Program-made: the position numbers and the translations under genes
Part shown: positions 1 to 64,000 of the stretch, piece by piece
How positions within the stretch are numbered: the first letter of the stretch is position 1
Layout of the letters: each line of letters starts with the position of its first letter
Notes under the pieces: generated by a model
What the model saw: the letters and a program-made list of their open reading frames with translations, nothing else
The model's database searches: none
What the model was told of the DNA's origin: nothing
Assembly: GCA_944389095.1 (NCBI GenBank)
Contig: CALXLC010000052.1
Span: forward strand, 9,240-73,239
From: an uncultured Alphaproteobacteria bacterium
Lineage (GTDB): Bacteria; Pseudomonadota; Alphaproteobacteria; RF32; CAG-239
Direction: 5' to 3'
DNA: 64,000 nt

Positions 1-671
1 CCGTTATAACATCCCAGCAAGGAAATGATAAAACCGAATACGGCGGCTTTAACAAGACCGGTGGTAATATCTATCGCCTGAAGATTTTGCAGGGTCGAAT
101 TGACATAGTTGGCCGGGTTAAATCCCAGTTTGTAAACCCCGACGACATATCCGCCGAAAATGCCGATGACATCGCCAATCAAGACCAAAATCGGCATGAC
201 GATTAAACCGGCCCATATCCGCGGCGTTACCAGATATTTGAAAGGATTTGTGGATAAGGTGGTCAGGGCATCAATCTGTTCGGTTACCCGCATTGTGCCG
301 ATTTCGGCGGCCATAGCCGCGCCAATACGACCGGCAACCATTAAGGCGGAAAGAACCGGCGCCAATTCGCGGGTGACGGAAATCAAGACTACGGAAGCAA
401 CCGCCCCTTCCGCGCCGAAACGCATGAATCCGGAATAACTCTGAAGAGCAATAACCATACCGGCAAAAATCGTGGTCAATCCGACAACCGGCAACGAATA
501 AAAGCCCATATCAACAATTTGGCGCAGAAGATTGCGTCCGTAAAACGGCGGAGTCAGACAATTGTATACCGACTGTGCCACGAAAATGGAAAATTCGCCC
601 AAACGGGAAATAAATGCAACCAAGGGCTTACCCTGCCGGCGCAAAAAGTTCTCAATACTGCTTATAAACAT
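1..671 (-). CDS. mlaE: MlaE-family ABC transporter permease (3' end outside window)
   Basis: The ORF runs off the window edge, so it is absent from the ORF track. Reverse translation from ATG 671-669 gives MFISSIENFLRRQGKPLVAFISRLGEFSIFVAQ...LAPVLSALMVAGRIGAAMAAEIGTMRVTEQIDAL, the conserved MlaE/Ttg2B permease core. Confidence 0.75.
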   Translation of the reverse strand, partial: MFISSIENFLRRQGKPLVAFISRLGEFSIFVAQSVYNCLTPPFYGRNLLRQIVDMGFYSLPVVGLTTIFAGMVIALQSYSGFMRFGAEGAVASVVLISVTRELAPVLSALMVAGRIGAAMAAEIGTMRVTEQIDALTTLSTNPFKYLVTPRIWAGLIVMPILVLIGDVIGIFGGYVVGVYKLGFNPANYVNSTLQNLQAIDITTGLVKAAVFGFIISLLGCYN

Positions 672-726
672 AAGATGCTCCCAGAAGTTAAATTTGGGCT
701 TAGTTTACGACGAAGGCTCAAAAGAA

Positions 727-1167
727 TCAACAGCTAAGCTCGAAATCCTCACAGCTTAGCGCCGCAATTATCTTGTCGGCGGCGGATGCTTCGAAAGCGC
801 ATAATTTAATTTGCCGGACTTTGACGCCGCCGAAATCATAAAATTTGTTTTGCGGCAGACGTTCTATTTCCATCGGTGAAGATGCTAAAACAACGGCCAA
901 TTTAACCGTTGTCTGCGGGGTGACCGGCATTTTGAGAATACCGACCCCTCTTACTTCAAGCAGGCCACTGATATTTTTCGGCGCAGAAGCAATAATTTTA
1001 TTTTCGGAAATATTTAGGTCTGTCCGGTCATCGGCAACCAACAAACAGTTTTTGCCGCTTATCAAACGCAAAGCCAAATCTGATTTGCCGCTGCCCGGCG
1101 CGCCGAGGAGCAAAATCCCCTGCCCTTGCCAGTCGACACAGGTTGCATGAATATTTTCAGTCATCAA
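727..1167 (-). CDS. hprK: short HPr kinase/phosphorylase (C-terminal domain only, alphaproteobacterial type)
   Basis: 146 aa with Walker A GAPGSGKSD and the HprK signature LLEVRGVGIL. The start overlaps the tsaE stop by 11 nt. Confidence 0.7.
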   Translation of the reverse strand: MMTENIHATCVDWQGQGILLLGAPGSGKSDLALRLISGKNCLLVADDRTDLNISENKIIASAPKNISGLLEVRGVGILKMPVTPQTTVKLAVVLASSPMEIERLPQNKFYDFGGVKVRQIKLCAFEASAADKIIAALSCEDFELSC

Positions 1168-1630
1168 AATCCTCTCTCAGTTTGGAAAAACGAACCATTT
1201 TTGAAGCATCGGAGCAGCTCAGGGACAGACTGCGGCCGTTTGCCGAAGGGGTAATATTCAAACGAACGACATTACGGGGGAGGTAGTTTTCCATGCGTTG
1301 CGGCCATTCTATCAGGCAAACGCCGTCATACATGGCTTCTTCGACTCCGATTTCAAAAATTTCATCCGGATTTTTAACTCTGTATAAATCAAAATGATAA
1401 ATTTCGAAATCCGGCGCCTCGTAAATCTGCATTAAGGTAAAGGTCGGGCTGGGAACTTCTTTTGCCGTTGTCAGCTCCTGAATAAAAGCCCTGGCCAAAA
1501 CACTCTTTCCCATTCCAAGCGTGCCGTAAAGAGCAAAAATATCTCCCTTGCGTGCGATATGCGCCAGACTGCGGCCGAAGCGCATTGTATCTGCTTCGTC
1601 CGGAAGATTAAAAACAAAGGACTCAGACAT
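1157..1630 (-). CDS. tsaE: tRNA t6A37 biosynthesis ATPase TsaE
   Basis: Contains GTLGMGKSVLARAF...PSPTFTLMQIY...YHFDLYR...IEWP, the TsaE/YjeE motifs. I chose the internal ATG at 1630 (MSESFVF); the longer track ORF would overlap the upstream gene. Confidence 0.85.
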   Translation of the reverse strand: MSESFVFNLPDEADTMRFGRSLAHIARKGDIFALYGTLGMGKSVLARAFIQELTTAKEVPSPTFTLMQIYEAPDFEIYHFDLYRVKNPDEIFEIGVEEAMYDGVCLIEWPQRMENYLPRNVVRLNITPSANGRSLSLSCSDASKMVRFSKLREDFDD

Positions 1631-1632
1631 TT

Positions 1633-2616
1633 TTACCCCATGGGATTCAACAAGGTTCTTTTGCGTTTGGGTTTGGTGCGGATAATTTTGATATCCGGTT
1701 TGCGGTTTTGAAGTTTTCTCCAATCCCACGGCATATAAAATTCTCCCTGCCATAAACCATTACGATTTTTTTGAGCCTGCATCTGGTAGGGAACATAAAT
1801 ATCCGTCGACTGCAAATATGCAACCGCCCATCCGGCATTTACCAGCGCCGCGCCTAAATCGTAGGCCCCCAGAGAACAGGTTCCGACCATAGTACCGTTG
1901 GGATCTTCCTGCATTACCCTGCATTCAAGCGGATTTTCCTGAAGCCAGCTGCTTAACCACGCGGCGGCCTGTCTTCCGCAGCTGTAGGATTGTCCGCGGG
2001 AATCGGCGCAGGTTTGATTAATTTCCGGCGCGTCAATTCCAAAAAGATGAAAAACATGTCCGTTCAAATCTAGCGTGTCTCCGCTGATAACCCGGGCGGA
2101 AGAATAAATGACGGGAAGATTTCGCATATCCGCGGCCGAAGAACCCGAGGATTCTCCGCTGCCGAACAATTTATCAAGCATTCCGCCCGAATTTTCCTGC
2201 GGGGCGGGCACCTGACGGGAAGCAACAGCGGCGGGAGATGAAAAGCTCTCGCTTATCGGCGTATCCAGTTTTTCGGTTTCAATCAACGCTATTCTGGCAG
2301 AGGCCTGAGGCGTCGTTTCTTCCTGCTGTCCCAAAAAGCTGCGGAGATTATTGCCGATATTTCCGATGCCGCCTTTAAAACCGCCTATGGCATAAAGTAT
2401 GAACACAATTATGGCCAAAATCAGAAAAACGGAGGGCAGGCATCCCATGGCGCGCCAGGCCATTTTGGCAAAAATATAAAGAACAACAAGACCGATAATC
2501 AGCCCCAGAAATCCGCCGCCCTGAAGCAGGGTGTTTTCAGTTTGTGTTCCGGCGCCGCCGAGAAATATCAAACATAAAGCGCCGATGCCCAATAAAACTT
2601 TTTTTAAGAAAAACAT
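1633..2616 (-). CDS. membrane-anchored thermonuclease (staphylococcal nuclease-like) family protein
   Basis: Three N-terminal hydrophobic helices and a Ser/Pro-rich linker, then an SNase core: VISGDTLDLNG...LFGIDAPE...CGRQA...GLWQG. Confidence 0.7.
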   Translation of the reverse strand: MFFLKKVLLGIGALCLIFLGGAGTQTENTLLQGGGFLGLIIGLVVLYIFAKMAWRAMGCLPSVFLILAIIVFILYAIGGFKGGIGNIGNNLRSFLGQQEETTPQASARIALIETEKLDTPISESFSSPAAVASRQVPAPQENSGGMLDKLFGSGESSGSSAADMRNLPVIYSSARVISGDTLDLNGHVFHLFGIDAPEINQTCADSRGQSYSCGRQAAAWLSSWLQENPLECRVMQEDPNGTMVGTCSLGAYDLGAALVNAGWAVAYLQSTDIYVPYQMQAQKNRNGLWQGEFYMPWDWRKLQNRKPDIKIIRTKPKRKRTLLNPMG

Positions 2617-2732
2617 GCCCAGTTCCTTACCGGTTAAATCTGCCGCGTTGGTTTCGGGGTCAGACTTTATATTTAATCCAGCTTTTGTTTCTTACAATAG
2701 CGTTTTTTGGTAAACATATGGTTACCAGACAT

Positions 2733-2756
2733 AAAAAAAGCAGGTTTTCACCCGCT
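2733..2756 (-). terminator. intrinsic terminator-like hairpin downstream of the Cys-rich gene
   Basis: Minus strand reads AGCGGGT-GAAA-ACCTGCT followed by a T7 run, 5 nt after the stop at 2761. The stem has one mismatch. Confidence 0.45.
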
Positions 2757-2760
2757 TTAT

Positions 2761-2997
2761 TTATTCTGCCGCTACTTTTTTGTAGCAATGGCAATGGCAT
2801 TCGCCGTCACGTTCAATATCCGCCCGGCAGGTTTCGGATATACAATAACGGGCGGGATTTTGTCCGTCACAGGGGCAGCGCTGCCACTCCGCTTCGCCAA
2901 ACATCAGTTTTTTGGCTTTGGCAATTTTTTCTATGTTCTTGGTCGGTGTATATCCTGCCTGAGAACAGTTTTCGAGCATTTTATCCAAAATGGTCAT
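2761..2997 (-). CDS. small Cys-rich protein resembling the ferredoxin-thioredoxin reductase catalytic subunit
   Basis: 78 aa with CPC...C-x4-C...CHCHC (WQRCPCDGQNPARYCISETCRADIERDGECHCHCY). The spacing recalls the FTR catalytic-chain CPC/CHC cluster ligands. Motif-level call only. Confidence 0.4.
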   Translation of the reverse strand: MTILDKMLENCSQAGYTPTKNIEKIAKAKKLMFGEAEWQRCPCDGQNPARYCISETCRADIERDGECHCHCYKKVAAE

Positions 2998-3006
2998 TTT
3001 ATTTTC

Positions 3007-4047
3007 CTAATCTACAATTTTGATTGAGTATTTTTCGGACGAAGATGCGCCTCCATCTTTAAATACGGTGTTTTCGTTTTGGTTATTTTCGATTTTATGT
3101 TTTTTTTGCAGCGTGTCAATAATCATATCCAATTCGGCAACGGATGAATACTGCAAAACAACTTTGCCGCCGCCCTGTTTGTTTGGCGTTATTTTAATCC
3201 GCAATCCGAGTTCTTTGACAAGTTCTTCTTCTATTTGCGCCAAATCTTCGTTTTTCTTTTTCGGCATTTTGGGTTTGGCCGGCTCTTTTTGTTTGGCGAC
3301 AAGCTCTTCGACCTGACGGACGTTTAAATCTTTTTCAATAATTTTTCGTGCCAGTTCTTCGGCATTATCCAAACCAACAAGCGCTCTGGCATGACCGGCG
3401 GAAAGCTTGCCTTCTTTTATCATTTCTTTAACGCTGTCCGGCAAGGACAGCAGGCGAAGCGTGTTGGCAACGTGACTGCGCGATTTTCCGACAATTTGTG
3501 CCAATGCTTCCTGCGTGTGAGAAAACTCATCAATCAGGCGCTGAAAACCTTCGGCTTCTTCAATGGCGGAAAGATTTTCGCGCAGTAAATTTTCGACTAA
3601 GGCAACTTCAAGAACCTCTTTGTCATTAAAATCTTTAATGATTACCGGGATTTCGGTTAATCCTGCAAGTTTTGATGCTCTCCAACGACGTTCGCCGGCA
3701 ATAATTTCATACTTGTCGCCGGATTTGCGGACCAACAAAGGCTGCAGCACACCTTTTTCCTTGATTGACGAAGCCAGCGACTGCAAAGCTTCTTCATCAA
3801 ATTCCGTTCGGGGCTGATATTTTCCGGGCACGACCAAATCAATCGCAACTTTATCCGAATTTTGAACGGCTTCGGCAATCGGCGCCGGCAGATCCGAAAT
3901 ATCCAGATCGTCATCATCGCCCAACAGGGCGCCGAGTCCGCGGCCCAAACTTTTTCTCTTATGCGTGTTGGCGTGATGCGCCGGTTCTTTTTCCGTTTCG
4001 GCCGGAACATCGTTTAAAAGTTCATCCAGTTCGTTATCTATCAGCAT
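3007..4047 (-). CDS. parB: chromosome partitioning protein ParB
   Basis: Contains ParB box YEIIAGERRWRA and an HTH segment (QEALAQIVGKSRSHVANTLRLL). The start was chosen at ATG 4047 (MLIDNELD), which overlaps the parA stop as ATGCTGA. Confidence 0.9.
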   Translation of the reverse strand: MLIDNELDELLNDVPAETEKEPAHHANTHKRKSLGRGLGALLGDDDDLDISDLPAPIAEAVQNSDKVAIDLVVPGKYQPRTEFDEEALQSLASSIKEKGVLQPLLVRKSGDKYEIIAGERRWRASKLAGLTEIPVIIKDFNDKEVLEVALVENLLRENLSAIEEAEGFQRLIDEFSHTQEALAQIVGKSRSHVANTLRLLSLPDSVKEMIKEGKLSAGHARALVGLDNAEELARKIIEKDLNVRQVEELVAKQKEPAKPKMPKKKNEDLAQIEEELVKELGLRIKITPNKQGGGKVVLQYSSVAELDMIIDTLQKKHKIENNQNENTVFKDGGASSSEKYSIKIVD

Positions 4048-4820
4048 GCCATCAATTCCTTTTCTCTTTTGAGAACTTCGCCGGTCAGACTTATATAGGC
4101 CTGAGAACCGGAACATTTAAAGTCATAAAGCAAAACGGGTTTGCCATGGGACGGGGCTTCTGAAATGCGGACGTTTCGCGGAATAACCGTATCATAAACC
4201 TTTTTTCCGAAGAACTGCCGAACATCGTCTTCTACCATTTGCGACAGATTATTACGCTTGTCGTACATTGTCAGAACAACGCCCTGAAGTGCCAGTTTGG
4301 GGTTAAATTTCTTTTTAATCTGGTTAATATTGCGAATCAGGTCGGTTATTCCTTCCAAAGCAAGAAATTCGCACTGAAGCGGTACAATGACGGCATCGGC
4401 CGCAACCAGAGCATTAATGGTTACCAGATTCAGAGACGGCGGACAATCAATCAAGATATAATCATAATTTACCGCTTCTTTTGCCAAGGCTTTTTTTAGA
4501 GCATATTCGCGATTCTCCATGTCCACCAGTTCAATTTCGGCACCTGCCAAATCCGGAGATGACGGCACCAGCGAAAAATTCGGAATTTCGGTCCATACAA
4601 CAGCTTTGCTAAGGCTGCACTCTCCAAGCAGAACTTCGTAAGTGGAGGACATCCGTCCCTTTTTGTTTACGCCCATTGATGTTGACGCATTACCCTGCGG
4701 GTCCAGGTCTATTACCAAAACTTTTTTTCCCGAAGCGGCCATTGCGGTTGCCACATTAACGGCCGTAGTTGTTTTTCCAACGCCGCCTTTACGGTTTGCT
4801 ACTGCTAAAATTCTCGGCAT
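4041..4820 (-). CDS. parA: chromosome partitioning ATPase ParA/Soj
   Basis: Has the deviant Walker A KGGVGKTT and the DLDPQGN and IDCPPSL motifs. Sits in the rsmG-parA-parB order. Confidence 0.92.
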   Translation of the reverse strand: MPRILAVANRKGGVGKTTTAVNVATAMAASGKKVLVIDLDPQGNASTSMGVNKKGRMSSTYEVLLGECSLSKAVVWTEIPNFSLVPSSPDLAGAEIELVDMENREYALKKALAKEAVNYDYILIDCPPSLNLVTINALVAADAVIVPLQCEFLALEGITDLIRNINQIKKKFNPKLALQGVVLTMYDKRNNLSQMVEDDVRQFFGKKVYDTVIPRNVRISEAPSHGKPVLLYDFKCSGSQAYISLTGEVLKREKELMAC

Positions 4821-5450
4821 TTATTTAACTCCTTTAATTTTAGAAATTGCGGTTAAAATCAAAATTTTTCCTTCCTCGCTTTGTTCGCTCGGTTCTATAC
4901 GGCAGGAGAAACGCCAGCCGGCCGCTTTTGCCTGCTCAAGCTCTTCATTATATTTTTTGCCTTTGGGAAAAATGCAGACAGTCTTGCTGCTGCAAAAAGG
5001 GAGGGCATATTCCAACAGTTCTTTCAGTGAAGACAGGGCTCGTGATGTTATTACATCAACTTTTTCCGGCGGAAGAGATTCGATTCTTTGATTGATAATT
5101 TTTACGTCTGTCCGGGTTTGTTGCGCCACCTCTTTTAAATACAGCGTTTTTTTATTCGTACTTTCAACCAAAGAAACTTTTAAATACGGTGTTTTTTCTT
5201 GTGCCATGATTGCCAGCACCATTCCGGGAAATCCTGCTCCGGAGCCGAAGTCATAAAGACTTTTAGCACCTTCCGGGATAAAGCGAAACAATTGCGCAGA
5301 ATCAAGAAAATGGCGTTCCCAAGATTGTTCCAACGTATTTTTGCTTACCAGATTGAACTTCTGCTGCCACTCTAACAGCAGTGATTGATAGAGCTTCAGC
5401 TTGTCAAATGTTTCACGTGAAACACCATATTTATCCATAAAATTTTTCAT
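4821..5450 (-). CDS. rsmG: 16S rRNA (guanine527-N7)-methyltransferase RsmG (GidB)
   Basis: Contains VSRET...W..KFNLVS...HFLDS...DFGSGAGFPG, the SAM-MTase motif. The stop abuts the parA start. Confidence 0.9.
   Translation of the reverse strand: MKNFMDKYGVSRETFDKLKLYQSLLLEWQQKFNLVSKNTLEQSWERHFLDSAQLFRFIPEGAKSLYDFGSGAGFPGMVLAIMAQEKTPYLKVSLVESTNKKTLYLKEVAQQTRTDVKIINQRIESLPPEKVDVITSRALSSLKELLEYALPFCSSKTVCIFPKGKKYNEELEQAKAAGWRFSCRIEPSEQSEEGKILILTAISKIKGVK
5409..5424. promoter_or_regulatory. parS centromere site (perfect palindrome TGTTTCACGTGAAACA)
   Basis: Exact 16-mer matching the ParB-binding consensus TGTTNCACGTGAAACA. It lies inside rsmG, where it encodes VSRET. Confidence 0.85.
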
Positions 5451-5593
5451 ATAATATTTTTATAATTTTTAAAAAAATTTTAAAAGGTAAAATTAGGAGT
5501 TATAAACACCTTATCCCCGTAAAAAAACACACTTTCAAAATTTATTTTAAAATCAATAAAATAAACAGCGTTTTCAGACTCAAAATATTAATT

Positions 5594-6421
5594 TTATTTT
5601 TCTATTTTCCAACGATTCTGATAATTTAACGACGCTAAAAGAGTTTCTGCTTTTTCAAAATGGCGTGACAGATGTTCCGTACAATGCGCATCATCGCTTA
5701 TTACAACAGGGACATTTCTTTTTTGAAGTTCTTTTAACATCCAGATGTCCGGATGAGGTTTTCCTATTCGGTCGTAACCGCTGGTGTTCAGCTCAAACGG
5801 ATGCTTTTTTTCGGCAAGCGCTTCTATTACCTTCCACTTATATTCGTCCCATTCGGCTTCGGTGCAAAGATTGCAAATTGTGATGTAATCCAAATGAGCA
5901 ATAAAATTGAAATATCCGCTTTTGACGGCCTCTACAATATTAAGCCAATAATTTTGAAGATACAGTTTAAGGTCATTATCCGGCAGAGGCGTTTTTAAAT
6001 GCCTGATAAAATAGATATCCAGCAAAAACTTTTCATCACTGCTGCGTATAAAATGAGTGGAGCCAATCAAATAATCAACATCAAGCTGTTTTATTATTTC
6101 TTCAAAGGATTTGCGCCATGAGGCAGAAGGAAAAAAATCGACTTCAAATCCGGCATAAACTTTTATTTTGTGTTTTGAAGCGGTTTGCCGGATTAAATCA
6201 ATGTTACGTTTGTAAACATCTACGGCCTCATTGATATTGTTATAAAACATAACATCAATTTTTTCCAAATTCGGATGAAAGATTAAATGATTGCTAACTC
6301 CCAACTCTTCAAACCCTAAAGCTTCGGCTTTTGAAATCATTTCTTCGCAACTGTTTTTGCCGTCAAAAAGATTAAAGGCATTATTATGCGTATGATAGCT
6401 GAAATTTTGTATTTTATGCAT
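5594..6421 (-). CDS. PHP-domain phosphoesterase (HisJ-type histidinol-phosphatase family)
   Basis: N-terminal YHTHN, plus GVSNH, STHF, IAHLDY and DDAH metal-ligand motifs typical of the PHP/HisJ family. The gene and its flanks are visibly more AT-rich than the neighbours. Confidence 0.6.
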   Translation of the reverse strand: MHKIQNFSYHTHNNAFNLFDGKNSCEEMISKAEALGFEELGVSNHLIFHPNLEKIDVMFYNNINEAVDVYKRNIDLIRQTASKHKIKVYAGFEVDFFPSASWRKSFEEIIKQLDVDYLIGSTHFIRSSDEKFLLDIYFIRHLKTPLPDNDLKLYLQNYWLNIVEAVKSGYFNFIAHLDYITICNLCTEAEWDEYKWKVIEALAEKKHPFELNTSGYDRIGKPHPDIWMLKELQKRNVPVVISDDAHCTEHLSRHFEKAETLLASLNYQNRWKIEK

Positions 6422-6486
6422 TGCGACTCCTTTTGTATCGCAATCAGAAATACCTTTTTTTGGTTTAAGAATCTTTAATTTTGATT

Positions 6487-8337
6487 TTATTTTTTCAGAT
6501 ACCCCAAAACGGCCGTAATTGCCGCAGGAGTCACGCCGGGAATACGCGAAGCTTCTCCGATTGTCGCCGGGCGCACTTTGCCTAGTTTCGTAACCATCTC
6601 CCGGGACAACCCCCCGATACGGGAATAATCGACATCATCTCTGATTTTCAGATTTTCATCTTTTTTGAAAACCTCTATATCAGCCATTTGTCTTTTGATA
6701 TATCCGGCATATCTGGCCTCAATTTCCACCTGCTCGTATATTTGTTCGGGAATCGCCGAAATCTCTGGCCAAATCGAGGATAATGTTTCACGTGAAACAT
6801 CCGGATAAGACATTAAATTGAAAGCCGTTTTTTTGCCGCTTTCTTTTCTGACATTCAAATTGTATTTTTCAAAATCATGCGGAAAGATTGTCAGTCTGTC
6901 GGAAAGTTCTCTAAAAGCATCAATTTGAGATTTTTTAGCTTTAAATACAGTGTATCTTTCTTTTCCGACACATCCTGCCTGCCAGCCTTTTTCGGTCAGA
7001 CGGATATCCGCATTGTCTGCCCGAAGGAAAAGCCGATATTCGGAACGAGAAGTAAACATCCGATAAGGCTCGTCAACCCCCTTTGTAATCAAATCATCAA
7101 TCATTACCCCAATATATGCCTCAGAACGATTAATGACAAACTCTTCTTCCAAACCGCGAGATTTGAGCGCGGCGTTAACACCGGCAACAAGTCCTTGCGC
7201 AGCCGCTTCCTCATAACCGGTTGTTCCGTTAATTTGTCCGGCCAGGAAAAGTCCCGGAACCTTTTTGACCTCCAGACAATGATTTAATTCCTGCGGATCA
7301 ACATAGTCATATTCAATAGCATATGCCGGGCGTAAAATTTCCACATTTTCCAATCCCTTCATTGTATGAATAAACTGTTCCTGAACATCTGCAGGCAAAG
7401 ATGTTGAAATGCCATTCGGATAAACAACATCCGTTGTCAAACCTTCCGGTTCCAGAAAAACCTGATGGCTGGTACGGTCGGCAAATTTGACTAACTTATC
7501 TTCAATGCTCGGACAATAACGCGGGCCGATACCGGTAATCAATCCCGAAAAAAGCGCACATTTTGAAAAATTGTCACGGATTATTTTGTGCGTTTGTTCA
7601 TTTGTGTGGGTAATATGACAGACAACCTGGGAATTGCTGATTTTTTCCGTCAGGTAGGAAAACGGCTGCGGATTATCATCTCCGGCCTGAGTTTCCAAAA
7701 TATCCCAATTAATCGTCTTGCCGTTCAAACGGGCAGGCGTACCTGTTTTCAAACGACCAACCCTAAGTCCCATTTGCTTTAAATACGGTGTTATTCCTGC
7801 ACAGGAAACATCATTAACCCGTCCGCCGACAGTTGTTTGGTGCCCGGTAAACATAACGCCGTTCAAAAAAGTCCCCGTAGTCAGAACAACAGAGTTTGCC
7901 AATAATTGAACACCGTCACTTAAAGCAACACCGCAAATTTTTCCATCTTTAAAAACAAGACCTTCGGCAGCAGCTTCAAGAATATCTAAATTTGTTTGTT
8001 CACGCAGGGCCTCGAGCATGTATTTACGATATAATTCCCTGTCGGCTTGTGCCCGCGGACCTCTGACCGCAGGGCCTTTTGAGGAATTAAGCATACGAAA
8101 TTGTATACCGGCCTTATCAATGACTTTTGCCATCAATCCGTCAAGAGCATCAATTTCGCGCACAAGATGACCTTTGCCCAATCCGCCAATTGCCGGATTA
8201 CAGGACATTTCGCCAATGGTGGCTATTTTATGCGTTATCAGTAACGTTTTGGCGCCCATTCTTGCCGATGCGGCGCATGCCTCACAACCGGCATGTCCCC
8301 CGCCAATGACTATAACATCGTAACGGCCGTTTATCAT
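6487..8337 (-). CDS. mnmG: tRNA uridine-5-carboxymethylaminomethyl synthesis enzyme MnmG (GidA)
   Basis: 616 aa with an FAD fold ([15 protein letters not shown]) and the [16 protein letters not shown] and PGVTPAAI C-terminal motifs. Confidence 0.95.
6784..6799. promoter_or_regulatory. parS centromere site (perfect palindrome TGTTTCACGTGAAACA)
   Basis: Second exact copy of the 16-mer, inside the mnmG 3' region. It again encodes VSRET. Confidence 0.85.
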
Positions 8338-8412
8338 TTTATACCTCTGTTGTCCGAAAATAATACCGGGTATACTCTAAATCGGCCTAATTTGCAATAT
8401 TTAAATAGCTTA

Positions 8413-8439
8413 AAGGCCGCCAGAAAATCTGTCGGCCTT
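8413..8439 (-). terminator. terminator-like hairpin
   Basis: AAGGCCGCCAG-AAAAT-CTGTCGGCCTT: an 11-bp stem with one mismatch, 12 nt downstream of the relic ORF stop at 8452. The T-run on the minus strand is weak. Confidence 0.35.
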
Positions 8440-8451
8440 TTAACAAGAAAG

Positions 8452-8897
8452 TCAGAAATAATGTTTTGATCTCAGCCATGAAAGATAGTTATTCATATCA
8501 ACATGTATAAAGAATTCAGGAACAATCAGATACAAATTTAAGATAAAAATCGCTCTTAATTTGATTGTTAAAAATTCATCCGTTGTTCTTTCACGATTTT
8601 TGACATAGAAATCCCAAAACACCTGTAACAATTTATGAAAATAGACCCATGAATATTCAAGTTTTGCCGAAACATTCGTCTTTGAATAATTATCGGCAAC
8701 TACCGAAAAACTTTTGGTTCGATAAACAGGTATTTTCCGTTTAACCGGGAAAGAAGTTCATTGAGGATACCTTCATAATAACTGGGAAAGGCGCGTGTTG
8801 CCATCACCAAATTAGCCGGTGTCAAGATTACGACCATTTCTTTAATTTCTTTGACATTTTGCTCGTAAAAAATACGACTGCTTTCATCTGAATACAT
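8452..8897 (-). pseudogene. possible frameshifted relic of an unknown gene in an AT-rich spacer
   Basis: The track ORF 8700..8897 (65 aa) is followed by a second open frame, 8452..8757, with no start codon (..VADNYSKTNVSAKLEYSWVYFHKLLQVFWDFYVKNRERTTDEF..SWLRSKHYF). The two frames overlap in different phases, and the 446-nt span is not a multiple of 3. Confidence 0.3.
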
Positions 8898-8976
8898 AAT
8901 TGTAATGTTTTAGTTAATAATAAAATTTGTCGGCATAATAACATAAAAACACAAGAGTCAATTTGAAGCCGCAATT

Positions 8977-10320
8977 TTATTTTCCGATACAAAAGCTGCC
9001 AAAGATTTTATCCAAAATTTCTTCAACTTCAATTCTTCCGGTGATTTTTCCCAACTCCCGGGCTGCCAAACGGATATCTTCGGCCGTTAATTCGATTTCT
9101 TTATCAAAACCGAAACGTTGAAGGTTTTCGCAAACGTTAAGCAACGCTTCCCGATAACGGCGGCGGGTAATCAGCAAACCAGAATTTGAGGTAAAACAAG
9201 AACGGATTTCTGCCGTTATGCTATCCAGTAAAGTCGTTACGCCTTCATGTTGTTTGACCGAAATAACCAAACATCCCTGATTTTTTAAATTAGAACACTG
9301 TTCAAAAGTTAATTTATCACTTTTATTCGCAACATAGATTATTTTGTTTTTAAACGATTTCTTTATATTATCAAAGAGTTGAACAGAGTCCTTAGAAGCA
9401 TCAAACAAACAAACCAGTAAATCAGCATCTTTAATTTTGGAGTAAGCTATTTCTATGCCTTTTTTTTCAATTTCTTCTTCGGCTTCCCGCAGGCCGGCGG
9501 TATCCGTGAAAATAACCGGATAACCATGTAAATCCAGATGTATATCCACGGCATCACGGGTGGTGCCGGCAACATCGGAAACAATAACGGCATCCCGTTT
9601 TGCTATAGTATTTAAGAGGCTGGATTTTCCGGCATTCGGAGGCCCGACGATAACAACACGAAATCCTTCACGAAGCCTTTCACCTACAGAATCACCGTTC
9701 AAATGTTCAATAATGGCATTTTTAAGTTTAAATACGGTGTTATTCATACCATTTTCAATATCAGAGGGGATATCTTCTTCAGGAAAATCAATATAAGCCT
9801 CAAGATGTGCCAACAGGTTTAACAGCTCGGAACGCCAACCGTCATAGATATCTTTTAATCCGCCTTCCATCTGCCGGAGGGCATATTTTTGCTGTTCTGA
9901 GGTTTCTGCGTCAATCAAATCTGCCAATCCTTCAGCCTCGGTCAGATCCATTTTATTGTTATAAAAAGCACGTTTTGAAAATTCTCCCGGTTCTGCCAAA
10001 CGATAATTTTCAAGGCCGGACAGGGCATCCATAACCGAATTTATGACCGCGCGTGATCCATGTATCTGTAATTCGACAATATCTTCACCCGTAAAAGAGT
10101 GAGGAGCCTTAAAATAAAGCAGCACCCCTTTATCAAGCGTGTTTTTATTTCGTGGATCTTTTAAAATCGTAAAATAAGCGTACCGCGGCTTAATATTTTC
10201 AATATTTAAAGAAGTCAGTGCGGCAACACTTTTTAAAGCATCCGGACCGGAAATACGGATGACGGCAACGCCGGATTTGCCATAAACGGTCGACAGAGCA
10301 TATATTGTCTGATCAGTCAT
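8977..10320 (-). CDS. mnmE: tRNA modification GTPase MnmE (TrmE)
   Basis: Contains G1 GPPNAGKSS, DTAGLR, and the C-terminal FCIGK motif. The start was chosen at ATG 10320 (MTDQTIYAL), which is preceded by GGAGAAAT. Confidence 0.93.
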   Translation of the reverse strand: MTDQTIYALSTVYGKSGVAVIRISGPDALKSVAALTSLNIENIKPRYAYFTILKDPRNKNTLDKGVLLYFKAPHSFTGEDIVELQIHGSRAVINSVMDALSGLENYRLAEPGEFSKRAFYNNKMDLTEAEGLADLIDAETSEQQKYALRQMEGGLKDIYDGWRSELLNLLAHLEAYIDFPEEDIPSDIENGMNNTVFKLKNAIIEHLNGDSVGERLREGFRVVIVGPPNAGKSSLLNTIAKRDAVIVSDVAGTTRDAVDIHLDLHGYPVIFTDTAGLREAEEEIEKKGIEIAYSKIKDADLLVCLFDASKDSVQLFDNIKKSFKNKIIYVANKSDKLTFEQCSNLKNQGCLVISVKQHEGVTTLLDSITAEIRSCFTSNSGLLITRRRYREALLNVCENLQRFGFDKEIELTAEDIRLAARELGKITGRIEVEEILDKIFGSFCIGK

Positions 10321-10499
10321 GATTTCTCCTTGTTTTTTTCTTATAATCAGAAAGAAAAATTGTTGCAAGTCTTAAAAAGGCGGTTTTTTTGACTCAGCAG
10401 CGCAAATTTACATCATCTTAACGTTTATATCATAAAATTATTAAAGTTGCTTTCTACGAGCTTCCTGCGGACTCAATTTTTTTAACCGAAAGTTGTAAA

Positions 10500-11180
10500 A
10501 TGACTGATTTTAAGCTGAAATTGATTATCTGGGATTTTGACGGCGTTATTGCGGACAGCGAAATTCTATGGCTGGAAAACCGACGCCGGATGATTAACAA
10601 CAAATTCGGTCTGAATTGGGATATCCATCAAACTAATCTGAATATAGGCGGCATGAGCGACAAAACCCGCAAACAAAGTTTAAGCGCTCTGGGATATGCC
10701 ACGGAAGATAAATTTTGGGAAGAGGCACTTGCCGCAGATTATGAAACCATGGCAAAGGGTATTCCCCTCATGCCCGGGGTGACCGATATTTTTGAACTTT
10801 CCGATTATAAACAATGCATAGCCACCGGCGGCAGCCGTTCCAAAACAAAGGAAAAACTGCAAAATGCCCACATTACACAATATTTTTCCGATAACCGGGT
10901 GTTTACCGCAGACATGGTGAAAAACGGAAAACCGGCTCCCGATTTATTCTTACTGGCGGCAAAGGAGATGAATGAACAACCGCAAAATTGTCTGGTAATA
11001 GAAGATTCCCTGCCGGGCATTAAAGCCGCCCAAAATGCCGGAATGAAAGTTGCCGTTTTTGTCGGAAGCAAAATGAACAATACGCCCGAATATATTTCCA
11101 AGGTAAAAGAATTAGGCGTTCAAGATATTTTTGACAATATGAAACAATTGAAGTCTTTTATCTTAAGAAACCCCTCCTGA
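10500..11180 (+). CDS. HAD-superfamily hydrolase, subfamily IA (beta-phosphoglucomutase/phosphatase-like)
   Basis: Contains motif I (IWDFDGVIADSE), motif II (ATGG), and K-x-PAPD...IEDS. Confidence 0.75.
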   Translation: MTDFKLKLIIWDFDGVIADSEILWLENRRRMINNKFGLNWDIHQTNLNIGGMSDKTRKQSLSALGYATEDKFWEEALAADYETMAKGIPLMPGVTDIFELSDYKQCIATGGSRSKTKEKLQNAHITQYFSDNRVFTADMVKNGKPAPDLFLLAAKEMNEQPQNCLVIEDSLPGIKAAQNAGMKVAVFVGSKMNNTPEYISKVKELGVQDIFDNMKQLKSFILRNPS

Positions 11181-11195
11181 GAGGGGTTTCTTTTT
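11167..11195. terminator. bidirectional intrinsic terminator between the HAD gene and rho
   Basis: GAAACCCCTC-CTGA-GAGGGGTTTC, a perfect 10-bp stem, followed by T5. It overlaps both convergent stop codons. Confidence 0.7.
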
Positions 11196-12447
11196 AGGAA
11201 TTCATTGTATTGAAAAAGTCATCATTGTCTTTGCTCAAACGCAGTTTATCGAGCAAAAATTCCATACCGTCGGTCATGCCCATCTGCATTAAAACACGAC
11301 GCAGTACCCACATTTTGGCCAGACGATCTTTATCAACCAACAATTCTTCTTTACGGGTTCCGGAACGGGTGATATCAATGGTCGGAAACAGGCGTTTATC
11401 AGTCAATTTGCGGTCGAGAATAATTTCAGAGTTTCCGGTTCCTTTGAATTCTTCAAAAATAACCTCATCCATGCGAGATCCCGTGTCAATCAATGCCGTT
11501 GCGATGATTGTCAGAGAACCGCCTTCTTCCACATTACGGGCCGCTCCGAGCAGCCTTTTGGGACGTTGCAGCGCATTGGCGTCAACACCGCCGGTCAGAA
11601 CCTTGCCGGAAGACGGAATAACCGTATTATAAGCCCGTCCGAGACGGGTAATGGAATCCAACAAAATAACAACATCCTTTTTGGTTTCCACCAAACGTTT
11701 GGCCTTTTCAATGACCATTTCGGCAACCTGAACATGGCGGCTGGCCGGTTCATCAAACGTTGAAGAAATGACTTCGCCTTTTACAGAACGCATCATGTCC
11801 GTTACTTCTTCAGGACGTTCATCAATCAGCAGAACCATCAGGTAACATTCGGGATGGTTGGTGGCAATCGCGTGCGCAATGTTTTGCAGCATAACGGTTT
11901 TACCGGTGCGCGGCGGCGCAACAATCAGTCCGCGCTGGCCTTTTCCCTGCGGAGCAATAAGGTCTATGACTCTGGTCGTGTAATCTTTTTCGCCGCAGAT
12001 AATATCAAAATTCAGTTTTTTGGTCGGATAAAGCGGCGTCAGGTTATCAAAGTTAACCCGAAGTTTTGATTTTTCGGGGTCTTCAAAATTTATTCTGTTG
12101 ACTTTGGTCAGAGCAAAATAACGCTCATTCTCTTTTGGGGCGCGGATTTCGCCTTCTACCGTATCTCCCGTACGGAGACCGAATTTTTTGACCTGGGCGG
12201 GAGAAACATAAATATCATCCGGTCCGGCCAGATAATTTGACTGCGCCGAGCGCAGAAAGCCGAAGCCGTCCTGCAAAACTTCAATGGTCCCTTCACCGTA
12301 AATGGTATTATCATCGCCGGCAACTTTTTTGAGAATGGCAAACATCAAGTCTTGTACGCGCATTGAAGACGCATCTTCAATACCCAGCTCCTCAGCCTGT
12401 GTTAACAGCTCTGTCGGAGATTTCTGCTTTAAATCTTTTAAATTCAT
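11194..12447 (-). CDS. rho: transcription termination factor Rho
   Basis: Contains the Rho N-terminal domain and RNA-binding segment (GFGFLR), Walker A (PPRTGKT) and LIDERPEEV. The start was chosen at ATG 12447 ([15 protein letters not shown]). Confidence 0.95.
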
Positions 12448-12923
12448 GTAAATCCTGATTGATTTTGTTAATAGGTAGGAAGTTTCTTTTTTATAGTATG
12501 CTTTTGGGTTGGTGTCAAACAAAAGTTGAGCTTTTTTATTCACAGCCCCGCAGGGCCATCTTTAAAATATTTAAAATGTTTTTGTGGTTTGTATATGCCT
12601 GTGAATGTTGTGGAAAAGTTTTTGTACCAAAAGTTATACAGAAAAAAATAGGCTGTTGATAACCTGTAATTTGCAGATTTAAAGGAATTTAAATGTTTTG
12701 CAGAATCAATAAGGGACTCTTGTAAACAAAAAATGACTCAAATTTTTGATAATTGGACTTATTCACAGGCTGTGAATATGACTCAGCCTTGTGCGTAAGT
12801 CGCTATATTAAATTTTACTTTATGGTGATAAAAAGTTATAACGGTACACAGAAAGGCAGTTATGCACAAAAAGTTAACAAATTGTTTATAACTGTGTTAA
12901 CATGCTGAAAAAAGGATGTTTTT
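12448..12923. other. candidate chromosomal replication origin (oriC)
   Basis: 476-bp AT-rich divergent gap. TTATNCACA-type boxes lie at 12536-12544, 12759-12767 and 12860-12868. Near-matches on the other strand lie at 12600-08, 12609-17, 12654-62 and 12771-79. Four GANTC sites fall within 82 bp (12703, 12715, 12735, 12780). The position corresponds to Caulobacter Cori (between the rho side and the coaE-dnaQ side). Confidence 0.5.
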
Positions 12924-13529
12924 ATGCAACTCATTGCCATTACGGGATCTATCGGCTGCGGAAAGACAACGCTGGCAAAGATTGTCAAAGGCCTCGGGTA
13001 TACGGTTTTTGACATTGACGGATGGGTGCGCCGGATTTATTTTCAGAAAGATTTTATTAAGGTCATTGCCGAAAGTTTTCCCGGGACGGTTTCTAACGGT
13101 CAGGTTAACAAAAGGATGATTCGGGATATTGTTTTTTCCGATCATGAAAAGCTGGCGTATCTGGAAGGGCTGATACATCCCTTTTTGAAGGAGACGCTTA
13201 AGCAGGTTATCCGCAGAAACGCCGGCTGCCGGGATTTGTTTTTTATAGATATAGCCTTGCTTTTTGAAATGGGCTGGGATAAATACTGTGATTTTATTAT
13301 TGTTGCCGATGTTGATTATGAAATCCAAAAACAACGGGTTATGAAAAGAGATAAGGTTTCGGCCGATGATTTTGACAAGATTAACAATGTGCAGATGGAT
13401 AATAAGAAAAAAATAGAATTGGCCGATATTGTTATTAATACGAATAAGCCGAAAAACCTGTTAAGGTCCGAACTGATAAAAATAATTGAAAGATTGGAAG
13501 CTGCCGATGGTCAGAGAAATTGTTTTTGA
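12924..13529 (+). CDS. coaE: dephospho-CoA kinase
   Basis: N-terminal IAITGSIGCGKTT P-loop; about 200 aa; sits in the coaE-dnaQ order. Confidence 0.9.
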   Translation: MQLIAITGSIGCGKTTLAKIVKGLGYTVFDIDGWVRRIYFQKDFIKVIAESFPGTVSNGQVNKRMIRDIVFSDHEKLAYLEGLIHPFLKETLKQVIRRNAGCRDLFFIDIALLFEMGWDKYCDFIIVADVDYEIQKQRVMKRDKVSADDFDKINNVQMDNKKKIELADIVINTNKPKNLLRSELIKIIERLEAADGQRNCF

Positions 13530-14217
13530 TACCGAAACAACCGGATTTGAATATGCCAAGGGCGATCGGTTGATTGAAATCGGTGCGGTCGAACTGGTTA
13601 ATCACATGCCGACCGGCGTGACGTATCATCAATATATTAATCCGGAGCGGGAAGTTCCCGAAGAGGCTTTTAAGGTTCACGGTTTGTCTTATGACTTTTT
13701 GAAGGATTACCCGACTTTTGACAAAGTTGCCGATGACTGGCTGACGTTTATCGGCGATGCAACGCTGGTGGCGCATAATGCTTCGTTTGATATCAATTTT
13801 GTGAATTATGAGCTTAAACAGCTTGGTAAACCTGAATTGTCCTGGGACAGGGTTGTCGATTCTCTGGAAATAGCCCGTTTATTGTTTCCGGGAGCGCGCT
13901 GCAGCCTTGATGCATTGTGTAAAAGGTTTAATATTGACAATTCCAATCGAACTCTGCACGGCGCCTTGCTGGACGCCCAGTTGCTGGCGGAAGTTTATCT
14001 GGAACTTTTGGGTGGTCGCGAACCGAGCCTGTTGTTGGATTCCAAAAAGAAAAAGGCTTCCGCCGCCGGTGATGCGGAAGCCGGAATCGTCCGGAACTTC
14101 AGAGAACCGCGTTTGTTTCCTCTGAGCGAGGAAGAACTTAAAGCGCATCATGATTTTTTGAACAGTAAAATTAAAGGCGCTTTGTGGCTGGCAACCGAAG
14201 AGGTTTCCGATTCTTAG
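13507..14217 (+). CDS. dnaQ: DNA polymerase III epsilon subunit (3'-5' exonuclease)
   Basis: Contains ExoI (VFDTETTG), ExoII (AHNASFD) and ExoIII (HGALLDAQLLAEVY). The start was chosen at ATG 13507; the alternative is 13486. Confidence 0.9.
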   Translation: MVREIVFDTETTGFEYAKGDRLIEIGAVELVNHMPTGVTYHQYINPEREVPEEAFKVHGLSYDFLKDYPTFDKVADDWLTFIGDATLVAHNASFDINFVNYELKQLGKPELSWDRVVDSLEIARLLFPGARCSLDALCKRFNIDNSNRTLHGALLDAQLLAEVYLELLGGREPSLLLDSKKKKASAAGDAEAGIVRNFREPRLFPLSEEELKAHHDFLNSKIKGALWLATEEVSDS

Positions 14218-14543
14218 TCGTTATCCGAAATAAAGTCTTCTTCGATGTCCAGTTCTTCACTGTCCGGGGTTTGGGTATCGGTAATGCTTTCCATGACAGC
14301 TGCCGGCTGTTGCATATTGTCAGAAGGTTGAGCGGCGGCCGGTTGTTGCGGAGCATTTTCCGGTTGTGCCTGGGCAGGGGGCTGAGTGGCCGGAACCGTG
14401 GCGACGGCTTCGTATCCTTGTTCCATAATCAGCAGATTGTTTGAATCCGGGTTTCCGACGGCCGTTCCCTGATTTTGAGCTTGTGCATCGCAGCCCATTA
14501 AGGCCAAGGCCGAAAGAGACAATAAGGAAATGATTTTTTTCAT
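14214..14543 (-). CDS. hypothetical lipoprotein, Gln/Pro/Ala-rich
   Basis: Signal peptide with lipobox LALMGC. Low-complexity QPPAQAQPENAPQQPAAAQP segment and an acidic C-terminus. Confidence 0.55.
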   Translation of the reverse strand: MKKIISLLSLSALALMGCDAQAQNQGTAVGNPDSNNLLIMEQGYEAVATVPATQPPAQAQPENAPQQPAAAQPSDNMQQPAAVMESITDTQTPDSEELDIEEDFISDND

Positions 14544-14637
14544 GTTTACATCCTCTTAAATGTTGTTGTGCCTTTTTTATATAAGCGCGGTTCGGTTTTA
14601 TTCAATGAGTTAAGAAACTCTCCATCTAAGAATAAGG

Positions 14638-14665
14638 TTGACGGCGTCCGCGGTTTTGGTAATAT
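14638..14665 (+). promoter_or_regulatory. sigma70-like promoter for the HAD gene at 14705
   Basis: TTGACG, a 16-nt spacer, then TAATAT, about 40 nt upstream of the GTG start. A GGAG lies 9 nt before the start. Confidence 0.4.
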
Positions 14666-14704
14666 GATTTAGTTTGATAGTAATTTTTTATGGAGTAATC
14701 AGCC

Positions 14705-15391
14705 GTGGTTTACGGGCGAAGAGTGATAATTTGGGATTTGGATGATACCTTATATTTGCGGACGGCAGAGTGGGCCGATTTGCTTGATACGGCCATGGCT
14801 AAAGCCCTGGTTGAGGATTTGGGCGTGCCGTTGTCGTTTAAGGAGGCTAAAGAAAAAGTTACCGAATCTTATCGAATTTACCGTAATGGCGGCGAAATTT
14901 TTTATCGTGATTACGGGGTCGATCCGGCAAAGTTATTTTATGCTTATCATCAGAGAAAACCGGTTGAAAAAATTACGGCTTATCCGGGACTTTTGGATAA
15001 AATCAAGAAGATTCCGGCTGAGCAATATATTTTTACGGCCAGCGACAGGTATGCTTCCGAAAAAATTTTAAAACACATCGGGTTGTATGACTATTTTAAA
15101 GACCGTTTTTATTCGGTAGAGGATTTCGGGGTTTATAAAAAGAACGAAAGTGCCGATGTTTATCGTCAATACTGCAGAAAAATAGGTGTTTCTCCGGAAG
15201 AGTGTGTTTTTGTTGACGACAGTTATTCTAATTTGGAATTTGCCAAAGAAGTCGGAATGATTACGGTGCGGATTTATTATAATAATAATTCGGCCAAGGA
15301 TAAGACATATATTGATTATGCTTATAAAGGCGTGGAAAGTTTTATTGATGCCATTCTGGCATCATCTCAGGGAAACGTGGCGGCTCAATAG
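14705..15391 (+). CDS. HAD-superfamily hydrolase (pyrimidine 5'-nucleotidase-like)
   Basis: Contains motif I (IWDLDDTLY), FTAS, and the late VDDS motif. Apparent GTG start. Confidence 0.65.
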   Translation: MVYGRRVIIWDLDDTLYLRTAEWADLLDTAMAKALVEDLGVPLSFKEAKEKVTESYRIYRNGGEIFYRDYGVDPAKLFYAYHQRKPVEKITAYPGLLDKIKKIPAEQYIFTASDRYASEKILKHIGLYDYFKDRFYSVEDFGVYKKNESADVYRQYCRKIGVSPEECVFVDDSYSNLEFAKEVGMITVRIYYNNNSAKDKTYIDYAYKGVESFIDAILASSQGNVAAQ

Positions 15392-16060
15392 TCAGCGGCA
15401 GATTTGTTTTTCGTGTTCATAGTTGGCGCTGTTGTCAAGTTTGGCTTGCTCCAAAAGCATTTCTTTTTTGAAGACATTTACAAGAGGGGCTATTTTGCGA
15501 TTGTAGCTTTTGATGAGAAGTTCTGTCGCGGCATCGGCTTCGGAAAGGCTGCCGATATGCCGGGGCGGGACCGTGCCGGCAATTTTTTTTATGGCATCTT
15601 GGAACAGCGGGATAAAATAGTCCAGAGAAGATTTGTTTATTTGTTGGTGAGTTTGTTCATGCCGCAGCACGACATTGTACTCACAACTGTCCCGGGGCAG
15701 TTCGTTTGAAATGTAGATTACCGGATCTACAAAGCCGATAAAAACGTGGAGTTTGTCCGGAATAACACAAATATCATAGTCACTGCGGATTTCCGTGTAG
15801 GTTTCCAAATCTATTTTCAGTTTGACGTTGACGGTTGCCAGGCCCGAGGCAAACAGGCCTTTTTCTATCGTATTATAATTTTTGGCAATTTGGGTGATAC
15901 CCTGATTATCCAAACTGGTGTCATAACGAAGCTTTCCGTATGAAGATCCAAAAATTATCTGCGGCACGGATTGGTATTCAGAACAGTCAGCTGCTTGTGA
16001 TGTTGTTGAAAAAAAATAAAAAAAAGAGCTGATTGTTAATATAAAAAAAAGTTTTTTCAT
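15392..16060 (-). CDS. secreted hypothetical protein with an HExxH motif (possible DUF922-type Zn-peptidase)
   Basis: N-terminal signal peptide (FFSTTSQA/AD) and a single HEQTH motif. The family guess comes from the motif alone. Confidence 0.45.
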   Translation of the reverse strand: MKKLFFILTISSFFYFFSTTSQAADCSEYQSVPQIIFGSSYGKLRYDTSLDNQGITQIAKNYNTIEKGLFASGLATVNVKLKIDLETYTEIRSDYDICVIPDKLHVFIGFVDPVIYISNELPRDSCEYNVVLRHEQTHQQINKSSLDYFIPLFQDAIKKIAGTVPPRHIGSLSEADAATELLIKSYNRKIAPLVNVFKKEMLLEQAKLDNSANYEHEKQICR

Positions 16061-16109
16061 ATAATTTATTTTACAAGATATTGGTTAAATTATAGTTACA
16101 GGTGCGGAA

Positions 16110-16571
16110 ATGAAAAAATACTGGGGTATCGGATTGGGAATGGCTTTGGTGGTTGTTCCCGTTTATTTCAGCGCTCAGGGCGGTGAGCCGTATGTCCGCA
16201 AACAGATAGAGCCGGATTTTTTTATTCCCGAAAGTGCTAAACAGCCACCGGAAAAGCTTCCGGTTCCCCGCTATTTGCAGGGGGAGGCGGAAACCATAAA
16301 GGAAGCTCACCGTACGGCTCCCGTCAAAACTTCTCCGGTGGCTTCAGAAAATGAAGATGTTCCCGAGTTTCAGCAAAAATATGATGCTTACAATCAAGAT
16401 TTGGAGCATATCGGGCGTACGGGCAAAATGCCTTATAATGTCGAGTTGGAACAAGATTTGAAGGTTATGAATTCCAATGACGAGATTATTGTTGAAAAAA
16501 AGCCTTATCAACAACGCAATACAAAGGCTGAGTTTGATAAGGCTTTAGAAAAAAGTTTACAGCAGAATTAG
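16110..16571 (+). CDS. hypothetical exported protein
   Basis: N-terminal hydrophobic signal/anchor (GIGLGMALVVVPVYFSAQG). The remainder is charged and unrecognisable. Confidence 0.45.
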   Translation: MKKYWGIGLGMALVVVPVYFSAQGGEPYVRKQIEPDFFIPESAKQPPEKLPVPRYLQGEAETIKEAHRTAPVKTSPVASENEDVPEFQQKYDAYNQDLEHIGRTGKMPYNVELEQDLKVMNSNDEIIVEKKPYQQRNTKAEFDKALEKSLQQN

Positions 16572-17047
16572 GATTCAACGGCGTAAATGTCTTTGACGCT
16601 CCATCTGCCGTCCTGCATTTTCATGACATAAATGATATTGCCGTTGCACAGACCGAACCAGTTTCCGTTACAGGTGCTTTGGGTATAAACTTCTACCGTA
16701 TCGTCCGGCAGCGGTTTTAATTTTGTGATTTTATAGGATTGAGATGTCGGCCGCTGCAGGCTGTCATCTTCCATAAAAACGAATTTCGGCATGAATTTGG
16801 TGTTTTCGGCACATTCGGAAAATTGCGGATTAATCGTGCATTTGATGCTGAGGTTGATGGCGCAAATCATCATGCTGTCTGAATTGCAGCCGGGTTCCAG
16901 CGTGTTGATGTCAAAAGAATAAATTTCATCTCCGGTGACGGCATCGGGCTGCGGGGCTTTTTGTTCGGCGGAAGTTGAGGTGTCCGAGGCGTCGGAACAG
17001 GCCGTCAGCAGCAAAAAAGGAATTAAAAATATAAGAGATTTTTTCAT
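16568..17047 (-). CDS. hypothetical lipoprotein, Cys-rich
   Basis: Signal peptide with lipobox LLTAC and six further Cys residues. No family recognised. Confidence 0.55.
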   Translation of the reverse strand: MKKSLIFLIPFLLLTACSDASDTSTSAEQKAPQPDAVTGDEIYSFDINTLEPGCNSDSMMICAINLSIKCTINPQFSECAENTKFMPKFVFMEDDSLQRPTSQSYKITKLKPLPDDTVEVYTQSTCNGNWFGLCNGNIIYVMKMQDGRWSVKDIYAVES

Positions 17048-17116
17048 GAGTTTATCCTTAAGGAAGGTTTTTCAACTGAGTTTAATATAGCCTTAAATTT
17101 TTGTTTTGACCAGATA

Positions 17117-17150
17117 TAAAAAAAGGAAGAGTAAAAACTCTTCCTTTTGA
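17117..17150 (-). terminator. intrinsic terminator after the OMP gene
   Basis: AAGGAAGAG-TAAAAA-CTCTTCCTT, a perfect 9-bp stem, followed on the minus strand by a T-run. It lies 15 nt after the stop at 17165. Confidence 0.65.
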
Positions 17151-17164
17151 GAATAAAATACAAA

Positions 17165-17704
17165 TTAGAAATTGTATTTGATACCGGCGGAGTATTCCAT
17201 GATGTGATCAACATCGGAGACTTTGTCGGTGAAGATGTAGCGGGCAACGGCACGGACGGAAAGATTTTCGTCAAAGCTGTATTGTGCGCCGGCACCCAGA
17301 CGGTAACCCAGACCGTTTTCGGTGTCTCTTTTTTCATCCTGATATTTGTAGTCGATATCAATGTTAGAAATACCGGCGGTGCCCAACAGAGCAAAAGTCT
17401 GGTCACAACCGAGCGGCAGATAACCATACAGGTCTAAACCATAAGACTGCAAAGAAGATTCATCTGTCTCGCCTTCGGAGTGAACACGGTCCGAACCGGT
17501 TTTTTCATAAAATACTTCCGTACCGAAATATTTGTTGTAGTCAACACCCAAGGCAACTTTGCCGCCGGCGTTGATTGTGGCAAAATTAGAATCATTGTAA
17601 GTGTAGTCAGCAGCTACATAAGGTTTATAATTGCTAGCGTTGGCGCTGGCTGCAAAAGCAACCGCGGAAACAGCTACCATCAAGGCACCAATTGTTTTTT
17701 TCAT
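17165..17704 (-). CDS. small outer-membrane beta-barrel protein (OmpA-like/OmpW-like barrel)
   Basis: Signal peptide ending ASANA, alternating aromatic/hydrophilic strands, and a C-terminal ..GIKYNF (terminal Phe OMP signature). Confidence 0.7.
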   Translation of the reverse strand: MKKTIGALMVAVSAVAFAASANASNYKPYVAADYTYNDSNFATINAGGKVALGVDYNKYFGTEVFYEKTGSDRVHSEGETDESSLQSYGLDLYGYLPLGCDQTFALLGTAGISNIDIDYKYQDEKRDTENGLGYRLGAGAQYSFDENLSVRAVARYIFTDKVSDVDHIMEYSAGIKYNF

Positions 17705-17876
17705 TGTATAAAATTCCTTATTAAAAGTTAACTTTTTTAAACTAAAGTATTAAACCTTAAGTTTGTACGGTTAATACTATAGCCTATAAAATAAAAAAGT
17801 GAAGTAAATTTATATTACAAAAATGATTGTTTCGGGCGATATTTGGTGATATTCTGATACAAAACTAGGAGAGAAG

Positions 17877-18461
17877 ATGAAAACTCACCAAAAGGGCGCG
17901 ACAATGCTTGAAGCGCTGGCGACATTGATGATTATTTCGGTTCTGTCGATTTCTGGCATCCGGCTTATCGGCAGTTTGTTTGCCATGTTCAGGCAGAATG
18001 TGGTGGCCAATGAAATAAAAGAAATCAAAAAAAGTATTCAGGATCGTTTTGCTTATGCCGGTGATTATCGGGAGCTGGAGGGAAAATCAGCCGATGAGGT
18101 GGCAGAAATGCTTTTGGAAGAAAAGGTTATTCCCAATCAGATGTCGGTTAACGGCAAAATTTATCACCGGTTGGGCGGCGAGGTGACAATAGAACTTTCG
18201 GATTATTCTGATACGGGATTGTATTTTGATGTTACTTTCAAAGATTTAACGACGCAGGGGTGTCTTAATCTGAGTCAGATTGACTGGGTTATCAATCAGA
18301 ATTCCGATTTGATGCGGCTGATTATCAACGATAAAACTTTTGTGCTTCCGGTCGGGAACAATAAAGACAAAACCGAGGGCGTGTTGCCGGTTCCGATGAG
18401 CGAGGCGGTCAAAGACTGTAAAAGCAGCAGTGATAATGATATAACCTGGACTTTTCAATAA
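17877..18461 (+). CDS. type IV pilin/pseudopilin-like protein
   Basis: Class III leader MKTHQKG/ATMLEALATLMIISVL, with Gly at -1 and Glu at +5 before a hydrophobic helix. Two Cys residues lie in the C-terminal third. No pil or gsp genes are nearby. Confidence 0.55.
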   Translation: MKTHQKGATMLEALATLMIISVLSISGIRLIGSLFAMFRQNVVANEIKEIKKSIQDRFAYAGDYRELEGKSADEVAEMLLEEKVIPNQMSVNGKIYHRLGGEVTIELSDYSDTGLYFDVTFKDLTTQGCLNLSQIDWVINQNSDLMRLIINDKTFVLPVGNNKDKTEGVLPVPMSEAVKDCKSSSDNDITWTFQ

Positions 18462-18478
18462 ACAACGGAGAATCTGCG

Positions 18479-18901
18479 GTGATAAAAGTTAACGACGTCA
18501 ACAAAACCGGGGAACTGAATCAATCAAAAGCCGCCAGGAGAACTTCCGGCGGGGAAAGTTTTGCCTCATATCTCAACAAAACCATGCCCGGAGGCAACAG
18601 TCCGGTAAACGCAAGCAGCAATATTTCGGTTGCCGATGCTATTTTTGCCACCCAAATGATTAATGGCGAAGAGGAACGCGCCAAAAAGCAAAAAATGCTG
18701 AAAAGAGGCAGTCTGCTGCTTGATAAACTTGAAGAAATCAGAGACGCGCTGCTGGTTGGTTATATCGGGGCAGACAAGTTGATAGAAATATCCCGTCTGG
18801 TTAAGGAAAACCGTCCGGAAACCGATGATGTCAGGCTGAATGAAATCATGGACGAAATCGAACTGCGGGTCGAGGTTGAACTGGCCAAGCTTACAAAATG
18901 A
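18479..18901 (+). CDS. fliX: flagellar class II assembly regulator FliX-like
   Basis: 140 aa. The Gly/Ser-rich N-terminus, central ..RAKKQKMLKRGSLLLDKLEEIRDALLVG.. and C-terminal EIELRVEVELAKL match my recollection of FliX. It sits next to dksA as in other alphaproteobacteria. GTG start. Confidence 0.6.
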   Translation: MIKVNDVNKTGELNQSKAARRTSGGESFASYLNKTMPGGNSPVNASSNISVADAIFATQMINGEEERAKKQKMLKRGSLLLDKLEEIRDALLVGYIGADKLIEISRLVKENRPETDDVRLNEIMDEIELRVEVELAKLTK

Positions 18902-19013
18902 TTTTTTCTTTAAAATCCGGGATGATAAATCAATTTTTTTGCTTGAAGTTTAATATGGAATTTTATATTTTGCTTGCTATATAAAATTCGCTGTGAAGTT
19001 AAGGAGTAAAATA

Positions 19014-19439
19014 ATGGAAAGCGCAGTAATTCTTCCCCCAGATTACAGACCTTCACCCGATGAAGAATATATGAACGAAATGCAATTGGAGTATTTTCGT
19101 CAAAAGCTTCTCAGTTGGAAAAAATCTTTAATCGGGCAGTCCGAAGGCACTTTGGATGATTTGCGTCAGGGCGGTTTGAACCAGCCGGATCAGATTGACA
19201 GGGCTTCTCTGGAAGCGGATAAAGCCTTGGAACTGAGAACCAGAGACCGTGCCCGTAAGCTGATTTCTAAAATAAACGATGCTCTGAAAAGAATAGAAGA
19301 CGGTGTGTACGGCTATTGCGAGGATACCGGCGAACCTATTGGTATCGAGCGTTTGGAAGTTCGTCCGGTGGCGACCCTTTCCATTGAGGCGCAGGAGCGT
19401 CACGAACGAATGGAAAAAACTTATGATGACGAAGCTTAG
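19014..19439 (+). CDS. dksA: RNA polymerase-binding regulator DksA (one-Cys variant)
   Basis: Contains coiled-coil tip DxxDxA (DQIDRASLE) and YGYCEDTGEPIGIERLEVRPVATLSIEAQE. Only the first of the four canonical zinc-finger Cys residues is retained. AAGGAG lies upstream of ATG 19014. Confidence 0.88.
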   Translation: MESAVILPPDYRPSPDEEYMNEMQLEYFRQKLLSWKKSLIGQSEGTLDDLRQGGLNQPDQIDRASLEADKALELRTRDRARKLISKINDALKRIEDGVYGYCEDTGEPIGIERLEVRPVATLSIEAQERHERMEKTYDDEA

Positions 19440-19502
19440 GCTTTAGATTCTTTGATGTTGGCGGATTTATTCCGCCAAACTTTTTTGTACGGGATTTATC
19501 AG

Positions 19503-20069
19503 ATGAAAGATTTTATCTTGGCTTCCGGTTCACCGCAGCGGAAAAGGCTGTTGGCGCAAATTGGTTTTGAACCGGCAAAGACAGAGCCGGCCGATATTGA
19601 CGAAACGCCCATGAAGTTTGAAAAACCGTCGGCTTATGTGAAACGGATGGCGCTTGAAAAAGCGCTTCATGTTGCTGAAAAACATCCCGGAGAAGTGGTT
19701 TTGGCTTGCGATACGGTTGTGGCCGTCGGCACTCGGATTATTCAAAAATCACATAGTGAAACGGAGCAAGAAAAGGTTATGCGGGCACTTTCCGGGAAAA
19801 CTCACCGGGTTTTGAGTGCCGTTTGTGTCGTAAATCGCGACGGAAAGACGTCTTTAAAGCTCAGCACAACCAGAATGGTGGTAAAAAGAATGACCGAAAA
19901 GGAAATAGCGGATTATGTGGCCGGACATGAATGGGACGGCTGTTCCGGTTATAAGATAGAAGGAACGATGGAGGCTTTTGTCAGAAAAATTATCGGTTCA
20001 ACGTCGGGTGTTATCGGTTTACCGCTTTACGAGACAAAATGTTTGCTGGGTTCGGCCGGAATAAAATAG
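19503..20069 (+). CDS. maf: Maf-family nucleoside triphosphate pyrophosphatase
   Basis: Contains ILASGSPQRKRLL...CDTVV...GK..R..GY.IEG. The start was chosen at ATG 19503. Confidence 0.85.
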   Translation: MKDFILASGSPQRKRLLAQIGFEPAKTEPADIDETPMKFEKPSAYVKRMALEKALHVAEKHPGEVVLACDTVVAVGTRIIQKSHSETEQEKVMRALSGKTHRVLSAVCVVNRDGKTSLKLSTTRMVVKRMTEKEIADYVAGHEWDGCSGYKIEGTMEAFVRKIIGSTSGVIGLPLYETKCLLGSAGIK

Positions 20070-20078
20070 GAGGATGAT

Positions 20079-21248
20079 ATGTCTGTTGAAACAATCGTTT
20101 ATGAGCAAAAAAACGGAAAAGTCAAAATTGCCGGATTGTCCGGCGGGCGGCTGAGTGAGCTGGAATTTTTTGATGAGAACGGTGTGGCAGAGGGCAATAT
20201 TTATTTGGGTCGGATTACCAAGAAAATTGAGCTGGCCAACGGCAAGACCGGGTACTTTGTCAATATCGGGGACAGCCGGGATGCTTTTATAAATGCCGAA
20301 GAGTACGGTTTGGAAGATTTGGTTGCGGCAGAAGGTCAGACAATCGTCGTTCAGGTGGCGCAGGAGCAACGTGCGGAAAAAGGTGCACGGCTGGTACGTT
20401 CTTTGCAGCTGCCGGGTCACAGTCTGGTTTATTGTCCGTATAAATTGACGGTTGAGGCTTCCTCCAGAATAGAAGACAGGCAAAAGGCCGAAGAATATAA
20501 AAATCTGGCCATGGAGAATACAACGGGGCAGGAAGGATGGATTATCCGGACGGCAGGCGTTAATACGCCGGCAGAAAAGTTTGTGGCGGAAATGGCTGTT
20601 TTAAGGAAAAATTTTGAAGATATTCTGGATATGTCCGAGAAAGTGTCGGCTCCCTCTCTGCTGAAGGGAAAAACGAATCCTTTGTTTGATTATATTGCCC
20701 GGCATCGGAACAGTTTGCGTAAAATTATTGTCAATGCACGGACAATTCAGGAAGAAATTACCCGCCGTTTTGGCGATGATTTGTTAATCGGCATTGTTCC
20801 GGGGCCTTTTGATGACTTCGGATTAGAGGAGGCTATCGGCGAAGCTTTACAGAAGGAGATCAGACTTAAAAGCGGCGGAAGGATTTTTATAGAAGAAACC
20901 AAGGCCTGCGTCGCAATTGATGTTGACAGCGGCGAAGACCGGGGAAGCGGAAATCTTGGACGATTAAATGCAGAAGCTGCTTATGAAATTGCCCGGCAGA
21001 TAAAACTACGCAATCTTTCGGGGAAGATTATTATTGATTTTGCCGGTTTGCCCGAAATCCGCTATCTGAACAGCACCATAGAAATTCTGGAGCAGGAACT
21101 CAGAAACGATTATGTCAAAAATACGGTGTTCGGTTTGAGCCGGGCCGGTTGTGTCGAGATTGTCAGGATGCGGCGGCGTCCGTCTTTGCGGGATTTGCTG
21201 ACAACGGAATGCACTTGTTGTCAAGGAACCGGGAGAGTTGAAAAATGA
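20079..21248 (+). CDS. rng: Rne/Rng-family ribonuclease (short RNase G-like)
   Basis: Contains an S1-like N-terminus ([17 protein letters not shown]), the catalytic CVAIDVDSG and GKIIIDF. 389 aa, which is shorter than E. coli RNase G. Confidence 0.8.
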
Positions 21249-21436
21249 AGTGCCCCATCTGTAAAAAAGAAGTTGAAGATATGAAATATCGGCCGTTTTG
21301 TTCCAAACGGTGTGCGGATATTGATTTGGGCAACTGGTTTAACGAAAAGTATCGGTTTGAGGCGACCCGGATAGACGAATCCGAATGGGAAACAATCGAA
21401 TCGGAAGAAGAAAACGACAGCCGGGAAAAGAATTAG
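21245..21436 (+). CDS. yacG: DNA gyrase inhibitor YacG (zinc finger)
   Basis: Contains CPICKK...[16 protein letters not shown]. Overlaps the rng stop. Confidence 0.85.
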
Positions 21437-21877
21437 CTATTTTAGGCTTATTTTTATGAGGCAGGAGAGCAAATCCCGGAAAGACGGGACTTCCAGCCGG
21501 GAGCGAAGGTTGACGCGGTCCAGGACCGCAAAAACACGGCTTTGACCGTCATATATCAGCAGGCTTTCAGGAAGTCTGCCTATAATCAGTTTACCGCGAA
21601 AATAATCATACTTGGCATAAAGTTTGTTAATCTGGGTTAAATCCGGGAAAATATATTGTTTTTCCATACGTTGCTGCGGTGCCGTTCCCATCAGTTCGGT
21701 GCCGTTGAAAATGATTCCGTTGGTTTGCAGCAAAAACTCCCGATAGTCTTCCGGAATTTCGGCAAATCCCTGTTTGGTAAGAAATTTATTGGTTTGAAGA
21801 ATGTCATTTTCGGCGCTTTCCGAAAAATGAACGCTGTATTTGGCGCGGATAATCTGTTCAACCAGGTTTTTAATCAT
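21437..21877 (-). CDS. SMI1/KNR4 (SUKH-1)-like immunity protein
   Basis: Contains IPEDYREFLLQTNGIIFNG, the hallmark LPxDYxxFLxxxNG motif, and a C-terminal ..VFAVLD....SFRDLL. The ATG at 21877 overlaps the upstream stop (ATGATTAA). Confidence 0.5.
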   Translation of the reverse strand: MIKNLVEQIIRAKYSVHFSESAENDILQTNKFLTKQGFAEIPEDYREFLLQTNGIIFNGTELMGTAPQQRMEKQYIFPDLTQINKLYAKYDYFRGKLIIGRLPESLLIYDGQSRVFAVLDRVNLRSRLEVPSFRDLLSCLIKISLK

Positions 21878-22475
21878 GATATATTCTCCCGTCAAACCAG
21901 GGAAGATAAATTTTTTTGTAAGTTCGCAGGTAATTATTTTCAATCTGCATGTCTATCAGGCGGTGGACGAGGTCATGGCGCGGATGAGTCTGAATCAGAC
22001 AGAGATTGTTAAAATCCAAGGTTCCGCCGAAATCAAAGGGAATTTTCATGTGGACATCAAAATTTTCTGGTGCAATGCTGCGGCGCAAAAGTTTGATGTC
22101 CGCTTTGGTCAGTCCGGCAGTTTGACAGTCATTGATGTGAGAGTATCCCAAAAGTTTTAAAAATACCTCCCTGATTCGACGGTATTCAATGTATCCCGAA
22201 TCCATTTCCTGCCAATTTTGCGGTTCGTAAGAAGCTTCGCGGAGGGTAAAGTTTTTTAAATTGAATTCTGTCAGGCGTTTTTCCAAAATTCTAAGCATTT
22301 CCTCCGGACCGGGCGGTGCCAAGGAGGCTGAATCTTCGGCCGCAATATCCTGATTTTTGACCATTTCAGACGGCGGCAGACTATTGGGCAGCAAAAGATC
22401 GTTATAAGCTTCCTGCAACGTTTTTGCCGCTTTTGGCCGTTTTTTGTTAAGTATTCGGTTTGACCATTCCCACAT
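21870..22475 (-). CDS. HNH (beta-beta-alpha-Me) nuclease-domain protein, colicin/pyocin DNase-like
   Basis: The C-terminal FDVHMKIPFDFGGTLDFNNLCLIQTHPRHDLVH aligns with colicin E9 [30 protein letters not shown]. No signal peptide. The start is ATG 22475 or GTG 22481, 5-11 nt after the T4CP stop. Confidence 0.5.
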   Translation of the reverse strand: MWEWSNRILNKKRPKAAKTLQEAYNDLLLPNSLPPSEMVKNQDIAAEDSASLAPPGPEEMLRILEKRLTEFNLKNFTLREASYEPQNWQEMDSGYIEYRRIREVFLKLLGYSHINDCQTAGLTKADIKLLRRSIAPENFDVHMKIPFDFGGTLDFNNLCLIQTHPRHDLVHRLIDMQIENNYLRTYKKIYLPWFDGRIYHD

Positions 22476-22486
22476 CGGCACTTCCG

Positions 22487-24712
22487 TCAGGCATTTTGGG
22501 GATTATCCGTTTCATCGTCTTCAAATTCGGAATCGTCATAGTCTTCGTTAGGATTGTAATCAATGCCTAATTTGGCCAGCATATCGTCGTTGATATCTTC
22601 GCGCTGGGCAACAATCCAGTCCGGAACATTCGGTGCCGGCGGAAGATTGCGCAGGGCTTTCATTTTTTTATCGAGGTACCAACGCGGCGAATCCGCCATA
22701 ATAGGACGGTCAATGTAGCTTTGCATCAAGACCACCTGTTTAAGCAGCGGCAGGCTCAACAACTGAGTTGTCGAAATAACCGAAACTCCCTGCAGCTGAT
22801 AGCTGACGTTTTTGGCGAAAGGATTTGTTCCTTTGCCGAGGCCGCCTTCGTTTTTGGAGAAAGAGGTGGTTTGTACGGTTTTGTTGCCAATCATTTTGGA
22901 AAAGCGCTGGGCTGTTTGTTCGTTGTTTTGAGATAAGATGATTTTGCAGGCCGTGGTGGAAATGACCGTTTCCAAATCGTCTTTTCCGTATTTTCCGGAG
23001 ATTTGACCGAGGTCTTGTCCGATAAGCAGGTAAGATACTTTTTGTCCGCGTCCGACCGCCGGTCCGTCGATAACGGCCTTTAATTTAGGCATGGTCGGAA
23101 ACTCGTCCAAGACAAACAGGCAAGGGAAGGGGCCCATTTGTCCATCGGTGGCATTGACGGATTTGGGTGTATTGGCGATGAGGTAAGAGGACATCAGGTC
23201 AATAAATGTTCCCGAAATGACGCTCAGGGCGCGGGCATCTACCTGATTGACGGACAGGTAAACCGAAATGGGTTTGTATTCACCGGTAATCGGGTCTTTA
23301 AGGCCGCGGAGGTCTTTGAAATTAATGTCACTGAAAGAGGTGCGGGCAACAACAGCCGAGTTTTTGAAAATACCGATGCCGGCAAATGCCGTGGACATAA
23401 CTGAACCGCGCTCTTTGTCAGGCATGGAACTCAACTGGCTCAATTCAACAATACACCGGGGAGAATAACCGAATTTGCGGGCTTCTTCAATGGCTTCTTC
23501 CAGCAAATCGCGCATGGGGTCGGCCATGGCCGCCATTTGATCGCCTTCGTCCAGACGGCGTTTGATGTCCTGAGATTGTTTAATCTGAGCTTCGGTAATC
23601 CATTCCAAAATCATGGCAATACAAGCTTCCCGGCCAATCCATTTTTCCGGCAGAAGGGCCCAGGAACCTATAGGCAGATAGTTGTCTATGGTTAAATTAT
23701 TGCTGCGGAGATTTTGGACGGCGCGCGCGGCCATCGGGTCATGCATTTCCAGATAGTAGCCTTCCAGCACTTTTTTGTCTTCTTCATCCAGTTTGCCTTC
23801 ATAAACGCGGCCGATGAAATAATCATTGGCGCGGGCTTTTTCGCATTTTGAAACGATGAAGTGGATGAAACCGGTCAAAGCGGCACGTCCGGTTTGAGAC
23901 CAGTGCGGGTCGGCTCCGCCTTTGGGGTCTTCCACAAGCGTGTTGCACATAGAGTCAACGTACATATCGCGAGCCGGCCCGGGAGCGGGAACGGCGGTGG
24001 GAGACAACGGATTCCAGCTCGGGTAGTAGATTCCTTCGGCGGGATTGTCTTCCATACCCCAGTTGATAATGAAAACAGGACCGACTTTTCCCCGGGCGCC
24101 GGAAGTTTGAAAACACAATTCCGGTTTGGGATCGTTGACAATGATGCTCAGACCGGGTGAGTTGAAAATTGTCGGAACAACCACGCCGGCGGTTTTACCG
24201 GTTCCCGGAGGTGCGCAGCATAATGTGGAGAGGGTTTCTTTCAGCAGGAGCAGGCGGCCGTTGAATTTGCCGACAACCTGGCAAAAACCGTCAAATCCGA
24301 GCAATTCCATTTTTTTGATGTCTTTTTCGGTGGCCAGTCGGGCGGAACCGTGAACGTTTGACTGGAATCGGTAAGGATTGGTAATCAGTCCGGTAATCAG
24401 TCCGGCCGGAAAGCTGATAAACGGCAGAATCGGAACCCACAGGCTGAAAGAGAAATCGCCGTGATAGTTGAGCAGTTGTTTGAACCAAGCCCAGTATCTG
24501 GAATAGAGATATCCCGGTTTGTTGAAGACCATTGAGAAGTATTTGCCAACGTCGTCAATGGAATCCTTGGAAATTCCGGTTCCCAGCAAATAGCCGAGCG
24601 GCATGGCGGCAAGCGCCAAAATGATTGTTACAACAATGGAAATAATGACGGTAATCACCATCCAGCGGACGGCATTGTCATATTCTTCCCACTCTTCTCC
24701 TCTTTTACTCAA
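22487..24712 (-). CDS. virD4: VirD4/TraG-family type IV secretion coupling protein (T4CP)
   Basis: 741 aa with N-terminal TM helices, HGSARLATEKDI, Walker A (CAPPGTGKTAGVVVP), Walker B (LFVLDEFPTMPKL), IGQD, and an acidic tail (NEDYDDSEFEDDETD). TTG start with AAGGA 8 nt upstream. Confidence 0.85.
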   Translation of the reverse strand: MSKRGEEWEEYDNAVRWMVITVIISIVVTIILALAAMPLGYLLGTGISKDSIDDVGKYFSMVFNKPGYLYSRYWAWFKQLLNYHGDFSFSLWVPILPFISFPAGLITGLITNPYRFQSNVHGSARLATEKDIKKMELLGFDGFCQVVGKFNGRLLLLKETLSTLCCAPPGTGKTAGVVVPTIFNSPGLSIIVNDPKPELCFQTSGARGKVGPVFIINWGMEDNPAEGIYYPSWNPLSPTAVPAPGPARDMYVDSMCNTLVEDPKGGADPHWSQTGRAALTGFIHFIVSKCEKARANDYFIGRVYEGKLDEEDKKVLEGYYLEMHDPMAARAVQNLRSNNLTIDNYLPIGSWALLPEKWIGREACIAMILEWITEAQIKQSQDIKRRLDEGDQMAAMADPMRDLLEEAIEEARKFGYSPRCIVELSQLSSMPDKERGSVMSTAFAGIGIFKNSAVVARTSFSDINFKDLRGLKDPITGEYKPISVYLSVNQVDARALSVISGTFIDLMSSYLIANTPKSVNATDGQMGPFPCLFVLDEFPTMPKLKAVIDGPAVGRGQKVSYLLIGQDLGQISGKYGKDDLETVISTTACKIILSQNNEQTAQRFSKMIGNKTVQTTSFSKNEGGLGKGTNPFAKNVSYQLQGVSVISTTQLLSLPLLKQVVLMQSYIDRPIMADSPRWYLDKKMKALRNLPPAPNVPDWIVAQREDINDDMLAKLGIDYNPNEDYDDSEFEDDETDNPQNA

Positions 24713-24739
24713 AGTCGTTCATCCTTTTTTATCGCCAGA

Positions 24740-26029
24740 TTACGCAATGCTGCGAATCAGTTTTTTTATCTTTTCAAATTTATCCCGGTCGATTTTTCCG
24801 TCGGCATCATCCAAAGCTTTGGCGAAAAGCCGTATTTCTTTAGGTGTGCCGCGGTCAATACGGGTGACGTTGATTTTCATGTCGTTCCAGATTTCGAACA
24901 TGTCTTCAGCATTAATAATATTGCCGATTTGCTCGATAACATAAGCTTCTACTTTGAAGTTTAAATCCGCTTCGGCTAATTTATCGTTAAGAATCAGCCG
25001 GGCCACGTCAATTTTACGAACCGGGGAAATGCGGTGAGAGCTTTCGGAAAACCAAAGGGGTTCTTCGTCGTTAAAGCGTTCTTCGTCAGCCAGCCAGTCT
25101 CCGGGTTCTTTATCGCTGAGGCAGAGGCATATCTGGGTTGCGGAGACGCCGATAAAATCAATGAGCGTATTTTTGATGGTTGCACCGGTAATGACTTCGT
25201 AACCTTTTTGTTTGAGAACTTCAAGGGTGGAATTGGAACTTCCTCTGGTCGGTTTGGTGCTTTCGGAAGCAGGAGCAGGGGTCGATTTGTTGTTTTTGCC
25301 GTTGCGGCCATTATTTTTAGCCGGTCGTTCGGGCGGCGGTGCGACGGGGGTGTCTTCGGGTTTGGGTGTTTCACTGCTTTTGTCGTCAAACAAATCAAAG
25401 TCAAAATCGGTCGGTTCGTCGTCAAATTGGAACAGGGAATGGTCAAATTCAATCGGTTTTGAGGCCGGGGCCGCTGCGGCAGCGGTTGAGGGTTTAACCC
25501 GCGGCATGGCAGTCGGTGCAGATAATCCCGAAGACGGTACGGCCGGTTGCGCCGGGAGGGCATAAGCTCCGTCTTCCAACGGCGGACGAACACTTTTGGG
25601 GCGGATTTCTTTGTAGGATTTTTTCTTTTTTACGACTTTGACGCTTGCTGTGTTGGCTATGGATTTTATAGGTTTTTCAAAAATTTTGTTGATGAATTTG
25701 AGCGGAATTTCCAGAACCCAGCCAAAAATTTTGCCCCATTTAATCATGCTGAGAGCGGCCAGGCCGGTCAGCCACAGCGGAATGAAGGTTAAAATAATCA
25801 AAACAAAAGCCCATTCTTTGGGATCATCAATAACCCATCCCGAAAGCCAGAGATTCCAAGCGTGTTCCCAGTGAGAAGTCCGCAAAATGTCAAAACGCCA
25901 GTTGGTCAGCAATATTACGCGCACACCTTCCAGAAAGATAATGCTCCAGAAGATGCCGACGAAGGCGATGCGCATTAATATTAATAAAGGTTTCAAAGAA
26001 ATTTTACTCCTTGCTGCCGTCTGCGGCAA
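24740..26029 (-). CDS. hypothetical membrane protein: 2-TM Trp-rich module, Pro/Ala and acidic-aromatic linker, C-terminal globular domain
   Basis: The N-terminus is paralogous to the next gene upstream. The linker contains EFDHSLFQFDDEPTDFDFDLFDD. The start is uncertain: TTG 26029, or TTG 25996 (MKPLLIL), which lies 9 nt after AAGGAG. Confidence 0.6.
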   Translation of the reverse strand: MPQTAARSKISLKPLLILMRIAFVGIFWSIIFLEGVRVILLTNWRFDILRTSHWEHAWNLWLSGWVIDDPKEWAFVLIILTFIPLWLTGLAALSMIKWGKIFGWVLEIPLKFINKIFEKPIKSIANTASVKVVKKKKSYKEIRPKSVRPPLEDGAYALPAQPAVPSSGLSAPTAMPRVKPSTAAAAAPASKPIEFDHSLFQFDDEPTDFDFDLFDDKSSETPKPEDTPVAPPPERPAKNNGRNGKNNKSTPAPASESTKPTRGSSNSTLEVLKQKGYEVITGATIKNTLIDFIGVSATQICLCLSDKEPGDWLADEERFNDEEPLWFSESSHRISPVRKIDVARLILNDKLAEADLNFKVEAYVIEQIGNIINAEDMFEIWNDMKINVTRIDRGTPKEIRLFAKALDDADGKIDRDKFEKIKKLIRSIA

Positions 26030-26060
26030 TTATAACATAAAATAGGTTAACAACTGTTTA

Positions 26061-26549
26061 TTAGAATTTACTGGTTTCGGATTCTATTTTTTTCTGAATT
26101 TCTTCGCGGATGTTTTTGACTTCACGCGGGGATTCCGGTTTGATGGATTCTATTTGATTTTTTACGGCTTCCACAGCTTCCCGGCTTGATTTCAGATTGC
26201 GGAGAATAATACGTTTGGAATCGTGTCCGTATTTGTTGATAATATGCCGGTTGTAAGCATTGACCGGGAAAAGAAGAATAGCCGCATAATCGACGCGAGT
26301 CAACCTTTTCCAGCCCCAGAGCCAGAGCGGAATTACCATTATCAGCATAAACAAAAACAAATAATCCGGCGCGGTTTTGATGACACCGCCGATTTGCCAA
26401 AAGTCACGAATGGTGTGCCAGCTTGAGGCCGAGAAAAAACTGAAGTTCCAGAGGGCAATAAACACAAGGTTGACGACCGGCAAAAAAACGTAAGTCCATC
26501 CGGCACCGATGAGCAATGTTCTGACAAGTATGAATATTTTGCGCAACAT
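26061..26549 (-). CDS. hypothetical membrane protein (2-TM Trp-rich module paralogous to the 24740..26029 N-terminus)
   Basis: LWNFSFFSASSWHTIRDFWQIGGVI...VIPLWLWG here compares with NWRFDILRTSHWEHAWNLWLSGWVI...FIPLWLTG in the neighbour. The ATG lies 3 nt after the upstream stop, with GGAGG 9 nt upstream. Confidence 0.6.
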   Translation of the reverse strand: MLRKIFILVRTLLIGAGWTYVFLPVVNLVFIALWNFSFFSASSWHTIRDFWQIGGVIKTAPDYLFLFMLIMVIPLWLWGWKRLTRVDYAAILLFPVNAYNRHIINKYGHDSKRIILRNLKSSREAVEAVKNQIESIKPESPREVKNIREEIQKKIESETSKF

Positions 26550-26552
26550 TTC

Positions 26553-27989
26553 TCAGCGGCCTCCGCGGTCTTTGCCGGGATTAATGTTTGACGGTTTGTT
26601 TTTTTCGTCGGTATTTTTTTTGACCGGTTGGTAGTTTTCAAAGTAATTTCGGCTTTTTTCGTTTTCTCTCTGGCGCTGCTCCAGGATTTCCATTGTGCTG
26701 TTTAAGTCATTCAGCTCCTGGCGGCTTTTGTCGCTTGTGGGTAAAGTATTTACCGCCTCACTCATAAGCTGCTCGCGGTTTTTTTCTTTGGGAATTCCGT
26801 AAAGTGTGCGGTCCAGCTTGTCTAAAACGGGTGTGGAAGGATTGTGTCCTTTCTCATCATAATTGCCGCTTTTGATATTGGCGCGGGCTTCTTTGAAAGC
26901 CTTTTGGCTGGTTTCGAGAACTTCTTTGAAGTCTTTGTATTCACTGGTTCCGTCATTTATTTTTTTGAGTTCCGCCAATGCCAGTTTATGACCCTCTTCA
27001 AGGTAAAGCTGAAAGTTTTTGTTGAGGTCTTTACCTTCAAAAGCATCGACGTCTTTGCTTTGCAGCTGCATCATCTTGGCAAAAGCGTAGTTGTTGGCGA
27101 TGTGATTTTTCATGCTGAAAAGGGTTGCGTGGTTTAAAATGGTTTCGGCAACCGTTGCTTTGGCCTGTTCTTTGTCAAAGTTTTCGCCCTGCTCGGCTAT
27201 TTTGACATTGGCAGCCAGAGTGGTTATCAATTTGTATATCTGGCTGTCTTTTGACAAGGGGGCATCTTTTTCGGTAATTTCAATTTCATCCAATTTGCCG
27301 TCAATGGCTGCGGCAGCAATAGCGTAAAGCTGTTTTGAGTTGTCAATGACAGGATTTTGTTCTTTGTTTTTGCTGTCAATTTGAAGCAGCTGTTTGCTCA
27401 GCCGGGTCGTGCGGTCATCATTGGGGCTGAAGCCGAATTCGCTTTCCGGAACGCGGTTTTGTTGCATGGTTTGATTGATTTTTTCTCGTTCCCGCGTAAG
27501 GTCTTCCCATTTTTCTCGCGCATTGTTCCAAACATATTTTCCGCCGTCGCCGATTTTGTTGCAGCCCCAGGCAAGAATCCGATAGGCTGCCAGACCGCCT
27601 AACCCGCAGACTTTGTCTCCGGCCCAGGCCGCAGAAGCCAAAACAACGTCTTTCATTAAAAATTCGATGAAATCGCCCTGTTGGATATCAAATTTGCCTT
27701 TTTCCGGATCGCCGTAATCGGGATCTTTGAAGGGTTTTTCCAGTTTTCCGGCAGCACGGTTGCGTTTTGCGGGAGGCGGCGTTTGCGGTTGTCTGGTCGG
27801 ATCTTGGAGATAGAGGTTTCGATCGCTGTCAACGGTTGCCGAATTGTCGGAATCGACAAAGGCAGAATTGGTGTTGGCATCAATGCCGGCAGAGTTGTCC
27901 CGGGTGACGTGCAAAGGATTGCCGCCGCCAAAACGAGCTCGTTCTACTTTTTGTTGCTGTCCTTTTCTTAAATCTTCCGCTGCCGACAT
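26553..27989 (-). CDS. hypothetical protein (478 aa; hydrophobic hairpin plus long Lys/Glu-rich helical region)
   Basis: Long uninterrupted ORF in the operon. Contains the segment VVLASAAWAGDKVCGLGGLAAYRILAWGC. No recognisable domain. Confidence 0.55.
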   Translation of the reverse strand: MSAAEDLRKGQQQKVERARFGGGNPLHVTRDNSAGIDANTNSAFVDSDNSATVDSDRNLYLQDPTRQPQTPPPAKRNRAAGKLEKPFKDPDYGDPEKGKFDIQQGDFIEFLMKDVVLASAAWAGDKVCGLGGLAAYRILAWGCNKIGDGGKYVWNNAREKWEDLTREREKINQTMQQNRVPESEFGFSPNDDRTTRLSKQLLQIDSKNKEQNPVIDNSKQLYAIAAAAIDGKLDEIEITEKDAPLSKDSQIYKLITTLAANVKIAEQGENFDKEQAKATVAETILNHATLFSMKNHIANNYAFAKMMQLQSKDVDAFEGKDLNKNFQLYLEEGHKLALAELKKINDGTSEYKDFKEVLETSQKAFKEARANIKSGNYDEKGHNPSTPVLDKLDRTLYGIPKEKNREQLMSEAVNTLPTSDKSRQELNDLNSTMEILEQRQRENEKSRNYFENYQPVKKNTDEKNKPSNINPGKDRGGR

Positions 27990-28067
27990 GGTAACCTCGC
28001 TTGAAAATATTTATTTCTTTCAGAATAACATTTATTTCGTGTTTTGTCTATATTTTTCGCTATTTTT

Positions 28068-29033
28068 TTAGGCTTTCAGTTTTTTCATGAATTTGCCGAT
28101 TTCTTTGTTGATTTTGATGCCGTCTTCCGGTTTGGGTTTTATCATACCGAAAAAGCGGGCGGGAATCTTTTCTATCAGAATCGGGGAAAAAGTAGCCGGG
28201 TTGTTTTCGAGCATTTTTTGTGCGCCGACAGGGTCTTTGCGGGCGGTTTTAAAGTAGTTGCCGATCAGCCTTTCGGCGTCAATCGGAAATTTTTGTTTTT
28301 TGATTGCTTCAATATAACGCTGCATTTTTTCTTTGCGTTCCTGATGCTCTTCATAGAGACGGCGTTCAATTTTTCGCTTTTCGGCTTTGGCCTTGCGTTG
28401 GAAGTAGGCTATTTCGCAGCCTTCCAGTTCTATTAAAATTTCCACATAAGAAATCAGAGCCAGCTGGAGGCTTTCGTTGGTTGTTTTTTCCGCAAACTCC
28501 AGAATCTGTTCGTCGCTGGCCTGAGCCGGGAGACTGGCCAGGCGTGTCGGCTGGCTTTGGAGCATGACATCCCAGCCGAGCAGAACGTTTTGATTAATCA
28601 TTTGACCGCGGGAAGGACGGTAGCGGGGGTATAAGTCTTCCGCCGTAAGGGTAAAAGCCGGCGTTTCCATATCGGCCTGTTGGGCCAGAACTTTTACGGC
28701 TTCGGTGAAATTGTGATAGGCATCGTAAAGCTGGCGCTCTTCCGCGTAAAGACGCTGGACGTATTCGTCAACGTTGTCGTTCAGCTGAGCGGCGAGAGGT
28801 TTTTTGTTTTTTTCAAGCTCAAGGGTTTCTTCCTGAGTTGCGTCGCAGTCTTCCAACTGACTGGAAATAAACTCGTCCAGAAGACGATCAAAGTCGTCTT
28901 TATCTTCGTTTTTGGCCGGTAAAGGCTGGTTGGGTTCGTTATCAACCGTCAAATCAATGGTGCTGGGGATGAAGTCGGAGTTTAAAAACTCTTCTACTTC
29001 GGGATGAATATCATTGTTTGTTTCTGCAGACAT
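28068..29033 (-). CDS. hypothetical cytoplasmic protein (321 aa, acidic N-terminus, basic C-terminus)
   Basis: Uninterrupted ORF 10 nt downstream of the first operon gene. No recognisable domain. Confidence 0.55.
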   Translation of the reverse strand: MSAETNNDIHPEVEEFLNSDFIPSTIDLTVDNEPNQPLPAKNEDKDDFDRLLDEFISSQLEDCDATQEETLELEKNKKPLAAQLNDNVDEYVQRLYAEERQLYDAYHNFTEAVKVLAQQADMETPAFTLTAEDLYPRYRPSRGQMINQNVLLGWDVMLQSQPTRLASLPAQASDEQILEFAEKTTNESLQLALISYVEILIELEGCEIAYFQRKAKAEKRKIERRLYEEHQERKEKMQRYIEAIKKQKFPIDAERLIGNYFKTARKDPVGAQKMLENNPATFSPILIEKIPARFFGMIKPKPEDGIKINKEIGKFMKKLKA

Positions 29034-29043
29034 GGCGGCCTCT

Positions 29044-29328
29044 TTAATGAACTGTTATTACGGTGTCGATTTCGGCACGGTTGCGGTTGTAAATAATCAG
29101 GCGATCCGGGAGGCCGCCGTTTTTGAGGAGGATGTACAGGTTTTCTCCTTCCGTTTTGAAATCGGCAATGCCGCTTCCCCGCGGTTGTTCCAGGTTATAA
29201 GATATTTCGTGGCGAGGGAGCGGTGTCCGGTTTTTTTTATAAATCACGCCCAGCAGGCTCAGGGTTCCGAAGACCAACAGAAAAGTCAGTATGACGACAA
29301 TTGTTTTTATCAGTTTGAGCTTATCCAT
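29044..29328 (-). CDS. hypothetical small single-pass membrane protein (first gene of the operon)
   Basis: 94 aa with N-terminal TM segment IVVILTFLLVFGTLSLLGVI followed by a beta-rich segment. Confidence 0.5.
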   Translation of the reverse strand: MDKLKLIKTIVVILTFLLVFGTLSLLGVIYKKNRTPLPRHEISYNLEQPRGSGIADFKTEGENLYILLKNGGLPDRLIIYNRNRAEIDTVITVH

Positions 29329-29339
29329 CGTTATCTCGC

Positions 29340-29367
29340 TTGCAAGTTTTGTTTTTAACCGTATTAT
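29340..29367 (+). promoter_or_regulatory. sigma70-like promoter for rluD; its -10 overlaps a perfect minus-strand TATAAT for the divergent operon
   Basis: TTGCAA, a 16-nt spacer, then TATTAT on the plus strand. The complement of 29363-29368 reads TATAAT toward the T4CP operon, but with no good -35. Confidence 0.4.
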
Positions 29368-29402
29368 AGAGCCGAAACATCCTTTTTTTTGAAATGTAAA
29401 AG

Positions 29403-30377
29403 ATGGCTGATACGGATAACTTTAACACAGTAATGGTTAACAAAAAATATAACGGCTGGCGAATCGATAAGTTTTTGAGCGTCGTTTTTCCGGATATTTC
29501 GCGTTCCCAAGTGCAGCGGTTGTTAAAAGAACAATGCGTAACCGTTGACGGCGAATCTGCCGGGGATGCCTCTTTTAAGGTCAAAGAAGGGCAAATTTGC
29601 GTCATGACAATTCCTGAGCCGGAAGAAGCCGTTCCGGAGCCTGAAAATATTCCGCTGGAAATTGTTTATGAAGACGAGGATTTGATTGTGGTTAATAAAC
29701 CGGCCGGCATGACGGTTCATCCGGCGCCCGGTTCACCGCGGGGGACGCTGGTTAATGCTTTACTGTATCATTGCCAGGGAAATCTTTCGGGAATCGGCGG
29801 TGTTAAGCGTCCGGGAATTGTTCACCGGATTGATAAAGATACGTCCGGTCTGCTGGTGGCGGCCAAAAACGATATGGCACATAAGGCCCTCTGTGCACAA
29901 TTTGCGGAACATTCCATTGAGCGGACTTATTTTGCCGCGGTTTTCGGTGTTCCGAATCCGTTAGAGGGACGAATTGAAGGCAATATCGGGCGCAGTCCGT
30001 ATGACCGAAAAAAAATGGCGCTGGTCAGAAAAAACGGTAAAGCTGCCGTAACCAATTATAAAACAACCGAAATTTTCGGCGGGCTGGCAAGTTTGGTCAA
30101 ATGTAATCTGGAAACAGGACGGACTCATCAGATACGAGTGCATCTGAGCAGTCTGGGGTGCAATCTTATCGGCGACCAGCTGTATGTTAAATCGAAAAAG
30201 ATAAACGAAAAAAGAGTTGCGACAGAGCTTCGCGATTATATTAATCATTTTCCCCGGCAGGCTCTTCATGCAAAGTCATTGGGTTTCCGGCATCCGAGAA
30301 GCGGCAGGCAGCTGCAATTTGACAGCGTTTTTCCCGCTGATTTTGAGGAGTTACTGCAAAAACTGCGGTGTTTGTAA
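29403..30377 (+). CDS. rluD: 23S rRNA pseudouridine synthase, RluA family (RluD-like)
   Basis: Contains an S4 domain at the N-terminus, the catalytic HRIDKDTSGLLV, and GRTHQIRVH. Confidence 0.9.
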   Translation: MADTDNFNTVMVNKKYNGWRIDKFLSVVFPDISRSQVQRLLKEQCVTVDGESAGDASFKVKEGQICVMTIPEPEEAVPEPENIPLEIVYEDEDLIVVNKPAGMTVHPAPGSPRGTLVNALLYHCQGNLSGIGGVKRPGIVHRIDKDTSGLLVAAKNDMAHKALCAQFAEHSIERTYFAAVFGVPNPLEGRIEGNIGRSPYDRKKMALVRKNGKAAVTNYKTTEIFGGLASLVKCNLETGRTHQIRVHLSSLGCNLIGDQLYVKSKKINEKRVATELRDYINHFPRQALHAKSLGFRHPRSGRQLQFDSVFPADFEELLQKLRCL

Positions 30378-30542
30378 AGGGCTAAAAAACGACTCCGTTG
30401 TTTTGGGAAATCCGTCTACAAATAGAACTATTGTTCAGGTTGTGCATAACTTTTTTTTGGGGCAGAGTCTGACTCGTCAATTTGAAAACTCGGACTTTCG
30501 GACTTTTGAACTACTCGGTTTTAATGAAACAGGAGTAACAAA

Positions 30543-31415
30543 ATGGAAAATGTCTCAGCTTTGAACGGAATTGACTTCTCCCCCGAAATTAATATGATCC
30601 GCTATCTGCAGAAAATCCGGCAGTATCCGATTTTGACGCAGGAAGAAGAATATACACTGGCGGTAAAATATCAGCAGACCAAAAATCCGGAAATTGCAAA
30701 AGTGCTGGTTACTTCTCACCTGCGGCTGGTGGTCAAAGTCGTTTCCAAATATAAAGGTTACGGGTTGTCAACCGCGGAAATGATTTCGGAAGGAAATATC
30801 GGTCTTTTGTATGCTGTTGAAAAATTTGAACCAGAAAAAGGTTTTCGGTTTTCTACATATGCTTTGTGGTGGATTAAGGCGTCGGTTCAGAAGTATATTT
30901 TAAACTCCTGGTCTTTGGTTAAAATCGGAACAACGGCGGCTCAGAAAAAATTGTTTTTTAATTTGAGGAAAATCAAAAACAAACTTAATCTGATTGATGA
31001 CAGAGAACTTTCGCCGAAAGTGCTCGGCGGAATAGCAAAGTCGCTGGATGTCAGTGTGCAGGATGTGACGGATATGAACATGCGGCTTAAATCTCATGAC
31101 GGTTCGTTAAACATGGTTATCGATTCCTCTTCGGACAGCGGCAGCGAGTGGCTTGATTTTATTGCCGACGGCAAGCCGAATCAGGAAGAAACTCTGGCGT
31201 ATTCCGAGACCATGAAATATCGCCGCAGGCTTTTTAATCAGGCGCTGGTTTGTCTGAATAAGCGGGAAAAAGATATTTTGTTCAAAAGACGTCTTTGTGA
31301 CAGGGCCGTAACCCTGGATGATTTGAGCAAAGTTTATCATATTTCAAAAGAGCGCGTCCGGCAGATAGAATTAAATTCCATCAAGAAAATCAAAAAAGCC
31401 ATTGCGGTTATGTAG
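30543..31415 (+). CDS. rpoH: RNA polymerase heat-shock sigma factor RpoH (sigma-32)
   Basis: Region 2 reads SEGNIGLLYAVEKFEPEKGFRFSTYALWWIKA. Has the RpoH box QKKLFFNLRK and a region 4 HTH. Sits in the rluD-rpoH order. Confidence 0.92.
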   Translation: MENVSALNGIDFSPEINMIRYLQKIRQYPILTQEEEYTLAVKYQQTKNPEIAKVLVTSHLRLVVKVVSKYKGYGLSTAEMISEGNIGLLYAVEKFEPEKGFRFSTYALWWIKASVQKYILNSWSLVKIGTTAAQKKLFFNLRKIKNKLNLIDDRELSPKVLGGIAKSLDVSVQDVTDMNMRLKSHDGSLNMVIDSSSDSGSEWLDFIADGKPNQEETLAYSETMKYRRRLFNQALVCLNKREKDILFKRRLCDRAVTLDDLSKVYHISKERVRQIELNSIKKIKKAIAVM

Positions 31416-31424
31416 TTTTATTTC

Positions 31425-31456
31425 AAAAAAAGGCCGCTTGTTTGGGCGGCCTGATT
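31425..31456. terminator. bidirectional terminator between rpoH and the 4-TM gene
   Basis: A6-AGGCCGC-N8-GCGGCCT-GATTTTA, lying between convergent stops at 31415 and 31457. Confidence 0.55.
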
Positions 31457-31933
31457 TTATCCGTTTTCGGCGTTCTCTTCGTTTTTGGCCCAGTCCTGAG
31501 AAAGTTTTTCAAGACGCGCGTCTATCACCTTAAGGCGGTGTTGTGACGATGCCTTGGAAATCATTACAAAAAGGTTGGGCAGCTCATAATAGATAATAGC
31601 GCCGACAGCGGCTGCGCCAAGCATGATAATCAGATTGAAAATATTGCTGACGATTGAAAAAGCCTGATCCAGGTCAAATTGATTAAAAATGTTCATCAGG
31701 CAGATAAAAACGCCGGACAGATTAAAACAACCGATAACCGTCAGTTTGGTGGCGTTTTTAGAGTCAGTGAGCAAAACGGTAATTGACGGCAGCAAGCCGA
31801 TCAGAACGATAATAACCGCCGGGAGAGCCGTAAAGATAAGAACCAATAATCCCAAAACCAGCAGGATTTTTTGGAATAAAGACAATTTTTTTAACGGATT
31901 ACCCGGTTTTTTGTTTTCTTTTTTTGCTATCAT
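31457..31933 (-). CDS. hypothetical four-TM membrane protein coupled to the pseudokinase
   Basis: 158 aa with four hydrophobic helices. The ATG overlaps the upstream stop (TAATG). Confidence 0.6.
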   Translation of the reverse strand: MIAKKENKKPGNPLKKLSLFQKILLVLGLLVLIFTALPAVIIVLIGLLPSITVLLTDSKNATKLTVIGCFNLSGVFICLMNIFNQFDLDQAFSIVSNIFNLIIMLGAAAVGAIIYYELPNLFVMISKASSQHRLKVIDARLEKLSQDWAKNEENAENG

Positions 31934-33957
31934 TACTTAATCGCCCAGTAGATTATGCTGAAAATAAATGATGCCATCATGGTTATAATCGCAATGATGG
32001 AAGCCAGACGGAGCGCCAGTTCTTTGGCTTCTTCATCCAATTTGGGGCCGCCATTTAAAATGCGGTTGCGTTCCATGGTCAGAGAATTGATTTCACGGAG
32101 CGCTTCGGCATATTCCAGACGGTCTTTTTGTTTGGCCTCGTCGTTTTCAAGGATTTCATGGATTTCAATGACTTTACCGTTTTTGGCAATCTTACCCAGC
32201 TCTCTTTCCAGATATTTTTGGTATTTTATGTTATGGTATGACTGGATTATCGGTCTGGAAATGCTGACCAGCCACTGAGTAAGATTGGGAAGTTGAACGG
32301 GGCCGTGTTTGTTTTGAATATTGGCGTAGAGACGTATAATTGCGCTGATTTGCAGAATTTCGCTGCGGGAATTGAGATCGGTCAGAATTCCGTCAATTTT
32401 TTTGCCCATTTTGCAGCGCAAATAAGCGATAATATTGCGGTCATAGGGTGCGGTGTTTTTGAAATCGGAATAGTTGTTATCAAGCGCTCGCAGCACTTTG
32501 GCCGGTGAGTTGACAAAGTCATTGCCGATAAGCAGGCTGGTGCAGGGCAGGTCGTCGTCAAAGTCATACATAATTCGGTCGATGCCGTATCCGTAATCTT
32601 TTCGGTTGACATAGACTTTGAATTCATTGCTGTTTGACGGTGCGCGCAGCGAGGGCTGCTCCTGATACCAGTTTCTGATGACGTCGCCGGAAAGCAGGGC
32701 ATAAAAATCTCCTAAATTCTGGCTTGTTTTCAGATAATAGAACAGTGTTTTCGGAATACCGCCCGGGAAAACAAAAATATCACCGGCTTTTACGGGAAGC
32801 GTGAAATCAAGCATGATGCAAATCTGCTGCACCAGAAACGGAGAATTTTCGCTTTCGTTGTTTTGGCGAATCAATTTTTCAACACGATTATGAAGTTTTT
32901 CGTTTTCAAGGCCGTTTTTTATCCATTCAAGAAGTTTTCCGTTTTTTATCAGGGTAACGGCTTCATCCGGATTGTTGAGCAGCGCAATGGCGACGCTTTT
33001 GGCCGTATAGAGTTTTTCATTTCCGATTGTGAGTGCCCGCATGGATTTTTCGGTGGTTTCCGAAGCGATGAAAGTGTTCGGTTTGCCGTCCAGATAATTG
33101 TATATTTGGAGGTAATTCCAGCGGCTTTCGGGGTTGTCTTCCAGCATTCCTTTCAAAAGGGGCGTGAATTGATTGTAAATTTTATCCATGCCGAGCAGGG
33201 CGGCATAAGACCCTTTTTTCAGTTTGGTACGCAAAAGTTCGGGAACGGAAATTTCGGCAGCCGGTTCTTTTTGCAGCAAAAGTCCGAGCATGGCGACGCC
33301 GGCGGCGTAAATATCGTCCGGCGGGGTTCCTTCACCGCGTCCCTGCGGCAGGCAGAGCAGGCTTTCCACCGTTTCGTAAGCGGCGGGCTGATAAAGCGCC
33401 GGAAAACTGGCCAGACAATCACCCAGGACAATTTCTGTTTTTGAGGCGTCTTTGTAAAAGATGTTGTCCAGACGAATGGCCCGGTGCGAAATGTTATAAC
33501 CGCGCAGGCTTTCGCAGGCGGAAACAATTGAAAGAACCAGATTTTTGAAGCGTTCAAAACTGTTTTTCAGGTTAATATCGGCATTGTCAAACAGATTGAC
33601 TTTGGGACCGCCGGGCCGCCGATAAATCAGGGCCATGTTGCGTGATTTTTGAGGCAAATAATCCACGGCACTGTATTCCACCAGCTTTAACAGATGCGGG
33701 TGGTCGATGGATTTAAGGTAGGGCAGCTTGGACAGACGCGGCGGAAATTTGTTGTCGCAAATCAAAGCAAAAAGTTCCCGTTGGGGGTTTATTTTGTCTT
33801 TGACCTCATAAGCCTGGGCTCCGTTAGTATCAAACTGCGGCAAGGGAGCGTCAAATTTTATTTCATAACGTTCTTTAACCAAAACGCTTTGGTTGGTGTT
33901 TGCCACAGCGGGAACTTCCGTTTCTTCCTCCGGCGGAATATTTTCTTCGTCAGCCAT
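31933..33957 (-). CDS. membrane-anchored Ser/Thr-protein-kinase-like protein, predicted pseudokinase
   Basis: The catalytic-loop-like ISHRAIRLDNIFY has Ala in place of the HRD Asp. GDC replaces DFG, and DDIYAAGVAMLGLLL is present. There is no Gly-rich loop. About 350 aa of unknown domain follows, then a C-terminal TM helix. Confidence 0.55.
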   Translation of the reverse strand: MADEENIPPEEETEVPAVANTNQSVLVKERYEIKFDAPLPQFDTNGAQAYEVKDKINPQRELFALICDNKFPPRLSKLPYLKSIDHPHLLKLVEYSAVDYLPQKSRNMALIYRRPGGPKVNLFDNADINLKNSFERFKNLVLSIVSACESLRGYNISHRAIRLDNIFYKDASKTEIVLGDCLASFPALYQPAAYETVESLLCLPQGRGEGTPPDDIYAAGVAMLGLLLQKEPAAEISVPELLRTKLKKGSYAALLGMDKIYNQFTPLLKGMLEDNPESRWNYLQIYNYLDGKPNTFIASETTEKSMRALTIGNEKLYTAKSVAIALLNNPDEAVTLIKNGKLLEWIKNGLENEKLHNRVEKLIRQNNESENSPFLVQQICIMLDFTLPVKAGDIFVFPGGIPKTLFYYLKTSQNLGDFYALLSGDVIRNWYQEQPSLRAPSNSNEFKVYVNRKDYGYGIDRIMYDFDDDLPCTSLLIGNDFVNSPAKVLRALDNNYSDFKNTAPYDRNIIAYLRCKMGKKIDGILTDLNSRSEILQISAIIRLYANIQNKHGPVQLPNLTQWLVSISRPIIQSYHNIKYQKYLERELGKIAKNGKVIEIHEILENDEAKQKDRLEYAEALREINSLTMERNRILNGGPKLDEEAKELALRLASIIAIITMMASFIFSIIYWAIK

Positions 33958-34088
33958 ATTGAATTCTTTCAGCCTTTTTATAGATAAAAGGCATTATAAA
34001 GACAGATTCTTAATAAAATACAAAGATTTTAGGCATTGTCTTTTATAAAAATCGATTCTAAAATCAATCAAACGAAAAAAGCTGCATA

Positions 34089-35198
34089 ATGATTAAAAGA
34101 AAAAACAAAAACGATACCATCCCAACCGAAACGCCGGTTTCTCTTGAAGGAGGAGCCGACCTCAAACCCGCCCGGTTTACCGATATAAAAATTCTGGAAG
34201 ACGCGCCGAAATATAATATTGATTTGGAAGCGCTTGAAAATTATCAGGCCCGGCCGGTGACGGCGGCGGCGGTTAATGTTGATGATGCGGTTGCGGAAGA
34301 TAAATACTTTTGGCAGGAGCTTGATGTCAGTCTGGCCGATATGACCAGTTATGTTTTTGATGATGACGAGCGGCCGATTGTTATGGTCAGTGACGATAAA
34401 ATTGCTTATCTTAACAAAGCTGCTCAGAATATGTTGGAATTGTCTTCTCAAAAAGAAGCTATGGGCGGCAAATTTTTGCGGTTTGTGGAAAAGGGAGACC
34501 GGGACAAGCTGGCGTCGGGAATCGGCGAGATGCTGGCTGACGCCGCAAAGCAGACAATACATTTGAAAGCACTTTCCGGAAAAATACATGCCGTTGAGTT
34601 TCGAGCCGTTTATCTTCCGGATTCTTTGCATTTTTCATTTATTTTAATCGGCAATCATGAAGTTAAGCCGGTTCCGTCACAGCAAATTTTTAATAATTTG
34701 TATGATGAGCTTACCGGTTTGCCGAATTTCTTTTTGTTTGAAGACCGGGTGCAAATGGCCGTTAATTACGAAAATTATAAAGATGTCCGCCTGCCCCGGG
34801 ATTTGATAGCCGTGGCGGCAGTGAGCATTGACAATATCGAAATGTTCCGCCGGTTGAATTTGGAAAGTTTTGCCATAAAAAAGCTGGCTAATACGCTGGT
34901 TTTGAGTTTGAAAAAAAATTATACCGTGGCCCGGGGGCTGCGTTATCAATTTTGGGTTTTAATGCCGGAAATTGCCAATGAGCATGTTTTGAAAATTGAA
35001 TTGGAAAAGCTGCGGGCCATTTTTAACGAAGGCATTAATGACAATTTTACTACTCACGAAGTTGTTGCCAGCATTGGAGCAACGGTTTTCCCCAAGCCGG
35101 CTCATTCGGCAAAAAAATTGGTAGAACAGGCCATATTTGCTCTCAGGCAGGCTCAGGAGAGAAACGGTAATCGGTTGGAACTGTTTGAGTTAAAATGA
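34089..35198 (+). CDS. PAS-like sensor with a degenerate GGDEF domain
   Basis: The GGDEF-fold start is YDELTGLPN. The active-site position reads ARGLRYQF instead of GGDEF, and there is no RxxD I-site. Confidence 0.6.
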   Translation: MIKRKNKNDTIPTETPVSLEGGADLKPARFTDIKILEDAPKYNIDLEALENYQARPVTAAAVNVDDAVAEDKYFWQELDVSLADMTSYVFDDDERPIVMVSDDKIAYLNKAAQNMLELSSQKEAMGGKFLRFVEKGDRDKLASGIGEMLADAAKQTIHLKALSGKIHAVEFRAVYLPDSLHFSFILIGNHEVKPVPSQQIFNNLYDELTGLPNFFLFEDRVQMAVNYENYKDVRLPRDLIAVAAVSIDNIEMFRRLNLESFAIKKLANTLVLSLKKNYTVARGLRYQFWVLMPEIANEHVLKIELEKLRAIFNEGINDNFTTHEVVASIGATVFPKPAHSAKKLVEQAIFALRQAQERNGNRLELFELK

Positions 35199-35199
35199 A

Positions 35200-35231
35200 A
35201 AAAAGCCTTGATAAAATCAAGGCTTTTTTCG
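35200..35231. terminator. bidirectional intrinsic terminator
   Basis: AAGCCTTGAT-AAA-ATCAAGGCTT, a perfect 10-bp stem, flanked by an A-run and a T-run. It lies between convergent stops at 35198 and 35242. Confidence 0.7.
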
Positions 35232-35241
35232 GATTGCTTTT

Positions 35242-35970
35242 TTAACGGCGGTCGCCGAACAATCTCAACAAGTTTAAGAACAGGTTGATAAAGTCCAGAT
35301 ACAATGCCAAAGCACCGGTAATGGCTTTGCGTGTCATTGTATCGTGATTGTCTGCAGTCATGTACATCATGCGGATTTTCTGCGTATCATAAGCCGTTAA
35401 GCCAGTGAAAATGATGACGGCCAAAATTGACAGCGCCAAATCCAAACCGCTGCTGCGCAAAAAGATGTTGACCAGCGAAGCAATGATAACGCCCCATAAT
35501 CCCATAATCATAAAGGACCCCATAGCCGTTAAATCTTTTTTCGTGGTGTAACCGTAAATGCTCATGCCGCCGAAAGTTGCCGCGCTAATCAAGAAAATGC
35601 GGGCAACACTGGCTCCGGTGTAAGCGAACAGAATGGGGGTCAGCGAAATGCCCATAACGGCGGCATATCCCCAAAACATTCCCTGAACCTGTCCAAGGGT
35701 TCCGCGGCTGACAACCCAGCTAAACGCAAAAACCATAATCAGCGGTGCCAAAAAGGCCAACCAGCCGAGGGCCGATAATCCCATCACCTGTCCGGCCGGG
35801 GAAATGTTAAAAAAGAGGCCGAGCAAGGGTGTATTGGCAACTAAAAATGCGGTTAATGCCGTGGCGCAAAGGCCGCCGCACATAAAGTTGTAAACGCGCA
35901 TCATATATTGGCGCAAGCCCTCGTCAATTGCAGGCATTGCGTCAGTTTTGGTAAAAGTTTTGTTTTCCAT
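35242..35970 (-). CDS. Bax inhibitor-1/YccA-family membrane protein
   Basis: 242 aa with seven hydrophobic segments. N-terminal LRQYMMRVYNFM and C-terminal ..LYLDFINLFLNLLRLFG are typical of the BI-1 family. Confidence 0.8.
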   Translation of the reverse strand: MENKTFTKTDAMPAIDEGLRQYMMRVYNFMCGGLCATALTAFLVANTPLLGLFFNISPAGQVMGLSALGWLAFLAPLIMVFAFSWVVSRGTLGQVQGMFWGYAAVMGISLTPILFAYTGASVARIFLISAATFGGMSIYGYTTKKDLTAMGSFMIMGLWGVIIASLVNIFLRSSGLDLALSILAVIIFTGLTAYDTQKIRMMYMTADNHDTMTRKAITGALALYLDFINLFLNLLRLFGDRR

Positions 35971-36059
35971 ATTGAAGGATTCTCCTGGTTAAAATTAGTG
36001 AGAGAAACTCTCTGATTTGTAATATAGTTTTTTTTGGCGTTAAAATCAATAGAGTTGAC

Positions 36060-36770
36060 TTAAGCGTATTGATAAAGCTCTTTTCCGTGGGCTTTAAGCC
36101 AGTTTCGTCCGCTTTGGTAGTCGGGGCAGAGCGCGGCAACGCAATTCCAGAATTCTTTGGAGTGATTTTGGTGGACAAGATGGGATACTTCGTGGCAAAC
36201 CAGATAGCGAATTACAAATTCCGGCGCCAAAATTATTCGCCAGTTATAATTGATATTGTGTTTTGTGGAGCAACTGCCCCAACGGGATTTGGTGTCTTTG
36301 ATGCAAACATTGTGAACAGTGCTGTTTATTTGTGCGGCGTATTGCCGGGATAAGCGGAGAAGTTCTTCTTTGGCTTTGATTTTTAAAAAGTCGCATATCC
36401 GGCGGTGGGTAAATTCTTTGCTGCCGGTTACGATTAAAAAATTACCTTCCAGGAAAGCACCGCCGCGACGTCCCGGTTGGCGGCTGACGGTATATGGCCA
36501 ACCCATGACGGATAAAATGTCGCCGTCTTTGAAGTAGCGAATCTCGGGCAGACGGTTTAAGGTCTCGGATATCCAGCCGCGGTGGTTTTCTACGAAATTC
36601 AGGGCTTTGCGGGTTGAACAGTAGCGAGGCAGGGTTAAAACCGGCAATCTGGATTTTTCATCAATACGCAGGGTCAGCTTTTTTGCCAAAGGGGATTTAA
36701 CCACTTTGATGGGAAAACCCAAAGCGGCTTCATAATCAAAGGTCTTCCCAGTCAACAAGGTGATTTTCAA
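36060..36770 (-). CDS. YgjP-like (DUF45/M48-type) metal-dependent hydrolase
   Basis: Contains HEVSHLVHQNHSKEFW, an HExxH...H motif near the C-terminus, and SRWGSCS. Confidence 0.75.
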   Translation of the reverse strand: MKITLLTGKTFDYEAALGFPIKVVKSPLAKKLTLRIDEKSRLPVLTLPRYCSTRKALNFVENHRGWISETLNRLPEIRYFKDGDILSVMGWPYTVSRQPGRRGGAFLEGNFLIVTGSKEFTHRRICDFLKIKAKEELLRLSRQYAAQINSTVHNVCIKDTKSRWGSCSTKHNINYNWRIILAPEFVIRYLVCHEVSHLVHQNHSKEFWNCVAALCPDYQSGRNWLKAHGKELYQYA

Positions 36771-37236
36771 AGTCTTCTACTCCTGTCTCAGAAACAACGG
36801 GGCGTCCTTTCAGGGATTGCCCGGCCTCGTGCACCGAATCGGCACGGCCGGTAATCAGCGGATGCCACGTTGGTAAATCAAAGCCGTTATCCAACAGCCA
36901 ATAAGCACAGGTTTTGGGCAGCCAGCGAGGTTTTTCCCGGACGGCAGCCAGGGTGATGTCCCGGCAATCCGGCACTTTTTCGAAACGATGCGGGTATATT
37001 TTACACAAACAGCTGTTACAGTCAAGAAAACGGCAGCAGGTATCGGTAAATTTTATTTGTTTGCGAATCTGAATTTTGTTGAGACAGCATTTTCCGCAAC
37101 CGTCACAAAGCAATTCCCATTCAGCCCTGCTTAATTTGTCCAGAGGTTTCTTTTTCCAAAATTCGGGTTCAAAATCCTGAAGGCTGTTGAAGCGTGTCTG
37201 CGGATTATATTCTTCGTCTATCCAGTCAGAGGTCAT
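36736..37236 (-). CDS. ycgN: YcgN-family (UPF0260) Cys-rich protein, copy 2
   Basis: Contains FW.KK.L..LS.AEWELLCDGCGKCCL...C..L....C.C..Y..R...VPDC..., LPKTCAYWLL and WHPL. The start was chosen at ATG 37236. Confidence 0.75.
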   Translation of the reverse strand: MTSDWIDEEYNPQTRFNSLQDFEPEFWKKKPLDKLSRAEWELLCDGCGKCCLNKIQIRKQIKFTDTCCRFLDCNSCLCKIYPHRFEKVPDCRDITLAAVREKPRWLPKTCAYWLLDNGFDLPTWHPLITGRADSVHEAGQSLKGRPVVSETGVEDFENHLVDWEDL

Positions 37237-37666
37237 TTTCGCCGCCTTCCAAAATATAATCTTCCCATTCTTCTTCGGGGATGTCTTTTTCACTGACGGT
37301 TTTATTTTTGACGGAGCGGGTTTCTTCCAGCGGTTTTCCCGTTTTTAGCGGGTGCCATTCCGGCAAGTCACCATATTCTGCAAGAATTCGGTAAGCGCAG
37401 TCTTGCGGCATCCAGCCAATTTGATTCCAATTGTCCGGAGACAGTTTTATGCATTCCGGAACAAGGCGGCAACGGTTGGCATATTCGCTACAGCTGCAGT
37501 TCGAATCGTTGAAATAACGGCAGATGATTCTGGTATAATAAATTGCATCGTCCTGTTCATCCTGCAATTTTATTAAACAGCACCGACCGCAACGGGCGCA
37601 AACCGATTCCCATTCTTCGGGCGTGAATTCGTCCGGCTTTTTGTTTTTCCAAAATTCTCCGGTCAT
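37226..37666 (-). CDS. ycgN: YcgN-family (UPF0260) Cys-rich protein, copy 1
   Basis: Contains FWKNKKPDEFTPEEWESVCARCGRCCL...CRYFNDSNCSCSEY..R...VPEC, MPQDCAYRILAEYGDLPEWHPL. Confidence 0.8.
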   Translation of the reverse strand: MTGEFWKNKKPDEFTPEEWESVCARCGRCCLIKLQDEQDDAIYYTRIICRYFNDSNCSCSEYANRCRLVPECIKLSPDNWNQIGWMPQDCAYRILAEYGDLPEWHPLKTGKPLEETRSVKNKTVSEKDIPEEEWEDYILEGGENDL

Positions 37667-37672
37667 TGCGGT

Positions 37673-37894
37673 TTATTTGTCTTCCGGCGGAAAATAGGTG
37701 ATTCTTCCCTGAGTTTTAAGCTTGTATTTCAACCAAAGCCAGCGGGCAGTGGCTATTATCAACAGAGGAATAAACACATATACAAAAGCAAGGGCAAAAA
37801 TCGTTGCTCCGAAAGCCACCAGCGTTATCAGCAGGGCAATTCCCAGAGCCGCAGCCAAAACGGAAAAAACAATTTGAATATAATTGACGGGCAT
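37673..37894 (-). CDS. small two-TM membrane protein
   Basis: 73 aa with two hydrophobic helices. Tightly spaced between dnaB and ycgN. Confidence 0.45.
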   Translation of the reverse strand: MPVNYIQIVFSVLAAALGIALLITLVAFGATIFALAFVYVFIPLLIIATARWLWLKYKLKTQGRITYFPPEDK

Positions 37895-37898
37895 TTGC

Positions 37899-39383
37899 TT
37901 AATCTCCTATTCTGTCAGGCAGGTATTCTTCTTTGGCCAGATTGCCAAACTGGGCGTAATCTCCGTTCCAAAAGAGTTGAACGGTACCGGTAGGGCCGTG
38001 ACGTTGTTTTCCGATGATAACTTCGCCGATATTAGCGGTTGCCCTGACGCGGGCTTCCCATTCTTCCATGCGTTTCTGCAAATGTTCCGGTGTTTCGGAG
38101 GCCTTTTGCTGAGGCTCTTCGTTTTGCAGGTAATAGTTTTCACGGTAAACGAACATTACGATATCGGCATCTTGTTCAATGGAGCCGGATTCACGAAGGT
38201 CCGACATTACCGGACGTTTGTCATCGCGTTGCTCGACACCGCGGTTGAGCTGGGAAAGTGCGATTACCGGTAAATTTAGCTCCTTAGCCAAAATTTTCAA
38301 GCCGCGGGAAATTTCGGACAATTCCTGCACACGGTTGCCTTCGGTTCTTTTGCTGCCGCTTCCGCTGATGAGCTGGATGTAGTCGATGACAATCAGTCCC
38401 AGGCCTTTATTGCGTTTCAGACGGCGGGCGCGGGTGCGGATGGTGTTGATGTTTAATCCGGGTGTATCGTCAATGTAGAGGGGAATTTGTTCCAGTTCGC
38501 GGACTGCTGCGGCAATTCTGGTAAATTCGGCGTTATCCAGTTCTCCCGTACGCATTTTGTGGCCGTTGGTCTGGGTGACCGTGGAGAGAATACGGGTTGC
38601 CAGTTGGTCGGCGGACATTTCCAGAGAAAAAAAGGCCACGCCGCGAGATTTTTCATCCAAATCTTTGGCATGTGCCATATACTCGGCGACGTTATAGGCA
38701 ATATTGGTTGCCAGTGCGGTTTTTCCCATGGCCGGTCGTCCGGCTATGATAATCAGGTCGGAATTGTTCAAGCCGCCGGTTTTGTTGTCAAGCGCGTCAA
38801 GCGCCGTGGGCAATCCGGATATTTTGCCATCCTTCTGATAGGCTTGTTCAATGTGGCTCAGAGATGTGGTTAAGGCTTGTGAAAAGTCAACAAAGCCGCC
38901 GTTGATATCGCCTTGGTTGGATAACTCAAAAAGGCGTTTTTCCGCCTGCTCGATTTGTTCATTGGCATCGGAGTCCAAGTCTTCGCGGGAAGCGTTGTTG
39001 ACGATGTCAAATCCGGTGGCAATCAATTCCCGCCGCAGGTATTTGTCATAGATAAACTGCGCATAATATTCGGCATTGGTCAGCGGAGAAGCGCTGTCAG
39101 CCAGTTTGACCAGATATTTGGCGCCGCCGACTTCGGCCAGGGATCCTTCCTGTTCAAAGTAGTTTTTTAATGTGATAACGTCGGCGACATGGCCGCGGGT
39201 GATGAGTTTGGAAATAACTTCAAATATTTTGGCGTGCATCGAATCTGCAAAATGCTGCGGTTTCAGAAATTCTGAAACTTTTTCAAAGGCTTTGTTGTTT
39301 GCCAAAATAGCGCCGAGCAGGGCTTGTTCGGCTTCAAGGTTTTGCGGCAAAGAGGTTATATCCGGTTGTTCCATCGTTCTCAT
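37899..39383 (-). CDS. dnaB: replicative DNA helicase DnaB
   Basis: Contains N-terminal PQNLEAEQALLGAIL, Walker A (GRPAMGKTA), IDYIQL, and QLNR/ESGSIEQDAD. Confidence 0.95.
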   Translation of the reverse strand: MRTMEQPDITSLPQNLEAEQALLGAILANNKAFEKVSEFLKPQHFADSMHAKIFEVISKLITRGHVADVITLKNYFEQEGSLAEVGGAKYLVKLADSASPLTNAEYYAQFIYDKYLRRELIATGFDIVNNASREDLDSDANEQIEQAEKRLFELSNQGDINGGFVDFSQALTTSLSHIEQAYQKDGKISGLPTALDALDNKTGGLNNSDLIIIAGRPAMGKTALATNIAYNVAEYMAHAKDLDEKSRGVAFFSLEMSADQLATRILSTVTQTNGHKMRTGELDNAEFTRIAAAVRELEQIPLYIDDTPGLNINTIRTRARRLKRNKGLGLIVIDYIQLISGSGSKRTEGNRVQELSEISRGLKILAKELNLPVIALSQLNRGVEQRDDKRPVMSDLRESGSIEQDADIVMFVYRENYYLQNEEPQQKASETPEHLQKRMEEWEARVRATANIGEVIIGKQRHGPTGTVQLFWNGDYAQFGNLAKEEYLPDRIGD

Positions 39384-39490
39384 GTTCCATGTTTTTGTTT
39401 TCTTCTCTTATAATCAATAATTTTTCAAAAGACAAAGAGATTAATTTTTTTAATTTTCGGGGTTGTGAATTATGGGGATAACGCGGATAA

Positions 39491-39519
39491 AAAAACCGCC
39501 GGAATTTCCGACGGTTTTT
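39491..39519 (-). terminator. intrinsic terminator after rpmB
   Basis: CCGCCGGA-ATT-TCCGACGG hairpin with one mismatch, flanked by an A-run and a T-run, about 20 nt downstream of the rpmB stop. Confidence 0.5.
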
Positions 39520-39537
39520 GGTGTTGATTATATATGC

Positions 39538-39828
39538 TTATTTTGAAGCTGCTTTTTTCTTGGCAATTGATTTTTTGATTTTTTTAGCTTCTTCGGACAG
39601 TTTGGTGTTGGATGTTGATTCCAGATAAGCATCCAGACCGCCGTTGTGCTCAATTGTCCGCAGGGTTTTGGTGCAGACTTTCAGTTTGAAAATTTTGCCC
39701 AGAGTGTCGCTCAGCAGAGAAACAACCTGAAGATTGGGCAGAAAACGACGGCGGTTTTTATTGTTAGCATGGCTGACATTGTTGCCGCTCATAACGCCGG
39801 TGCCCGAAATATCACATTTTTTAGCCAT
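39538..39828 (-). CDS. rpmB: 50S ribosomal protein L28
   Basis: N-terminal MAKKCDISGTGVMSGNNVSHANNKNRRRFLPNLQ is the L28 signature. Confidence 0.92.
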   Translation of the reverse strand: MAKKCDISGTGVMSGNNVSHANNKNRRRFLPNLQVVSLLSDTLGKIFKLKVCTKTLRTIEHNGGLDAYLESTSNTKLSEEAKKIKKSIAKKKAASK

Positions 39829-39994
39829 TGTAAAATTCCTTATAAAAAATCCAGTTGCCTCTTAATACTAATAAAAACCGTATAAGTCAAGGAAAAAATA
39901 CGAAAAAACTGATTTCGTTTTTCCTGAACGGCGGTTTTTGCAATTTGCTCTTGTCTTTTGAATTATTTTGAGGTAATAAAGGAAGACATTGAAT

Positions 39995-40071
39995 GTACCC
40001 GTAGCTCAGTTGGATAGAGTATCAGCCTCCGACGCTGAGGGTCGTGGGTTCGAATCCCTCCGGGTACGCCA
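39995..40071 (+). tRNA. tRNA-Arg (anticodon CCG), CCA encoded
   Basis: Hand-folded cloverleaf: acceptor GTACCCG/CGGGTAC, D-arm GCTC..GAGT, anticodon stem TCAGC/GCTGA with loop CTCCGAC, and T-loop TTCGAAT. The T-stem has one T:T mismatch. Confidence 0.85.
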
Positions 40072-40274
40072 AGTTAAAAATAACTCCTCACGGTAAAGTG
40101 CGGAGTTATTTTTGTGGCTTCCCGGCAGGGTCGAACCCGGGGTTCGTTCTCAGGCATCTAAATTCGTTTCGGTCAAAGAATTTCCCTCACTCATTAAGAT
40201 GTTACAGAGAGCTTGCAGATAAAATTAACCGGAGCAACGGTTAATTTTACTTAGCACTTCCTCCGGGTACGCCA
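40057..40274 (+). repeat. 15-bp direct repeat of the tRNA-Arg 3' end (CCTCCGGGTACGCCA at 40057-40071 and 40260-40274)
   Basis: Exact duplicate found by reading the sequence. The 188-bp filler contains two hairpins, including AAAATTAACCG-GAGCAA-CGGTTAATTTT at 40221-40248. Confidence 0.8.
40076..40113 (+). terminator. intrinsic terminator after tRNA-Arg
   Basis: AAAAATAACTCCTCAC-GGTAAA-GTGCGGAGTTATTTTT: a 16-bp stem with one mismatch, then a T-run. Confidence 0.65.
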
Positions 40275-40439
40275 TAAATAAATGTCCCCTTTTCAGCGGA
40301 TGGTACATTGTATTGATGCCTTGCGGGGAGGGGGATTGGTAAGACTTTTTTGGATTAGAAAAACAAGTCGTTAATGAAATTTAAACCGAAAAAACCATAT
40401 TTTAGCTTAAATTAAATTTAATTTGTCTGCGGTGAAAAG

Positions 40440-42362
40440 ATGCATCATGTTCATACCCTTATTCTTGATTTGACGTTGATTACCATTTATGCGGCCATTA
40501 TGACGCTGGTATGCAAAAAGCTGAAACAGCCGATTGTTTTGGGATATGTGGTGGCCGGTATTTTGGCCGGACCTTATTTTAATTTTCTGCCGACGGTCAG
40601 CGATCGTGAAGATTTGACGTTGTGGGCGGATATCGGGGTTATCTTTTTGCTGTTCGGGTTGGGGCTTGAATTCAGTTTCAAAAAAATGATTAATGTCGGC
40701 AAAGCGGCAATGATTACTGCAAACGCCAATATTTTGTTTATGCTGTTTTTGGGATATAATACCGGGATTTTGCTGGGCTGGTCGGCTATGGACAGCTTTT
40801 TTCTGGGCAGCATGATTTCAATGTCTTCGACAACGATTATTATTAAGGCGTTTGATGATTTGAATATTAAGAAGCAGAAGTTTACGGATTTGGTCTTTGG
40901 CGTATTGATTGTTGAAGATATTATGGGTATCTTGATGCTGGTTCTGCTGCCGACGATTGCTCTGGGTAACAACATTGACGGGGAAGCGCTGTTGGGGAGC
41001 GCCTTAAAACTGGTTTCTTTTTTGGTTTTGTGCTTTATTTCCGGAATTTATCTGATTCCGACTTTTTTGAAGAAGGTCGAAGCTTTTCTCAGTGACGAGA
41101 TGTTGTTGCTGATTATTATCGGTCTTTGTTTCGGGATGGTTTATCTGGCGACGTATTCCGGTTTTTCAGCGGCTCTGGGCGCTTTTATCATGGGATCTAT
41201 TTTGGCCGAGAGCAGTCTTATTCAACGGATTGAAAAAAATATTCATCCGATTAAGGATTTTTTCGGTGCGGTCTTTTTTGTGTCCGTCGGCATGATGGTG
41301 GATCCGTCCATGTTTGTGACGTATGCCTGGCCGATTCTTTTGATTACACTAATCGTCGTTGCCGGAAAAGTCGCTTTCTCCTGTCTGGGTTTTATTGTTT
41401 CCGGCCAACCGGTTAAGACAGCGATTTTATGTGGTTTTTCGTTGGCGCAGGTTGGTGAATTTGCTTTTATTATCGCCAGTTTGGGAATGAGTCTCAAAGT
41501 TTTGGACGCACAGGTTTATCCGATTATAGTGGCGGTTTCCGTGATTACGACGTTTTTGACGCCGATGATGATTAAAACGGCCAATAAATTTTATAAGCTG
41601 GTGCTGAAATTTAGTCCGGAGAGCTGGCGCAAATATATAGAAAGAATCGAAGAACCCGTCCGGGTCAGCCCTTCCGAAGAACGTCTGTGGTCGGAATTGT
41701 TTAAAAATTATTTGCTGCGGATGGTGCTGTTTTCGATGATTTTGTATACGATTATCCTGCTTGCGGAACATTATGTTCAGCCTGTCGTGCAGAATTATCT
41801 CCCGGGTAAGGGCGGAAAAGCGGTTATGACGGTCGGTACTTTGCTGGTTATGGCTCCGTTTCTTAAGGCGCTTATCGGATGGGAGGCTATTTTGCCGACA
41901 TTTTTAAGAGATACCGTTATGCGTATCTTGTATTGGTTAAGCGGGCGTTCTCCGGATGAAGAGCATAAGGACGGCTGGCTTAAAAAGCTGGGTGACAGAT
42001 TTACGTTTTGCAGCAATTTGAGCGGAAATGCGGAGAATATCAAAAACTTTTTTATTTCCAACAGTATTTTGGCAAAAATTTATTATAAGCTTTGGATTTC
42101 TAAAAAGGCCAACCGGCTGCCGCTGGTTTTGATGACAAGTTTCCGGTTGCTGGTTGTTGCGTTTTTTATTGTAACCGTGTTTCATACTTTTTTGACGGAA
42201 GACGCGAAAATTTCGTTGCTGCTGCTGTTTGTCTCGGTGGTTATTCTGGCTCAGTCGAAGTGGCTGCTGACGCAGTATATGAAAATTGAGGCCCAGTTTT
42301 TGGCAAATTTGCGCGGTCATTCTTCTGAAAAAAAGGAAGTTGAAGAAGAAAAAGCGGAATAG
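40440..42362 (+). CDS. monovalent cation:proton antiporter (CPA2 family) with an extra C-terminal membrane domain
   Basis: Contains N-terminal QPIVLGYVVAGILAGP...LFGLGLEFS, typical of Kef/NapA-type CPA2 antiporters, and about 12 or more TM segments. The C-terminal ~220 aa is unrecognised. Confidence 0.75.
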   Translation: MHHVHTLILDLTLITIYAAIMTLVCKKLKQPIVLGYVVAGILAGPYFNFLPTVSDREDLTLWADIGVIFLLFGLGLEFSFKKMINVGKAAMITANANILFMLFLGYNTGILLGWSAMDSFFLGSMISMSSTTIIIKAFDDLNIKKQKFTDLVFGVLIVEDIMGILMLVLLPTIALGNNIDGEALLGSALKLVSFLVLCFISGIYLIPTFLKKVEAFLSDEMLLLIIIGLCFGMVYLATYSGFSAALGAFIMGSILAESSLIQRIEKNIHPIKDFFGAVFFVSVGMMVDPSMFVTYAWPILLITLIVVAGKVAFSCLGFIVSGQPVKTAILCGFSLAQVGEFAFIIASLGMSLKVLDAQVYPIIVAVSVITTFLTPMMIKTANKFYKLVLKFSPESWRKYIERIEEPVRVSPSEERLWSELFKNYLLRMVLFSMILYTIILLAEHYVQPVVQNYLPGKGGKAVMTVGTLLVMAPFLKALIGWEAILPTFLRDTVMRILYWLSGRSPDEEHKDGWLKKLGDRFTFCSNLSGNAENIKNFFISNSILAKIYYKLWISKKANRLPLVLMTSFRLLVVAFFIVTVFHTFLTEDAKISLLLLFVSVVILAQSKWLLTQYMKIEAQFLANLRGHSSEKKEVEEEKAE

Positions 42363-42459
42363 AAAAGGCCGGGCGTTATTCACATAAAAGCCTGCCGGTT
42401 GACACGCCGGAATGCCTGTGCTATTGAAAATTTCAGGTAATTTTTTGAGGAAACGGAAG

Positions 42460-43521
42460 ATGGATGTTATATTGACAGGGGACAGACCCACCGGAAAACT
42501 GCATTTGGGACATTATGTCGGCTCATTGAAGCGCCGCGTTGAAATGCAGAACAGCGGCAAATATGAAAAAATTTATATTATGATTGCAGACGCGCAGGCT
42601 TTGACAGATAATGCCGACGATATAAACAAAGTCAGAAACAATATTTCGGAAGTGGCGCTGGATTATCTTTCCTGCGGTTTGAATCCGGAAAAGTCGACGA
42701 TTTTTATTCAATCGCAAATTCCGGAATTATGCGAGCTGTCTTTTTATTACATGAATTTGGTGACGGTTTCGCGGCTGCAGCGTAATCCTACGGTTAAAAA
42801 TGAAATTCAAATGCGGGGATTCAAGCAAAGTATTCCGGTTGGTTTCTTTACGTATCCGATAAGTCAGGCCGCGGATATTACCGCTTTTAAAGCCAATTTG
42901 GTCCCGGTCGGAGAAGATCAGTTGCCGATGATAGAGCAAACCCGGGAAATCGTGCGGTCTTTTAATACGCTGTATGACGGTGTTTTGGTCGAGCCGACGG
43001 CAGTTTTGCCCGAAAACAGCACTTGCTCCCGTCTGCCGGGATTGGACGGCGCCGCAAAAATGAGCAAATCTTTGGGCAACTGTATTTATCTTTCGGATTC
43101 TTCCAACGATATTAAAAAGAAAATCCAGAGCATGTTTACGGATCCTACGCATTTGCGGGTAGAAGACCCCGGTCATACGGAAAATAATCCGGTCTTTATT
43201 TATCTGGATGCTTTTTGTCGGGATGAGCATTTTGCCGCGTTTCTTCCGTCATATAAAAATCTGGAGGAAATGAAAGAGCATTATCGGCGCGGCGGATTAG
43301 GCGACGGTACGGTTAAGAAGTTTTTGAACGAAATTCTGCAAAGCGAACTGAAGCCTATTCGTGAGAAGCGCGAGATGCTGTCCGGAGATTTGGGACAGGT
43401 GTTTGCCATGCTGAAAAAAGGCAGTGAACACGCCCGTGAAATTGCGGCCCAAACGCTTGACGAGGTCAAGTCGGCTATGGGAATCAATTACTATAAGGGA
43501 AATGGTTTTTGCAAAAGGTAA
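42460..43521 (+). CDS. trpS: tryptophan--tRNA ligase
   Basis: Contains a HIGH-type motif ([10 protein letters not shown]) and KMSKS. The start was chosen at ATG 42460 (MDVILTG). Confidence 0.92.
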
Positions 43522-43558
43522 AAAAAAGCCGCATATTTAAGAAATGCGGCTTTTTTCT
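43522..43558. terminator. bidirectional intrinsic terminator
   Basis: A-run, AAGCCGCAT-N9-ATGCGGCTT, then a T-run. It lies between convergent stops at 43521 and 43561. Confidence 0.7.
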
Positions 43559-43560
43559 TT

Positions 43561-44445
43561 TTACGAATTGTTTAAGATGGTGGAGAATAGTTTTACCGCA
43601 GCCGAGCTTGAGCCGGCTTTGATGTTGGCCATGTTGGTGTAACCGGCGGCCAGCATATTGGCGGCGCCGTCATAGCTGATGGCCTGAATCTGGGCGGCAT
43701 AAGCCGCAGAGATTGTTGTTGTTCCGTATGTCGAGGTCGAACTTAATGAGGAATCCTGCGTTGTGGAAATTTCTTTATTGGTTGTGTCTGCGGAGTCTGC
43801 CTGCGTCATAACATAATCGTGCTTATATTTAGTTCCCTGCAGAACCTGCATGGCATAGGGGTAATCTTCACTGCTGTCGGCGTTTTCCGTTTTGCCGACT
43901 TCAATGTAGTAATATCCTTTGGTGGCCTTGTATTCGCCTTTCAAAATAGCAGACATGTTTTCGTATTCATCACTGCCTTTTTCGGCGGAACTGTCGGCAA
44001 TCAAAACCTGCTTGCCGTTCTTTACCATATAAACCTTAAGCGTCATGTTCGGAGCGGTTGTTTCCAGCAAATCCATCTCTGCCAGTTCTTTTTCTTTTGC
44101 AGCCTGTTCTTCCGCGTATCCTTCCGGGTCGAGTTGTTTTTTTAAGTCTTCAAGGTATTGTTCGTATTGGGATAAATCCAAGACCTTTTCATCGCTTCCG
44201 GCTGTGTTTCGGAGGCTGATGCTCAGATTGCCGTTGGATTGCAGCTGAATTTTGTAAATATCCCGCTCGTTGTATTTTCCGAGGCTGGCAACAGTTGTGA
44301 CGCGGGCATAATTGAGCCGCGTGTATCCCAAGTCCCGGGCATTTGCAAAACTTTCGTCAATATTGTTGACGTCAGTCACGCTCTTTTCCCAGCTTGAAAT
44401 GCCGTTTTCATCTTTGTTGGTAACGCTTGAAATACTGCTGGTCAT
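43561..44445 (-). CDS. hypothetical protein with a pre-peptidase-C-terminal (PPC)-like pattern and a Ser/Thr-rich tail
   Basis: DIYKIQLQSNGNLSISL...YYYIEV...YAMQV recalls PPC/collagenase-type beta-sandwich domains. No signal peptide. Weak call. Confidence 0.35.
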   Translation of the reverse strand: MTSSISSVTNKDENGISSWEKSVTDVNNIDESFANARDLGYTRLNYARVTTVASLGKYNERDIYKIQLQSNGNLSISLRNTAGSDEKVLDLSQYEQYLEDLKKQLDPEGYAEEQAAKEKELAEMDLLETTAPNMTLKVYMVKNGKQVLIADSSAEKGSDEYENMSAILKGEYKATKGYYYIEVGKTENADSSEDYPYAMQVLQGTKYKHDYVMTQADSADTTNKEISTTQDSSLSSTSTYGTTTISAAYAAQIQAISYDGAANMLAAGYTNMANIKAGSSSAAVKLFSTILNNS

Positions 44446-44577
44446 GGTTTTATCCTTTGCAAAAACAAGTTTTACAACAATATATATTTAATTATACCTG
44501 AATTAAGAAAAGATTAAAAGAGTTTTTTGATGGTTTGATTTTTTAAATACAGTGTTTTTTTTGAAAGCGGAAATTAT

Positions 44578-44606
44578 TTGACTTGCTTCGGGGCTCTGTT
44601 TATAGT
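44578..44606 (+). promoter_or_regulatory. sigma70-like promoter for the lipocalin-like lipoprotein gene
   Basis: TTGACT, a 17-nt spacer, then TATAGT. Downstream lies RBS GAGGAGG, 5 nt before ATG 44636. Confidence 0.5.
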
Positions 44607-44635
44607 GTATAAAAAACGGCATGAGGAGGCAAAAA

Positions 44636-44995
44636 ATGTCTAAAATCGGTTGGCTGGCAGGGGTAATTTGTCTTTTGGCAAGCTGCGGAAACGGTGACTA
44701 TTCTTCTGTGGAAGGACGTTGGGTTGAGCCGGTTCCGGGGATGGAAAATCAGTTTCAGGGGTTTGATTTGCAAAAAGACGGCAAAGCCGAAAGTATCAAT
44801 ATGGCGACGTTGGTTTATGAACGTTGGGAAACGGACGGCAATGATTTGATTTTGTATGGCAAAAGTCTGGGAAACGGTCAGGTGATAGCTTTTCATGACC
44901 GAATGAAGATTGCCGAATTGACAGATAATACGCTGGTTTTACAATCGGGCGAGGTTCGGATAACCTATCATCGCGAAAATCCTTCTAAGGATTAA
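44636..44995 (+). CDS. lipocalin-like-domain lipoprotein
   Basis: Lipobox LLASC. GRWVEPVPG...DLQKDG...TLVL is typical of small lipocalin-like lipoproteins. The start was moved to the second ATG behind a strong RBS. Confidence 0.55.
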   Translation: MSKIGWLAGVICLLASCGNGDYSSVEGRWVEPVPGMENQFQGFDLQKDGKAESINMATLVYERWETDGNDLILYGKSLGNGQVIAFHDRMKIAELTDNTLVLQSGEVRITYHRENPSKD

Positions 44996-45224
44996 GGCAA
45001 TCGGTTTGTTTGATTTTTTGTGTCTGACAGGCCATAAGCCGGTCGCTGTCGGGCAGGTCTTCGGCGTCTCCGAAATTGTACATATCCAGATTAAAAGCCT
45101 GTTCGTCGTCCCGTTCGGGAAGGATGTCGATTAATTTTTCGTTTTGGATGGTGCGGATTTCAAAATCTTTTTCGTCGTCTTCCCGATAATCCTGATAAGT
45201 GTAATCTTTAATGATTTTTTTCAT
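44985..45224 (-). CDS. small acidic hypothetical protein
   Basis: 79 aa with GGAGGAACCC directly upstream of the ATG. Lies downstream of the sensor kinase on the same strand. Confidence 0.4.
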   Translation of the reverse strand: MKKIIKDYTYQDYREDDEKDFEIRTIQNEKLIDILPERDDEQAFNLDMYNFGDAEDLPDSDRLMACQTQKIKQTDCLNP

Positions 45225-45293
45225 GGGTTCCTCCTGTTTATGGTTTTTAAATAAGGAGAAAGATAATTTTTTGAAGAGGGGTGAACTGTTTTA

Positions 45294-46694
45294 TTAATTT
45301 TCTTCGCCGGAAACGGGATTGGAAAGCGGAAGGCGAAAGCCGATTTTGATAATACCGTTGTTGCTTGAGGCAAAAACATCTCCGCGGTGAAGCCGGATAA
45401 TGGCTTTGACGATGGATAAGCCCAGTCCGTGGTTGCTGCCGCTGTTTTGGCGATCTTTGCTGACTCTGTAAAAGCGTTCAAACAGATTGGGGAGGTCGGC
45501 CTCCGGAATATCATTGCCGAAATTGATAACGGTTACTTCGGCGAAGGAATCGGTTTCTTTGATTTCAACCGTTATCGGCGAATCCGGACTGCCGTGTTCT
45601 ATTGCATTACCGATGAGATTTGTGAAAACCCGTTTCAGCAGTGACGGTTCGACAGGTGCCCGGGCATCTCCTTTGATTTCCAGGGTATTGTGGTTTTCTT
45701 CCAGCAAAATTTCCAGAAAATCCGCTGTTTGACGAACTTCGTCGGCCAGAGAACACGGCTCCAGATTTAAAGCAATTTCTCCCTGATCGGCATGAGAAAG
45801 GAAGAGCATATCGCTGATAATGCTGCGCAGCCGTTCCAGTTCCTCAAGGTTGGACTGCATGATTTCTTCAAGCTCTTCATAGCTTCTCGGTTTTGACAGG
45901 GCAACTTCGGTTTGTCCGATGAGGTTGCCGACCGGGGTGCGCAGTTCGTGAGCCACGTCGGAGTTGAAAGCGGCTTGTCGGCGGTATGAAATTTCGAGAC
46001 GGTCCAAAACCCCGTTAAAGCTGTTTATCAGTCCCTGAAGTTCGGTCGGCAGGTCTTCTGCGGGCAGTCTTTGGGAAAGGTTGCTGGCGCTGATGCTTTG
46101 AGCATGGGACGATAAAACGTCAACAGGTTGCAGGTTGCGTTTGGCGATAAACATTCCCAACAGAGCTATGGTCGAGACGCTTATCAACAGAAAAACGTCA
46201 AAGGCAAGGTCCAGCCACTGATCAAAATCCTCGTAATAGTAGGCGTCAAGCGCTAATGATAAGATAACTTCGGGACGTTCTCCCGCGGCGGGAAATTTTT
46301 TTGAGTAAATACGAAAGAAGTTGCCGTCGATGTTTTGCTTACTGAAACCATGATGTTTATCCAAATGATCCGGGTTAATCCGGAACGGCGCATCTATCCG
46401 GTAACGGTCGTCGGCACTGTCGACTCTGATGTAAATGCGGCGTCCGTCTTCCTGGATGATTTTTTTGTATTTGTTTTTCAGGGCCAGCCAGGCATCGTAG
46501 TTTTCCGCTTTGACGACGTCGTAAGAAAAAAGAGAAAATCTGTTTTTGATTTCGGCGGTTTGGTAATTGTCTATTTCCGATGTTTCAAAATAAGCAAGGC
46601 CGATGACGGTGACGGACAGAATCAGCGCCGCCGACACGGCGTAAGATAAGGCCAATTTTTGAGCTATGGAACGCGGCTTTTGTATTTTTATCAT
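45294..46694 (-). CDS. heavy-metal (CusS/CopS-type) sensor histidine kinase
   Basis: Two TM segments, a HAMP domain, the H-box FNSDVAHELRTPV, the family-typical QSNLEELERLRSIISDMLFLSHAD, an N-box (NAIEH) and a G-box (HGLGLSIV). Confidence 0.8.
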   Translation of the reverse strand: MIKIQKPRSIAQKLALSYAVSAALILSVTVIGLAYFETSEIDNYQTAEIKNRFSLFSYDVVKAENYDAWLALKNKYKKIIQEDGRRIYIRVDSADDRYRIDAPFRINPDHLDKHHGFSKQNIDGNFFRIYSKKFPAAGERPEVILSLALDAYYYEDFDQWLDLAFDVFLLISVSTIALLGMFIAKRNLQPVDVLSSHAQSISASNLSQRLPAEDLPTELQGLINSFNGVLDRLEISYRRQAAFNSDVAHELRTPVGNLIGQTEVALSKPRSYEELEEIMQSNLEELERLRSIISDMLFLSHADQGEIALNLEPCSLADEVRQTADFLEILLEENHNTLEIKGDARAPVEPSLLKRVFTNLIGNAIEHGSPDSPITVEIKETDSFAEVTVINFGNDIPEADLPNLFERFYRVSKDRQNSGSNHGLGLSIVKAIIRLHRGDVFASSNNGIIKIGFRLPLSNPVSGEEN

Positions 46695-47362
46695 TTACGA
46701 AGTTCCAGGATGTAGCCCATGCCGCGAATGGTGTGCAAAAGCTTGGGTTCGTCATCGGTTTCCAGTTTGGAGCGCAGGCGTTTGACGGTGGCCTCCACAA
46801 CGTTGGTGTTGGTATCGAAGCAGATGTCCCAGACCAGCTCGGTAATGACGGTTTTGGAGACTATCTGACCGCGGCGTTTGGCCAAAACTTCCAACAGGGC
46901 AAATTCTTTGGCGGTCAAATCCAGACGACGTTTGCCCCGAAATGCCCGTCGGGAGAGCAGGTCAATATGTAAATCACCGATGTAAATATGAGATTCTTCT
47001 TTGGTGCGGGTTCGGCGGGTGATGACCTGCAGGCGGGCCAGAAGTTCCAAAAAGGAAAAGGGTTTGATTAAATAATCATCTGCTCCGGCACGAAATCCTT
47101 CCAGCCGGCTGTTAAGCGCGTCTTTGGCGGTGAGCATCAAAACCGGCGTACTGACGGACGGACGAATGGATTTGAGGATGCTGATGCCGTCCAGTCCGGG
47201 CAGCATGATATCCAAAATTATTGCGTCGTATTCGCCTTCTGTGGCCAGATGCAGGCCGTCAAGGCCGTTGGAGGCCGTGTCTACCTGATAGCCTTGTTCG
47301 GTCAGTCCCTGCCGGAGGTAGTTTACGGTTTTGGTTTCGTCTTCGATAACGAGTATCTTCAT
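46691..47362 (-). CDS. OmpR-family response regulator, CusR/CopR type
   Basis: MKILVIEDETKTVNYLRQGLTEQGY.V......GL.GLHLA..GEYDAIILDIMLPGLDG closely parallels E. coli CusR. Has a winged-helix C-terminus (RGMGY). The start was chosen at ATG 47362. Confidence 0.85.
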   Translation of the reverse strand: MKILVIEDETKTVNYLRQGLTEQGYQVDTASNGLDGLHLATEGEYDAIILDIMLPGLDGISILKSIRPSVSTPVLMLTAKDALNSRLEGFRAGADDYLIKPFSFLELLARLQVITRRTRTKEESHIYIGDLHIDLLSRRAFRGKRRLDLTAKEFALLEVLAKRRGQIVSKTVITELVWDICFDTNTNVVEATVKRLRSKLETDDEPKLLHTIRGMGYILELRK

Positions 47363-47480
47363 GGAAGTATCTGCCGTGATTGATGTGTTTTGCGCTAATG
47401 CTATCATGATTTTGGTTTTCCGGTCAAGATGTTGAGTTATGCACATCATAAAACATAAAAACGTTTTTATCGTGACATAA

Positions 47481-47500
47481 AAATGACAATAATGTCATTT
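47481..47500. promoter_or_regulatory. CusR-box-like operator (AAATGACA-ATAA-TGTCATTT)
   Basis: Perfect 8-bp inverted repeat with a 4-nt spacer, about 120 bp upstream of the regulator start. It has the same ATGACA-N4-TGTCAT geometry as the E. coli CusR box AAAATGACAANNTTGTCATTTT. Confidence 0.6.
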
Positions 47501-47633
47501 AGCGCTTTGCCGCTTGCCGAAAGCTTCTTTATCTTTTATTCTTGCAGAGTAACCCGCGGGAAGCGTTTATAAAAATATCAGGGCTCCAATTTGTAAGATG
47601 TTTTCTCATGCAATTCCGGCGGGTTTGTTTATT

Positions 47634-49010
47634 TTAAAATCTGCGGGCAGGGACGCCGTTTTTCCAGTTTTTTTCAATTTTTTCAAGAGAAATTCCTTTG
47701 GTTTCGGGGATGAAAAAGAAAACGAAAAGCAGCGAAAGTACGGTTATGCCGCCGAATATCCAGAAGGTTACGGCTTTGCCGAGCGTTTCTATCATCGGCA
47801 GAAAACTCAGGACCACAATGAAGTTGAAGCCAAAATTGGCTACCGTGCATAAGCTCATTGCAAAACCCCGGATTTTGAGAGGCAATATTTCCGAGACGAG
47901 AATCCAGCCGACCGGTCCGAGACTCATGGCAAAAGAGGCAATGTAAACAAGAACGCTGCCGACGGCCAGCCATTTTAATCCGCTGCCGAGAATATCGGCA
48001 AAATGGAAGGCGAAACCGAGGCTTACCAGTGCGGCGAGCATTCCCCATAAGCCAATGTAAAGCAAGGGTTTTCGTCCGATACGGTCGGTAAAAACAATTG
48101 CGACGACCGTCATGCCGAAATTGACAAGGCCTACGCCGATGGTGGCATAAATGGCGCCGATGGCGGAATCAAATCCGGCAATGCGAAAAATAGTCGTGGT
48201 GTAGTAAATTACGGTGTTAATGCCGGTGCATATTTGCACAAACATAATGCCGATACCGGCAAAAATCGGCATCAGCATCCATTTTTTGAACGTAAACCGG
48301 GATTTTCCACCGCCGGTTCCGAGAGTTGTTTTAATTTCCTCAATTTGTTGCTGAGAATCGCATTCAGGGTCAATTTTTTCAAAAATCTCTTTGGCTTCTT
48401 TGTCGCGTTTTTTGCTAATCAGCCAGCGCGGCGTATCGCCCAGAAAACTGATGCCTATCAGGAGTATCAGAGCAGGGATGAGTCCGGAGCCGAGCATCCA
48501 GCGCCAGTTATGTTCAAAATTGGCAAAAATGCGGTTTATCAGGTAAGAAAACAAAATGCCGGCGGTAATGGCCAGTTGAAACAGCGAAACCAGCATGCCG
48601 CGGATTTTTTGCGGGGAGATTTCGGAGAGGTAAAGAGGAACGACAAATGTTACCATGCCGACGGCAATGCCGATGACTATGCGCGAGGCTATCAGCCAGC
48701 CGGCTGTCGGGGCATAAGCACACATGACGGAGCCGAGAGCAAAAATCAGGGCCGTTGCGATAATTATTTTACGACGTCCGTAGATGTCCGCAAGAATTCC
48801 GTTGGCGGCGGCACCGATGACGGAACCGACAATGGCTGAACTGACCAGCCAGCCCTGGGCCAGAGAGGACATCTGCCAGGTTTCGTTGATAAAAATCAGC
48901 GCGCCGGAAATGACGCCCATGTCGTATCCGGAAAGCAGCCCGCCGAGAGAAGCAACCAAAGCAATGACGTAAAGCCAGAGGTGGCGGCGGGGTTTGGCGT
49001 AAGCAGACAT
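47634..49010 (-). CDS. MFS sugar porter family transporter
   Basis: Contains GRRKIII (motif A), PESPRW-like DTPRWL, a second GRKPLL, and PETKG. 12 TM segments. Confidence 0.85.
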   Translation of the reverse strand: MSAYAKPRRHLWLYVIALVASLGGLLSGYDMGVISGALIFINETWQMSSLAQGWLVSSAIVGSVIGAAANGILADIYGRRKIIIATALIFALGSVMCAYAPTAGWLIASRIVIGIAVGMVTFVVPLYLSEISPQKIRGMLVSLFQLAITAGILFSYLINRIFANFEHNWRWMLGSGLIPALILLIGISFLGDTPRWLISKKRDKEAKEIFEKIDPECDSQQQIEEIKTTLGTGGGKSRFTFKKWMLMPIFAGIGIMFVQICTGINTVIYYTTTIFRIAGFDSAIGAIYATIGVGLVNFGMTVVAIVFTDRIGRKPLLYIGLWGMLAALVSLGFAFHFADILGSGLKWLAVGSVLVYIASFAMSLGPVGWILVSEILPLKIRGFAMSLCTVANFGFNFIVVLSFLPMIETLGKAVTFWIFGGITVLSLLFVFFFIPETKGISLEKIEKNWKNGVPARRF

Positions 49011-49085
49011 GGATGTCCTCCTGCGGTTTGATGTTTTTGTATGCGTTTATGTTAATATAATCTGTTTCGGCGGAACGGCAACAGT

Positions 49086-49817
49086 TTAAATTCTTTCAAA
49101 ATCCAAAAAAACCGGGCGCCGCCCTTCTCGGAGAGCCTTGCGCTGATATTTGGTCTGAACCCAGTCGGCCGGTTCGTGTTTCCAATCATTTCCGCAAGTT
49201 GCCGTCCAGCGAAAATCTGGTGTTTCCGCCAGGCGCCGCAAGGTCCAGCCTTTGTATATTTTATGATCGGTGGCTACCCGCAAAATGCCGCCTTTTTTCA
49301 GAATTCTGGCGATTTCACGAAGATTTTCCGGGTTGATGAAACGTCTTCCGGCATGGCGCTTTTTCGGCCAGGGATCCGGAAAAAGAACAAAAACTTTATC
49401 CAGACAGGCGTCGGGGAGTTTGGGAAACAGCAGGCGGATGTCATCATCAAAAACGCGGATGTTGTCCGCGCGTTCGGGCAGAAGTTTTATTTTAGAAGGC
49501 AATGCGCTTCCTTCTTTGATGCCGGTTATCAGGCTGAGCAAATTGGCGACGCCGTTTTTAAAGACTTCGGCGCCAATATATCCGGTTTGAGGGTGTTTGA
49601 GCGCCTGGCCCGCCAAATGTTCTCCGTTTCCGAATCCTATTTCAAGGCAGACCGATTGTACTGGTATTCCGAATAAGGCGGCGGGCGAAAGAATTTTTTC
49701 GTCGGCGAGCTCTATCTTTATCTGCGGCAGAAAAGCTTCCAATAAGGTGCTTTTGGCTTTGCGGATACGACGACCCTGACGGCGGCCGTAAAATTTTGGT
49801 TTGTCATCAGAAAGCAT
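49086..49817 (-). CDS. trmB: tRNA (guanine46-N7)-methyltransferase TrmB
   Basis: Contains EIGFGNGEHL...FPDPWPKKRH.KRR. Overlaps the metK stop. Confidence 0.9.
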   Translation of the reverse strand: MLSDDKPKFYGRRQGRRIRKAKSTLLEAFLPQIKIELADEKILSPAALFGIPVQSVCLEIGFGNGEHLAGQALKHPQTGYIGAEVFKNGVANLLSLITGIKEGSALPSKIKLLPERADNIRVFDDDIRLLFPKLPDACLDKVFVLFPDPWPKKRHAGRRFINPENLREIARILKKGGILRVATDHKIYKGWTLRRLAETPDFRWTATCGNDWKHEPADWVQTKYQRKALREGRRPVFLDFERI

Positions 49818-50961
49818 GTTTAAGGTCCTCTACCAAGTCGAGTTTTTCCCATGAAAAACATCCGTCGGGCCGTGGTTGTCGGCCGAAGTGTCCGTAAACG
49901 GCCGTCGGCGTGTAAATCGGATTTTGCAGCTTCAGTCGACGAATAATGCCCTGCGGGGTCAAATCCGTCATTTCGCGCAGGGTTTTCAGAATTTTTTGTT
50001 CATCGACTTTGGCTGTGCGGTTGGTGTTGATATAAAGAGACAGCGGTTCGGCTATGCCGATTGCGTAAGATATTTGCAGCAAACATTCTTCGGCCAGACC
50101 GGCAGCAACAACGTTTTTGGCCAAATAACGCAGCATATAGGCTGCCGAGCGATCGACTTTTGTTGCGTCTTTGCCTGAAAACGCGCCGCCGCCGTGCGGG
50201 GCGTAGCCGCCATAGGTGTCTACGATGATTTTACGGCCGGTCAGTCCGGTGTCTCCGTCCGGTCCGCCGGTAACAAAGCGCCCGCTGGGATTTATCAAAA
50301 TATTTTGCTCTTCAGGCATCCAGTTTTCGGGAAGGGCGCGGCAAATGAGCGGCATAACAATCTGGCGGATTTGTTCTAGCGAGAGTTCATTCCTGTGTTG
50401 GGTGGAAACGACAATTTTTTCGATGCCGACGGGTTGTCTTTCATCGTTATAACGGACGGTTACCTGGCTTTTGGAATCCGGTTCTATTCCGGGAATTTGT
50501 CCGAGATGTCTGGCCTCACTCAGGTTTTTCAATATTCGGTGGGCAAGTTTGATGGGCAGAGGCATAAAATCGCATTCGAATCCGAGTTCGTTTTTGGCGT
50601 AGCCGAACATGATTCCCTGGTCGCCTGCTCCCCGGCGGTCAACGCCGGCGGCAATGTCGGGTGACTGCCGGTGCAGGTAGTTTTCTATCTGCAGGTTTTT
50701 CCAAGAAAAACCCGTCTGGTCATAACCGATACGGCGAACCGTTTCCCGGACAAGCTGTTCGATTTCTTGTTTTTCGGGTGGTACGGCCGTATTAATTTCT
50801 CCCGAGATTATGACGCGTCCGGTGGTTGCCATGGTTTCTACGGCCGTACGGGCAAGCGGGTCCCTTTTCAGGCAGGCGTCGAGAATTGTATCCGAAATTG
50901 CGTCGCAGACTTTATCAGGATGGCCTTCCGATACGGATTCACTGGTAAATAAAAAGCTCAT
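49807..50961 (-). CDS. metK: S-adenosylmethionine synthase
   Basis: Contains FTSESVSEGHPDK, GAGDQG, and GGGAFSGKD.TKVDRS. Confidence 0.96.
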   Translation of the reverse strand: MSFLFTSESVSEGHPDKVCDAISDTILDACLKRDPLARTAVETMATTGRVIISGEINTAVPPEKQEIEQLVRETVRRIGYDQTGFSWKNLQIENYLHRQSPDIAAGVDRRGAGDQGIMFGYAKNELGFECDFMPLPIKLAHRILKNLSEARHLGQIPGIEPDSKSQVTVRYNDERQPVGIEKIVVSTQHRNELSLEQIRQIVMPLICRALPENWMPEEQNILINPSGRFVTGGPDGDTGLTGRKIIVDTYGGYAPHGGGAFSGKDATKVDRSAAYMLRYLAKNVVAAGLAEECLLQISYAIGIAEPLSLYINTNRTAKVDEQKILKTLREMTDLTPQGIIRRLKLQNPIYTPTAVYGHFGRQPRPDGCFSWEKLDLVEDLKHAF

Positions 50962-51006
50962 GAATATTTTCCTTAAGCTGTAAATTTAATTCAAATTATA
51001 AAAAAA

Positions 51007-51033
51007 AGCCGGTCTTCAAACCAGCTTTTTTTT
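51007..51033 (-). terminator. weak terminator-like hairpin between the HTH gene and metK
   Basis: AGCCGGT-CTTCAA-ACCAGCT with one mismatch, flanked by A7 and T8. Confidence 0.35.
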
Positions 51034-51053
51034 CAGGTTTTATGCAGTTTTTG

Positions 51054-51560
51054 CTATTCTTCGTCTTTGTTATTGTTATAAGTGCTTTTGGACATGGCAA
51101 TAATCAGGTCAAACATGTGTTTGGCTGCCTTGCGGTTGGGGATTTTGTAATAGGCCTTTACCAGTTCAATGGTTTCCTGCTTTTGCATCGGGTCTACTTC
51201 GTAAGTTTCCTCTTCTTCGGCCAAAAGCGCCGGATTGCTCTCGTTGAGACTGAACATCCGCGGACTTTGGCTGGCAACGGACTTATCCATATCTTCAAAG
51301 AAAAAGTTGATAGGAACTTCCAGAACTTTGCCGATATCCCACAAGCGACTGGCGCCGACACGATTCATTCCGCGTTCGTATTTTTGGACCTGCTGAAAGG
51401 TCAGGCCGAGCAAAGATGCCAGTTTTTCCTGACTGAGCCCCAGCAGGGTTCTCCGCAGGCGTATCCGGTTGCCGACATGTACGTCAATGGGATTCGGTTC
51501 GCCCTGTGGCGTACGTCCGCGGCAAGATTTTCTATTGATTCCTTTGGTCATAATCATCAT
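51054..51560 (-). CDS. XRE-family helix-turn-helix transcriptional regulator
   Basis: Contains VGNRIRLRRTLLGLSQEKLASLLGLTFQQVQKYERGMNRV. It sits in the lnt / HTH / metK-trmB position that I recall as conserved in alphaproteobacteria. Confidence 0.8.
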   Translation of the reverse strand: MMIMTKGINRKSCRGRTPQGEPNPIDVHVGNRIRLRRTLLGLSQEKLASLLGLTFQQVQKYERGMNRVGASRLWDIGKVLEVPINFFFEDMDKSVASQSPRMFSLNESNPALLAEEEETYEVDPMQKQETIELVKAYYKIPNRKAAKHMFDLIIAMSKSTYNNNKDEE

Positions 51561-51685
51561 TCCTTTTTTTGCTTCTCTCTATACTATTCATAAGATTTTG
51601 AGAGAAAATCGTCAACCTCTTTTTTATATAATATATTATATTAAATTATGCTAATTTCCTAATATAAAATTTTATATAAAACGCT

Positions 51686-53212
51686 TTATCTTTTCAGCTT
51701 AAGGATTGTCAGGCAAAAAGCAAGAACTATGTTGCCGAAACATAATATGACGATAAAATAATTGCCATAATTACCGTAAGGTGTGGATAACGATGAAATT
51801 TTCGGCAGGGCGGCATCGAGAATTCCTTTTTGATTGAGCGGCAAGGCTGCGATAATTTGCCCGTAGGGGGATATCAGGGCGCTGATGCCGGTATTGGCCG
51901 CCCGGGCGATGGTTATGCCTTCTTCCGCCGCGCGCAGACGGGTTGCCGTCAGATGCTGATAGGGACCGGCGGATTTTCCGTACCAGCCGTCGTTGGTTAA
52001 ATTTACAATCCATTGCGGTCGGTTATCCGGATCGACAATTTGTCCGGGAAAAATAACTTCGTAGCAAATTAATCCGCTCAGGGACGGCAAGCCGGAAAGT
52101 TTGACGGTGCGAGGTCCGTCTCCCGGTTCAAAGGTTCCGATGACGCTGGCCAACGGGCGTATCCATTCCGGCAGAAAACGCCGTAAGGGGATATATTCGC
52201 CGAAAGGCACCAGATGGGATTTGTCATAAACGGCAGCAATTCTGCCGTCAGGGGCAATCACAAACATTGAGTTGCGAGGGCGGTAGCGAGAGCTTTCAGG
52301 AGCCGGTGCATAGCGGACAAGGCCGGTAATCAGATAGCCCCGGGGCGGTACGGCTGCTTGAATTTCATGCAGGCGGGCCGGTTCCATATCCAGCGGGTAG
52401 GGAGCAGCCGTTTCTCCCCAAATCGTAAAGGCTATTTTTTGGTTTTGCGGTTCGGACATTTTGATGTATTGGCGGAAATTGTTTTCTAACGTTTCTTCCC
52501 GCCATTTTAATGTTTGGGGAATGGCCGGTTGAACCAAACGAATTATTGTGTCAGAGGGGGTTTTGTCGGCCTGCGAAAGACGGACGGTGCCGTACAGAAA
52601 AGTTCCGCCCAACAGTAAAACAGGGAGAAAAACGGCGTAAAACAGGTTTTTGCGTCCGGGGGCGCAGAAGTATAAAGCCGGACTTTGCACTGCGTACAGG
52701 ACAATCAGGGACAACAGGTAAGTTCCGCCCAAAGACGCCGCCTGAATAAGAGCATCGCTGAAACTGAGGGTGCTTCCGAGCAGATTCCAGGGAAAGCCGG
52801 TCAAAAAGAAACTGCGCAGCCATTCGAACAAAACCCATAGGGCCGGAAAAGCCAGAAAACGCGCAGGTAATCCCCGAAAGTAAAAGGTCAGTCCCGCCGG
52901 CAGGGCGATGAACAGGCCAAAAAAGAAACCGCAGGCAATCAAAACGACCGGATACAGCCATCCGAATGTTTCGGCTTCTATCAAAAGGGCATTGCCAATC
53001 CAGGAAAAGCCGGCGGCGAAAAAAGCGAATCCGAAAGCATATCCTCTTTTGAAAGCTTGTGCGGCGGTTTCGGCATTGTTAATCAGCCAAAATAATCTGG
53101 ATAAACTGAGAAACAGCAACGGAAAGATATTGAACGGCGGCAAAGCCCCGACGGAGAGCCACCCGAGCAGAAAAGCCGTCGTGCAGGAATGTTTTCGGAG
53201 ATAATTAAGCAT
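51686..53212 (-). CDS. lnt: apolipoprotein N-acyltransferase
   Basis: Multi-TM N-terminus and a CN-hydrolase domain (ICYE, NLTNDGW). The ATG at 53212 is preferred over the TTG at 53236. Confidence 0.9.
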   Translation of the reverse strand: MLNYLRKHSCTTAFLLGWLSVGALPPFNIFPLLFLSLSRLFWLINNAETAAQAFKRGYAFGFAFFAAGFSWIGNALLIEAETFGWLYPVVLIACGFFFGLFIALPAGLTFYFRGLPARFLAFPALWVLFEWLRSFFLTGFPWNLLGSTLSFSDALIQAASLGGTYLLSLIVLYAVQSPALYFCAPGRKNLFYAVFLPVLLLGGTFLYGTVRLSQADKTPSDTIIRLVQPAIPQTLKWREETLENNFRQYIKMSEPQNQKIAFTIWGETAAPYPLDMEPARLHEIQAAVPPRGYLITGLVRYAPAPESSRYRPRNSMFVIAPDGRIAAVYDKSHLVPFGEYIPLRRFLPEWIRPLASVIGTFEPGDGPRTVKLSGLPSLSGLICYEVIFPGQIVDPDNRPQWIVNLTNDGWYGKSAGPYQHLTATRLRAAEEGITIARAANTGISALISPYGQIIAALPLNQKGILDAALPKISSLSTPYGNYGNYFIVILCFGNIVLAFCLTILKLKR

Positions 53213-54095
53213 TGTCTTTTTCTGATGTTTCTTCAACCGACGGGCAAATCATGATTTTTTTGATACGACGGGGATCCACTTCCAAAATGCGGAATTTGAT
53301 ACCTGCCGGTCCTTCAATAATTTCACCGCGATTGGGAATTCGCTGGGCAAGATGGAAAACCAACCCGCCCAAAGTATCTATTTCGAGATTTTCTTCGGCG
53401 TCCTGCGGTGTCAGGTCAAGGTTTGCTATTTCTTTGATTTCGGAAAGTTCGGCTTTGGCGTCGGCGATAATCGTGCCGTTTTCTTCGCAGGAAATCAAAG
53501 GATCTTCTTCCAAATCGTATTCGTCTTCAATGTCGCCGACAATTTCTTCCAGTAGGTCTTCAATGGTGACCAGGCCGTCTATGCCGCCGTATTCGTCAAT
53601 TACCATGGCCATATGGACTTTGTTGAGCTGCATGTCGCGAAGCAAATCAAGAACTCTCATTGACGGCGAAACGAATTTGACGTTTGATGTGACAATATCG
53701 CTGACTTTGGTGTCCGTCTTGCCTTTAAGCAGGCATTTGACAAGGTCAATTACATGGACAATGCCGATAATGTCGTCCAGAGATTCTCCGTAAATGGGAA
53801 TTCGCGAGTGGCCGCGGGTTATCATCAGTTCGGCCAAATCAACAAGGCTGCCGTCTTTGGGAAAACCGACAATATCCGCCCGGGGAACCATGGCGCTGCT
53901 GCATTTTTTGTCCCGTAAACAGAGAATGTTGTTTAACAGCAATTGTTCGTGTTCGCTGAACTGTTCTTCGCCGTTGATGTTGGCTTCTTCAATCAGGTCT
54001 TCGATTGTTTCGCGGACAGTTTCCGGTTGTTTGCGGTTGAAGAAATTTTTTACGAAACTGCAGAAATTGTGCGACGGACAAGCTTCTTCGGGCAT
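53205..54095 (-). CDS. corC: CBS-pair/CorC_HlyC-domain protein (CorC/YbeX/TlyC family)
   Basis: Contains a CBS pair (AMVPRADIV...RIPIY) followed by the transporter-associated C-terminal domain. Sits in the lnt-corC-ybeY order. Confidence 0.85.
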   Translation of the reverse strand: MPEEACPSHNFCSFVKNFFNRKQPETVRETIEDLIEEANINGEEQFSEHEQLLLNNILCLRDKKCSSAMVPRADIVGFPKDGSLVDLAELMITRGHSRIPIYGESLDDIIGIVHVIDLVKCLLKGKTDTKVSDIVTSNVKFVSPSMRVLDLLRDMQLNKVHMAMVIDEYGGIDGLVTIEDLLEEIVGDIEDEYDLEEDPLISCEENGTIIADAKAELSEIKEIANLDLTPQDAEENLEIDTLGGLVFHLAQRIPNRGEIIEGPAGIKFRILEVDPRRIKKIMICPSVEETSEKDNA

Positions 54096-54103
54096 GGGAT
54101 TGA

Positions 54104-54619
54104 TTACTCCTCATAAGGATTATTAATGTTTAATTGCCGCAAAATCGCAATTTCGCGGCTTTCCATTTCTTCGGCCTCTTCATCTGTCTGATGGTCGAAT
54201 CCCAAAAGGTGCAGAATTCCGTGGGTCAGTAAATGGCAAAAATGATTGTGGAGCGAGATACCGGTTTCGTCCGCTTCCCGCTGCATGGTTTCAAGCGCAA
54301 TGATGATGTCACCCAGTTCAATGACATCATCCTGCTTCAACATATTTTCAAAATCATCGTCATCAACCGCCGCAAAAGATAAGACATTGGTAGGCTTATC
54401 CATGTTGCGGAAATCACGGTTGAGCCGGTGAACTTCGGTGTCGTTTCCGAGAGAAAGGTTAATATTGAGCGGTTTTTTCAGGTTCAGAAAAGAAGGTTTT
54501 CCTTCCGCCGCGGCAAATGCCAGTGTTTTGTCAAAGACGACTTGTGCCGTTTCGGCAACATCTTGAAGTGCCGTCAGCCACAAAGGTTCGTCAATAATAA
54601 GATTGAGCGCGTTATTCAT
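54104..54619 (-). CDS. ybeY: rRNA maturation endoribonuclease YbeY
   Basis: Contains the metal site HLLTHGILHLLGFDH. Confidence 0.92.
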   Translation of the reverse strand: MNNALNLIIDEPLWLTALQDVAETAQVVFDKTLAFAAAEGKPSFLNLKKPLNINLSLGNDTEVHRLNRDFRNMDKPTNVLSFAAVDDDDFENMLKQDDVIELGDIIIALETMQREADETGISLHNHFCHLLTHGILHLLGFDHQTDEEAEEMESREIAILRQLNINNPYEE

Positions 54620-55577
54620 CGCCGTATTCTTTTTTGCTCCTTTCTTCGTAGGCTTTAACTATTTTGGCCACCAGTCCATGGCGGACGACGTCGGCCGCAC
54701 TGAAACGGACGGAACTGATGCCCGGCGTGTTTTTTAGAATATCTAATGCGTCGCGGAGGCCGGAAATGGTTCCGCGGGGCAGGTCAACCTGACTGAGATC
54801 GCCATTGACTACCATGCGGGAATTTTCGCCCAGACGCGTCAAAAACATTTTCATCTGCATGGGAGTGGTGTTTTGGGCCTCATCCAGAATAACAAAAGAG
54901 TTAGACAAGGTGCGTCCGCGCATGAAGGCCAGCGGCGCAATTTCAATTTCTCCGACGGCTATTTTCTTGTCAACCTGTTCGGCCGGAAGCATTTCATACA
55001 GTGCGTCATACAGCGGCCGCAGGTAAGGGTCGACTTTTTCCTTTAAGTCTCCGGGCAGAAAACCAAGGTTTTCTCCGGCTTCGACGGCCGGACGGGACAG
55101 GATAATCTTGTCAATCCGGCCTTCCAGCATCATGGAAACGGCCAGGGCAACGGCCAAATAGGTTTTTCCGGTACCGGCAGGCCCCAGACCAAAGACAAGT
55201 TCGTTTTTCATCATTTCCTGAATGTAAGCGGCCTGAGTTGCCGAACGGGGATAGATGTGACGTTTTTTGGTTTTTAACACGATGTCGCTGAGATTTTGCG
55301 CTTCGGCAGAATCGGCGCTGTCTCCGCTCATCCGCAAGGCGGCCTTGACCTCTTCTTCGTTGATTTCTATGCCGCGGCTGACTTTGTGATATAAGACGTC
55401 AATCGCCCGTTTGCCTTGTTCGACGGCCTCGGCCGATCCTTTGAGAATCATTTGATTGCCGAAGGAACTGATTTCGATACCGAGGATTTTTTCTATCAGG
55501 CGCAAATGCACGTCCTGCGGTCCGACCAGCTGTTGGACCAAGGTATTGTTGTAAAGTTCAAATTTTAATTCAGCCAT
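54612..55577 (-). CDS. ybeZ: PhoH-like ATPase (YbeZ)
   Basis: Contains Walker A (GPAGTGKTYLAVA) and FVILDEAQNTT. Confidence 0.9.
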   Translation of the reverse strand: MAELKFELYNNTLVQQLVGPQDVHLRLIEKILGIEISSFGNQMILKGSAEAVEQGKRAIDVLYHKVSRGIEINEEEVKAALRMSGDSADSAEAQNLSDIVLKTKKRHIYPRSATQAAYIQEMMKNELVFGLGPAGTGKTYLAVALAVSMMLEGRIDKIILSRPAVEAGENLGFLPGDLKEKVDPYLRPLYDALYEMLPAEQVDKKIAVGEIEIAPLAFMRGRTLSNSFVILDEAQNTTPMQMKMFLTRLGENSRMVVNGDLSQVDLPRGTISGLRDALDILKNTPGISSVRFSAADVVRHGLVAKIVKAYEERSKKEYGDE

Positions 55578-55581
55578 TTTT

Positions 55582-56913
55582 TTATCCTTCCATTACGCCG
55601 GAAAGCGAGTTTGTCGTTGCATCGGTTACTCTGACGGAGACGATGCGGTTTAAATTGTTGTTGTCAAGTTCGGCATGCAGGTTCTGCATGTAAGGCGTTC
55701 GTCCGATGAGCTGGCCTTTGTGGCGTCCTTTTATTTCAAACAAGACGGGCATTATTTTACCAACCGAATCTTTATTAAACTTTAACTGGTATGAAAATAA
55801 CAGGTTTTGCAGAATATTGAGGCGCTCTTTTTTTACCTTTTCTTCTATTTGTCCGGGCATCAGGGCCGCGGGGGTTCCTGCCCGGCGGGAATATTTGAAT
55901 GAAAAGGCCTGAATGAAACCGACCTGCCGAACCAGGTTAAGCGTGGCTTCAAAATCCGCGTCGGTTTCTCCGGGAAAGCCGACGATAAAGTCTGACGAGA
56001 ATCCAAGCCGCGGATTGGCGGCTTTTAATTTGCCGATAATCTCCAGATATTGTCCGGCAGTGTGGCGGCGGTTCATGGCTTTTAAAATCGAATCGGATCC
56101 TGATTGAACCGGAAGATGGAGGTAAGGCATCAGTTTGGGTAAATCGCGATGGCAGGCAATCAATTCATCGGTTACGTCCGCGGGATAGGATGTGGTATAA
56201 CGGATGCGCCGCAGTCCGTCAATTTCATGCAGGCGCTGCAGAAGATATGCCAGACTGCGTTCTTTGCCGGAAGCATCTTCGCCGTGATAAGAGTTGACAT
56301 TCTGGCCGAGAAGGTTGATTTCCAAAGTTCCTTCGTCAACCAGCCGGCGGGCTTCTTTCAGAACATCTTCCACCGGGCGGGATGTTTCTATCCCCCGGGT
56401 ATAGGGGACAACACAATAAGTGCAAAAATTGTTGCAGCCTTCCTGAATGGCAAGAAAAGAACAGCCGCCCTGAGATTTGCCGGCCGGCAGAAAATCAAAT
56501 TTTGATTCGGCGGGAAATTCGGTGTCAATGGCGGTTATTCCCCGTTTGCGGGAGATTTTGGTCAGAATTTCCGGCAGGCGGTGGTAGGTCAGCGGACCGG
56601 TTGCAAAGTCGACATAGGGCGCCCGTTTGGCTATTTGCTCGTCTTCGGCCTGCACGACACAGCCGCAAACTCCGATGACGGTGTCCAGTCCCTGGGCGGT
56701 ACGCTCTTCTTTTATTTGTTCAATCCGGCCTAAGTCCGAAAAAACTTTTTCGGCCGCTTTTTCTCTGATGTGGCAGGTGTTAAGGATAATCAAATCGGCA
56801 CTGCGGAGAGTTGACGCTTCCATATAGCCCAATTGACGAAGAACGGCGGCAATTCTGTTCGAATCGTAAACATTCATCTGGCAGCCGAAAGTTTTTATAT
56901 AATATTTTTTCAC
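55582..56913 (-). CDS. miaB: tRNA-2-methylthio-N6-dimethylallyladenosine synthase MiaB
   Basis: Contains an N-terminal UPF0004 cluster (FGCQMN), the radical-SAM CNNFCTYC motif, and a TRAM domain at the C-terminus. Confidence 0.93.
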   Translation of the reverse strand: MKKYYIKTFGCQMNVYDSNRIAAVLRQLGYMEASTLRSADLIILNTCHIREKAAEKVFSDLGRIEQIKEERTAQGLDTVIGVCGCVVQAEDEQIAKRAPYVDFATGPLTYHRLPEILTKISRKRGITAIDTEFPAESKFDFLPAGKSQGGCSFLAIQEGCNNFCTYCVVPYTRGIETSRPVEDVLKEARRLVDEGTLEINLLGQNVNSYHGEDASGKERSLAYLLQRLHEIDGLRRIRYTTSYPADVTDELIACHRDLPKLMPYLHLPVQSGSDSILKAMNRRHTAGQYLEIIGKLKAANPRLGFSSDFIVGFPGETDADFEATLNLVRQVGFIQAFSFKYSRRAGTPAALMPGQIEEKVKKERLNILQNLLFSYQLKFNKDSVGKIMPVLFEIKGRHKGQLIGRTPYMQNLHAELDNNNLNRIVSVRVTDATTNSLSGVMEG

Positions 56914-57095
56914 CGGATACTCTGTAACTTTTATTTATTAACCTAACTTACAGTTTATGATATTGCGGTTATAATTTCAAATATTTTTTAGCCCGGCGGC
57001 AGAAAGAGAACAAAATCTCCGTGTTTTCCGGTTTTGGCTTGAAAATGCTGAGTTTTCTGTTAACATAATCATACATCTTATAAAAGGAGCAGCTT

Positions 57096-57542
57096 ATGTC
57101 ACGGTTTTTTACGGAGAATGATATGGATTATCTGAAAGAATTATCTTCGGAAGAAAGAGTAATTTTTTTGAAGGTTTTGAAACGTTTGGCCGCTTCGGAC
57201 GGCGTGCTTGATGACGACGAACTCGGTTTTATCAAAGAACTGGCCGTTATTTTCGGTGTTAATGCCGCAGAATTAAATAAAGTTTTGGAACCGGCCTCGG
57301 ATGATGAAATTGTCTCCGAAGCGGGAAAAATTTCCGATCGGCGCAAGGCTTTGGAGCTTATTAAAGAGATGTGCATGCTGGCCAATGCCGACAAAGATTT
57401 GTCCGAAACGGAAACCATGCTTATCGGTCGGATTGGGCAGGCTATGGGGGTTGAGCTTGATAAGATACAGCAAATCAGCCAGTGGGTTATAGACAGGATT
57501 ATCTGGCTTGAAGAAGGCAAAATTATTTTTGAAAAAGCGTAA
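57096..57542 (+). CDS. TerB-like (tellurite-resistance/DjlA N-terminal-type) domain protein
   Basis: Two repeats of the AASDGVLDDDELGFI / ANADKDLSETETMLI pattern. Confidence 0.6.
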   Translation: MSRFFTENDMDYLKELSSEERVIFLKVLKRLAASDGVLDDDELGFIKELAVIFGVNAAELNKVLEPASDDEIVSEAGKISDRRKALELIKEMCMLANADKDLSETETMLIGRIGQAMGVELDKIQQISQWVIDRIIWLEEGKIIFEKA

Positions 57543-57565
57543 CCTTTATTCAAAAGAGGCTGACA

Positions 57566-58594
57566 ATGGCTTATACGGAAGAAAATGCGCTGCGGGATTA
57601 TGAAAACTCTGAAACGGAGTATGCCCGGGCGTGGGAGGAAAGAGAGCGGAACAATACTTACAGCGGGCTCGACGAGGAGCAAATCCAGAAAGATTTGTCG
57701 GTCAGAGCTTTGTTGGAGCATGAACCGAAGAAAAAGCTGCTGAATAATGCTGAAGCTTTTTTGGCTGCGCAAAAAGAAAGAATAGAAGAAAGAGGTTTGG
57801 CCAAGGTCGAGGGCAATAAGGTGCGTATCGGCAACGAAGAAGTGCCGGTGTTTGATCTTAACTGTATGTTGGCTGACAGCCTGCAAAAACTGTATGCCGG
57901 CGAAGATCCCAAAGCCGAATATTATGACTGGGTGAATTCTCAGCGGACCATTGAGGCGGATTATCATGTTAACGGCGTGAGCGATGAAGAACTGAGCGCC
58001 GGGCGAGGTTTTGCCGCTTTTCTGGATGATCGGGAAACGGAAATGAAACTGGTGATGAGCCTGTATATGTCCGCGGCCATTCACGGCAAAGGGTATTATA
58101 AAGAACGAGCTCAGGAACAACTGTATTTTATGCGTTTCAAATTGAGAGAGCTGCGGCGTATCCGCACAGCCATTCAAGAAGCCAACCGGTCGGCGCAACT
58201 GCAGAATCAGGCGGAAAAAGAGCGGGAAGAACAGCGCCTGCAGAAACAGGCCGAGCATGCGGCCTATATGATGATGAGAGCAGGTGTTTATGCGTATGAA
58301 TTGGAAGGCCGTTTTGCCGAGCGGGTTGACGCAATTCGTCCCGGAGCCATAAATGCAGGCGATGCCCGGGAACGGCTGGCTCAAATCAGAGAGCGCCGGC
58401 TAAACATCAGGGATTTGATAAGCAAAGGGTATCGCATGGGCAAAAGCAAGGAGGCGCTTGAGGCGGAACATTCCGAAAAGACGAGTGATAAAGATTTGTA
58501 TGCGGAACATCTGCGGGAACGGGGCCGGCAAATACGCGGTTTCAGGGAAGATGAGTATCTGCGGCTTAACGGGCGGCAACGGAGCTATGCGTAG
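57566..58594 (+). CDS. hypothetical charged coiled-coil protein
   Basis: 342 aa, Glu/Arg/Lys-rich. Preferred over the antisense 418-aa ORF because of sensible composition and the upstream AGAGG. Confidence 0.5.
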   Translation: MAYTEENALRDYENSETEYARAWEERERNNTYSGLDEEQIQKDLSVRALLEHEPKKKLLNNAEAFLAAQKERIEERGLAKVEGNKVRIGNEEVPVFDLNCMLADSLQKLYAGEDPKAEYYDWVNSQRTIEADYHVNGVSDEELSAGRGFAAFLDDRETEMKLVMSLYMSAAIHGKGYYKERAQEQLYFMRFKLRELRRIRTAIQEANRSAQLQNQAEKEREEQRLQKQAEHAAYMMMRAGVYAYELEGRFAERVDAIRPGAINAGDARERLAQIRERRLNIRDLISKGYRMGKSKEALEAEHSEKTSDKDLYAEHLRERGRQIRGFREDEYLRLNGRQRSYA

Positions 58595-58678
58595 TTTTAA
58601 TGATTTTGTTGACAGATTTCAGCAACTGAATTATTGTATTTGCAAATCAGATTTTATTTATAATTAGGAGACAAATTA

Positions 58679-58978
58679 ATGGGTGCAATATTTGAACCGT
58701 TTTTGTATATTATCGGCCTGCTGGTTGATATTTATTTTAAAATTGTCGTGGTTCAGATAGTTTTATACTGGCTGATTCATTTTAAAGTTTTGGAGCCTTC
58801 CAACAAATATGCTCAGAAGACGGTTGAAGTTTTGGATAAACTGACGGTTCCGGTTTATAAGAAAATCGGCGAAAAAATTCCGCCGTTTTCGGGTTTTGAT
58901 TTTTCTCCGTTTATCCTGCTGTTAGCGTTGTTGTTTGTGAGCCGGTTGATTCTGCGGCTGAGCGCGCTGCTGGTGTAA
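58679..58978 (+). CDS. yggT: YggT-family membrane protein
   Basis: 99 aa with 2-3 TM segments. Sits in the yggT-DUF167-folD order. Confidence 0.65.
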   Translation: MGAIFEPFLYIIGLLVDIYFKIVVVQIVLYWLIHFKVLEPSNKYAQKTVEVLDKLTVPVYKKIGEKIPPFSGFDFSPFILLLALLFVSRLILRLSALLV

Positions 58979-58981
58979 GTT

Positions 58982-59293
58982 TTGTTTTTTGATAAAAATC
59001 AAACGGGAATCATTTTAAGAGTTAGGCTTACGCCTAACTCTTCTTGTTGTAAGATAAACGGTGTTTTTGCGGCGGCAGACGGGACGCTGTTTTTGAAAAT
59101 CAATGTTGTCAGTGTTCCGGAAAAAGGAAGGGCCAATCAGGAGTTAATCAAATTCTTAAGCCGGCTTTTGAAAGAGCCCAAATCGGTTTTTGAAATTGTC
59201 GGCGGAGAAACCGACCGGTGCAAAAAAATCAAAATAACCGGAGATGCCGGTGTTCTGGCCGAAAAAATAAAAACGGTCGTAACGGAGGAATAA
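58982..59293 (+). CDS. DUF167 (YggU) family protein
   Basis: Contains RVRLTPNSS....G......LKI.V...PEKGRAN.ELIKFLS. Apparent TTG start. Confidence 0.7.
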   Translation: MFFDKNQTGIILRVRLTPNSSCCKINGVFAAADGTLFLKINVVSVPEKGRANQELIKFLSRLLKEPKSVFEIVGGETDRCKKIKITGDAGVLAEKIKTVVTEE

Positions 59294-60199
59294 ATGGGTG
59301 CGGAAATTATTGACGGAAAACAAACGGCTGCTGAAATAAGAGCTTCTCTCAAGCAACAAATAGAGGCTTTTGACGGTGAAGATATGCCGGTTTTGTCCGT
59401 GGTGCGGGTCGGCGACGACGATGCCGGCCGCGTTTATGTCCGCAATAAGAAAAAGGCGGCGGAGGAAGTCGGAATCGGTTGCGAGATTTTGGAATTTGCC
59501 GGGAGTATCGGCGAAAACGCTTTGCTGGAGAGCGTGGCCGAGCTTAATGATAATCCGCATATTAACGGCATTATTGTTCAACAACCGCTGCCCAAGCAGA
59601 TTAATCCGCAGAAAATTCTGGAAGCAATCAGCCCGGATAAGGATGTTGACGGTTTCGGCGCGCTCAATATCGGCAAAACGGCTTTGAAGGAATCCGGGGC
59701 TGTCTTGGCGGCAACGCCAAAGGGCATTATCCGGCTGTTAGATAAATACTGCGGTGATTTGCGGGGAAAACATGCCGTGATTATCGGACGCTCCAATATT
59801 GTCGGGCGGCCGTTGGCTCTGTTGCTGCTTAATCGGGACTGCACGGTGACGGTTTGCCACAGCAAGACGCAGGATCTTCCGAAAATTTCCCGGACGGCCG
59901 ATATTTTGATAGCGGCCTGCGGTTGTCCGAAAATGGTTCAAAAAGATTGGATAAAACCGGGAGCCGCCGTTATTGACGTTGGGATTAACCGTGACGAAAA
60001 CGGAAAATTGTGCGGTGATGTTGATTTTGACACGGTTAAAGAAAACGCGGGGTTTATTACACCGGTGCCGGGCGGTGTCGGACCGATGACCGTGGCCATG
60101 TTGCTGGAAAATACCTGGGAGGCTTATAAAAAGCAACAGACCGGGCAGACGTCTTCCTGCTGCTGCGGACATCATCACTGCCACTGCGGTCATCATTAA
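59294..60199 (+). CDS. folD: bifunctional methylenetetrahydrofolate dehydrogenase/cyclohydrolase FolD with a Cys/His-rich C-terminal tail
   Basis: Contains IIDGK, VGDD.A...YV..K, GIIVQQPLP, GRSNIVGRP and PVPGGVGPMT. The tail reads SSCCCGHHHCHCGHH. Confidence 0.93.
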   Translation: MGAEIIDGKQTAAEIRASLKQQIEAFDGEDMPVLSVVRVGDDDAGRVYVRNKKKAAEEVGIGCEILEFAGSIGENALLESVAELNDNPHINGIIVQQPLPKQINPQKILEAISPDKDVDGFGALNIGKTALKESGAVLAATPKGIIRLLDKYCGDLRGKHAVIIGRSNIVGRPLALLLLNRDCTVTVCHSKTQDLPKISRTADILIAACGCPKMVQKDWIKPGAAVIDVGINRDENGKLCGDVDFDTVKENAGFITPVPGGVGPMTVAMLLENTWEAYKKQQTGQTSSCCCGHHHCHCGHH

Positions 60200-60284
60200 A
60201 GGATTGGGATAAGCGGGAATATTCGGTTGCAGAAGCCGATTAATCTTATATGCTTGATTTGAGTTGTTTTTTGGGGATTAGAAA

Positions 60285-60902
60285 ATGGGAATCGTCGGTG
60301 TCTTGCGCAATCGTTTTAATCTTTTTGTAAAAGCGGTTTATGATTACATGCTGGATTTGGCCAGCCGGCCGAACGCCTTGTTTTTTTTGGCGGCGGTCTC
60401 GTTTATTGAAAGTTCTTTCTTTCCTATTCCGCCGGACGTGATGTTAATCCCCATGGTGCTGGCAATGCCGAAAAAGGCTTGGACGATTGCCGGCGTTTGT
60501 ACTGTTTCAAGCGTGCTTGGCGGGTATTTCGGTTATGGTATAGGCGTTTTTGCCTTTGATTTGATTGCTCGTCCGATTTTAGATTTTTACGGTTATATGC
60601 AGCAGTTTGACGTGTTTAAGGATTATTATCACGAATGGGGGGCCTGGATAGTTTTCGGCGCCGGAATTACGCCTTTTCCGTATAAGGTCATTACGATTGC
60701 CAGCGGGGTGGTTCATCTTGATTTGATAACCTTTACCGTGGCTTCGGTGGTTGCACGCGGCATGCGGTTTTATCTGGTTGCCTGGCTGCTTAAAAAGTTC
60801 GGTGAACCGATGAAGGATTTTATTGAGAAAAATCTCGGCATTTTATCGGTATTGTTTTTGATTTTGCTTATCGGCGGTTTTATGGCTATTAAATATATTT
60901 AA
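60285..60902 (+). CDS. YqaA/DedA-related (SNARE-associated domain) membrane protein
   Basis: Contains FFLAAVSFIESSFFPIPPDVMLIPM and four or more TM segments. Confidence 0.6.
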   Translation: MGIVGVLRNRFNLFVKAVYDYMLDLASRPNALFFLAAVSFIESSFFPIPPDVMLIPMVLAMPKKAWTIAGVCTVSSVLGGYFGYGIGVFAFDLIARPILDFYGYMQQFDVFKDYYHEWGAWIVFGAGITPFPYKVITIASGVVHLDLITFTVASVVARGMRFYLVAWLLKKFGEPMKDFIEKNLGILSVLFLILLIGGFMAIKYI

Positions 60903-61531
60903 ATCCGTTTATCCGGACTGCGACAAAATCCGGCGACCGGACATTCGCCGCAGGCTGGTTTTTGGGCTTTGCAAATATAGCGGCCAAACAGAACCAGCCA
61001 ATGATTGATGTGGCGCTTGTAATCATCGGGAAGGCGGTTCAGATCCGCTTCGACGCTTAACGGGGTTTTACCGTCGCTGAGCTCCAAACGTTCGGCCAGG
61101 CGCAGCACATGGGTATCGACGGCAACGGTCGGTTCGTTCCACCAGACGTTGAGGATGACATTGGCGGTTTTTCTGCCGACACCGGGCAGTTCTTCCAGAG
61201 ACTTCCGGTCATGCGGTACTTCTCCGGCGTATTCTTTTATTAATTTTTCGCTGAGGGCCAGGATGTTTTTGGCCTTGTTGTTGTACAGACCGATGGTCTT
61301 GATGTATTCCTTAAGCTTTTCAAGTCCCAGATTATACATTTTTTGCGGTGTGTCGGCGATTTTGAATAATTCTTTGGTTGCTTTGTTGACGCCTTTGTCC
61401 GTGCTTTGCGCAGACAGGACAATGGCGACGAGCAGGGTAAAGGCGTTTTTGTATTCCAGTTCGGTTCCGGGGTTGGCGTCTTTGGCTTTAAAAACATCTA
61501 AAATTTTGCAGATTTCTTTTATGCTTCTCAT
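60899..61531 (-). CDS. nth: endonuclease III
   Basis: Contains HhH-GPD (LPGVGRKTANVIL), the catalytic D (VDTHV), and the C-terminal 4Fe-4S cluster C-x6-C-x2-C-x5-C. Confidence 0.93.
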   Translation of the reverse strand: MRSIKEICKILDVFKAKDANPGTELEYKNAFTLLVAIVLSAQSTDKGVNKATKELFKIADTPQKMYNLGLEKLKEYIKTIGLYNNKAKNILALSEKLIKEYAGEVPHDRKSLEELPGVGRKTANVILNVWWNEPTVAVDTHVLRLAERLELSDGKTPLSVEADLNRLPDDYKRHINHWLVLFGRYICKAQKPACGECPVAGFCRSPDKRI

Positions 61532-62604
61532 GCTTTGACTCCTCCGGCTCCGGCCGCTTTGGGCGCATTTTCGTCAAGGGGCCAGCGCGGCCGCGGTTTG
61601 AAGTCCAAACTGTTATGAAGTCCTTTTAAAGCCCGTTCCATACCGGCCCAGGCAATCATAACGCCGTTGTCCGTGCAATATTTGACGGGCGGGGCGGCAA
61701 AGTTCAGACCTTCCAAATCGGCCAGCTGCTGCAGTTTGCCGCGGAGATAAGTATTGGCGGCAACCCCGCCGGAAACGACCAAATCTTTTCCCTGCGGGTA
61801 ACGGGTTTTGAAAATGACAATCGCTTTCTGCAGCTTATAAATCAGGCTGTCGGTTACGGCTAACTGAAAGGAAGCGCAAATGTCGCAAACGTCATGTTTC
61901 TGCAAAATGGCGTGTTCGATATTGTCATTCGGCGCATAAGATTCGATGATTTTGCGTACAGCGGTTTTCAGTCCGGAAAAGGACAGATTGCAGTCGCCGG
62001 AATTGCGCAGCGGCCGCGGCAGAATAAAGCGGTTTTCATCGCCGAGTTCGGCCATTCTCTCTATTATCGGTCCGCCGGGATAGCCGAGGCCGAGCATTTT
62101 GGCGACCTTATCAAAAGCTTCGCCGGCGGCATCGTCAATGGTTGTGCCCAGACGTTCAAAGTCGCCGACGCCCTTGACTATTAAAATCTGACAGTGTCCG
62201 CCGGACACCAGCAAGAGCAGGTATGGATATTCGACGTTGTCGGTCAGGCGGGCGGCCAGAGCATGGCCTTCCAGATGATTGACAGCGATAAACGGTTTTC
62301 CGAGAGCCAGACTGAGCGCCTTTGCGGCCATCACACCGACGACGACACCGCCGATGAGGCCGGGGCCGGCAGCGGCGGCAACAGCATCAATATCCTGCGG
62401 ATGAAGACCTGCTTTTTTGAAGGTCTCCTCAAGAATGTCGTCGATATGTTCCAGATGCGACCGGGCGGCGATTTCGGGAACGACACCGCCGTAAGTTTTG
62501 TGCTCCATCTGGGTCAAAACGCATTCACCTAAAATTTCGCGCTTATCGTTTACAAGAGCCGCGGCCGTTTCATCGCAGCTGCTCTCAATGCCAAGAACTA
62601 TCAT
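61528..62604 (-). CDS. tsaD: tRNA N6-adenosine threonylcarbamoyltransferase TsaD
   Basis: Contains GIESSCDETA, NHLEGH, and SGGVAAN. Confidence 0.95.
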   Translation of the reverse strand: MIVLGIESSCDETAAALVNDKREILGECVLTQMEHKTYGGVVPEIAARSHLEHIDDILEETFKKAGLHPQDIDAVAAAAGPGLIGGVVVGVMAAKALSLALGKPFIAVNHLEGHALAARLTDNVEYPYLLLLVSGGHCQILIVKGVGDFERLGTTIDDAAGEAFDKVAKMLGLGYPGGPIIERMAELGDENRFILPRPLRNSGDCNLSFSGLKTAVRKIIESYAPNDNIEHAILQKHDVCDICASFQLAVTDSLIYKLQKAIVIFKTRYPQGKDLVVSGGVAANTYLRGKLQQLADLEGLNFAAPPVKYCTDNGVMIAWAGMERALKGLHNSLDFKPRPRWPLDENAPKAAGAGGVKA

Positions 62605-62711
62605 ATTGCCTCTTTTTAATTTTGTGCATATATTTATTGCAGTTTTGAGAATATTATATACACTATAAAAAGTTTAATGCCAAGAATTTACTGTGTAAAG
62701 GAATCTAAAAA

Positions 62712-63722
62712 ATGGTCAAAACTCAGGAAAAAGAAACGGCGGAAACACCTCAGCCTTCACAGTCATCCTCAAATCATCGGCTGGCAACGAGCCTGCGGCG
62801 CATTACGCTGGTGGCGGTGGTGGTTTTGGCCGCTTACGGTTTATGGCGGAATCCGCAGATTGTAACGCAGATTAAAAGCTCTCTGTCTTCTTTTTCCTCT
62901 GAGAAACAAGAAGATATTTATCAGAAACAGATAAATCTTTTGGAGAGCAGACTGCAATCTTTGCAGAACCAGCTGGCGATGATAGCGAATCGGCGGCAGA
63001 ATCCGGTGGCGGACGAGGAACTGGCCGCAATGAAAGAAAAGATAGCGGCGATAGAAAAGACTAATCTTAACGTTATTGATTCAAAGGCCGATGTGGCAAC
63101 GGTTCTCGGTGTGGTTACCCGGATGGATAAGGCTGAGCAGCGGTTGGACAAGATGGCTCAGGTTTCGGAAGAGGGCGCCTTGATTCTGACGGCCGTGATG
63201 CTGGTGAAAGACAGCGCGGAAAGAGGCGGAAACTATGAGTATGAAATGGAAGTTTTAGAGCAGATTTCCGCGGATAACACTAAGTTTGCGGAGCAATTTG
63301 CCGTCATGAACAAATATGCCGCAGAGGGTATTGCGTCAACAGAAACCCTCCAAAAAGATTTTAATGCCGTTTATCGCAAGTTGATGAAGGTTCAGAAGGA
63401 ATCTTTTGAAAAGACCTGGAAAGACCGTCTGAATGCCAAAATTAACGAAATCGTCAAGATTAAACGCAAAAATGCCGAATATGACAATTTGGCTGCCAAT
63501 GCCGACCTGAAACGCGCCAAGGATGCCGTTGAGCGCGGTGCTTTCAAAGAGGCATTGCAAGCGCTTGAGAATCCGGCAGGAAACGAGCTTTTGAAAAATC
63601 CGGATTTGCTGGCATGGAAGGACAAAGTTCAGGCGCGTCTTGATTTTTACAGCGCCGTTTCAAGAATTTCCGCCAGTTCGCTTGCTATGATGAAGGTTAA
63701 TTTTTTGAAAAAAGCAAATTAA
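62712..63722 (+). CDS. membrane-anchored coiled-coil protein, alphaproteobacterial Mic60/mitofilin-like
   Basis: Contains an N-terminal TM (ITLVAVVVLAAYGLW), a coiled-coil middle, and a C-terminal LKRAKDAVERGAFKEALQALENP....LLAWKDKVQARL pattern like the mitofilin domain. It sits divergent from tsaD, where hemC-hemD-mic60 lies in other alphaproteobacteria. Confidence 0.4.
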   Translation: MVKTQEKETAETPQPSQSSSNHRLATSLRRITLVAVVVLAAYGLWRNPQIVTQIKSSLSSFSSEKQEDIYQKQINLLESRLQSLQNQLAMIANRRQNPVADEELAAMKEKIAAIEKTNLNVIDSKADVATVLGVVTRMDKAEQRLDKMAQVSEEGALILTAVMLVKDSAERGGNYEYEMEVLEQISADNTKFAEQFAVMNKYAAEGIASTETLQKDFNAVYRKLMKVQKESFEKTWKDRLNAKINEIVKIKRKNAEYDNLAANADLKRAKDAVERGAFKEALQALENPAGNELLKNPDLLAWKDKVQARLDFYSAVSRISASSLAMMKVNFLKKAN

Positions 63723-63734
63723 AGGATGAATAAG

Positions 63735-64000
63735 ATGAGCAGTGCCGATTATTGGGACGAACGGTATGATGCCGCAGACGAAACTCTAGAAAAAATGCGC
63801 AATGTTGTTTCGGCGGCAACGGCGTTTAATACTAATATTGACGCTGTTGTCAAAATCAGCGGCGCCCGGTTGGCCGAGATTGCCGATGCGTTAGGTCTTG
63901 ACTGGGATAGTCTGAGTTTTCCTGAGCGGTCGGAAATATTGAGTCCGGCAGACGTCGTTAAAGGGGCTTTTCGTTGTTTTTCCAAGGGAATTGCCGAAGA
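63735..64000 (+). CDS. ADP-dependent sugar kinase (ADP-GK/ADP-PFK) family protein, N-terminal fragment
   Basis: Not in the ORF track because it runs off the window. YWDERYDAADETLEKMRNVVSAATAFNTNIDAVVKI parallels the W.ELY.....GYNTNIDA N-terminus of archaeal ADP-dependent kinases. The alternative start is 63726. Confidence 0.45.
   Translation, partial: MSSADYWDERYDAADETLEKMRNVVSAATAFNTNIDAVVKISGARLAEIADALGLDWDSLSFPERSEILSPADVVKGAFRCFSKGIAE

Follow-up and report, generated by a model that had tools for sequence, protein, structure and literature searches.

Type IV coupling proteins (T4CPs) of the VirD4 type are ancestrally DNA-transfer motors. Among described VirB/VirD4-type T4SSs, the rvh system of Rickettsiales has as its hallmarks scattered loci, a duplicated VirB8, and a multiplied VirB6 (PMC2653234). 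In free-living basal Rickettsiales, rvh has been proposed to be a killer of congeners (PMC11077975), and nuclease effectors are reported to be secreted by bacteria-killing T4SSs (PMC11253643).

The window, meaning the whole 64-kb stretch of DNA that was analyzed, belongs to a clade of uncultured gut Alphaproteobacteria. It contains a block of eight minus-strand genes, named g1 to g8 in transcription order (29328 to 21437), with g6 encoding a T4CP (Table 1). The ORF listing and gap calculation reproduced the layout given in the original prediction, with successive gaps from g1 to g8 of 10, 78, 3, 31, 27, and 5 nt and then one 8-nt overlap, and the coordinates likewise returned the 74-bp divergent spacer to rluD and 0 bases between the last stop codon of the block and the stop codon of yacG. 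A promoter scan placed a single consensus-like site in the spacer (29340-29367, + strand), with consensus hits being no more numerous than in shuffled sequence. Apart from the block, the annotated part of the window (all but its first ~5.4 kb) holds housekeeping genes only, and no channel, relaxase, or integrase gene was found there, as had been claimed. All ORFs of the block are intact, a repeat search saw no oriT-like repeat at the block and no flanking repeats around it, and one tRNA lies in the window, at 39995. Nothing points to a mobile element at the locus: its GC content matches that of the surroundings, and its vicinity is free of tRNA genes, repeats, integrases, and relaxases.

Table 1. 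Features of the eight-gene block, with window coordinates
Feature	Coordinates	Strand	Description	Basis
Divergent spacer g1/rluD	29329..29402	.	74 bp; presumed operon promoter region	promoter inferred
g1	29044..29328	-	94 aa, one N-terminal TM helix, DUF6476 family	Pfam
g2	28068..29033	-	321-aa soluble protein; acidic disordered N-terminus, then all-helical domain	AF2 model
g3	26553..27989	-	478 aa, charged, largely helical, fast-evolving; fixed slot between g2 and g4	
g4	26061..26549	-	162-aa inner-membrane protein; 2-TM tryptophan-rich hairpin and short C-terminal helix	hydropathy
g5	24740..26029	-	429-aa inner-membrane protein	ORF listing; alignment, AF2
g6	22487..24712	-	741-aa VirD4/TraG-type type IV coupling protein, ATPase motifs intact	Pfam, NCBIfam, motifs
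g7	21870..22481	-	203 aa; MWEWS N-terminus, variable linker, C-terminal HNH-like (beta-beta-alpha-metal) domain	conserved motif
g8	21437..21877	-	146-aa SUKH/SMI1-KNR4-type protein, YrhA family; start overlaps g7 end by 8 nt	

The assignment of g6 as a VirD4-type T4CP is solid. Both T4SS-DNA_transf (7.6e-56) and TraG-D_C (6.5e-23) were matched in Pfam. Together with the positions of HGSARLA (121-127), Walker A CAPPGTGKTAG (166-176), and FVLDEF (533-538), the two hydrophobic segments at the N-terminus, and the acidic tail (15 of the last 40 residues), this agrees with the earlier description of a VirD4/TraG protein with a TM N-terminus. The nearest annotated relatives are located in ordinary virB2-virB11-virD4 clusters; the VirD4 of one such cluster, from Erythrobacter, is 33% identical to g6 over 730 aa (E 4e-109). 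H. pylori Cag5 is the closest solved relative (profile E 4e-8).

Conservation was examined in a one-genome-per-species GTDB set, in which 374 stretches were pattern-matched and 293 had a relative; the best 80 of the 293 (80 assemblies) were analyzed. Gene order could be tested in 74 of these, and rluD-g1-g2-g4-g5-T4CP was colinear in 73. T4CP identity across 79 species was 79-92% (median 83%), compared with medians of 64% for rluD, 54% for rng, and 79% for rpoH. This colinear order, combined with a T4CP identity above those of rluD, rng, and rpoH, indicates that the locus is vertically inherited under strong purifying selection or constraint. These values effectively rule out a non-conserved, decayed remnant, one of the outcomes that would have refuted the original prediction. 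The order of g1 to g6 is kept in the window clade, with g7 and g8 optional (28 of 69 species). Neither the window nor the 10 kb on either side of the T4CP gene in ~120 window-clade loci contained a VirB gene. Recent horizontal copying was also considered for the orthologues and is excluded by their flanking housekeeping synteny.

The five genes upstream of g6 had been called unrecognizable, which stood for g2, g3, and g4 and failed for g1. A DUF6476 match was obtained for 16 of 17 sampled g1 proteins (the window protein and 15 of 16 orthologues; best E 4.8e-9), the window protein itself scoring 6.1e-5 and 23.3 bits against a cut-off of 24. DUF6476 is a Pfam family without known function. Present in 74 of 79 GTDB loci of the window-type clade and also in window-type metagenome loci, g1 was never found in sister-clade modules. 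The 10-nt gap makes co-transcription with g2 probable. Nevertheless, g1 is probably a bystander; it is tied to the rluD side and missing from the sister-clade module, and the functional module is therefore probably g2 to g8.

The g2 protein, with the N-terminal motif DEFDRLLDDFI, had no match in Pfam, NCBIfam, or PADLOC, and its 371 homologues are all unnamed. Its AF2 model was confident and all-helical (pLDDT 83.4), and a comparison with the PDB gave no fold match (best E 1.1) and no profile match. Orthologues are 43-64% identical over 74 species, and sister-clade homologues reach E ~1e-37 against the clade HMM. On these comparisons, g2 is a new family conserved alongside the T4CP. The g3 protein likewise had no family match (Pfam, NCBIfam). 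Apart from L014, which carries a duplication, every examined locus has a single ORF of 437-755 aa in the slot, and an iterated HMM search linked 76 of 76 slot proteins (E 1e-31 to 1e-105), which share only 23-34% pairwise identity with the window protein; sister-clade slot proteins showed no detectable homology to g3.

By BLASTP, g4 matches the g5 N-terminus (E 3e-13, 29% identity over 90 aa), and sister-clade loci have, in the g4 position, a g5 paralogue of full length (368-387 aa). As judged from these alignments, g4 is a truncated g5 paralogue, with the 2-TM domain common to both. For g5, the start chosen by public gene callers gives 411 or 418 aa, compared with 429 aa in the ORF listing. 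In the protein, a 2-TM hairpin is followed by a stretch of basic residues (KKKK), an acidic linker (FDFD) that is disordered, and a C-terminal domain, which AF2 modeled at pLDDT 77-92 in the order alpha-beta-beta-beta-alpha-beta. Top Foldseek matches of this domain were all PD-(D/E)xK nucleases (BstEII, R2 RLE, N.BspD6I, Card1, and Can2; best E 7e-3, probability 0.91), and a weak NERD match for the family came from one distant homologue. In the broad alignment, a loop, GDWLADEE..PLWFSE..HR.SPV, is invariant, but no (D/E)xK lysine is conserved. The C-terminal domain is predicted to be restriction-endonuclease-like (NERD-like), with the canonical catalytic lysine missing. The same domain also occurs within two giant TPR-Roc-COR-TIR proteins, P0510 and P0532, which have the look of defence or NLR-type proteins. 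The g5 gene adjoins the T4CP gene directly upstream in 74 of 74 metagenome loci reaching far enough upstream, and in the GTDB loci too; family members without an adjacent T4CP exist in other alphaproteobacterial MAGs (L092, L095, L096, and L098), so the g5 family is not strictly T4CP-bound. Consistent with the original prediction, none of the five proteins shows homology to standard Mpf/Dtr components (Pfam, NCBIfam, PDB profile and fold, and virB-cluster comparison).

The block had been described as ending in a nuclease/immunity-like pair. This was upheld for g8, which matches NCBIfam NF038335 (YrhA) above the cut-off (2.9e-15, 56.4 bits vs 55) and falls just under the cut-offs for Pfam SUKH_6, SUKH_5, and SMI1_KNR4, making it a candidate immunity protein. 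For g7, which gene callers start at 201 or 182 aa compared with 203 aa listed, the HNH assignment comes from the motif: the protein matches no database family (Pfam, NCBIfam) and carries PEN-x-N-x-H-hK-hP-x-DFGG...N..L..THP.H..hH with invariant H144, N159, and H173. Its best PDB profile match, the pyocin AP41 HNH DNase, aligned exactly across this motif at a non-significant E of 0.2, and Pfam HNH was hit by 1 of 15 family members (E 0.2). We regard g7 as a candidate nuclease effector or toxin, presumably a secreted DNase. The two genes co-occur in almost every locus reaching far enough. Where present in the window clade, the pair stays at the 3′ end of the T4CP gene whatever the downstream neighbors (16 loci without and 12 with yacG). 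Of the 17 sister-clade loci that extend 1.5 kb or more downstream, 15 have the pair, g7 there usually having 317-360 aa and a linker rich in Pro and Gln. The T4CP and the HNH-like/SUKH pair have therefore long been associated. As the pair is missing in ~60% of clade species while the T4CP is highly conserved, the nuclease cannot be the sole cargo.

Sister-clade T4CPs are 57-67% identical to g6, and the order g2-like, slot gene, g4-like, g5-like, T4CP, HNH, SUKH is kept. In eight sister-clade loci, the module divergently adjoins two to three TrbL/VirB6-like genes in tandem, and each checked locus has one or more that score above the Pfam cut-off (26-41 bits vs 25.9). Another sister-clade locus, L104, has two VirB8 genes (3.2e-21 and 2e-10), a small gene in the VirB7 position, and VirB9/CagX (1.9e-12), located 6-9 kb off among housekeeping genes. 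None of the retrieved loci, those of the sister clade included, showed VirB4, the ATPase that defines T4SSs.

We consider it reasonably probable that the block is the coupling-protein, or substrate-recruitment, sub-locus of a scattered chromosomal VirB/VirD4-type T4SS. A channel-coupled role is the simplest reading because the sister-clade module is linked to VirB6, VirB8, and VirB9. A recruitment module feeding a nuclease to a T4SS encoded elsewhere was the first option of the original prediction, and it is favored by the fixation of the locus across the clade, the retention of g7/g8 beside the T4CP, and the sister-clade channel genes, with g1 now placed outside the module. The ATPase g6 would act as the substrate receptor in the inner membrane, accompanied by two paralogous 2-TM proteins, g4 and g5, the latter with a cytoplasmic nuclease-like domain; soluble helical g2 and fast-evolving g3 would complete a lineage-specific coupling complex, with g2 to g5 presumably binding the T4CP. 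The cognate cargo would be g7, restrained by g8 in the producer cell, passed to a VirB channel whose genes should also be present in this genome, and delivered to neighboring cells. These targets would be bacterial, most plausibly competing gut bacteria.

Alternatively, in line with the second option of the original prediction, a T4CP-driven machine of a new kind, the channel may have been lost or never linked, and g6 and g2 to g5 could form a stand-alone inner-membrane translocase. It might, for example, carry DNA or protein no further than across the cytoplasmic membrane, or handle DNA at the membrane through the nuclease-like domain of g5. We think this unlikely. Several observations would suit such a machine: none of the four partner families is related to Mpf proteins, the T4CP keeps core-gene-like conservation in species without the nuclease pair as well, the window-clade g4 is shortened and the sister-clade VirB6 linkage gone, and a nuclease-like domain sits beside an FtsK-superfamily motor. 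The empty 10-kb flanks of the ~120 clade loci would suit it too, but say little for a scattered system such as rvh. However, we know of no T4CP that works without a VirB4-containing channel, genes for VirB6, VirB8, and VirB9 lie in physical linkage with the module in the sister clade, and the g5 domain lacks the canonical lysine. That degenerate motif also weighs against a T4SS whose cargo is DNA, instead of or besides the nuclease, in which the g5 domain and/or the HNH protein would replace a relaxase and chromosomal DNA would be processed for export (DNA release or chromosomal conjugation) or import. The ancestral role of VirD4-type T4CPs, reflected in the Pfam names, the two nuclease-fold proteins flanking g6, and the lack of a classical relaxase nearby in the annotated window fit this idea, and relaxases with a restriction-endonuclease fold exist in the MOBC family. 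Yet an HNH domain with a SUKH protein is a classic toxin/immunity arrangement, the pair is dispensable in most clade species, and no oriT-like repeat was seen, making DNA transfer improbable.

A nuclease and inhibitor beside an ATPase and membrane proteins could also constitute a membrane-anchored defence or toxin-antitoxin system, in which the T4CP-like ATPase senses incoming DNA and activates the HNH nuclease while SUKH inhibits it, and the g5 domain within P0510 and P0532 would be in keeping with this. We give it only a slight chance: PADLOC gave no match for any of the eight proteins, the position is fixed and near-universal in the clade whereas defence systems are patchy and island-borne, the ATPase is conserved above many housekeeping proteins, and VirB linkage in relatives does not fit. 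Superficially, a T4CP gene standing alone, with neither channel nor relaxase genes in the annotated part of the 64-kb window, looks like the functionless leftover of an integrated conjugative element. This explanation is scarcely credible and effectively refuted by the conservation data: T4CP identity and gene order are maintained, ORFs and ATPase motifs are all intact, composition is native, and integrase, tRNA, and att repeat are absent.

Two comparisons with known systems place the coupling sub-locus that we favor. The resemblance of a 2-TM gene upstream of the T4CP to dotM-dotL, raised in the original prediction as an analogy, holds for gene position only; here, the ATPase is of the VirD4 type and the cytoplasmic domain of g5 has a predicted alpha/beta restriction-endonuclease-like fold. 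The likeness to Rickettsiales rvh extends to the tandem VirB6 genes, the two VirB8 genes, and the scatter among housekeeping genes in the sister clade. Collectively, this suggests a variant of a known machine with partner proteins previously undescribed, rather than a new machine.

The block beside rluD consists of eight minus-strand open reading frames, from g1 (nearest rluD) to g8 (nearest yacG), whose lengths and spacing exactly match those originally predicted, with gaps of 10, 78, 3, 31, 27, and 5 nt and one 8-nt overlap. The borders were also as described, namely a 74-bp spacer to rluD and 0 bases to the convergent yacG. Precomputed Pfam labels of the neighboring genes, available from ~5.5 kb onward, indicated housekeeping functions only, including gidA, mnmE, rho, coaE, dksA, maf, rng, yacG, rluD, rpoH, and dnaB, as well as metK, lnt, ybeY, phoH, miaB, and tsaD. 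This annotated part contained no relaxase or integrase, in agreement with the original prediction. Near the block we found no att or flanking direct repeats, the nearest tRNA (the sole tRNA) was 10 kb away, and the GC content of the block (44–51%) was like that of its surroundings. Promoter and terminator scans performed no better than on shuffled sequence.

Several further features were seen around the block (coordinates are collected in the table). Flanking yacG is a 20-nt inverted repeat (95% complementary), whose arms fall within the 3ʹ ends of rng and g8, respectively; each arm codes for PS[LF]RDLL close to the C-terminus of the protein concerned. This repeat may be due to chance, or may be a recombination trace from the joining of the coupling-protein block to the yacG side. 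Next to rpoH, two genes are conserved as a pair in same-species strains: the first encodes a 674-aa protein that weakly matches Pkinase and has a transmembrane (TM) helix at its C-terminus, and the second, which overlaps the stop codon of the first with its start, encodes a 158-aa polytopic membrane protein. The GC skew, examined over positions 1–13000, switches sign close to gidA, mnmE, and rho, which suggests that a replication origin probably lies within the window. As the operon lies in the positive-skew arm and is encoded on the minus strand, its transcription would then be head-on to replication.

We then examined conservation of the locus. Exact or near-exact copies were present in human and animal gut metagenomes, and in named records including Azospirillum sp. 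CAG:260, Proteobacteria bacterium CAG:495, Candidatus Scatocola faecigallinarum (a genus that NCBI places in Rhodospirillales), and many metagenome-assembled genomes (MAGs) labeled “Alphaproteobacteria bacterium”; the GTDB order name of the group is, we assume, RF32. In the GTDB one-genome-per-species set, 374 stretches were pattern-matched and 293 of these encoded a relative; the best 80 loci were analyzed with 10-kb flanks, using tblastn with the window proteins. Among these best 80 of 293, the order rluD-g1-g2-g4-g5-T4CP (T4CP being g6, the coupling protein) was colinear in 73 of the 74 loci with enough upstream sequence, and the single exception was a cross-hit between paralogues. T4CP identity across this window-type clade was 79–92% (median 83%), and was kept in that range even in species without the nuclease pair g7/g8. 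Medians at the same loci were 87% for dksA, 79% for rpoH, 64% for rluD, 63% for maf, and 54% for rng, and the T4CP partners had lower values (g5, 59%; g2, 51%; g1, 48%; g4, 38%). The 3ʹ side of T4CP differed, with synteny broken in many species and ordinary neighbors there (addAB, flagellar hook genes, lon, pfl, secA, gyrA, recN). Large ORFs on that side in other species, in which VirB4 had been suspected, proved to be AddAB, FlgE/FliK, Lon, PFL, SecA, GyrA, a P-type ATPase, and RecN.

This conservation and synteny rule out a decayed or recently acquired element, including a remnant of an integrative conjugative element, so the possibility that the locus is a non-conserved leftover, raised with the original prediction as one thing that would refute it, falls away. 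An integrative conjugative or mobilizable element was rejected as well, as no relaxase or integrase was found in the annotated part of the window, the block has no att repeats, tRNA target, or atypical composition, and its housekeeping synteny is fixed in 73 of 74 species. The clade has inherited the block vertically, as a core feature.

The 741-aa product of g6 is a known kind of protein, and its assignment as a VirD4/TraG-type coupling ATPase was confirmed. It matched Pfam T4SS-DNA_transf (E 7.6e-56) and TraG-D_C (E 6.5e-23), with bit scores of 190.3 for PF02534 (cut-off 20.1), 81.5 for PF12696, and 60.2 for PF10412, exceeding the domain cut-offs. Two N-terminal hydrophobic segments form a membrane anchor, the tail is acidic, and both Walker motifs are intact (Walker A contains GTGKT; Walker B reads FVLDEF) and occupy positions that are invariant in an alignment taking in plasmid VirD4s. 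The nearest annotated T4CPs, from Erythrobacter and Microvirga megaplasmids, share 33–35% identity over nearly the full length and have the same architecture. Against the curated NCBIfam equivalogs (VirD4, IncP TraG, F TraD, and others) the protein fell far under every cut-off, with PRK13897 at 124.5 versus 728 bits, and we therefore treat it as a subfamily of its own.

Distant g5 homologues led to seven Alphaproteobacteria MAG contigs (L092–L098). In three of these (L093, L097, and L094), the gene immediately before a T4CP gene is g5-like and the T4CP is 52–62% identical to that of the window; in L093 and L097 the T4CP gene is followed by genes for a longer HNH protein and then a SUKH protein. 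Scanning metagenomes with the L093 T4CP yielded another 80 loci, which formed two groups: window-type loci (T4CP 73–83% identical, with rpoH-rluD synteny) and a sister clade (57–67%). In the sister clade the genes run g2-like (scoring E ~1e-37 with the g2 HMM), then a variable gene in the g3 slot, a full-length g5 paralogue in the g4 position, g5-like, T4CP, HNH, and SUKH. In one sister locus, L100, an extra gene lies between the g5-like and T4CP genes. Its 317-aa product has N-terminal TM segments, and its residues 218–308 resemble the T4CP stretch from ~270 (24–30% identity); by sequence, it looks like a partial T4CP duplicate.

Channel genes were found beside the sister-clade module. Two to three tandem TrbL/VirB6-like genes lie divergently upstream in eight sister loci (L093, L100, L102, L109, L110, L113, L116, and L119), with at least one gene per checked locus over the Pfam cut-off (26–41 versus 25.9 bits) and the other copies more diverged. 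A further sister locus, L104, carries two VirB8 genes (E 3.2e-21 and 2e-10) and a VirB9/CagX gene (1.9e-12) 6–9 kb from T4CP, among neighbors encoding a DEAD-box helicase, hydrolases, an ABC transporter, and IF-2. The VirB8 and VirB9 proteins match those of the plasmid clusters, and a small gene at this locus matches the gene that precedes VirB8 there. The L104 VirB9/CagX protein also has a C-terminal SPOR (peptidoglycan-binding) domain (E 5.7e-5), a fusion that is unusual for VirB9 to our knowledge. No VirB channel gene was found in the window, where VirB6-like arrays and VirB8 were absent, or in the 10-kb flanks of ~120 window-type loci. Searches of the fetched loci by tblastn with Erythrobacter and Microvirga VirB4, VirB10, and VirB11 gave no match, and VirB4 was not seen in any fetched locus, sister clade included.

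Scans of all eight products against Pfam, NCBIfam, and PADLOC returned nothing for g2–g5 or g7. The original view that all five genes upstream of T4CP encode unfamiliar proteins thus held for g2–g5, with g1 falling outside it: 16 of 17 g1 orthologues match Pfam DUF6476 (best E 4.8e-9). As g1 is missing from more distant versions of the module, we regard it as a bystander that belongs to the rluD side and is co-transcribed. The 371 homologues of g2 are all unnamed. Its AlphaFold2 (AF2) model (pLDDT 83) is all-helical after an acidic, disordered N-terminus, and comparison by Foldseek gave chance helical matches only, with no fold or profile match in the PDB. The g3 slot holds one long ORF (437–755 aa) in every locus except one. 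Pairwise searches often fail with these fast-drifting sequences, and an iterated HMM search linked all 76 slot proteins. In the exceptional locus, L014 (MAG SIG57), the slot gene is doubled into two 533-aa copies with identical HMM scores, parted by a 282-aa ORF, a duplication that fits g3 as the most evolutionarily labile part of the module.

The g4 and g5 proteins share a tryptophan-rich 2-TM hairpin (E 3e-13). In g5 the hairpin is followed by a KKKK stretch, a disordered linker bearing an FD-rich acidic motif, and, at the C-terminus, a globular domain in which a 30-residue stretch is invariant within the clade. The AF2 order of this domain, alpha-beta-beta-beta-alpha-beta, fits a PD-(D/E)xK core, and its best Foldseek matches all have the PD-(D/E)xK/restriction-endonuclease fold (BstEII, the R2 retrotransposon endonuclease, N.BspD6I, Card1, and Can2), at weak statistics (best E 7e-3, low TM-scores). 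Sequence and profile searches of g5, like those of g2, against PDB sequences were empty or at chance level. The structural comparison proposed with the original prediction therefore left g2 without a match and pointed, weakly, to restriction-endonuclease folds for the g5 C-domain. Across a broad alignment, aspartates 291 and 306 are mostly retained and the loop GDWLADEE..PLWFSE..HR.SPV is conserved; the canonical (D/E)xK lysine, two residues past D306, is not. Given the unconserved lysine and the retained loop, we interpret the domain as a module that derives from a nuclease and is probably non-catalytic or non-canonical, with binding as one possible function.

An exhaustive profile search placed 379 representative clusters in the g5 family, one distant homologue matching Pfam NERD under the cut-off. 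The g5 domain also occurs mid-protein in two giant 1,500-aa TPR-Roc-COR-TIR proteins (P0510 and P0532), which suggests a mobile module also used in NLR-like or defense-like architectures. Full-length g5-like proteins, with hairpin and C-domain, were encoded away from any adjacent T4CP on four low-GC (28–36%) Alphaproteobacteria MAG contigs (L092, L095, L096, and L098), where their genes adjoin accB/accC, sit between ymdB and secG, or lie beside fabA. As judged by sequence, the g5 family is older and broader than its T4CP association. No g5 relative was found among 72,556 plasmids (PLSDB). Nor did tblastn of g1–g5, g7, and g8 find a homologue in the two closest plasmid T4SS loci (Erythrobacter and Microvirga), so these are not diverged channel (Mpf) proteins of that type. 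Homology of the unfamiliar products to standard Mpf components, which would have told against the original prediction, was thus not found in these two loci.

The terminal pair had been predicted to be nuclease- and immunity-like. The g8 protein scored 56.4 bits against NCBIfam NF038335 (YrhA/SUKH; cut-off 55) and 22–26 bits against Pfam SUKH models, just under cut-off; its gene comes directly after the candidate toxin gene, its start overlapping the g7 end by 8 nt. The g7 protein belongs to no database family. Across 22 aligned orthologues, a conserved N-terminus (MWEWS) leads through a variable linker into a C-terminal domain with the pattern PEN-x-N-x-H-hK-hP-x-DFGG...N..L..THP.H..hH. Across both clades H144, G153, N159, and H173 are invariant and H169 nearly so, in keeping with the H...N...H motif and GG turn of HNH nucleases. 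The best PDB profile match, the pyocin AP41 HNH DNase domain, agrees residue for residue over the motif at an E of only 0.2. No HNH family or structure match was significant, and Pfam HNH was found in 1 of 15 members (E 0.2), so HNH identity is plausible at the motif level and statistically unproven. A polymorphic toxin cassette was considered and rejected, as the g7 C-domain is orthologous everywhere (38–60% identical across species and clades), with no swapped toxin domains.

The g7/g8 pair was present in 28 of 69 window-type loci with enough downstream sequence, and stays attached to T4CP with yacG next to it (12 loci) or without (16 loci). Sister-clade HNH proteins are mostly 317–360 aa, with a MWDWSG start and a long Pro/Gln-rich linker. 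In four of them (349–360 aa), 100–150 aa of Pro/Gln-rich repeats (PQPYAPQPY...) separate the N-terminus from the nuclease-like domain, a layout that recalls, by analogy, the disordered translocation regions of nuclease bacteriocins. From sequence comparison, the window g7 is a shortened form of this protein with the N-terminal motif kept.

Positions of features in the window, in the coupling protein, and in relative loci
Sequence	Feature	Position	Strand
Window	g1–g8 block	29328 to 21437	minus
Window	Inverted repeat arm in rng 3ʹ end	21180–21199	
Window	Inverted repeat arm in g8 3ʹ end	21468–21487	
Window	gidA, mnmE, rho	6487–12543	
Window	GC skew sign switch	~10–12 kb	
Window	Pair of 674-aa (weak Pkinase match) and 158-aa membrane proteins	31457–33957	minus
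T4CP (aa)	Hydrophobic segments	12–48 and 88–111	
T4CP (aa)	Walker A	166–176	
T4CP (aa)	Walker B	533–538	
L014	g3 slot gene, two copies	3690–5291 and 6617–8218	
L100	317-aa extra gene	8961–9914	
L104	VirB9/CagX with SPOR domain	881–2401	minus
L093	HNH protein	9846–10928	
L100	HNH protein	12376–13437	
L104	HNH protein	12346–13395	
L109	HNH protein	12374–13438	

Collectively, the relatives give an ordinary explanation for the “orphan” status of the T4CP. The most economical explanation, and one we regard as reasonably probable, is that the block represents one part of a scattered chromosomal VirB/VirD4 system, namely its coupling-protein sub-locus. A rearrangement in the window-type clade would have parted the block from the channel genes and set it beside rluD-rpoH. 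The T4CP would act as the substrate receptor, and strict co-location and co-conservation suggest that the 2-TM paralogues g5 and g4, together with g2 and g3, are its lineage-specific partners. HNH-like g7 would be the cognate cargo and SUKH protein g8 its immunity protein. Bacteria are the most likely target of this cargo, given the analogy with the killing T4SSs of Xanthomonadales (PMC11253643) and with the proposal made for free-living basal rickettsiae (PMC11077975). Of the two alternatives in the original prediction, the substrate-recruitment module for a T4SS encoded elsewhere is favored by the sister clade, in which the module lies beside VirB6 or VirB8/VirB9 genes; none was seen in the window-type loci (10-kb flanks).

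The same window-type loci lend something to a different explanation, in which this clade kept the T4CP module without a VirB channel and T4CP, g4/g5, g2, and g3 form a self-contained translocase at the inner membrane. We think such an autonomous machine unlikely, with the channel genes of the sister clade on one side and, on the other, a T4CP conserved more strongly than many housekeeping proteins. In a milder form of this idea, a channel would be present and g2–g5 would constitute a third, hitherto unknown type IV coupling-complex architecture, beside VirD4 alone and DotL-DotM-DotN. That the two nuclease-fold proteins, g5 and g7, serve to handle DNA strikes us as quite improbable, g5 having kept its two aspartates without the lysine. 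A defense or toxin-antitoxin role, to which the g7/g8 pair might point, is in our view very improbable; PADLOC gave 0 matches for all eight proteins, and a known anti-phage defense system was rejected on this basis. Returning to a scattered VirB/VirD4 system, if this is correct then widespread uncultured gut Alphaproteobacteria (of humans, poultry, ruminants, and rabbits) carry a chromosomally fixed, scattered T4SS, of a kind so far tied mainly to Rickettsiales. Their coupling protein would be accompanied by a nuclease/immunity pair and by partners from four undescribed families, one of them a membrane-anchored protein with a nuclease fold. This would provide T4SS research with a natural case of a coupling complex built of different parts, and the gut microbiota with a candidate contact-dependent weapon. 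The locus would also make it possible to test cleanly if a T4CP may be kept, or even work, apart from its channel; were the machine autonomous, it would be the first T4CP machine independent of a VirB4 channel, which would be much more surprising.

Our searches of the literature on RF32/CAG-239 genomics, orphan T4CPs, and T4SSs with SUKH/HNH proteins found no description of the module. In the literature searched, the module itself, the g2, g4/g5, and g7 families, the rvh-like scattering in gut Alphaproteobacteria filed under Rhodospirillales (rvh being the Rickettsiales vir homolog T4SS), and the unusual strength with which a channel-detached T4CP is conserved all appear to be undescribed. None of the hundreds of sequence clusters in the g2 and g4/g5 families is annotated, and these families could be given names and included in T4SS detection models. 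The overall logic, a T4CP with adaptors and an effector/immunity pair amid scattered T4SS genes, has precedents.

The Vbh T4SS of Bartonella, which is plasmid-borne and conjugative, has a toxin-antitoxin pair, VbhT/VbhA, encoded beside its coupling protein, and the toxin, a FIC fold with a BID secretion domain, is a T4SS substrate. The window block likewise encodes a candidate toxin/antitoxin-type pair beside its coupling protein, though the putative toxin is HNH-like here rather than FIC. In the X-T4SS of Xanthomonadales, VirD4 recruits effectors, each with a paired immunity protein, through a C-terminal XVIPCD recruitment domain. An HNH-like/SUKH pair adjoins the T4CP here; g7 differs in that its conserved non-catalytic element (MWEWS or MWDWSG) is N-terminal and its nuclease-like domain C-terminal. 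X-T4SSs are described as mediating contact-dependent bacterial killing with toxic effectors that include nucleases (PMC11253643). The Dot/Icm coupling complex (DotL-DotM-DotN-IcmSW) is similar in that a T4CP has dedicated membrane and soluble partners encoded beside it, with a gene for a 2-TM protein directly upstream of the T4CP gene, and in having acidic motifs. However, the ATPase here is VirD4-type, no Dot/Icm NCBIfam model was matched, and the cytoplasmic domain of g5 is alpha/beta and restriction-endonuclease-like. Homology of g5 to DotM was rejected, as profile and fold searches found no DotM and only gene position is similar; the resemblance to dotM-dotL had been offered as analogy only, and so it remains.

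The closest annotated T4CPs belong to type IVA clusters on the megaplasmids of Erythrobacter aureus (NZ_CP031358) and Microvirga sp. VF16 (NZ_CP069357), which differ in that the T4CP gene ends a contiguous virB2-virB11 operon and homologues of g1–g5, g7, and g8 are lacking. The rvh system of Rickettsiales is a chromosomal, vertically inherited VirB/VirD4-type system with genes in several housekeeping-flanked loci. Its published signature is split loci among housekeeping genes, multiplied VirB6, and duplicated VirB8/VirB9 (PMC2653234), and in free-living basal lineages it has been proposed to kill competing microbes (PMC11077975). The likeness to it is one of gene layout, the sister clade having tandem VirB6-like arrays and the order VirB8-VirB7-position gene-VirB8-VirB9 near the T4CP module, whereas in the window-type clade no channel genes were seen near the module (10-kb flanks). 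The hosts also differ, being gut Alphaproteobacteria filed under Rhodospirillales by NCBI and having flagellar genes. Finally, virD4 stays in the virB8-virB11 cluster in Rickettsiales (PMC2653234), whereas the T4CP gene here is parted from virB11 and preceded by g2–g5, which represent undescribed families.

Follow-up and report, generated by a model that had tools for sequence, protein, structure and literature searches.

What role is played by two small, overlapping genes that lie directly behind a coupling protein (T4CP) in a stretch of alphaproteobacterial DNA of 64,000 nucleotides, termed here the window, was the question addressed in this work. The sequence-only reading held that the first gene, here termed tox, encodes a candidate T4SS-delivered interbacterial DNase effector and the second, a SUKH-type gene, its cognate immunity protein. 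Loss of the catalytic histidine, together with inheritance of the pair alongside the secretion ATPase across many gut bacteria, suggests instead that the two proteins are probably a repurposed partner or cargo and not an ordinary DNase weapon. The explanation preferred here, to which a rough probability of 0.45 is given on sequence and model comparisons, is that tox and its neighbour would form an exapted, probably nuclease-dead toxin-immunity heterodimer that serves the T4CP as cargo or adaptor. The features of the locus are collected in Table 1.

Table 1. Features of the T4CP-tox-SUKH locus in the window (residue numbers of tox follow the 203-aa frame)
Feature	Position	Strand	Description
tox (HNH-toxin-derived)	21870..22475	-	201 aa from ATG 22475; 203 aa from GTG 22481
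YrhA-family (SUKH superfamily) gene	21437..21877	-	146 aa, pI 9.0; putative former immunity partner
T4CP (VirD4/TraG family)	22487..24712	-	741 aa
ATGATTAA overlap of tox and SUKH gene	21870..21877	-	SUKH start codon lies over the last codons and stop of tox
MWEWS pentapeptide, tox N-terminus	22461..22475	-	Family motif M-W-[ED]-W-[ST]; alignment A1
tox linker, residues 8-54	22320..22460	-	Predicted disordered, poorly conserved
tox folded domain, residues 55-203	21873..22319	-	Homologous to polymorphic-toxin C-terminal toxin domains
tox beta-beta-alpha-metal (HNH) core	21939..22070	-	P138 E139 N140 ... H144 M145 K146. P148. D150 F151 G152 G153 ... N159 ... H169 ... H173
up429	24740..26029	-	Upstream operon gene; helical membrane anchor, disordered linker, C-terminal domain
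up162	26061..26549	-	Upstream operon gene; small membrane protein
up478	26553..27989	-	Upstream operon gene; fast-evolving
up321	28068..29033	-	Upstream operon gene

The open reading frames were found where the sequence-only reading had put them, on the minus strand, with tox 5-11 nt behind the T4CP stop, the ATGATTAA overlap between the two genes and IPEDYREFLLQTNG within the 146-aa SUKH protein; the C-terminal part of tox contains FDVHMKIPFDFGGTLDFNNLCLIQTHPRHDLVH, and the codon positions of the HNH core were checked against the DNA. After the T4CP TGA, 11 nt lead to ATG 22475, while GTG 22481 lies 5 nt past the stop; ATG 22475 is taken as the start of tox because all homologues begin with MW[ED]W. 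Orthologues in more than 60 loci and low dN/dS values indicate that both are real genes and not chance reading frames. The ATGATTAA overlap, which recurs as a 4-8 nt overlap in most close orthologues, is, as judged from the reading frames, a translational coupling of tox and the SUKH gene. A promoter and terminator scan of positions 20900..29600 gave counts equal to those of shuffled sequences, and operon boundaries were thus drawn from gene spacing and synteny only.

The folded domain of tox was modelled with an AF2 pLDDT of about 85-97, exceeding 90 in the HNH hairpin/helix region, and the model comprises, according to DSSP, β-strands 141-145 and 160-164 and an α-helix extending from residue 168 to 181. 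The pLDDT is below 50 at residues 1-23 and 28-52. N-terminal to the HNH-like domain no Pfam, NCBIfam or PADLOC domain was identified, just the MW[ED]W peptide and the disordered linker, and the N-terminus has no Sec-type hydrophobic stretch; as had been proposed, tox thus displays neither a signal peptide nor a Pfam trafficking domain. The linker ranges from ~40 to ~250 aa among tox relatives, and the MWEWS-type motif is retained in relatives of 320-430 aa with P/Q-rich linkers. As a protein start, MW[ED]W is essentially confined to tox in the 1.05 Mb comprising the window and the compared loci.

Direct family scans with tox gave no match in Pfam (none at E ≤ 1), NCBIfam or PADLOC, and PHROG families 31266 and 14497, both of unknown function, matched at ~2e-5. 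The best PDB profile match was the pyocin AP41 DNase motif at a sub-threshold E of 0.11, a value that serves to set the register but is not proof. Foldseek searches of the AF2 model against PDB and BFVD returned nothing significant, with HNH-containing entries at the top of the lists at E 0.06-4. A profile of the tox family retrieved 484 representatives by hmmsearch (the HNH subfamily clustered at 50%), including, at ~1e-12, the C-terminal domains of LXG, Tox-PAAR-like, PT-HINT, PT-TG and Mu-portal fusion proteins. These segments match Pfam HNH PF01844 weakly at the same motif (20-22 bits against a GA of 21.4), and hhalign of the tox family with the canonical HH clade gave a probability of 100% and an E of 1.9e-42. 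The HNH-superfamily homology of tox is therefore transitive, the direct Pfam scan having given none; no dedicated Pfam model exists for this HNH subfamily. The structural hallmarks of the fold, a β-hairpin plus α-helix with a GG turn and an Asn, are all present, and the close family shows no variation at G152, G153 or N159. Together, these profile and fold comparisons support the descent of tox from an HNH toxin domain and uphold the colicin-DNase relationship proposed at the outset. A homing or phage HNH was also considered and rejected, as no intron, intein or phage context was found and the flanks consist of housekeeping genes.

In colicin E9, His103 acts as the general base and His102, His127 and His131 are metal ligands (bioRxiv 10.1101/2020.04.29.068437). 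Alignments of tox to pyocin AP41 and to 99 HH-type relatives, ungapped through the hairpin, match H144 to the leading His of the HH pair, a pair carried by 99/165 aligned representatives. Canonical relatives read VHHK.P and the T4CP-linked clade VH[LIM]K.P in ungapped register, and from this H144 is assigned to the E9 His102 metal ligand and M145 to the general-base (His103) position. The general-base His is thus replaced by Met in tox, and the position following the H144 equivalent is L, I, M, V, Q, R or K in 63/63 PEN-type (T4CP-linked) representatives, an observation that counts against an active DNase. In favour of activity, the three metal-ligand positions are all filled, with H144, H169 and H173, like N159, invariant in the close family. 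Of the core alignment to colicin and pyocin DNases that had been put forward, the G152/G153 turn, N159 and H169-x3-H173 therefore stand, and the general-base histidine does not.

The metal histidines are missing from a minority of distant clade members, and in P0092, P0101 and P0129 they are gone in addition to the general base. P0092 has a T4CP on one side and a YrhA protein on the other, with genes for a lipoprotein, VirB8 and CagX/VirB9 coming next, and P0101 is flanked by an up429-like gene and a YrhA protein; that members devoid of any histidines retain the partner and the T4CP context argues further against an active nuclease. The P-E-N element (E139, N140) is specific to the clade and invariant. 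Given the strong conservation of the metal triad, Asn159 and P-E-N, the site could be rewired yet active, with H144 or E139 as base compensating for the missing His. On the balance of these residues, however, tox is probably nuclease-dead.

The 146-aa protein matches NCBIfam YrhA family NF038335 above cutoff (2.9e-15; 56.4 bits against 55; residues 3-142/146), while its Pfam scores are all under GA, if only just: SUKH_6 26.3 against 27 (1.2e-5), SUKH_5 22.0 against 27 (1.5e-4) and SMI1_KNR4 22.7 against 25.4 (1.6e-4). Its SUKH identity, originally proposed from an SMI1/KNR4-type motif, is thereby confirmed at profile level. Orthologues score 36-65 bits against NF038335, and the partner proteins in L052 and L060 likewise belong to the YrhA family; a PDB sequence search with the SUKH protein gave nothing usable. 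A YrhA-family gene (1.3e-32, 112.7 bits) also follows a PAAR-linked HH-type relative of tox, P0105, in a ClpV-VgrG-DUF2169 T6SS locus. The clear homology of the pair to bona fide toxin domains and their immunity family is consistent with an active DNase, as is the finding that the YrhA/SUKH gene adjoins the 3' side of tox in all loci with downstream sequence and overlaps it; an immunity-type gene that is never lost and is translationally coupled is equally what an active toxin would need. The charges point the other way. The tox domain has a pI of 6.7, close to the median of the T4CP-linked clade (7.2), while the median of canonical HH relatives is 9.3. The combination of a near-neutral domain with a basic partner (pI 9.0) is the reverse of that in colicin DNase/Im pairs.

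The T4CP displays the characteristics of a VirD4/TraG-type coupling protein, with Pfam matches to T4SS-DNA_transf (7.6e-56), TraG-D_C (6.5e-23) and TrwB_AAD_bind (2.2e-16), N-terminal TM segments, Walker A (PPGTGKT) and Walker B (LFVLDEFPT) motifs and an acidic C-terminal tail, although it scores far below the cutoff of every NCBIfam VirD4/TraG equivalog. It is 79-91% identical across species, with a dN/dS of 0.011. The order T4CP-tox-SUKH is syntenic in about 50 loci of gut Alphaproteobacteria, over T4CP identities from 91% down to 49%, and the three genes adjoin one another in ~27/34 loci from GTDB species, as they do in all metagenomic loci for which upstream sequence is available (the metagenome scan used alignment A3 as query, the broader A2 being too diverse). 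Where T4CP identity falls to 49%, VirB8/VirB9 genes follow directly. These lineages do possess a T4SS: VirB8, VirB9 and a VirB10-like gene come next in L052, and L060 has two VirB8 paralogues close to the operon. The association with the T4CP proposed for the window thus recurs across the group, and this synteny supports a functional link between pair and coupling protein; the conserved place behind the T4CP would also suit an active effector. Counting against a T4CP partner, there is no T4CP within 10 kb of the pair in 6/34 species.

The same orthologous pair, in single copy and followed by housekeeping genes, was found in about 60 loci, among which there was neither strain-to-strain replacement of the toxin tip nor any orphan toxin or immunity cassette downstream; the sole candidate recombinant is HH-type P0058, on a 1.1-kb contig. 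On this comparison of loci the pair is vertically inherited and non-polymorphic. The want of strain-level polymorphism, of an orphan immunity array and of a known trafficking domain speaks against a weapon in current use. Comparison with an orthologue of 90% identity yields dN/dS values of 0.08 (tox) and 0.12 (SUKH gene). Distances of tox and SUKH are correlated (r = 0.91; partial r 0.84 given T4CP), and mean p-distances are 0.52 for tox, 0.61 for SUKH and 0.27 for T4CP. The two genes are thus evolving about twice as fast as the T4CP, which makes them resemble a cargo or conflict module more than a core machine part; the faster evolution and tight covariation of toxin and immunity protein are also compatible with an active DNase.

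The explanation that best accommodates these observations is a cassette of HNH toxin and YrhA (SUKH) immunity protein that a common ancestor of several lineages of gut Alphaproteobacteria would have captured beside a chromosomal VirD4-type coupling protein, the two being passed down together ever since. By this account tox would no longer cleave DNA by the colicin mechanism but would still pair with the SUKH protein as the old toxin-immunity heterodimer, the ATGATTAA coupling allowing both to be made in a fixed ratio. The complex may be a dedicated cargo of the T4CP or an adaptor that recruits substrates to it, with the invariant MW[ED]W peptide at the N-terminus and the flexible arm of variable length serving for tethering or recognition. 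The SUKH protein would then act as a chaperone or cap and not as a shield against a lethal DNase. A more specific proposal, in which the domesticated cassette is an obligate T4CP partner, the nuclease-dead HNH remnant and SUKH protein forming an adaptor or gate that would attach to VirD4 via MW[ED]W and control export by a chromosomal, rvh-like T4SS of gut Alphaproteobacteria, is rather unlikely in that full form.

An active DNase delivered by the T4SS, with a protective SUKH protein and a rewired site, is likewise a doubtful prospect, although nuclease effectors with immunity genes are known to be delivered by T4SSs in Stenotrophomonas and Xanthomonas (PMC11253643, PMC6759196). The clade-wide absence of the general base, the loss of metal histidines in several members, the vertical inheritance of a single-copy, non-polymorphic pair and the non-basic domain together make a colicin-like DNase with cognate immunity, as the sequence-only reading had it, the less likely interpretation.

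The upstream operon genes bear on a further, improbable interpretation, in which the T4SS translocates DNA and the HNH remnant, regulated by SUKH, would act with up429 in binding or processing DNA at the T4CP, replacing a relaxase-type factor. T4CPs are related to DNA translocases, as reflected in the TrwB_AAD_bind match, and one operon would here hold two nuclease-fold remnants, tox and the C-terminal domain of up429, which carries the near-invariant motif GDWLADEERFNDEEPLWFSESSHRISPVRK and whose best Foldseek matches are PD-(D/E)xK nucleases. Moreover, up429 co-occurs with the T4CP and with tox, and in L050 the up429-like gene directly adjoins tox, so that up429-like, tox and SUKH genes occur together even without a T4CP between them. 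Those Foldseek matches are weak, however (E 0.02-0.05), and its motif, D-K-E, departs from the canonical (D/E)xK; the tox domain lacks a basic charge, and neither relaxase, oriT nor mobile-element features were seen in a locus set among housekeeping genes. The N-terminus of up162 is paralogous to that of up429, both queries matching the same region in L058-L060; up162 has no Pfam match, and PDB sequence searches with the T4CP and up429 yielded nothing usable. Also counting against a T4CP partner, no other T4SS genes were found in the window, where they were looked for at 28-57 kb. A DotN/DotM-type identity of the T4CP neighbours was considered as well and rejected, since no similarity was found.

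That the pair is a selfish, addiction-type toxin-antitoxin cassette or a decaying relic hitch-hiking beside virD4, with no role in secretion, is very improbable: toxin-immunity cassettes are mobile, standalone relatives occur in other contexts and the 6/34 species with a distant pair would fit, but adjacency holds across lineages whose T4CPs are just 49-66% identical, purifying selection acts on both genes, the clade as a whole conserves the N-terminal motif and the genes are kept despite loss of the catalytic His.

The proposed exapted cargo or adaptor can be compared with several known systems. Colicin E9/Im9 and pyocins AP41 and S8 share with tox the beta-beta-alpha-metal core, the GG hairpin turn, the structural Asn and H-x3-H, and with the gene pair the coupled downstream partner. 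They differ in possessing the general-base His, where the tox family has Met, Ile or Leu and only the His102 equivalent is left, in having an Im-type four-helix protein and not SUKH/YrhA as partner, and in their basic domain and their receptor-binding and translocation domains, all lacking in tox. Polymorphic-toxin HNH C-terminal domains (LXG/T7SS, PAAR-like/T6SS, PT-HINT, PT-TG) are paired with SUKH-superfamily immunity proteins (Zhang et al. 2011; Zhang et al. 2012, PMC3482391), and here both the toxin domain and, as in P0105, the YrhA partner are homologous. In contrast with these systems, tox has no known trafficking domain, C-terminal polymorphism or orphan immunity cassettes, displays strict synteny and vertical inheritance with the T4CP and has lost the catalytic His.

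The bacteria-killing X-T4SS effectors (X-Tfes) of Xanthomonadales, which are paired with immunity proteins, include TfdA, a nuclease from Stenotrophomonas maltophilia (PMC6759196, PMC11253643, PMC8740702). Both they and the present pair are toxin-like plus immunity-like bicistrons tied to a VirB/VirD4 system, and for both it is proposed that recruitment occurs through recognition by VirD4. X-Tfes bind VirD4 by a C-terminal XVIPCD, whereas the C-terminus of tox is taken up by the HNH-like, toxin-type domain and the conserved short motif is N-terminal. A Pfam model for XVIPCD exists; tox gave no Pfam match of any kind at E ≤ 1. The bacterial class and the degenerate active site also set tox apart.

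Animal teneurins carry an inactive HNH domain of the GHH clade (Zhang et al. 2012, PMC3482391). They offer a precedent for a polymorphic-toxin HNH that has lost its catalytic residues and is kept for a non-nucleolytic role, but they are eukaryotic cell-surface proteins of another HNH clade, with neither an immunity partner nor a link to a secretion ATPase. Among bacterial T4CP accessories and adaptors are DotM, DotN, IcmS-IcmW and LvgA, which work with DotL, CagZ, which works with Cag-beta, and the chaperone VirE1 of VirE2. As small proteins beside or acting on the coupling protein, with a chaperone-plus-cargo logic, these resemble tox and SUKH, and the overlapping genes of VirE1/VirE2 recall the tox/SUKH overlap; no similarity of sequence or fold was found, and an origin from a toxin-immunity pair would be new. 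Neither a T4CP-linked HNH/SUKH pair nor a T4SS from bacteria of the RF32/CAG-495 type was found described in the literature searched.

For most of these gut Alphaproteobacteria (CAG:495-like lineages) all knowledge comes from metagenome-assembled genomes, and a pair so firmly tied to the T4CP throughout the group offers the best present means of learning the function of their scattered chromosomal VirB/VirD4 system. An HNH toxin subfamily that escapes the present Pfam models is delineated as well, its 484 representatives being carried by T6SS-, T7SS- and phage-type proteins. Were tox an active toxin, T4SS-mediated bacterial killing would extend beyond Xanthomonadales and follow another recognition logic, an N-terminal motif in place of XVIPCD. 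If it is nuclease-dead, as its residues indicate, a secretion ATPase would have taken over a toxin-immunity pair as its cargo, chaperone or adaptor. Should the adaptor or gate prove true, the pair would represent a novel type of module for recruiting T4SS substrates, and an instance in bacteria of toxin-immunity exaptation into a secretion machine.

The gene for the HNH-toxin-derived protein, termed tox*, lies between those of a VirD4-type coupling protein (T4CP) and a YrhA-family protein of the SUKH superfamily (SUKH). Since all tox* homologues start with MW[ED]W, ATG 22475 is taken as the true start; the alternative GTG at 22481 gives 203 residues and is the source of the residue numbering used here. 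Upstream of T4CP, the co-oriented genes up429, up162, up478 and up321 have no Pfam match, while yacG, RNase G, maf and dksA lie downstream of the pair on the opposite strand.

Coordinates of the operon, its neighbours in the window and selected features of homologous loci
Feature	Coordinates	Strand	Remarks
T4CP, VirD4/TraG family, 741 aa	22487..24712	-	Pfam T4SS-DNA_transf (7.6e-56), TraG-D_C, TrwB_AAD_bind
tox*, 201 aa	21870..22475	-	ATG 11 nt past T4CP stop TGA
tox* gene start	22461..22475		Counterpart of internal repeat in long relatives
SUKH gene, 146 aa	21437..21877	-	Start overlaps final tox* codons as ATGATTAA
up429	24740..26029	-	Membrane-anchored; four N-terminal helices, disordered linker of about 140 aa, C-terminal domain
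up162	26061..26549	-	N-terminal membrane region looks paralogous to that of up429; both match the same stretch of L058-L060
RNase G	20079..21248	+	
674-aa kinase-like protein	31933..33957	-	Sub-threshold Pfam Pkinase (8.7e-7, 29 bits vs GA 31.7)
158-aa protein behind kinase-like gene	31457..31933	-	Both genes at same place in 61%-identity relative L001
PilS-domain (type IVb pilin-like) protein	17877..18901	+	Directly upstream of FliX and DksA; order kept in L001-L005
Two Cys-rich secreted proteins (504, 273 aa)	L031 7436..9793		Between T4CP and tox*; 1/34 loci
Genes after YrhA gene of P0092	L052 11560..17017		Small lipoprotein, VirB8, CagX/VirB9, 1022-aa protein
Two VirB8 paralogues	L060 69..1756		6-9 kb from operon

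Direct scans of tox* against Pfam, NCBIfam and PADLOC returned no matches. The AlphaFold2 model, built from 20 homologues, is confident for residues 55-203 (pLDDT about 85-97), predicts disorder for residues 1-52 and displays a core of two β-strands (141-145 and 160-164) and an α-helix (168-181). Foldseek searches with this model revealed nothing significant, with HNH-containing entries topping both hit lists, and among PDB sequences the tox*-family profile matched best to pyocin AP41 DNase, at its HNH motif (E = 0.11). The decisive support for HNH homology, drawn from sequence profiles, is transitive. Among 1.84 billion representatives the family profile retrieved 484 proteins; in LXG, Tox-PAAR-like, PT-HINT, PT-TG and Mu-portal fusions among them (profile matches, E about 1e-12) the domain is C-terminal and its segment also matches Pfam HNH weakly in every case, and profile-profile alignment of the close tox* clade with canonical relatives gave a probability of 100% (E = 1.9e-42 over 140 columns). 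As judged from these comparisons, tox* thus carries a genuine HNH domain of the polymorphic-toxin kind, and no Pfam model is dedicated to its subfamily. P0105, P0152, P0103, P0140, P0108 and about 100 further canonical, HH-type relatives make up a substantial subfamily of HNH toxins with the signature VHHK.P..DGG.N.F.NL, carried by T6SS-, T7SS-, HINT- and phage Mu-type proteins; their scores lie at the threshold of the generic Pfam HNH model or marginally to either side of it, and no dedicated toxin-family model matched them.

The SUKH protein matches NCBIfam NF038335 (YrhA family; 56.4 bits, cutoff 55) and scores just under the thresholds of three Pfam SUKH models. The PAAR-linked relative P0105 lies within a ClpV-VgrG-DUF2169 T6SS locus and the gene next after it belongs to the YrhA family (1.3e-32), so that the ancestral unit was probably an HNH toxin plus a YrhA/SUKH immunity protein; homology indicates that the tox*-SUKH pair descends from such a cassette. 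The sequence-only reading had described the ORFs and motifs accurately (ORF coordinates and overlap were re-read), and its proposals of HNH-toxin homology, borne out by the profile search and profile-profile alignment, of a SUKH-type immunity origin, supported by the NF038335 match and the YrhA gene after P0105, and of linkage to the T4CP all stand.

Its assignment of a colicin-type catalytic histidine does not. In colicin E9, the metal is bound by His102 (first of a His pair), His127 and His131, and His103 (second of the pair) serves as general base, activating the water for its attack (bioRxiv 10.1101/2020.04.29.068437). The canonical motif P-x-G-[YWF]-[QN]-V-H-H-K-x-P-x-x-[DG]-G-G aligns without a gap to P-E-N-[FY]-N-[VT]-H-[LIM]-K-[IV]-P-F-D-F-G-G, displayed by tox* and all T4CP-linked relatives, in a register that agrees with the AP41 alignment. 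From this register and the E9 residue roles, H144, H169 and H173 of tox* correspond to the metal site and N159 to the structural Asn, while the general-base position is occupied by Met145 and clade-wide by a variable hydrophobic residue; the claimed alignment at the general-base His was therefore off by one, at the consequential residue. Both histidines of the pair are present in 99 of 165 aligned representatives; in 63, exactly the T4CP-linked (PEN-type) set, the second is replaced by L, I, M, V, Q, R or K. Fold and metal triad are conserved in the clade, with P0092, P0101 and P0129 devoid of H144, H169 and H173 and one or two of these missing from P0056, P0051 and P0174. The tox* domain is not basic (pI 6.7; clade median of 7.2 vs 9.3 in HH-type relatives); its SUKH partner is (pI 9.0). 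That tox* is an active DNase delivered by a T4SS, its site having been rewired, has a low though appreciable probability: the conserved triad, a clade-specific invariant Glu139-Asn140 and an immunity-type gene that is never lost are consistent with it, and the missing canonical base speaks against it.

The C-terminal domain of up429, which has 976 unnamed homologues, contains a near-invariant 30-residue motif, GDWLADEERFNDEEPLWFSESSHRISPVRK, and the top Foldseek matches of its AlphaFold2 model are all PD-(D/E)xK nucleases (Nt.BspD6I, BstEII, R2 RLE and Bax1). Both features hint at a DNA-handling accessory role, which is nevertheless improbable, as the matches reach E values of only 0.02-0.05. 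At L050, an up429-like gene directly adjoins a tox*-like gene.

A survey of one genome per GTDB species identified 34 loci, 33 titled as uncultured (alpha)proteobacterial MAGs (e.g. Proteobacteria bacterium CAG:495 and Candidatus Scatocola) and the sole exception a contig of 3 kb assigned to a Lactobacillus sp. bin. About 27 of the loci preserve the full order up321-up478-up162-up429-T4CP-tox*-SUKH, and in six the tox*-SUKH pair lies >10 kb from any T4CP. The T4CPs share 79-91% identity with that of the window, the tox* proteins 36-61%, the SUKH proteins 34-48% and the RNase G proteins 59-65%. In a second clade, whose 320-430-aa proteins begin with MWDWS and have a long P/Q-rich linker as well as an added C-terminal tail, the T4CP/tox*/SUKH triad is present in all metagenomic loci having upstream sequence (T4CPs 58-66% identical). 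Members yet more distant retain the context: P0052 lies behind a T4CP whose recovered fragment is about 51% identical, and P0060 behind a 33-aa gene fragment resembling a T4CP C-terminus, a non-significant match (E = 0.27). Partner and T4CP context persist even with all histidines lost, as for P0092, which lies between a T4CP of 49% identity and a YrhA protein. Synteny with the VirD4-type T4CP is deep and nearly strict, and the module displays no polymorphism. The L060 VirB8 paralogues, away from the operon, suggest that the chromosomal T4SS of related lineages is scattered, duplicated and rvh-like, the layout in L060 and L052 recalling the Rickettsiales rvh system; a search of the window revealed no T4SS genes besides T4CP. 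The N-terminal half of P0058 (L048, 301 aa) is almost the same in sequence as that of the T4CP-linked clade, while its core is of the catalytically complete HH type; either toxin tips have recombined naturally or the assembly (contig of 1.1 kb) is chimeric here.

Compared with a 90%-identical orthologue, T4CP shows a dN/dS of 0.011, tox* one of 0.077 and SUKH one of 0.122, and purifying selection maintains all three. A selfish hitch-hiking cassette is very improbable, as the synteny spans T4CPs as divergent as that of P0092 and the genes are under such selection. In a set of 37 loci, the pairwise distances of tox* track those of SUKH at r = 0.91 (partial r given T4CP 0.84), against a partial r of 0.09 between tox* and T4CP given SUKH; this co-variation fits a physically interacting pair and is suggestive only, because pairwise distances are non-independent. 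T4CP is far more conserved between species than RNase G. Against L011, its synonymous divergence is 0.22 and that of the next two downstream genes 0.50-0.73, a three-fold gap between adjacent genes possibly reflecting recombination, gene conversion or codon constraint.

Across 1.05 Mb of window and loci, MW[ED]W as a gene start is essentially confined to tox*, and the invariant peptide, borne on a flexible arm, is the natural candidate for a docking element. In long (320-430 aa) relatives (L007, L064-L067 and L074), MWDWS recurs internally as MWEWQ[FM]SQM[DE]LPNMDL where the folded domain begins; thus the N-terminal peptide may mimic the domain's first helix.

The module descends from HNH/SUKH polymorphic toxin-immunity pairs (PMC3482391) and is like them in its way of working, but both their recognised trafficking domain and their polymorphism are missing, and tox* does not present the HNH catalytic histidine. 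The tie to VirD4 is shared with Xanthomonadales X-T4SS effector-immunity pairs (PMC6759196, PMC11253643, PMC8740702), whose effectors carry an XVIPCD-type C-terminal domain; tox* has none, its conserved short motif being N-terminal. That a toxin HNH can be retained without catalysis has a precedent in teneurins, whose GHH-type HNH domain is inactive (PMC3482391). Literature searches turned up no account of an HNH/SUKH module linked to a T4CP.

The reading we prefer, at a probability of roughly 0.45, is that tox* lacks colicin-type DNase function and that the toxin-immunity heterodimer is retained for a T4CP-tied role. Here tox* would have ceased colicin-type DNase action, the old heterodimer being kept and docking through the MW[ED]W peptide. 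It could be a dedicated T4CP cargo with SUKH as chaperone, following VirE2/VirE1-like logic, which is favoured by the pair evolving fast in comparison with T4CP, or the pair could be an adaptor or regulator of T4CP, a structural role favoured by its retention after full metal-site loss. The pair would be of greater interest as a T4CP adaptor, and of less if it were an ordinary active effector.
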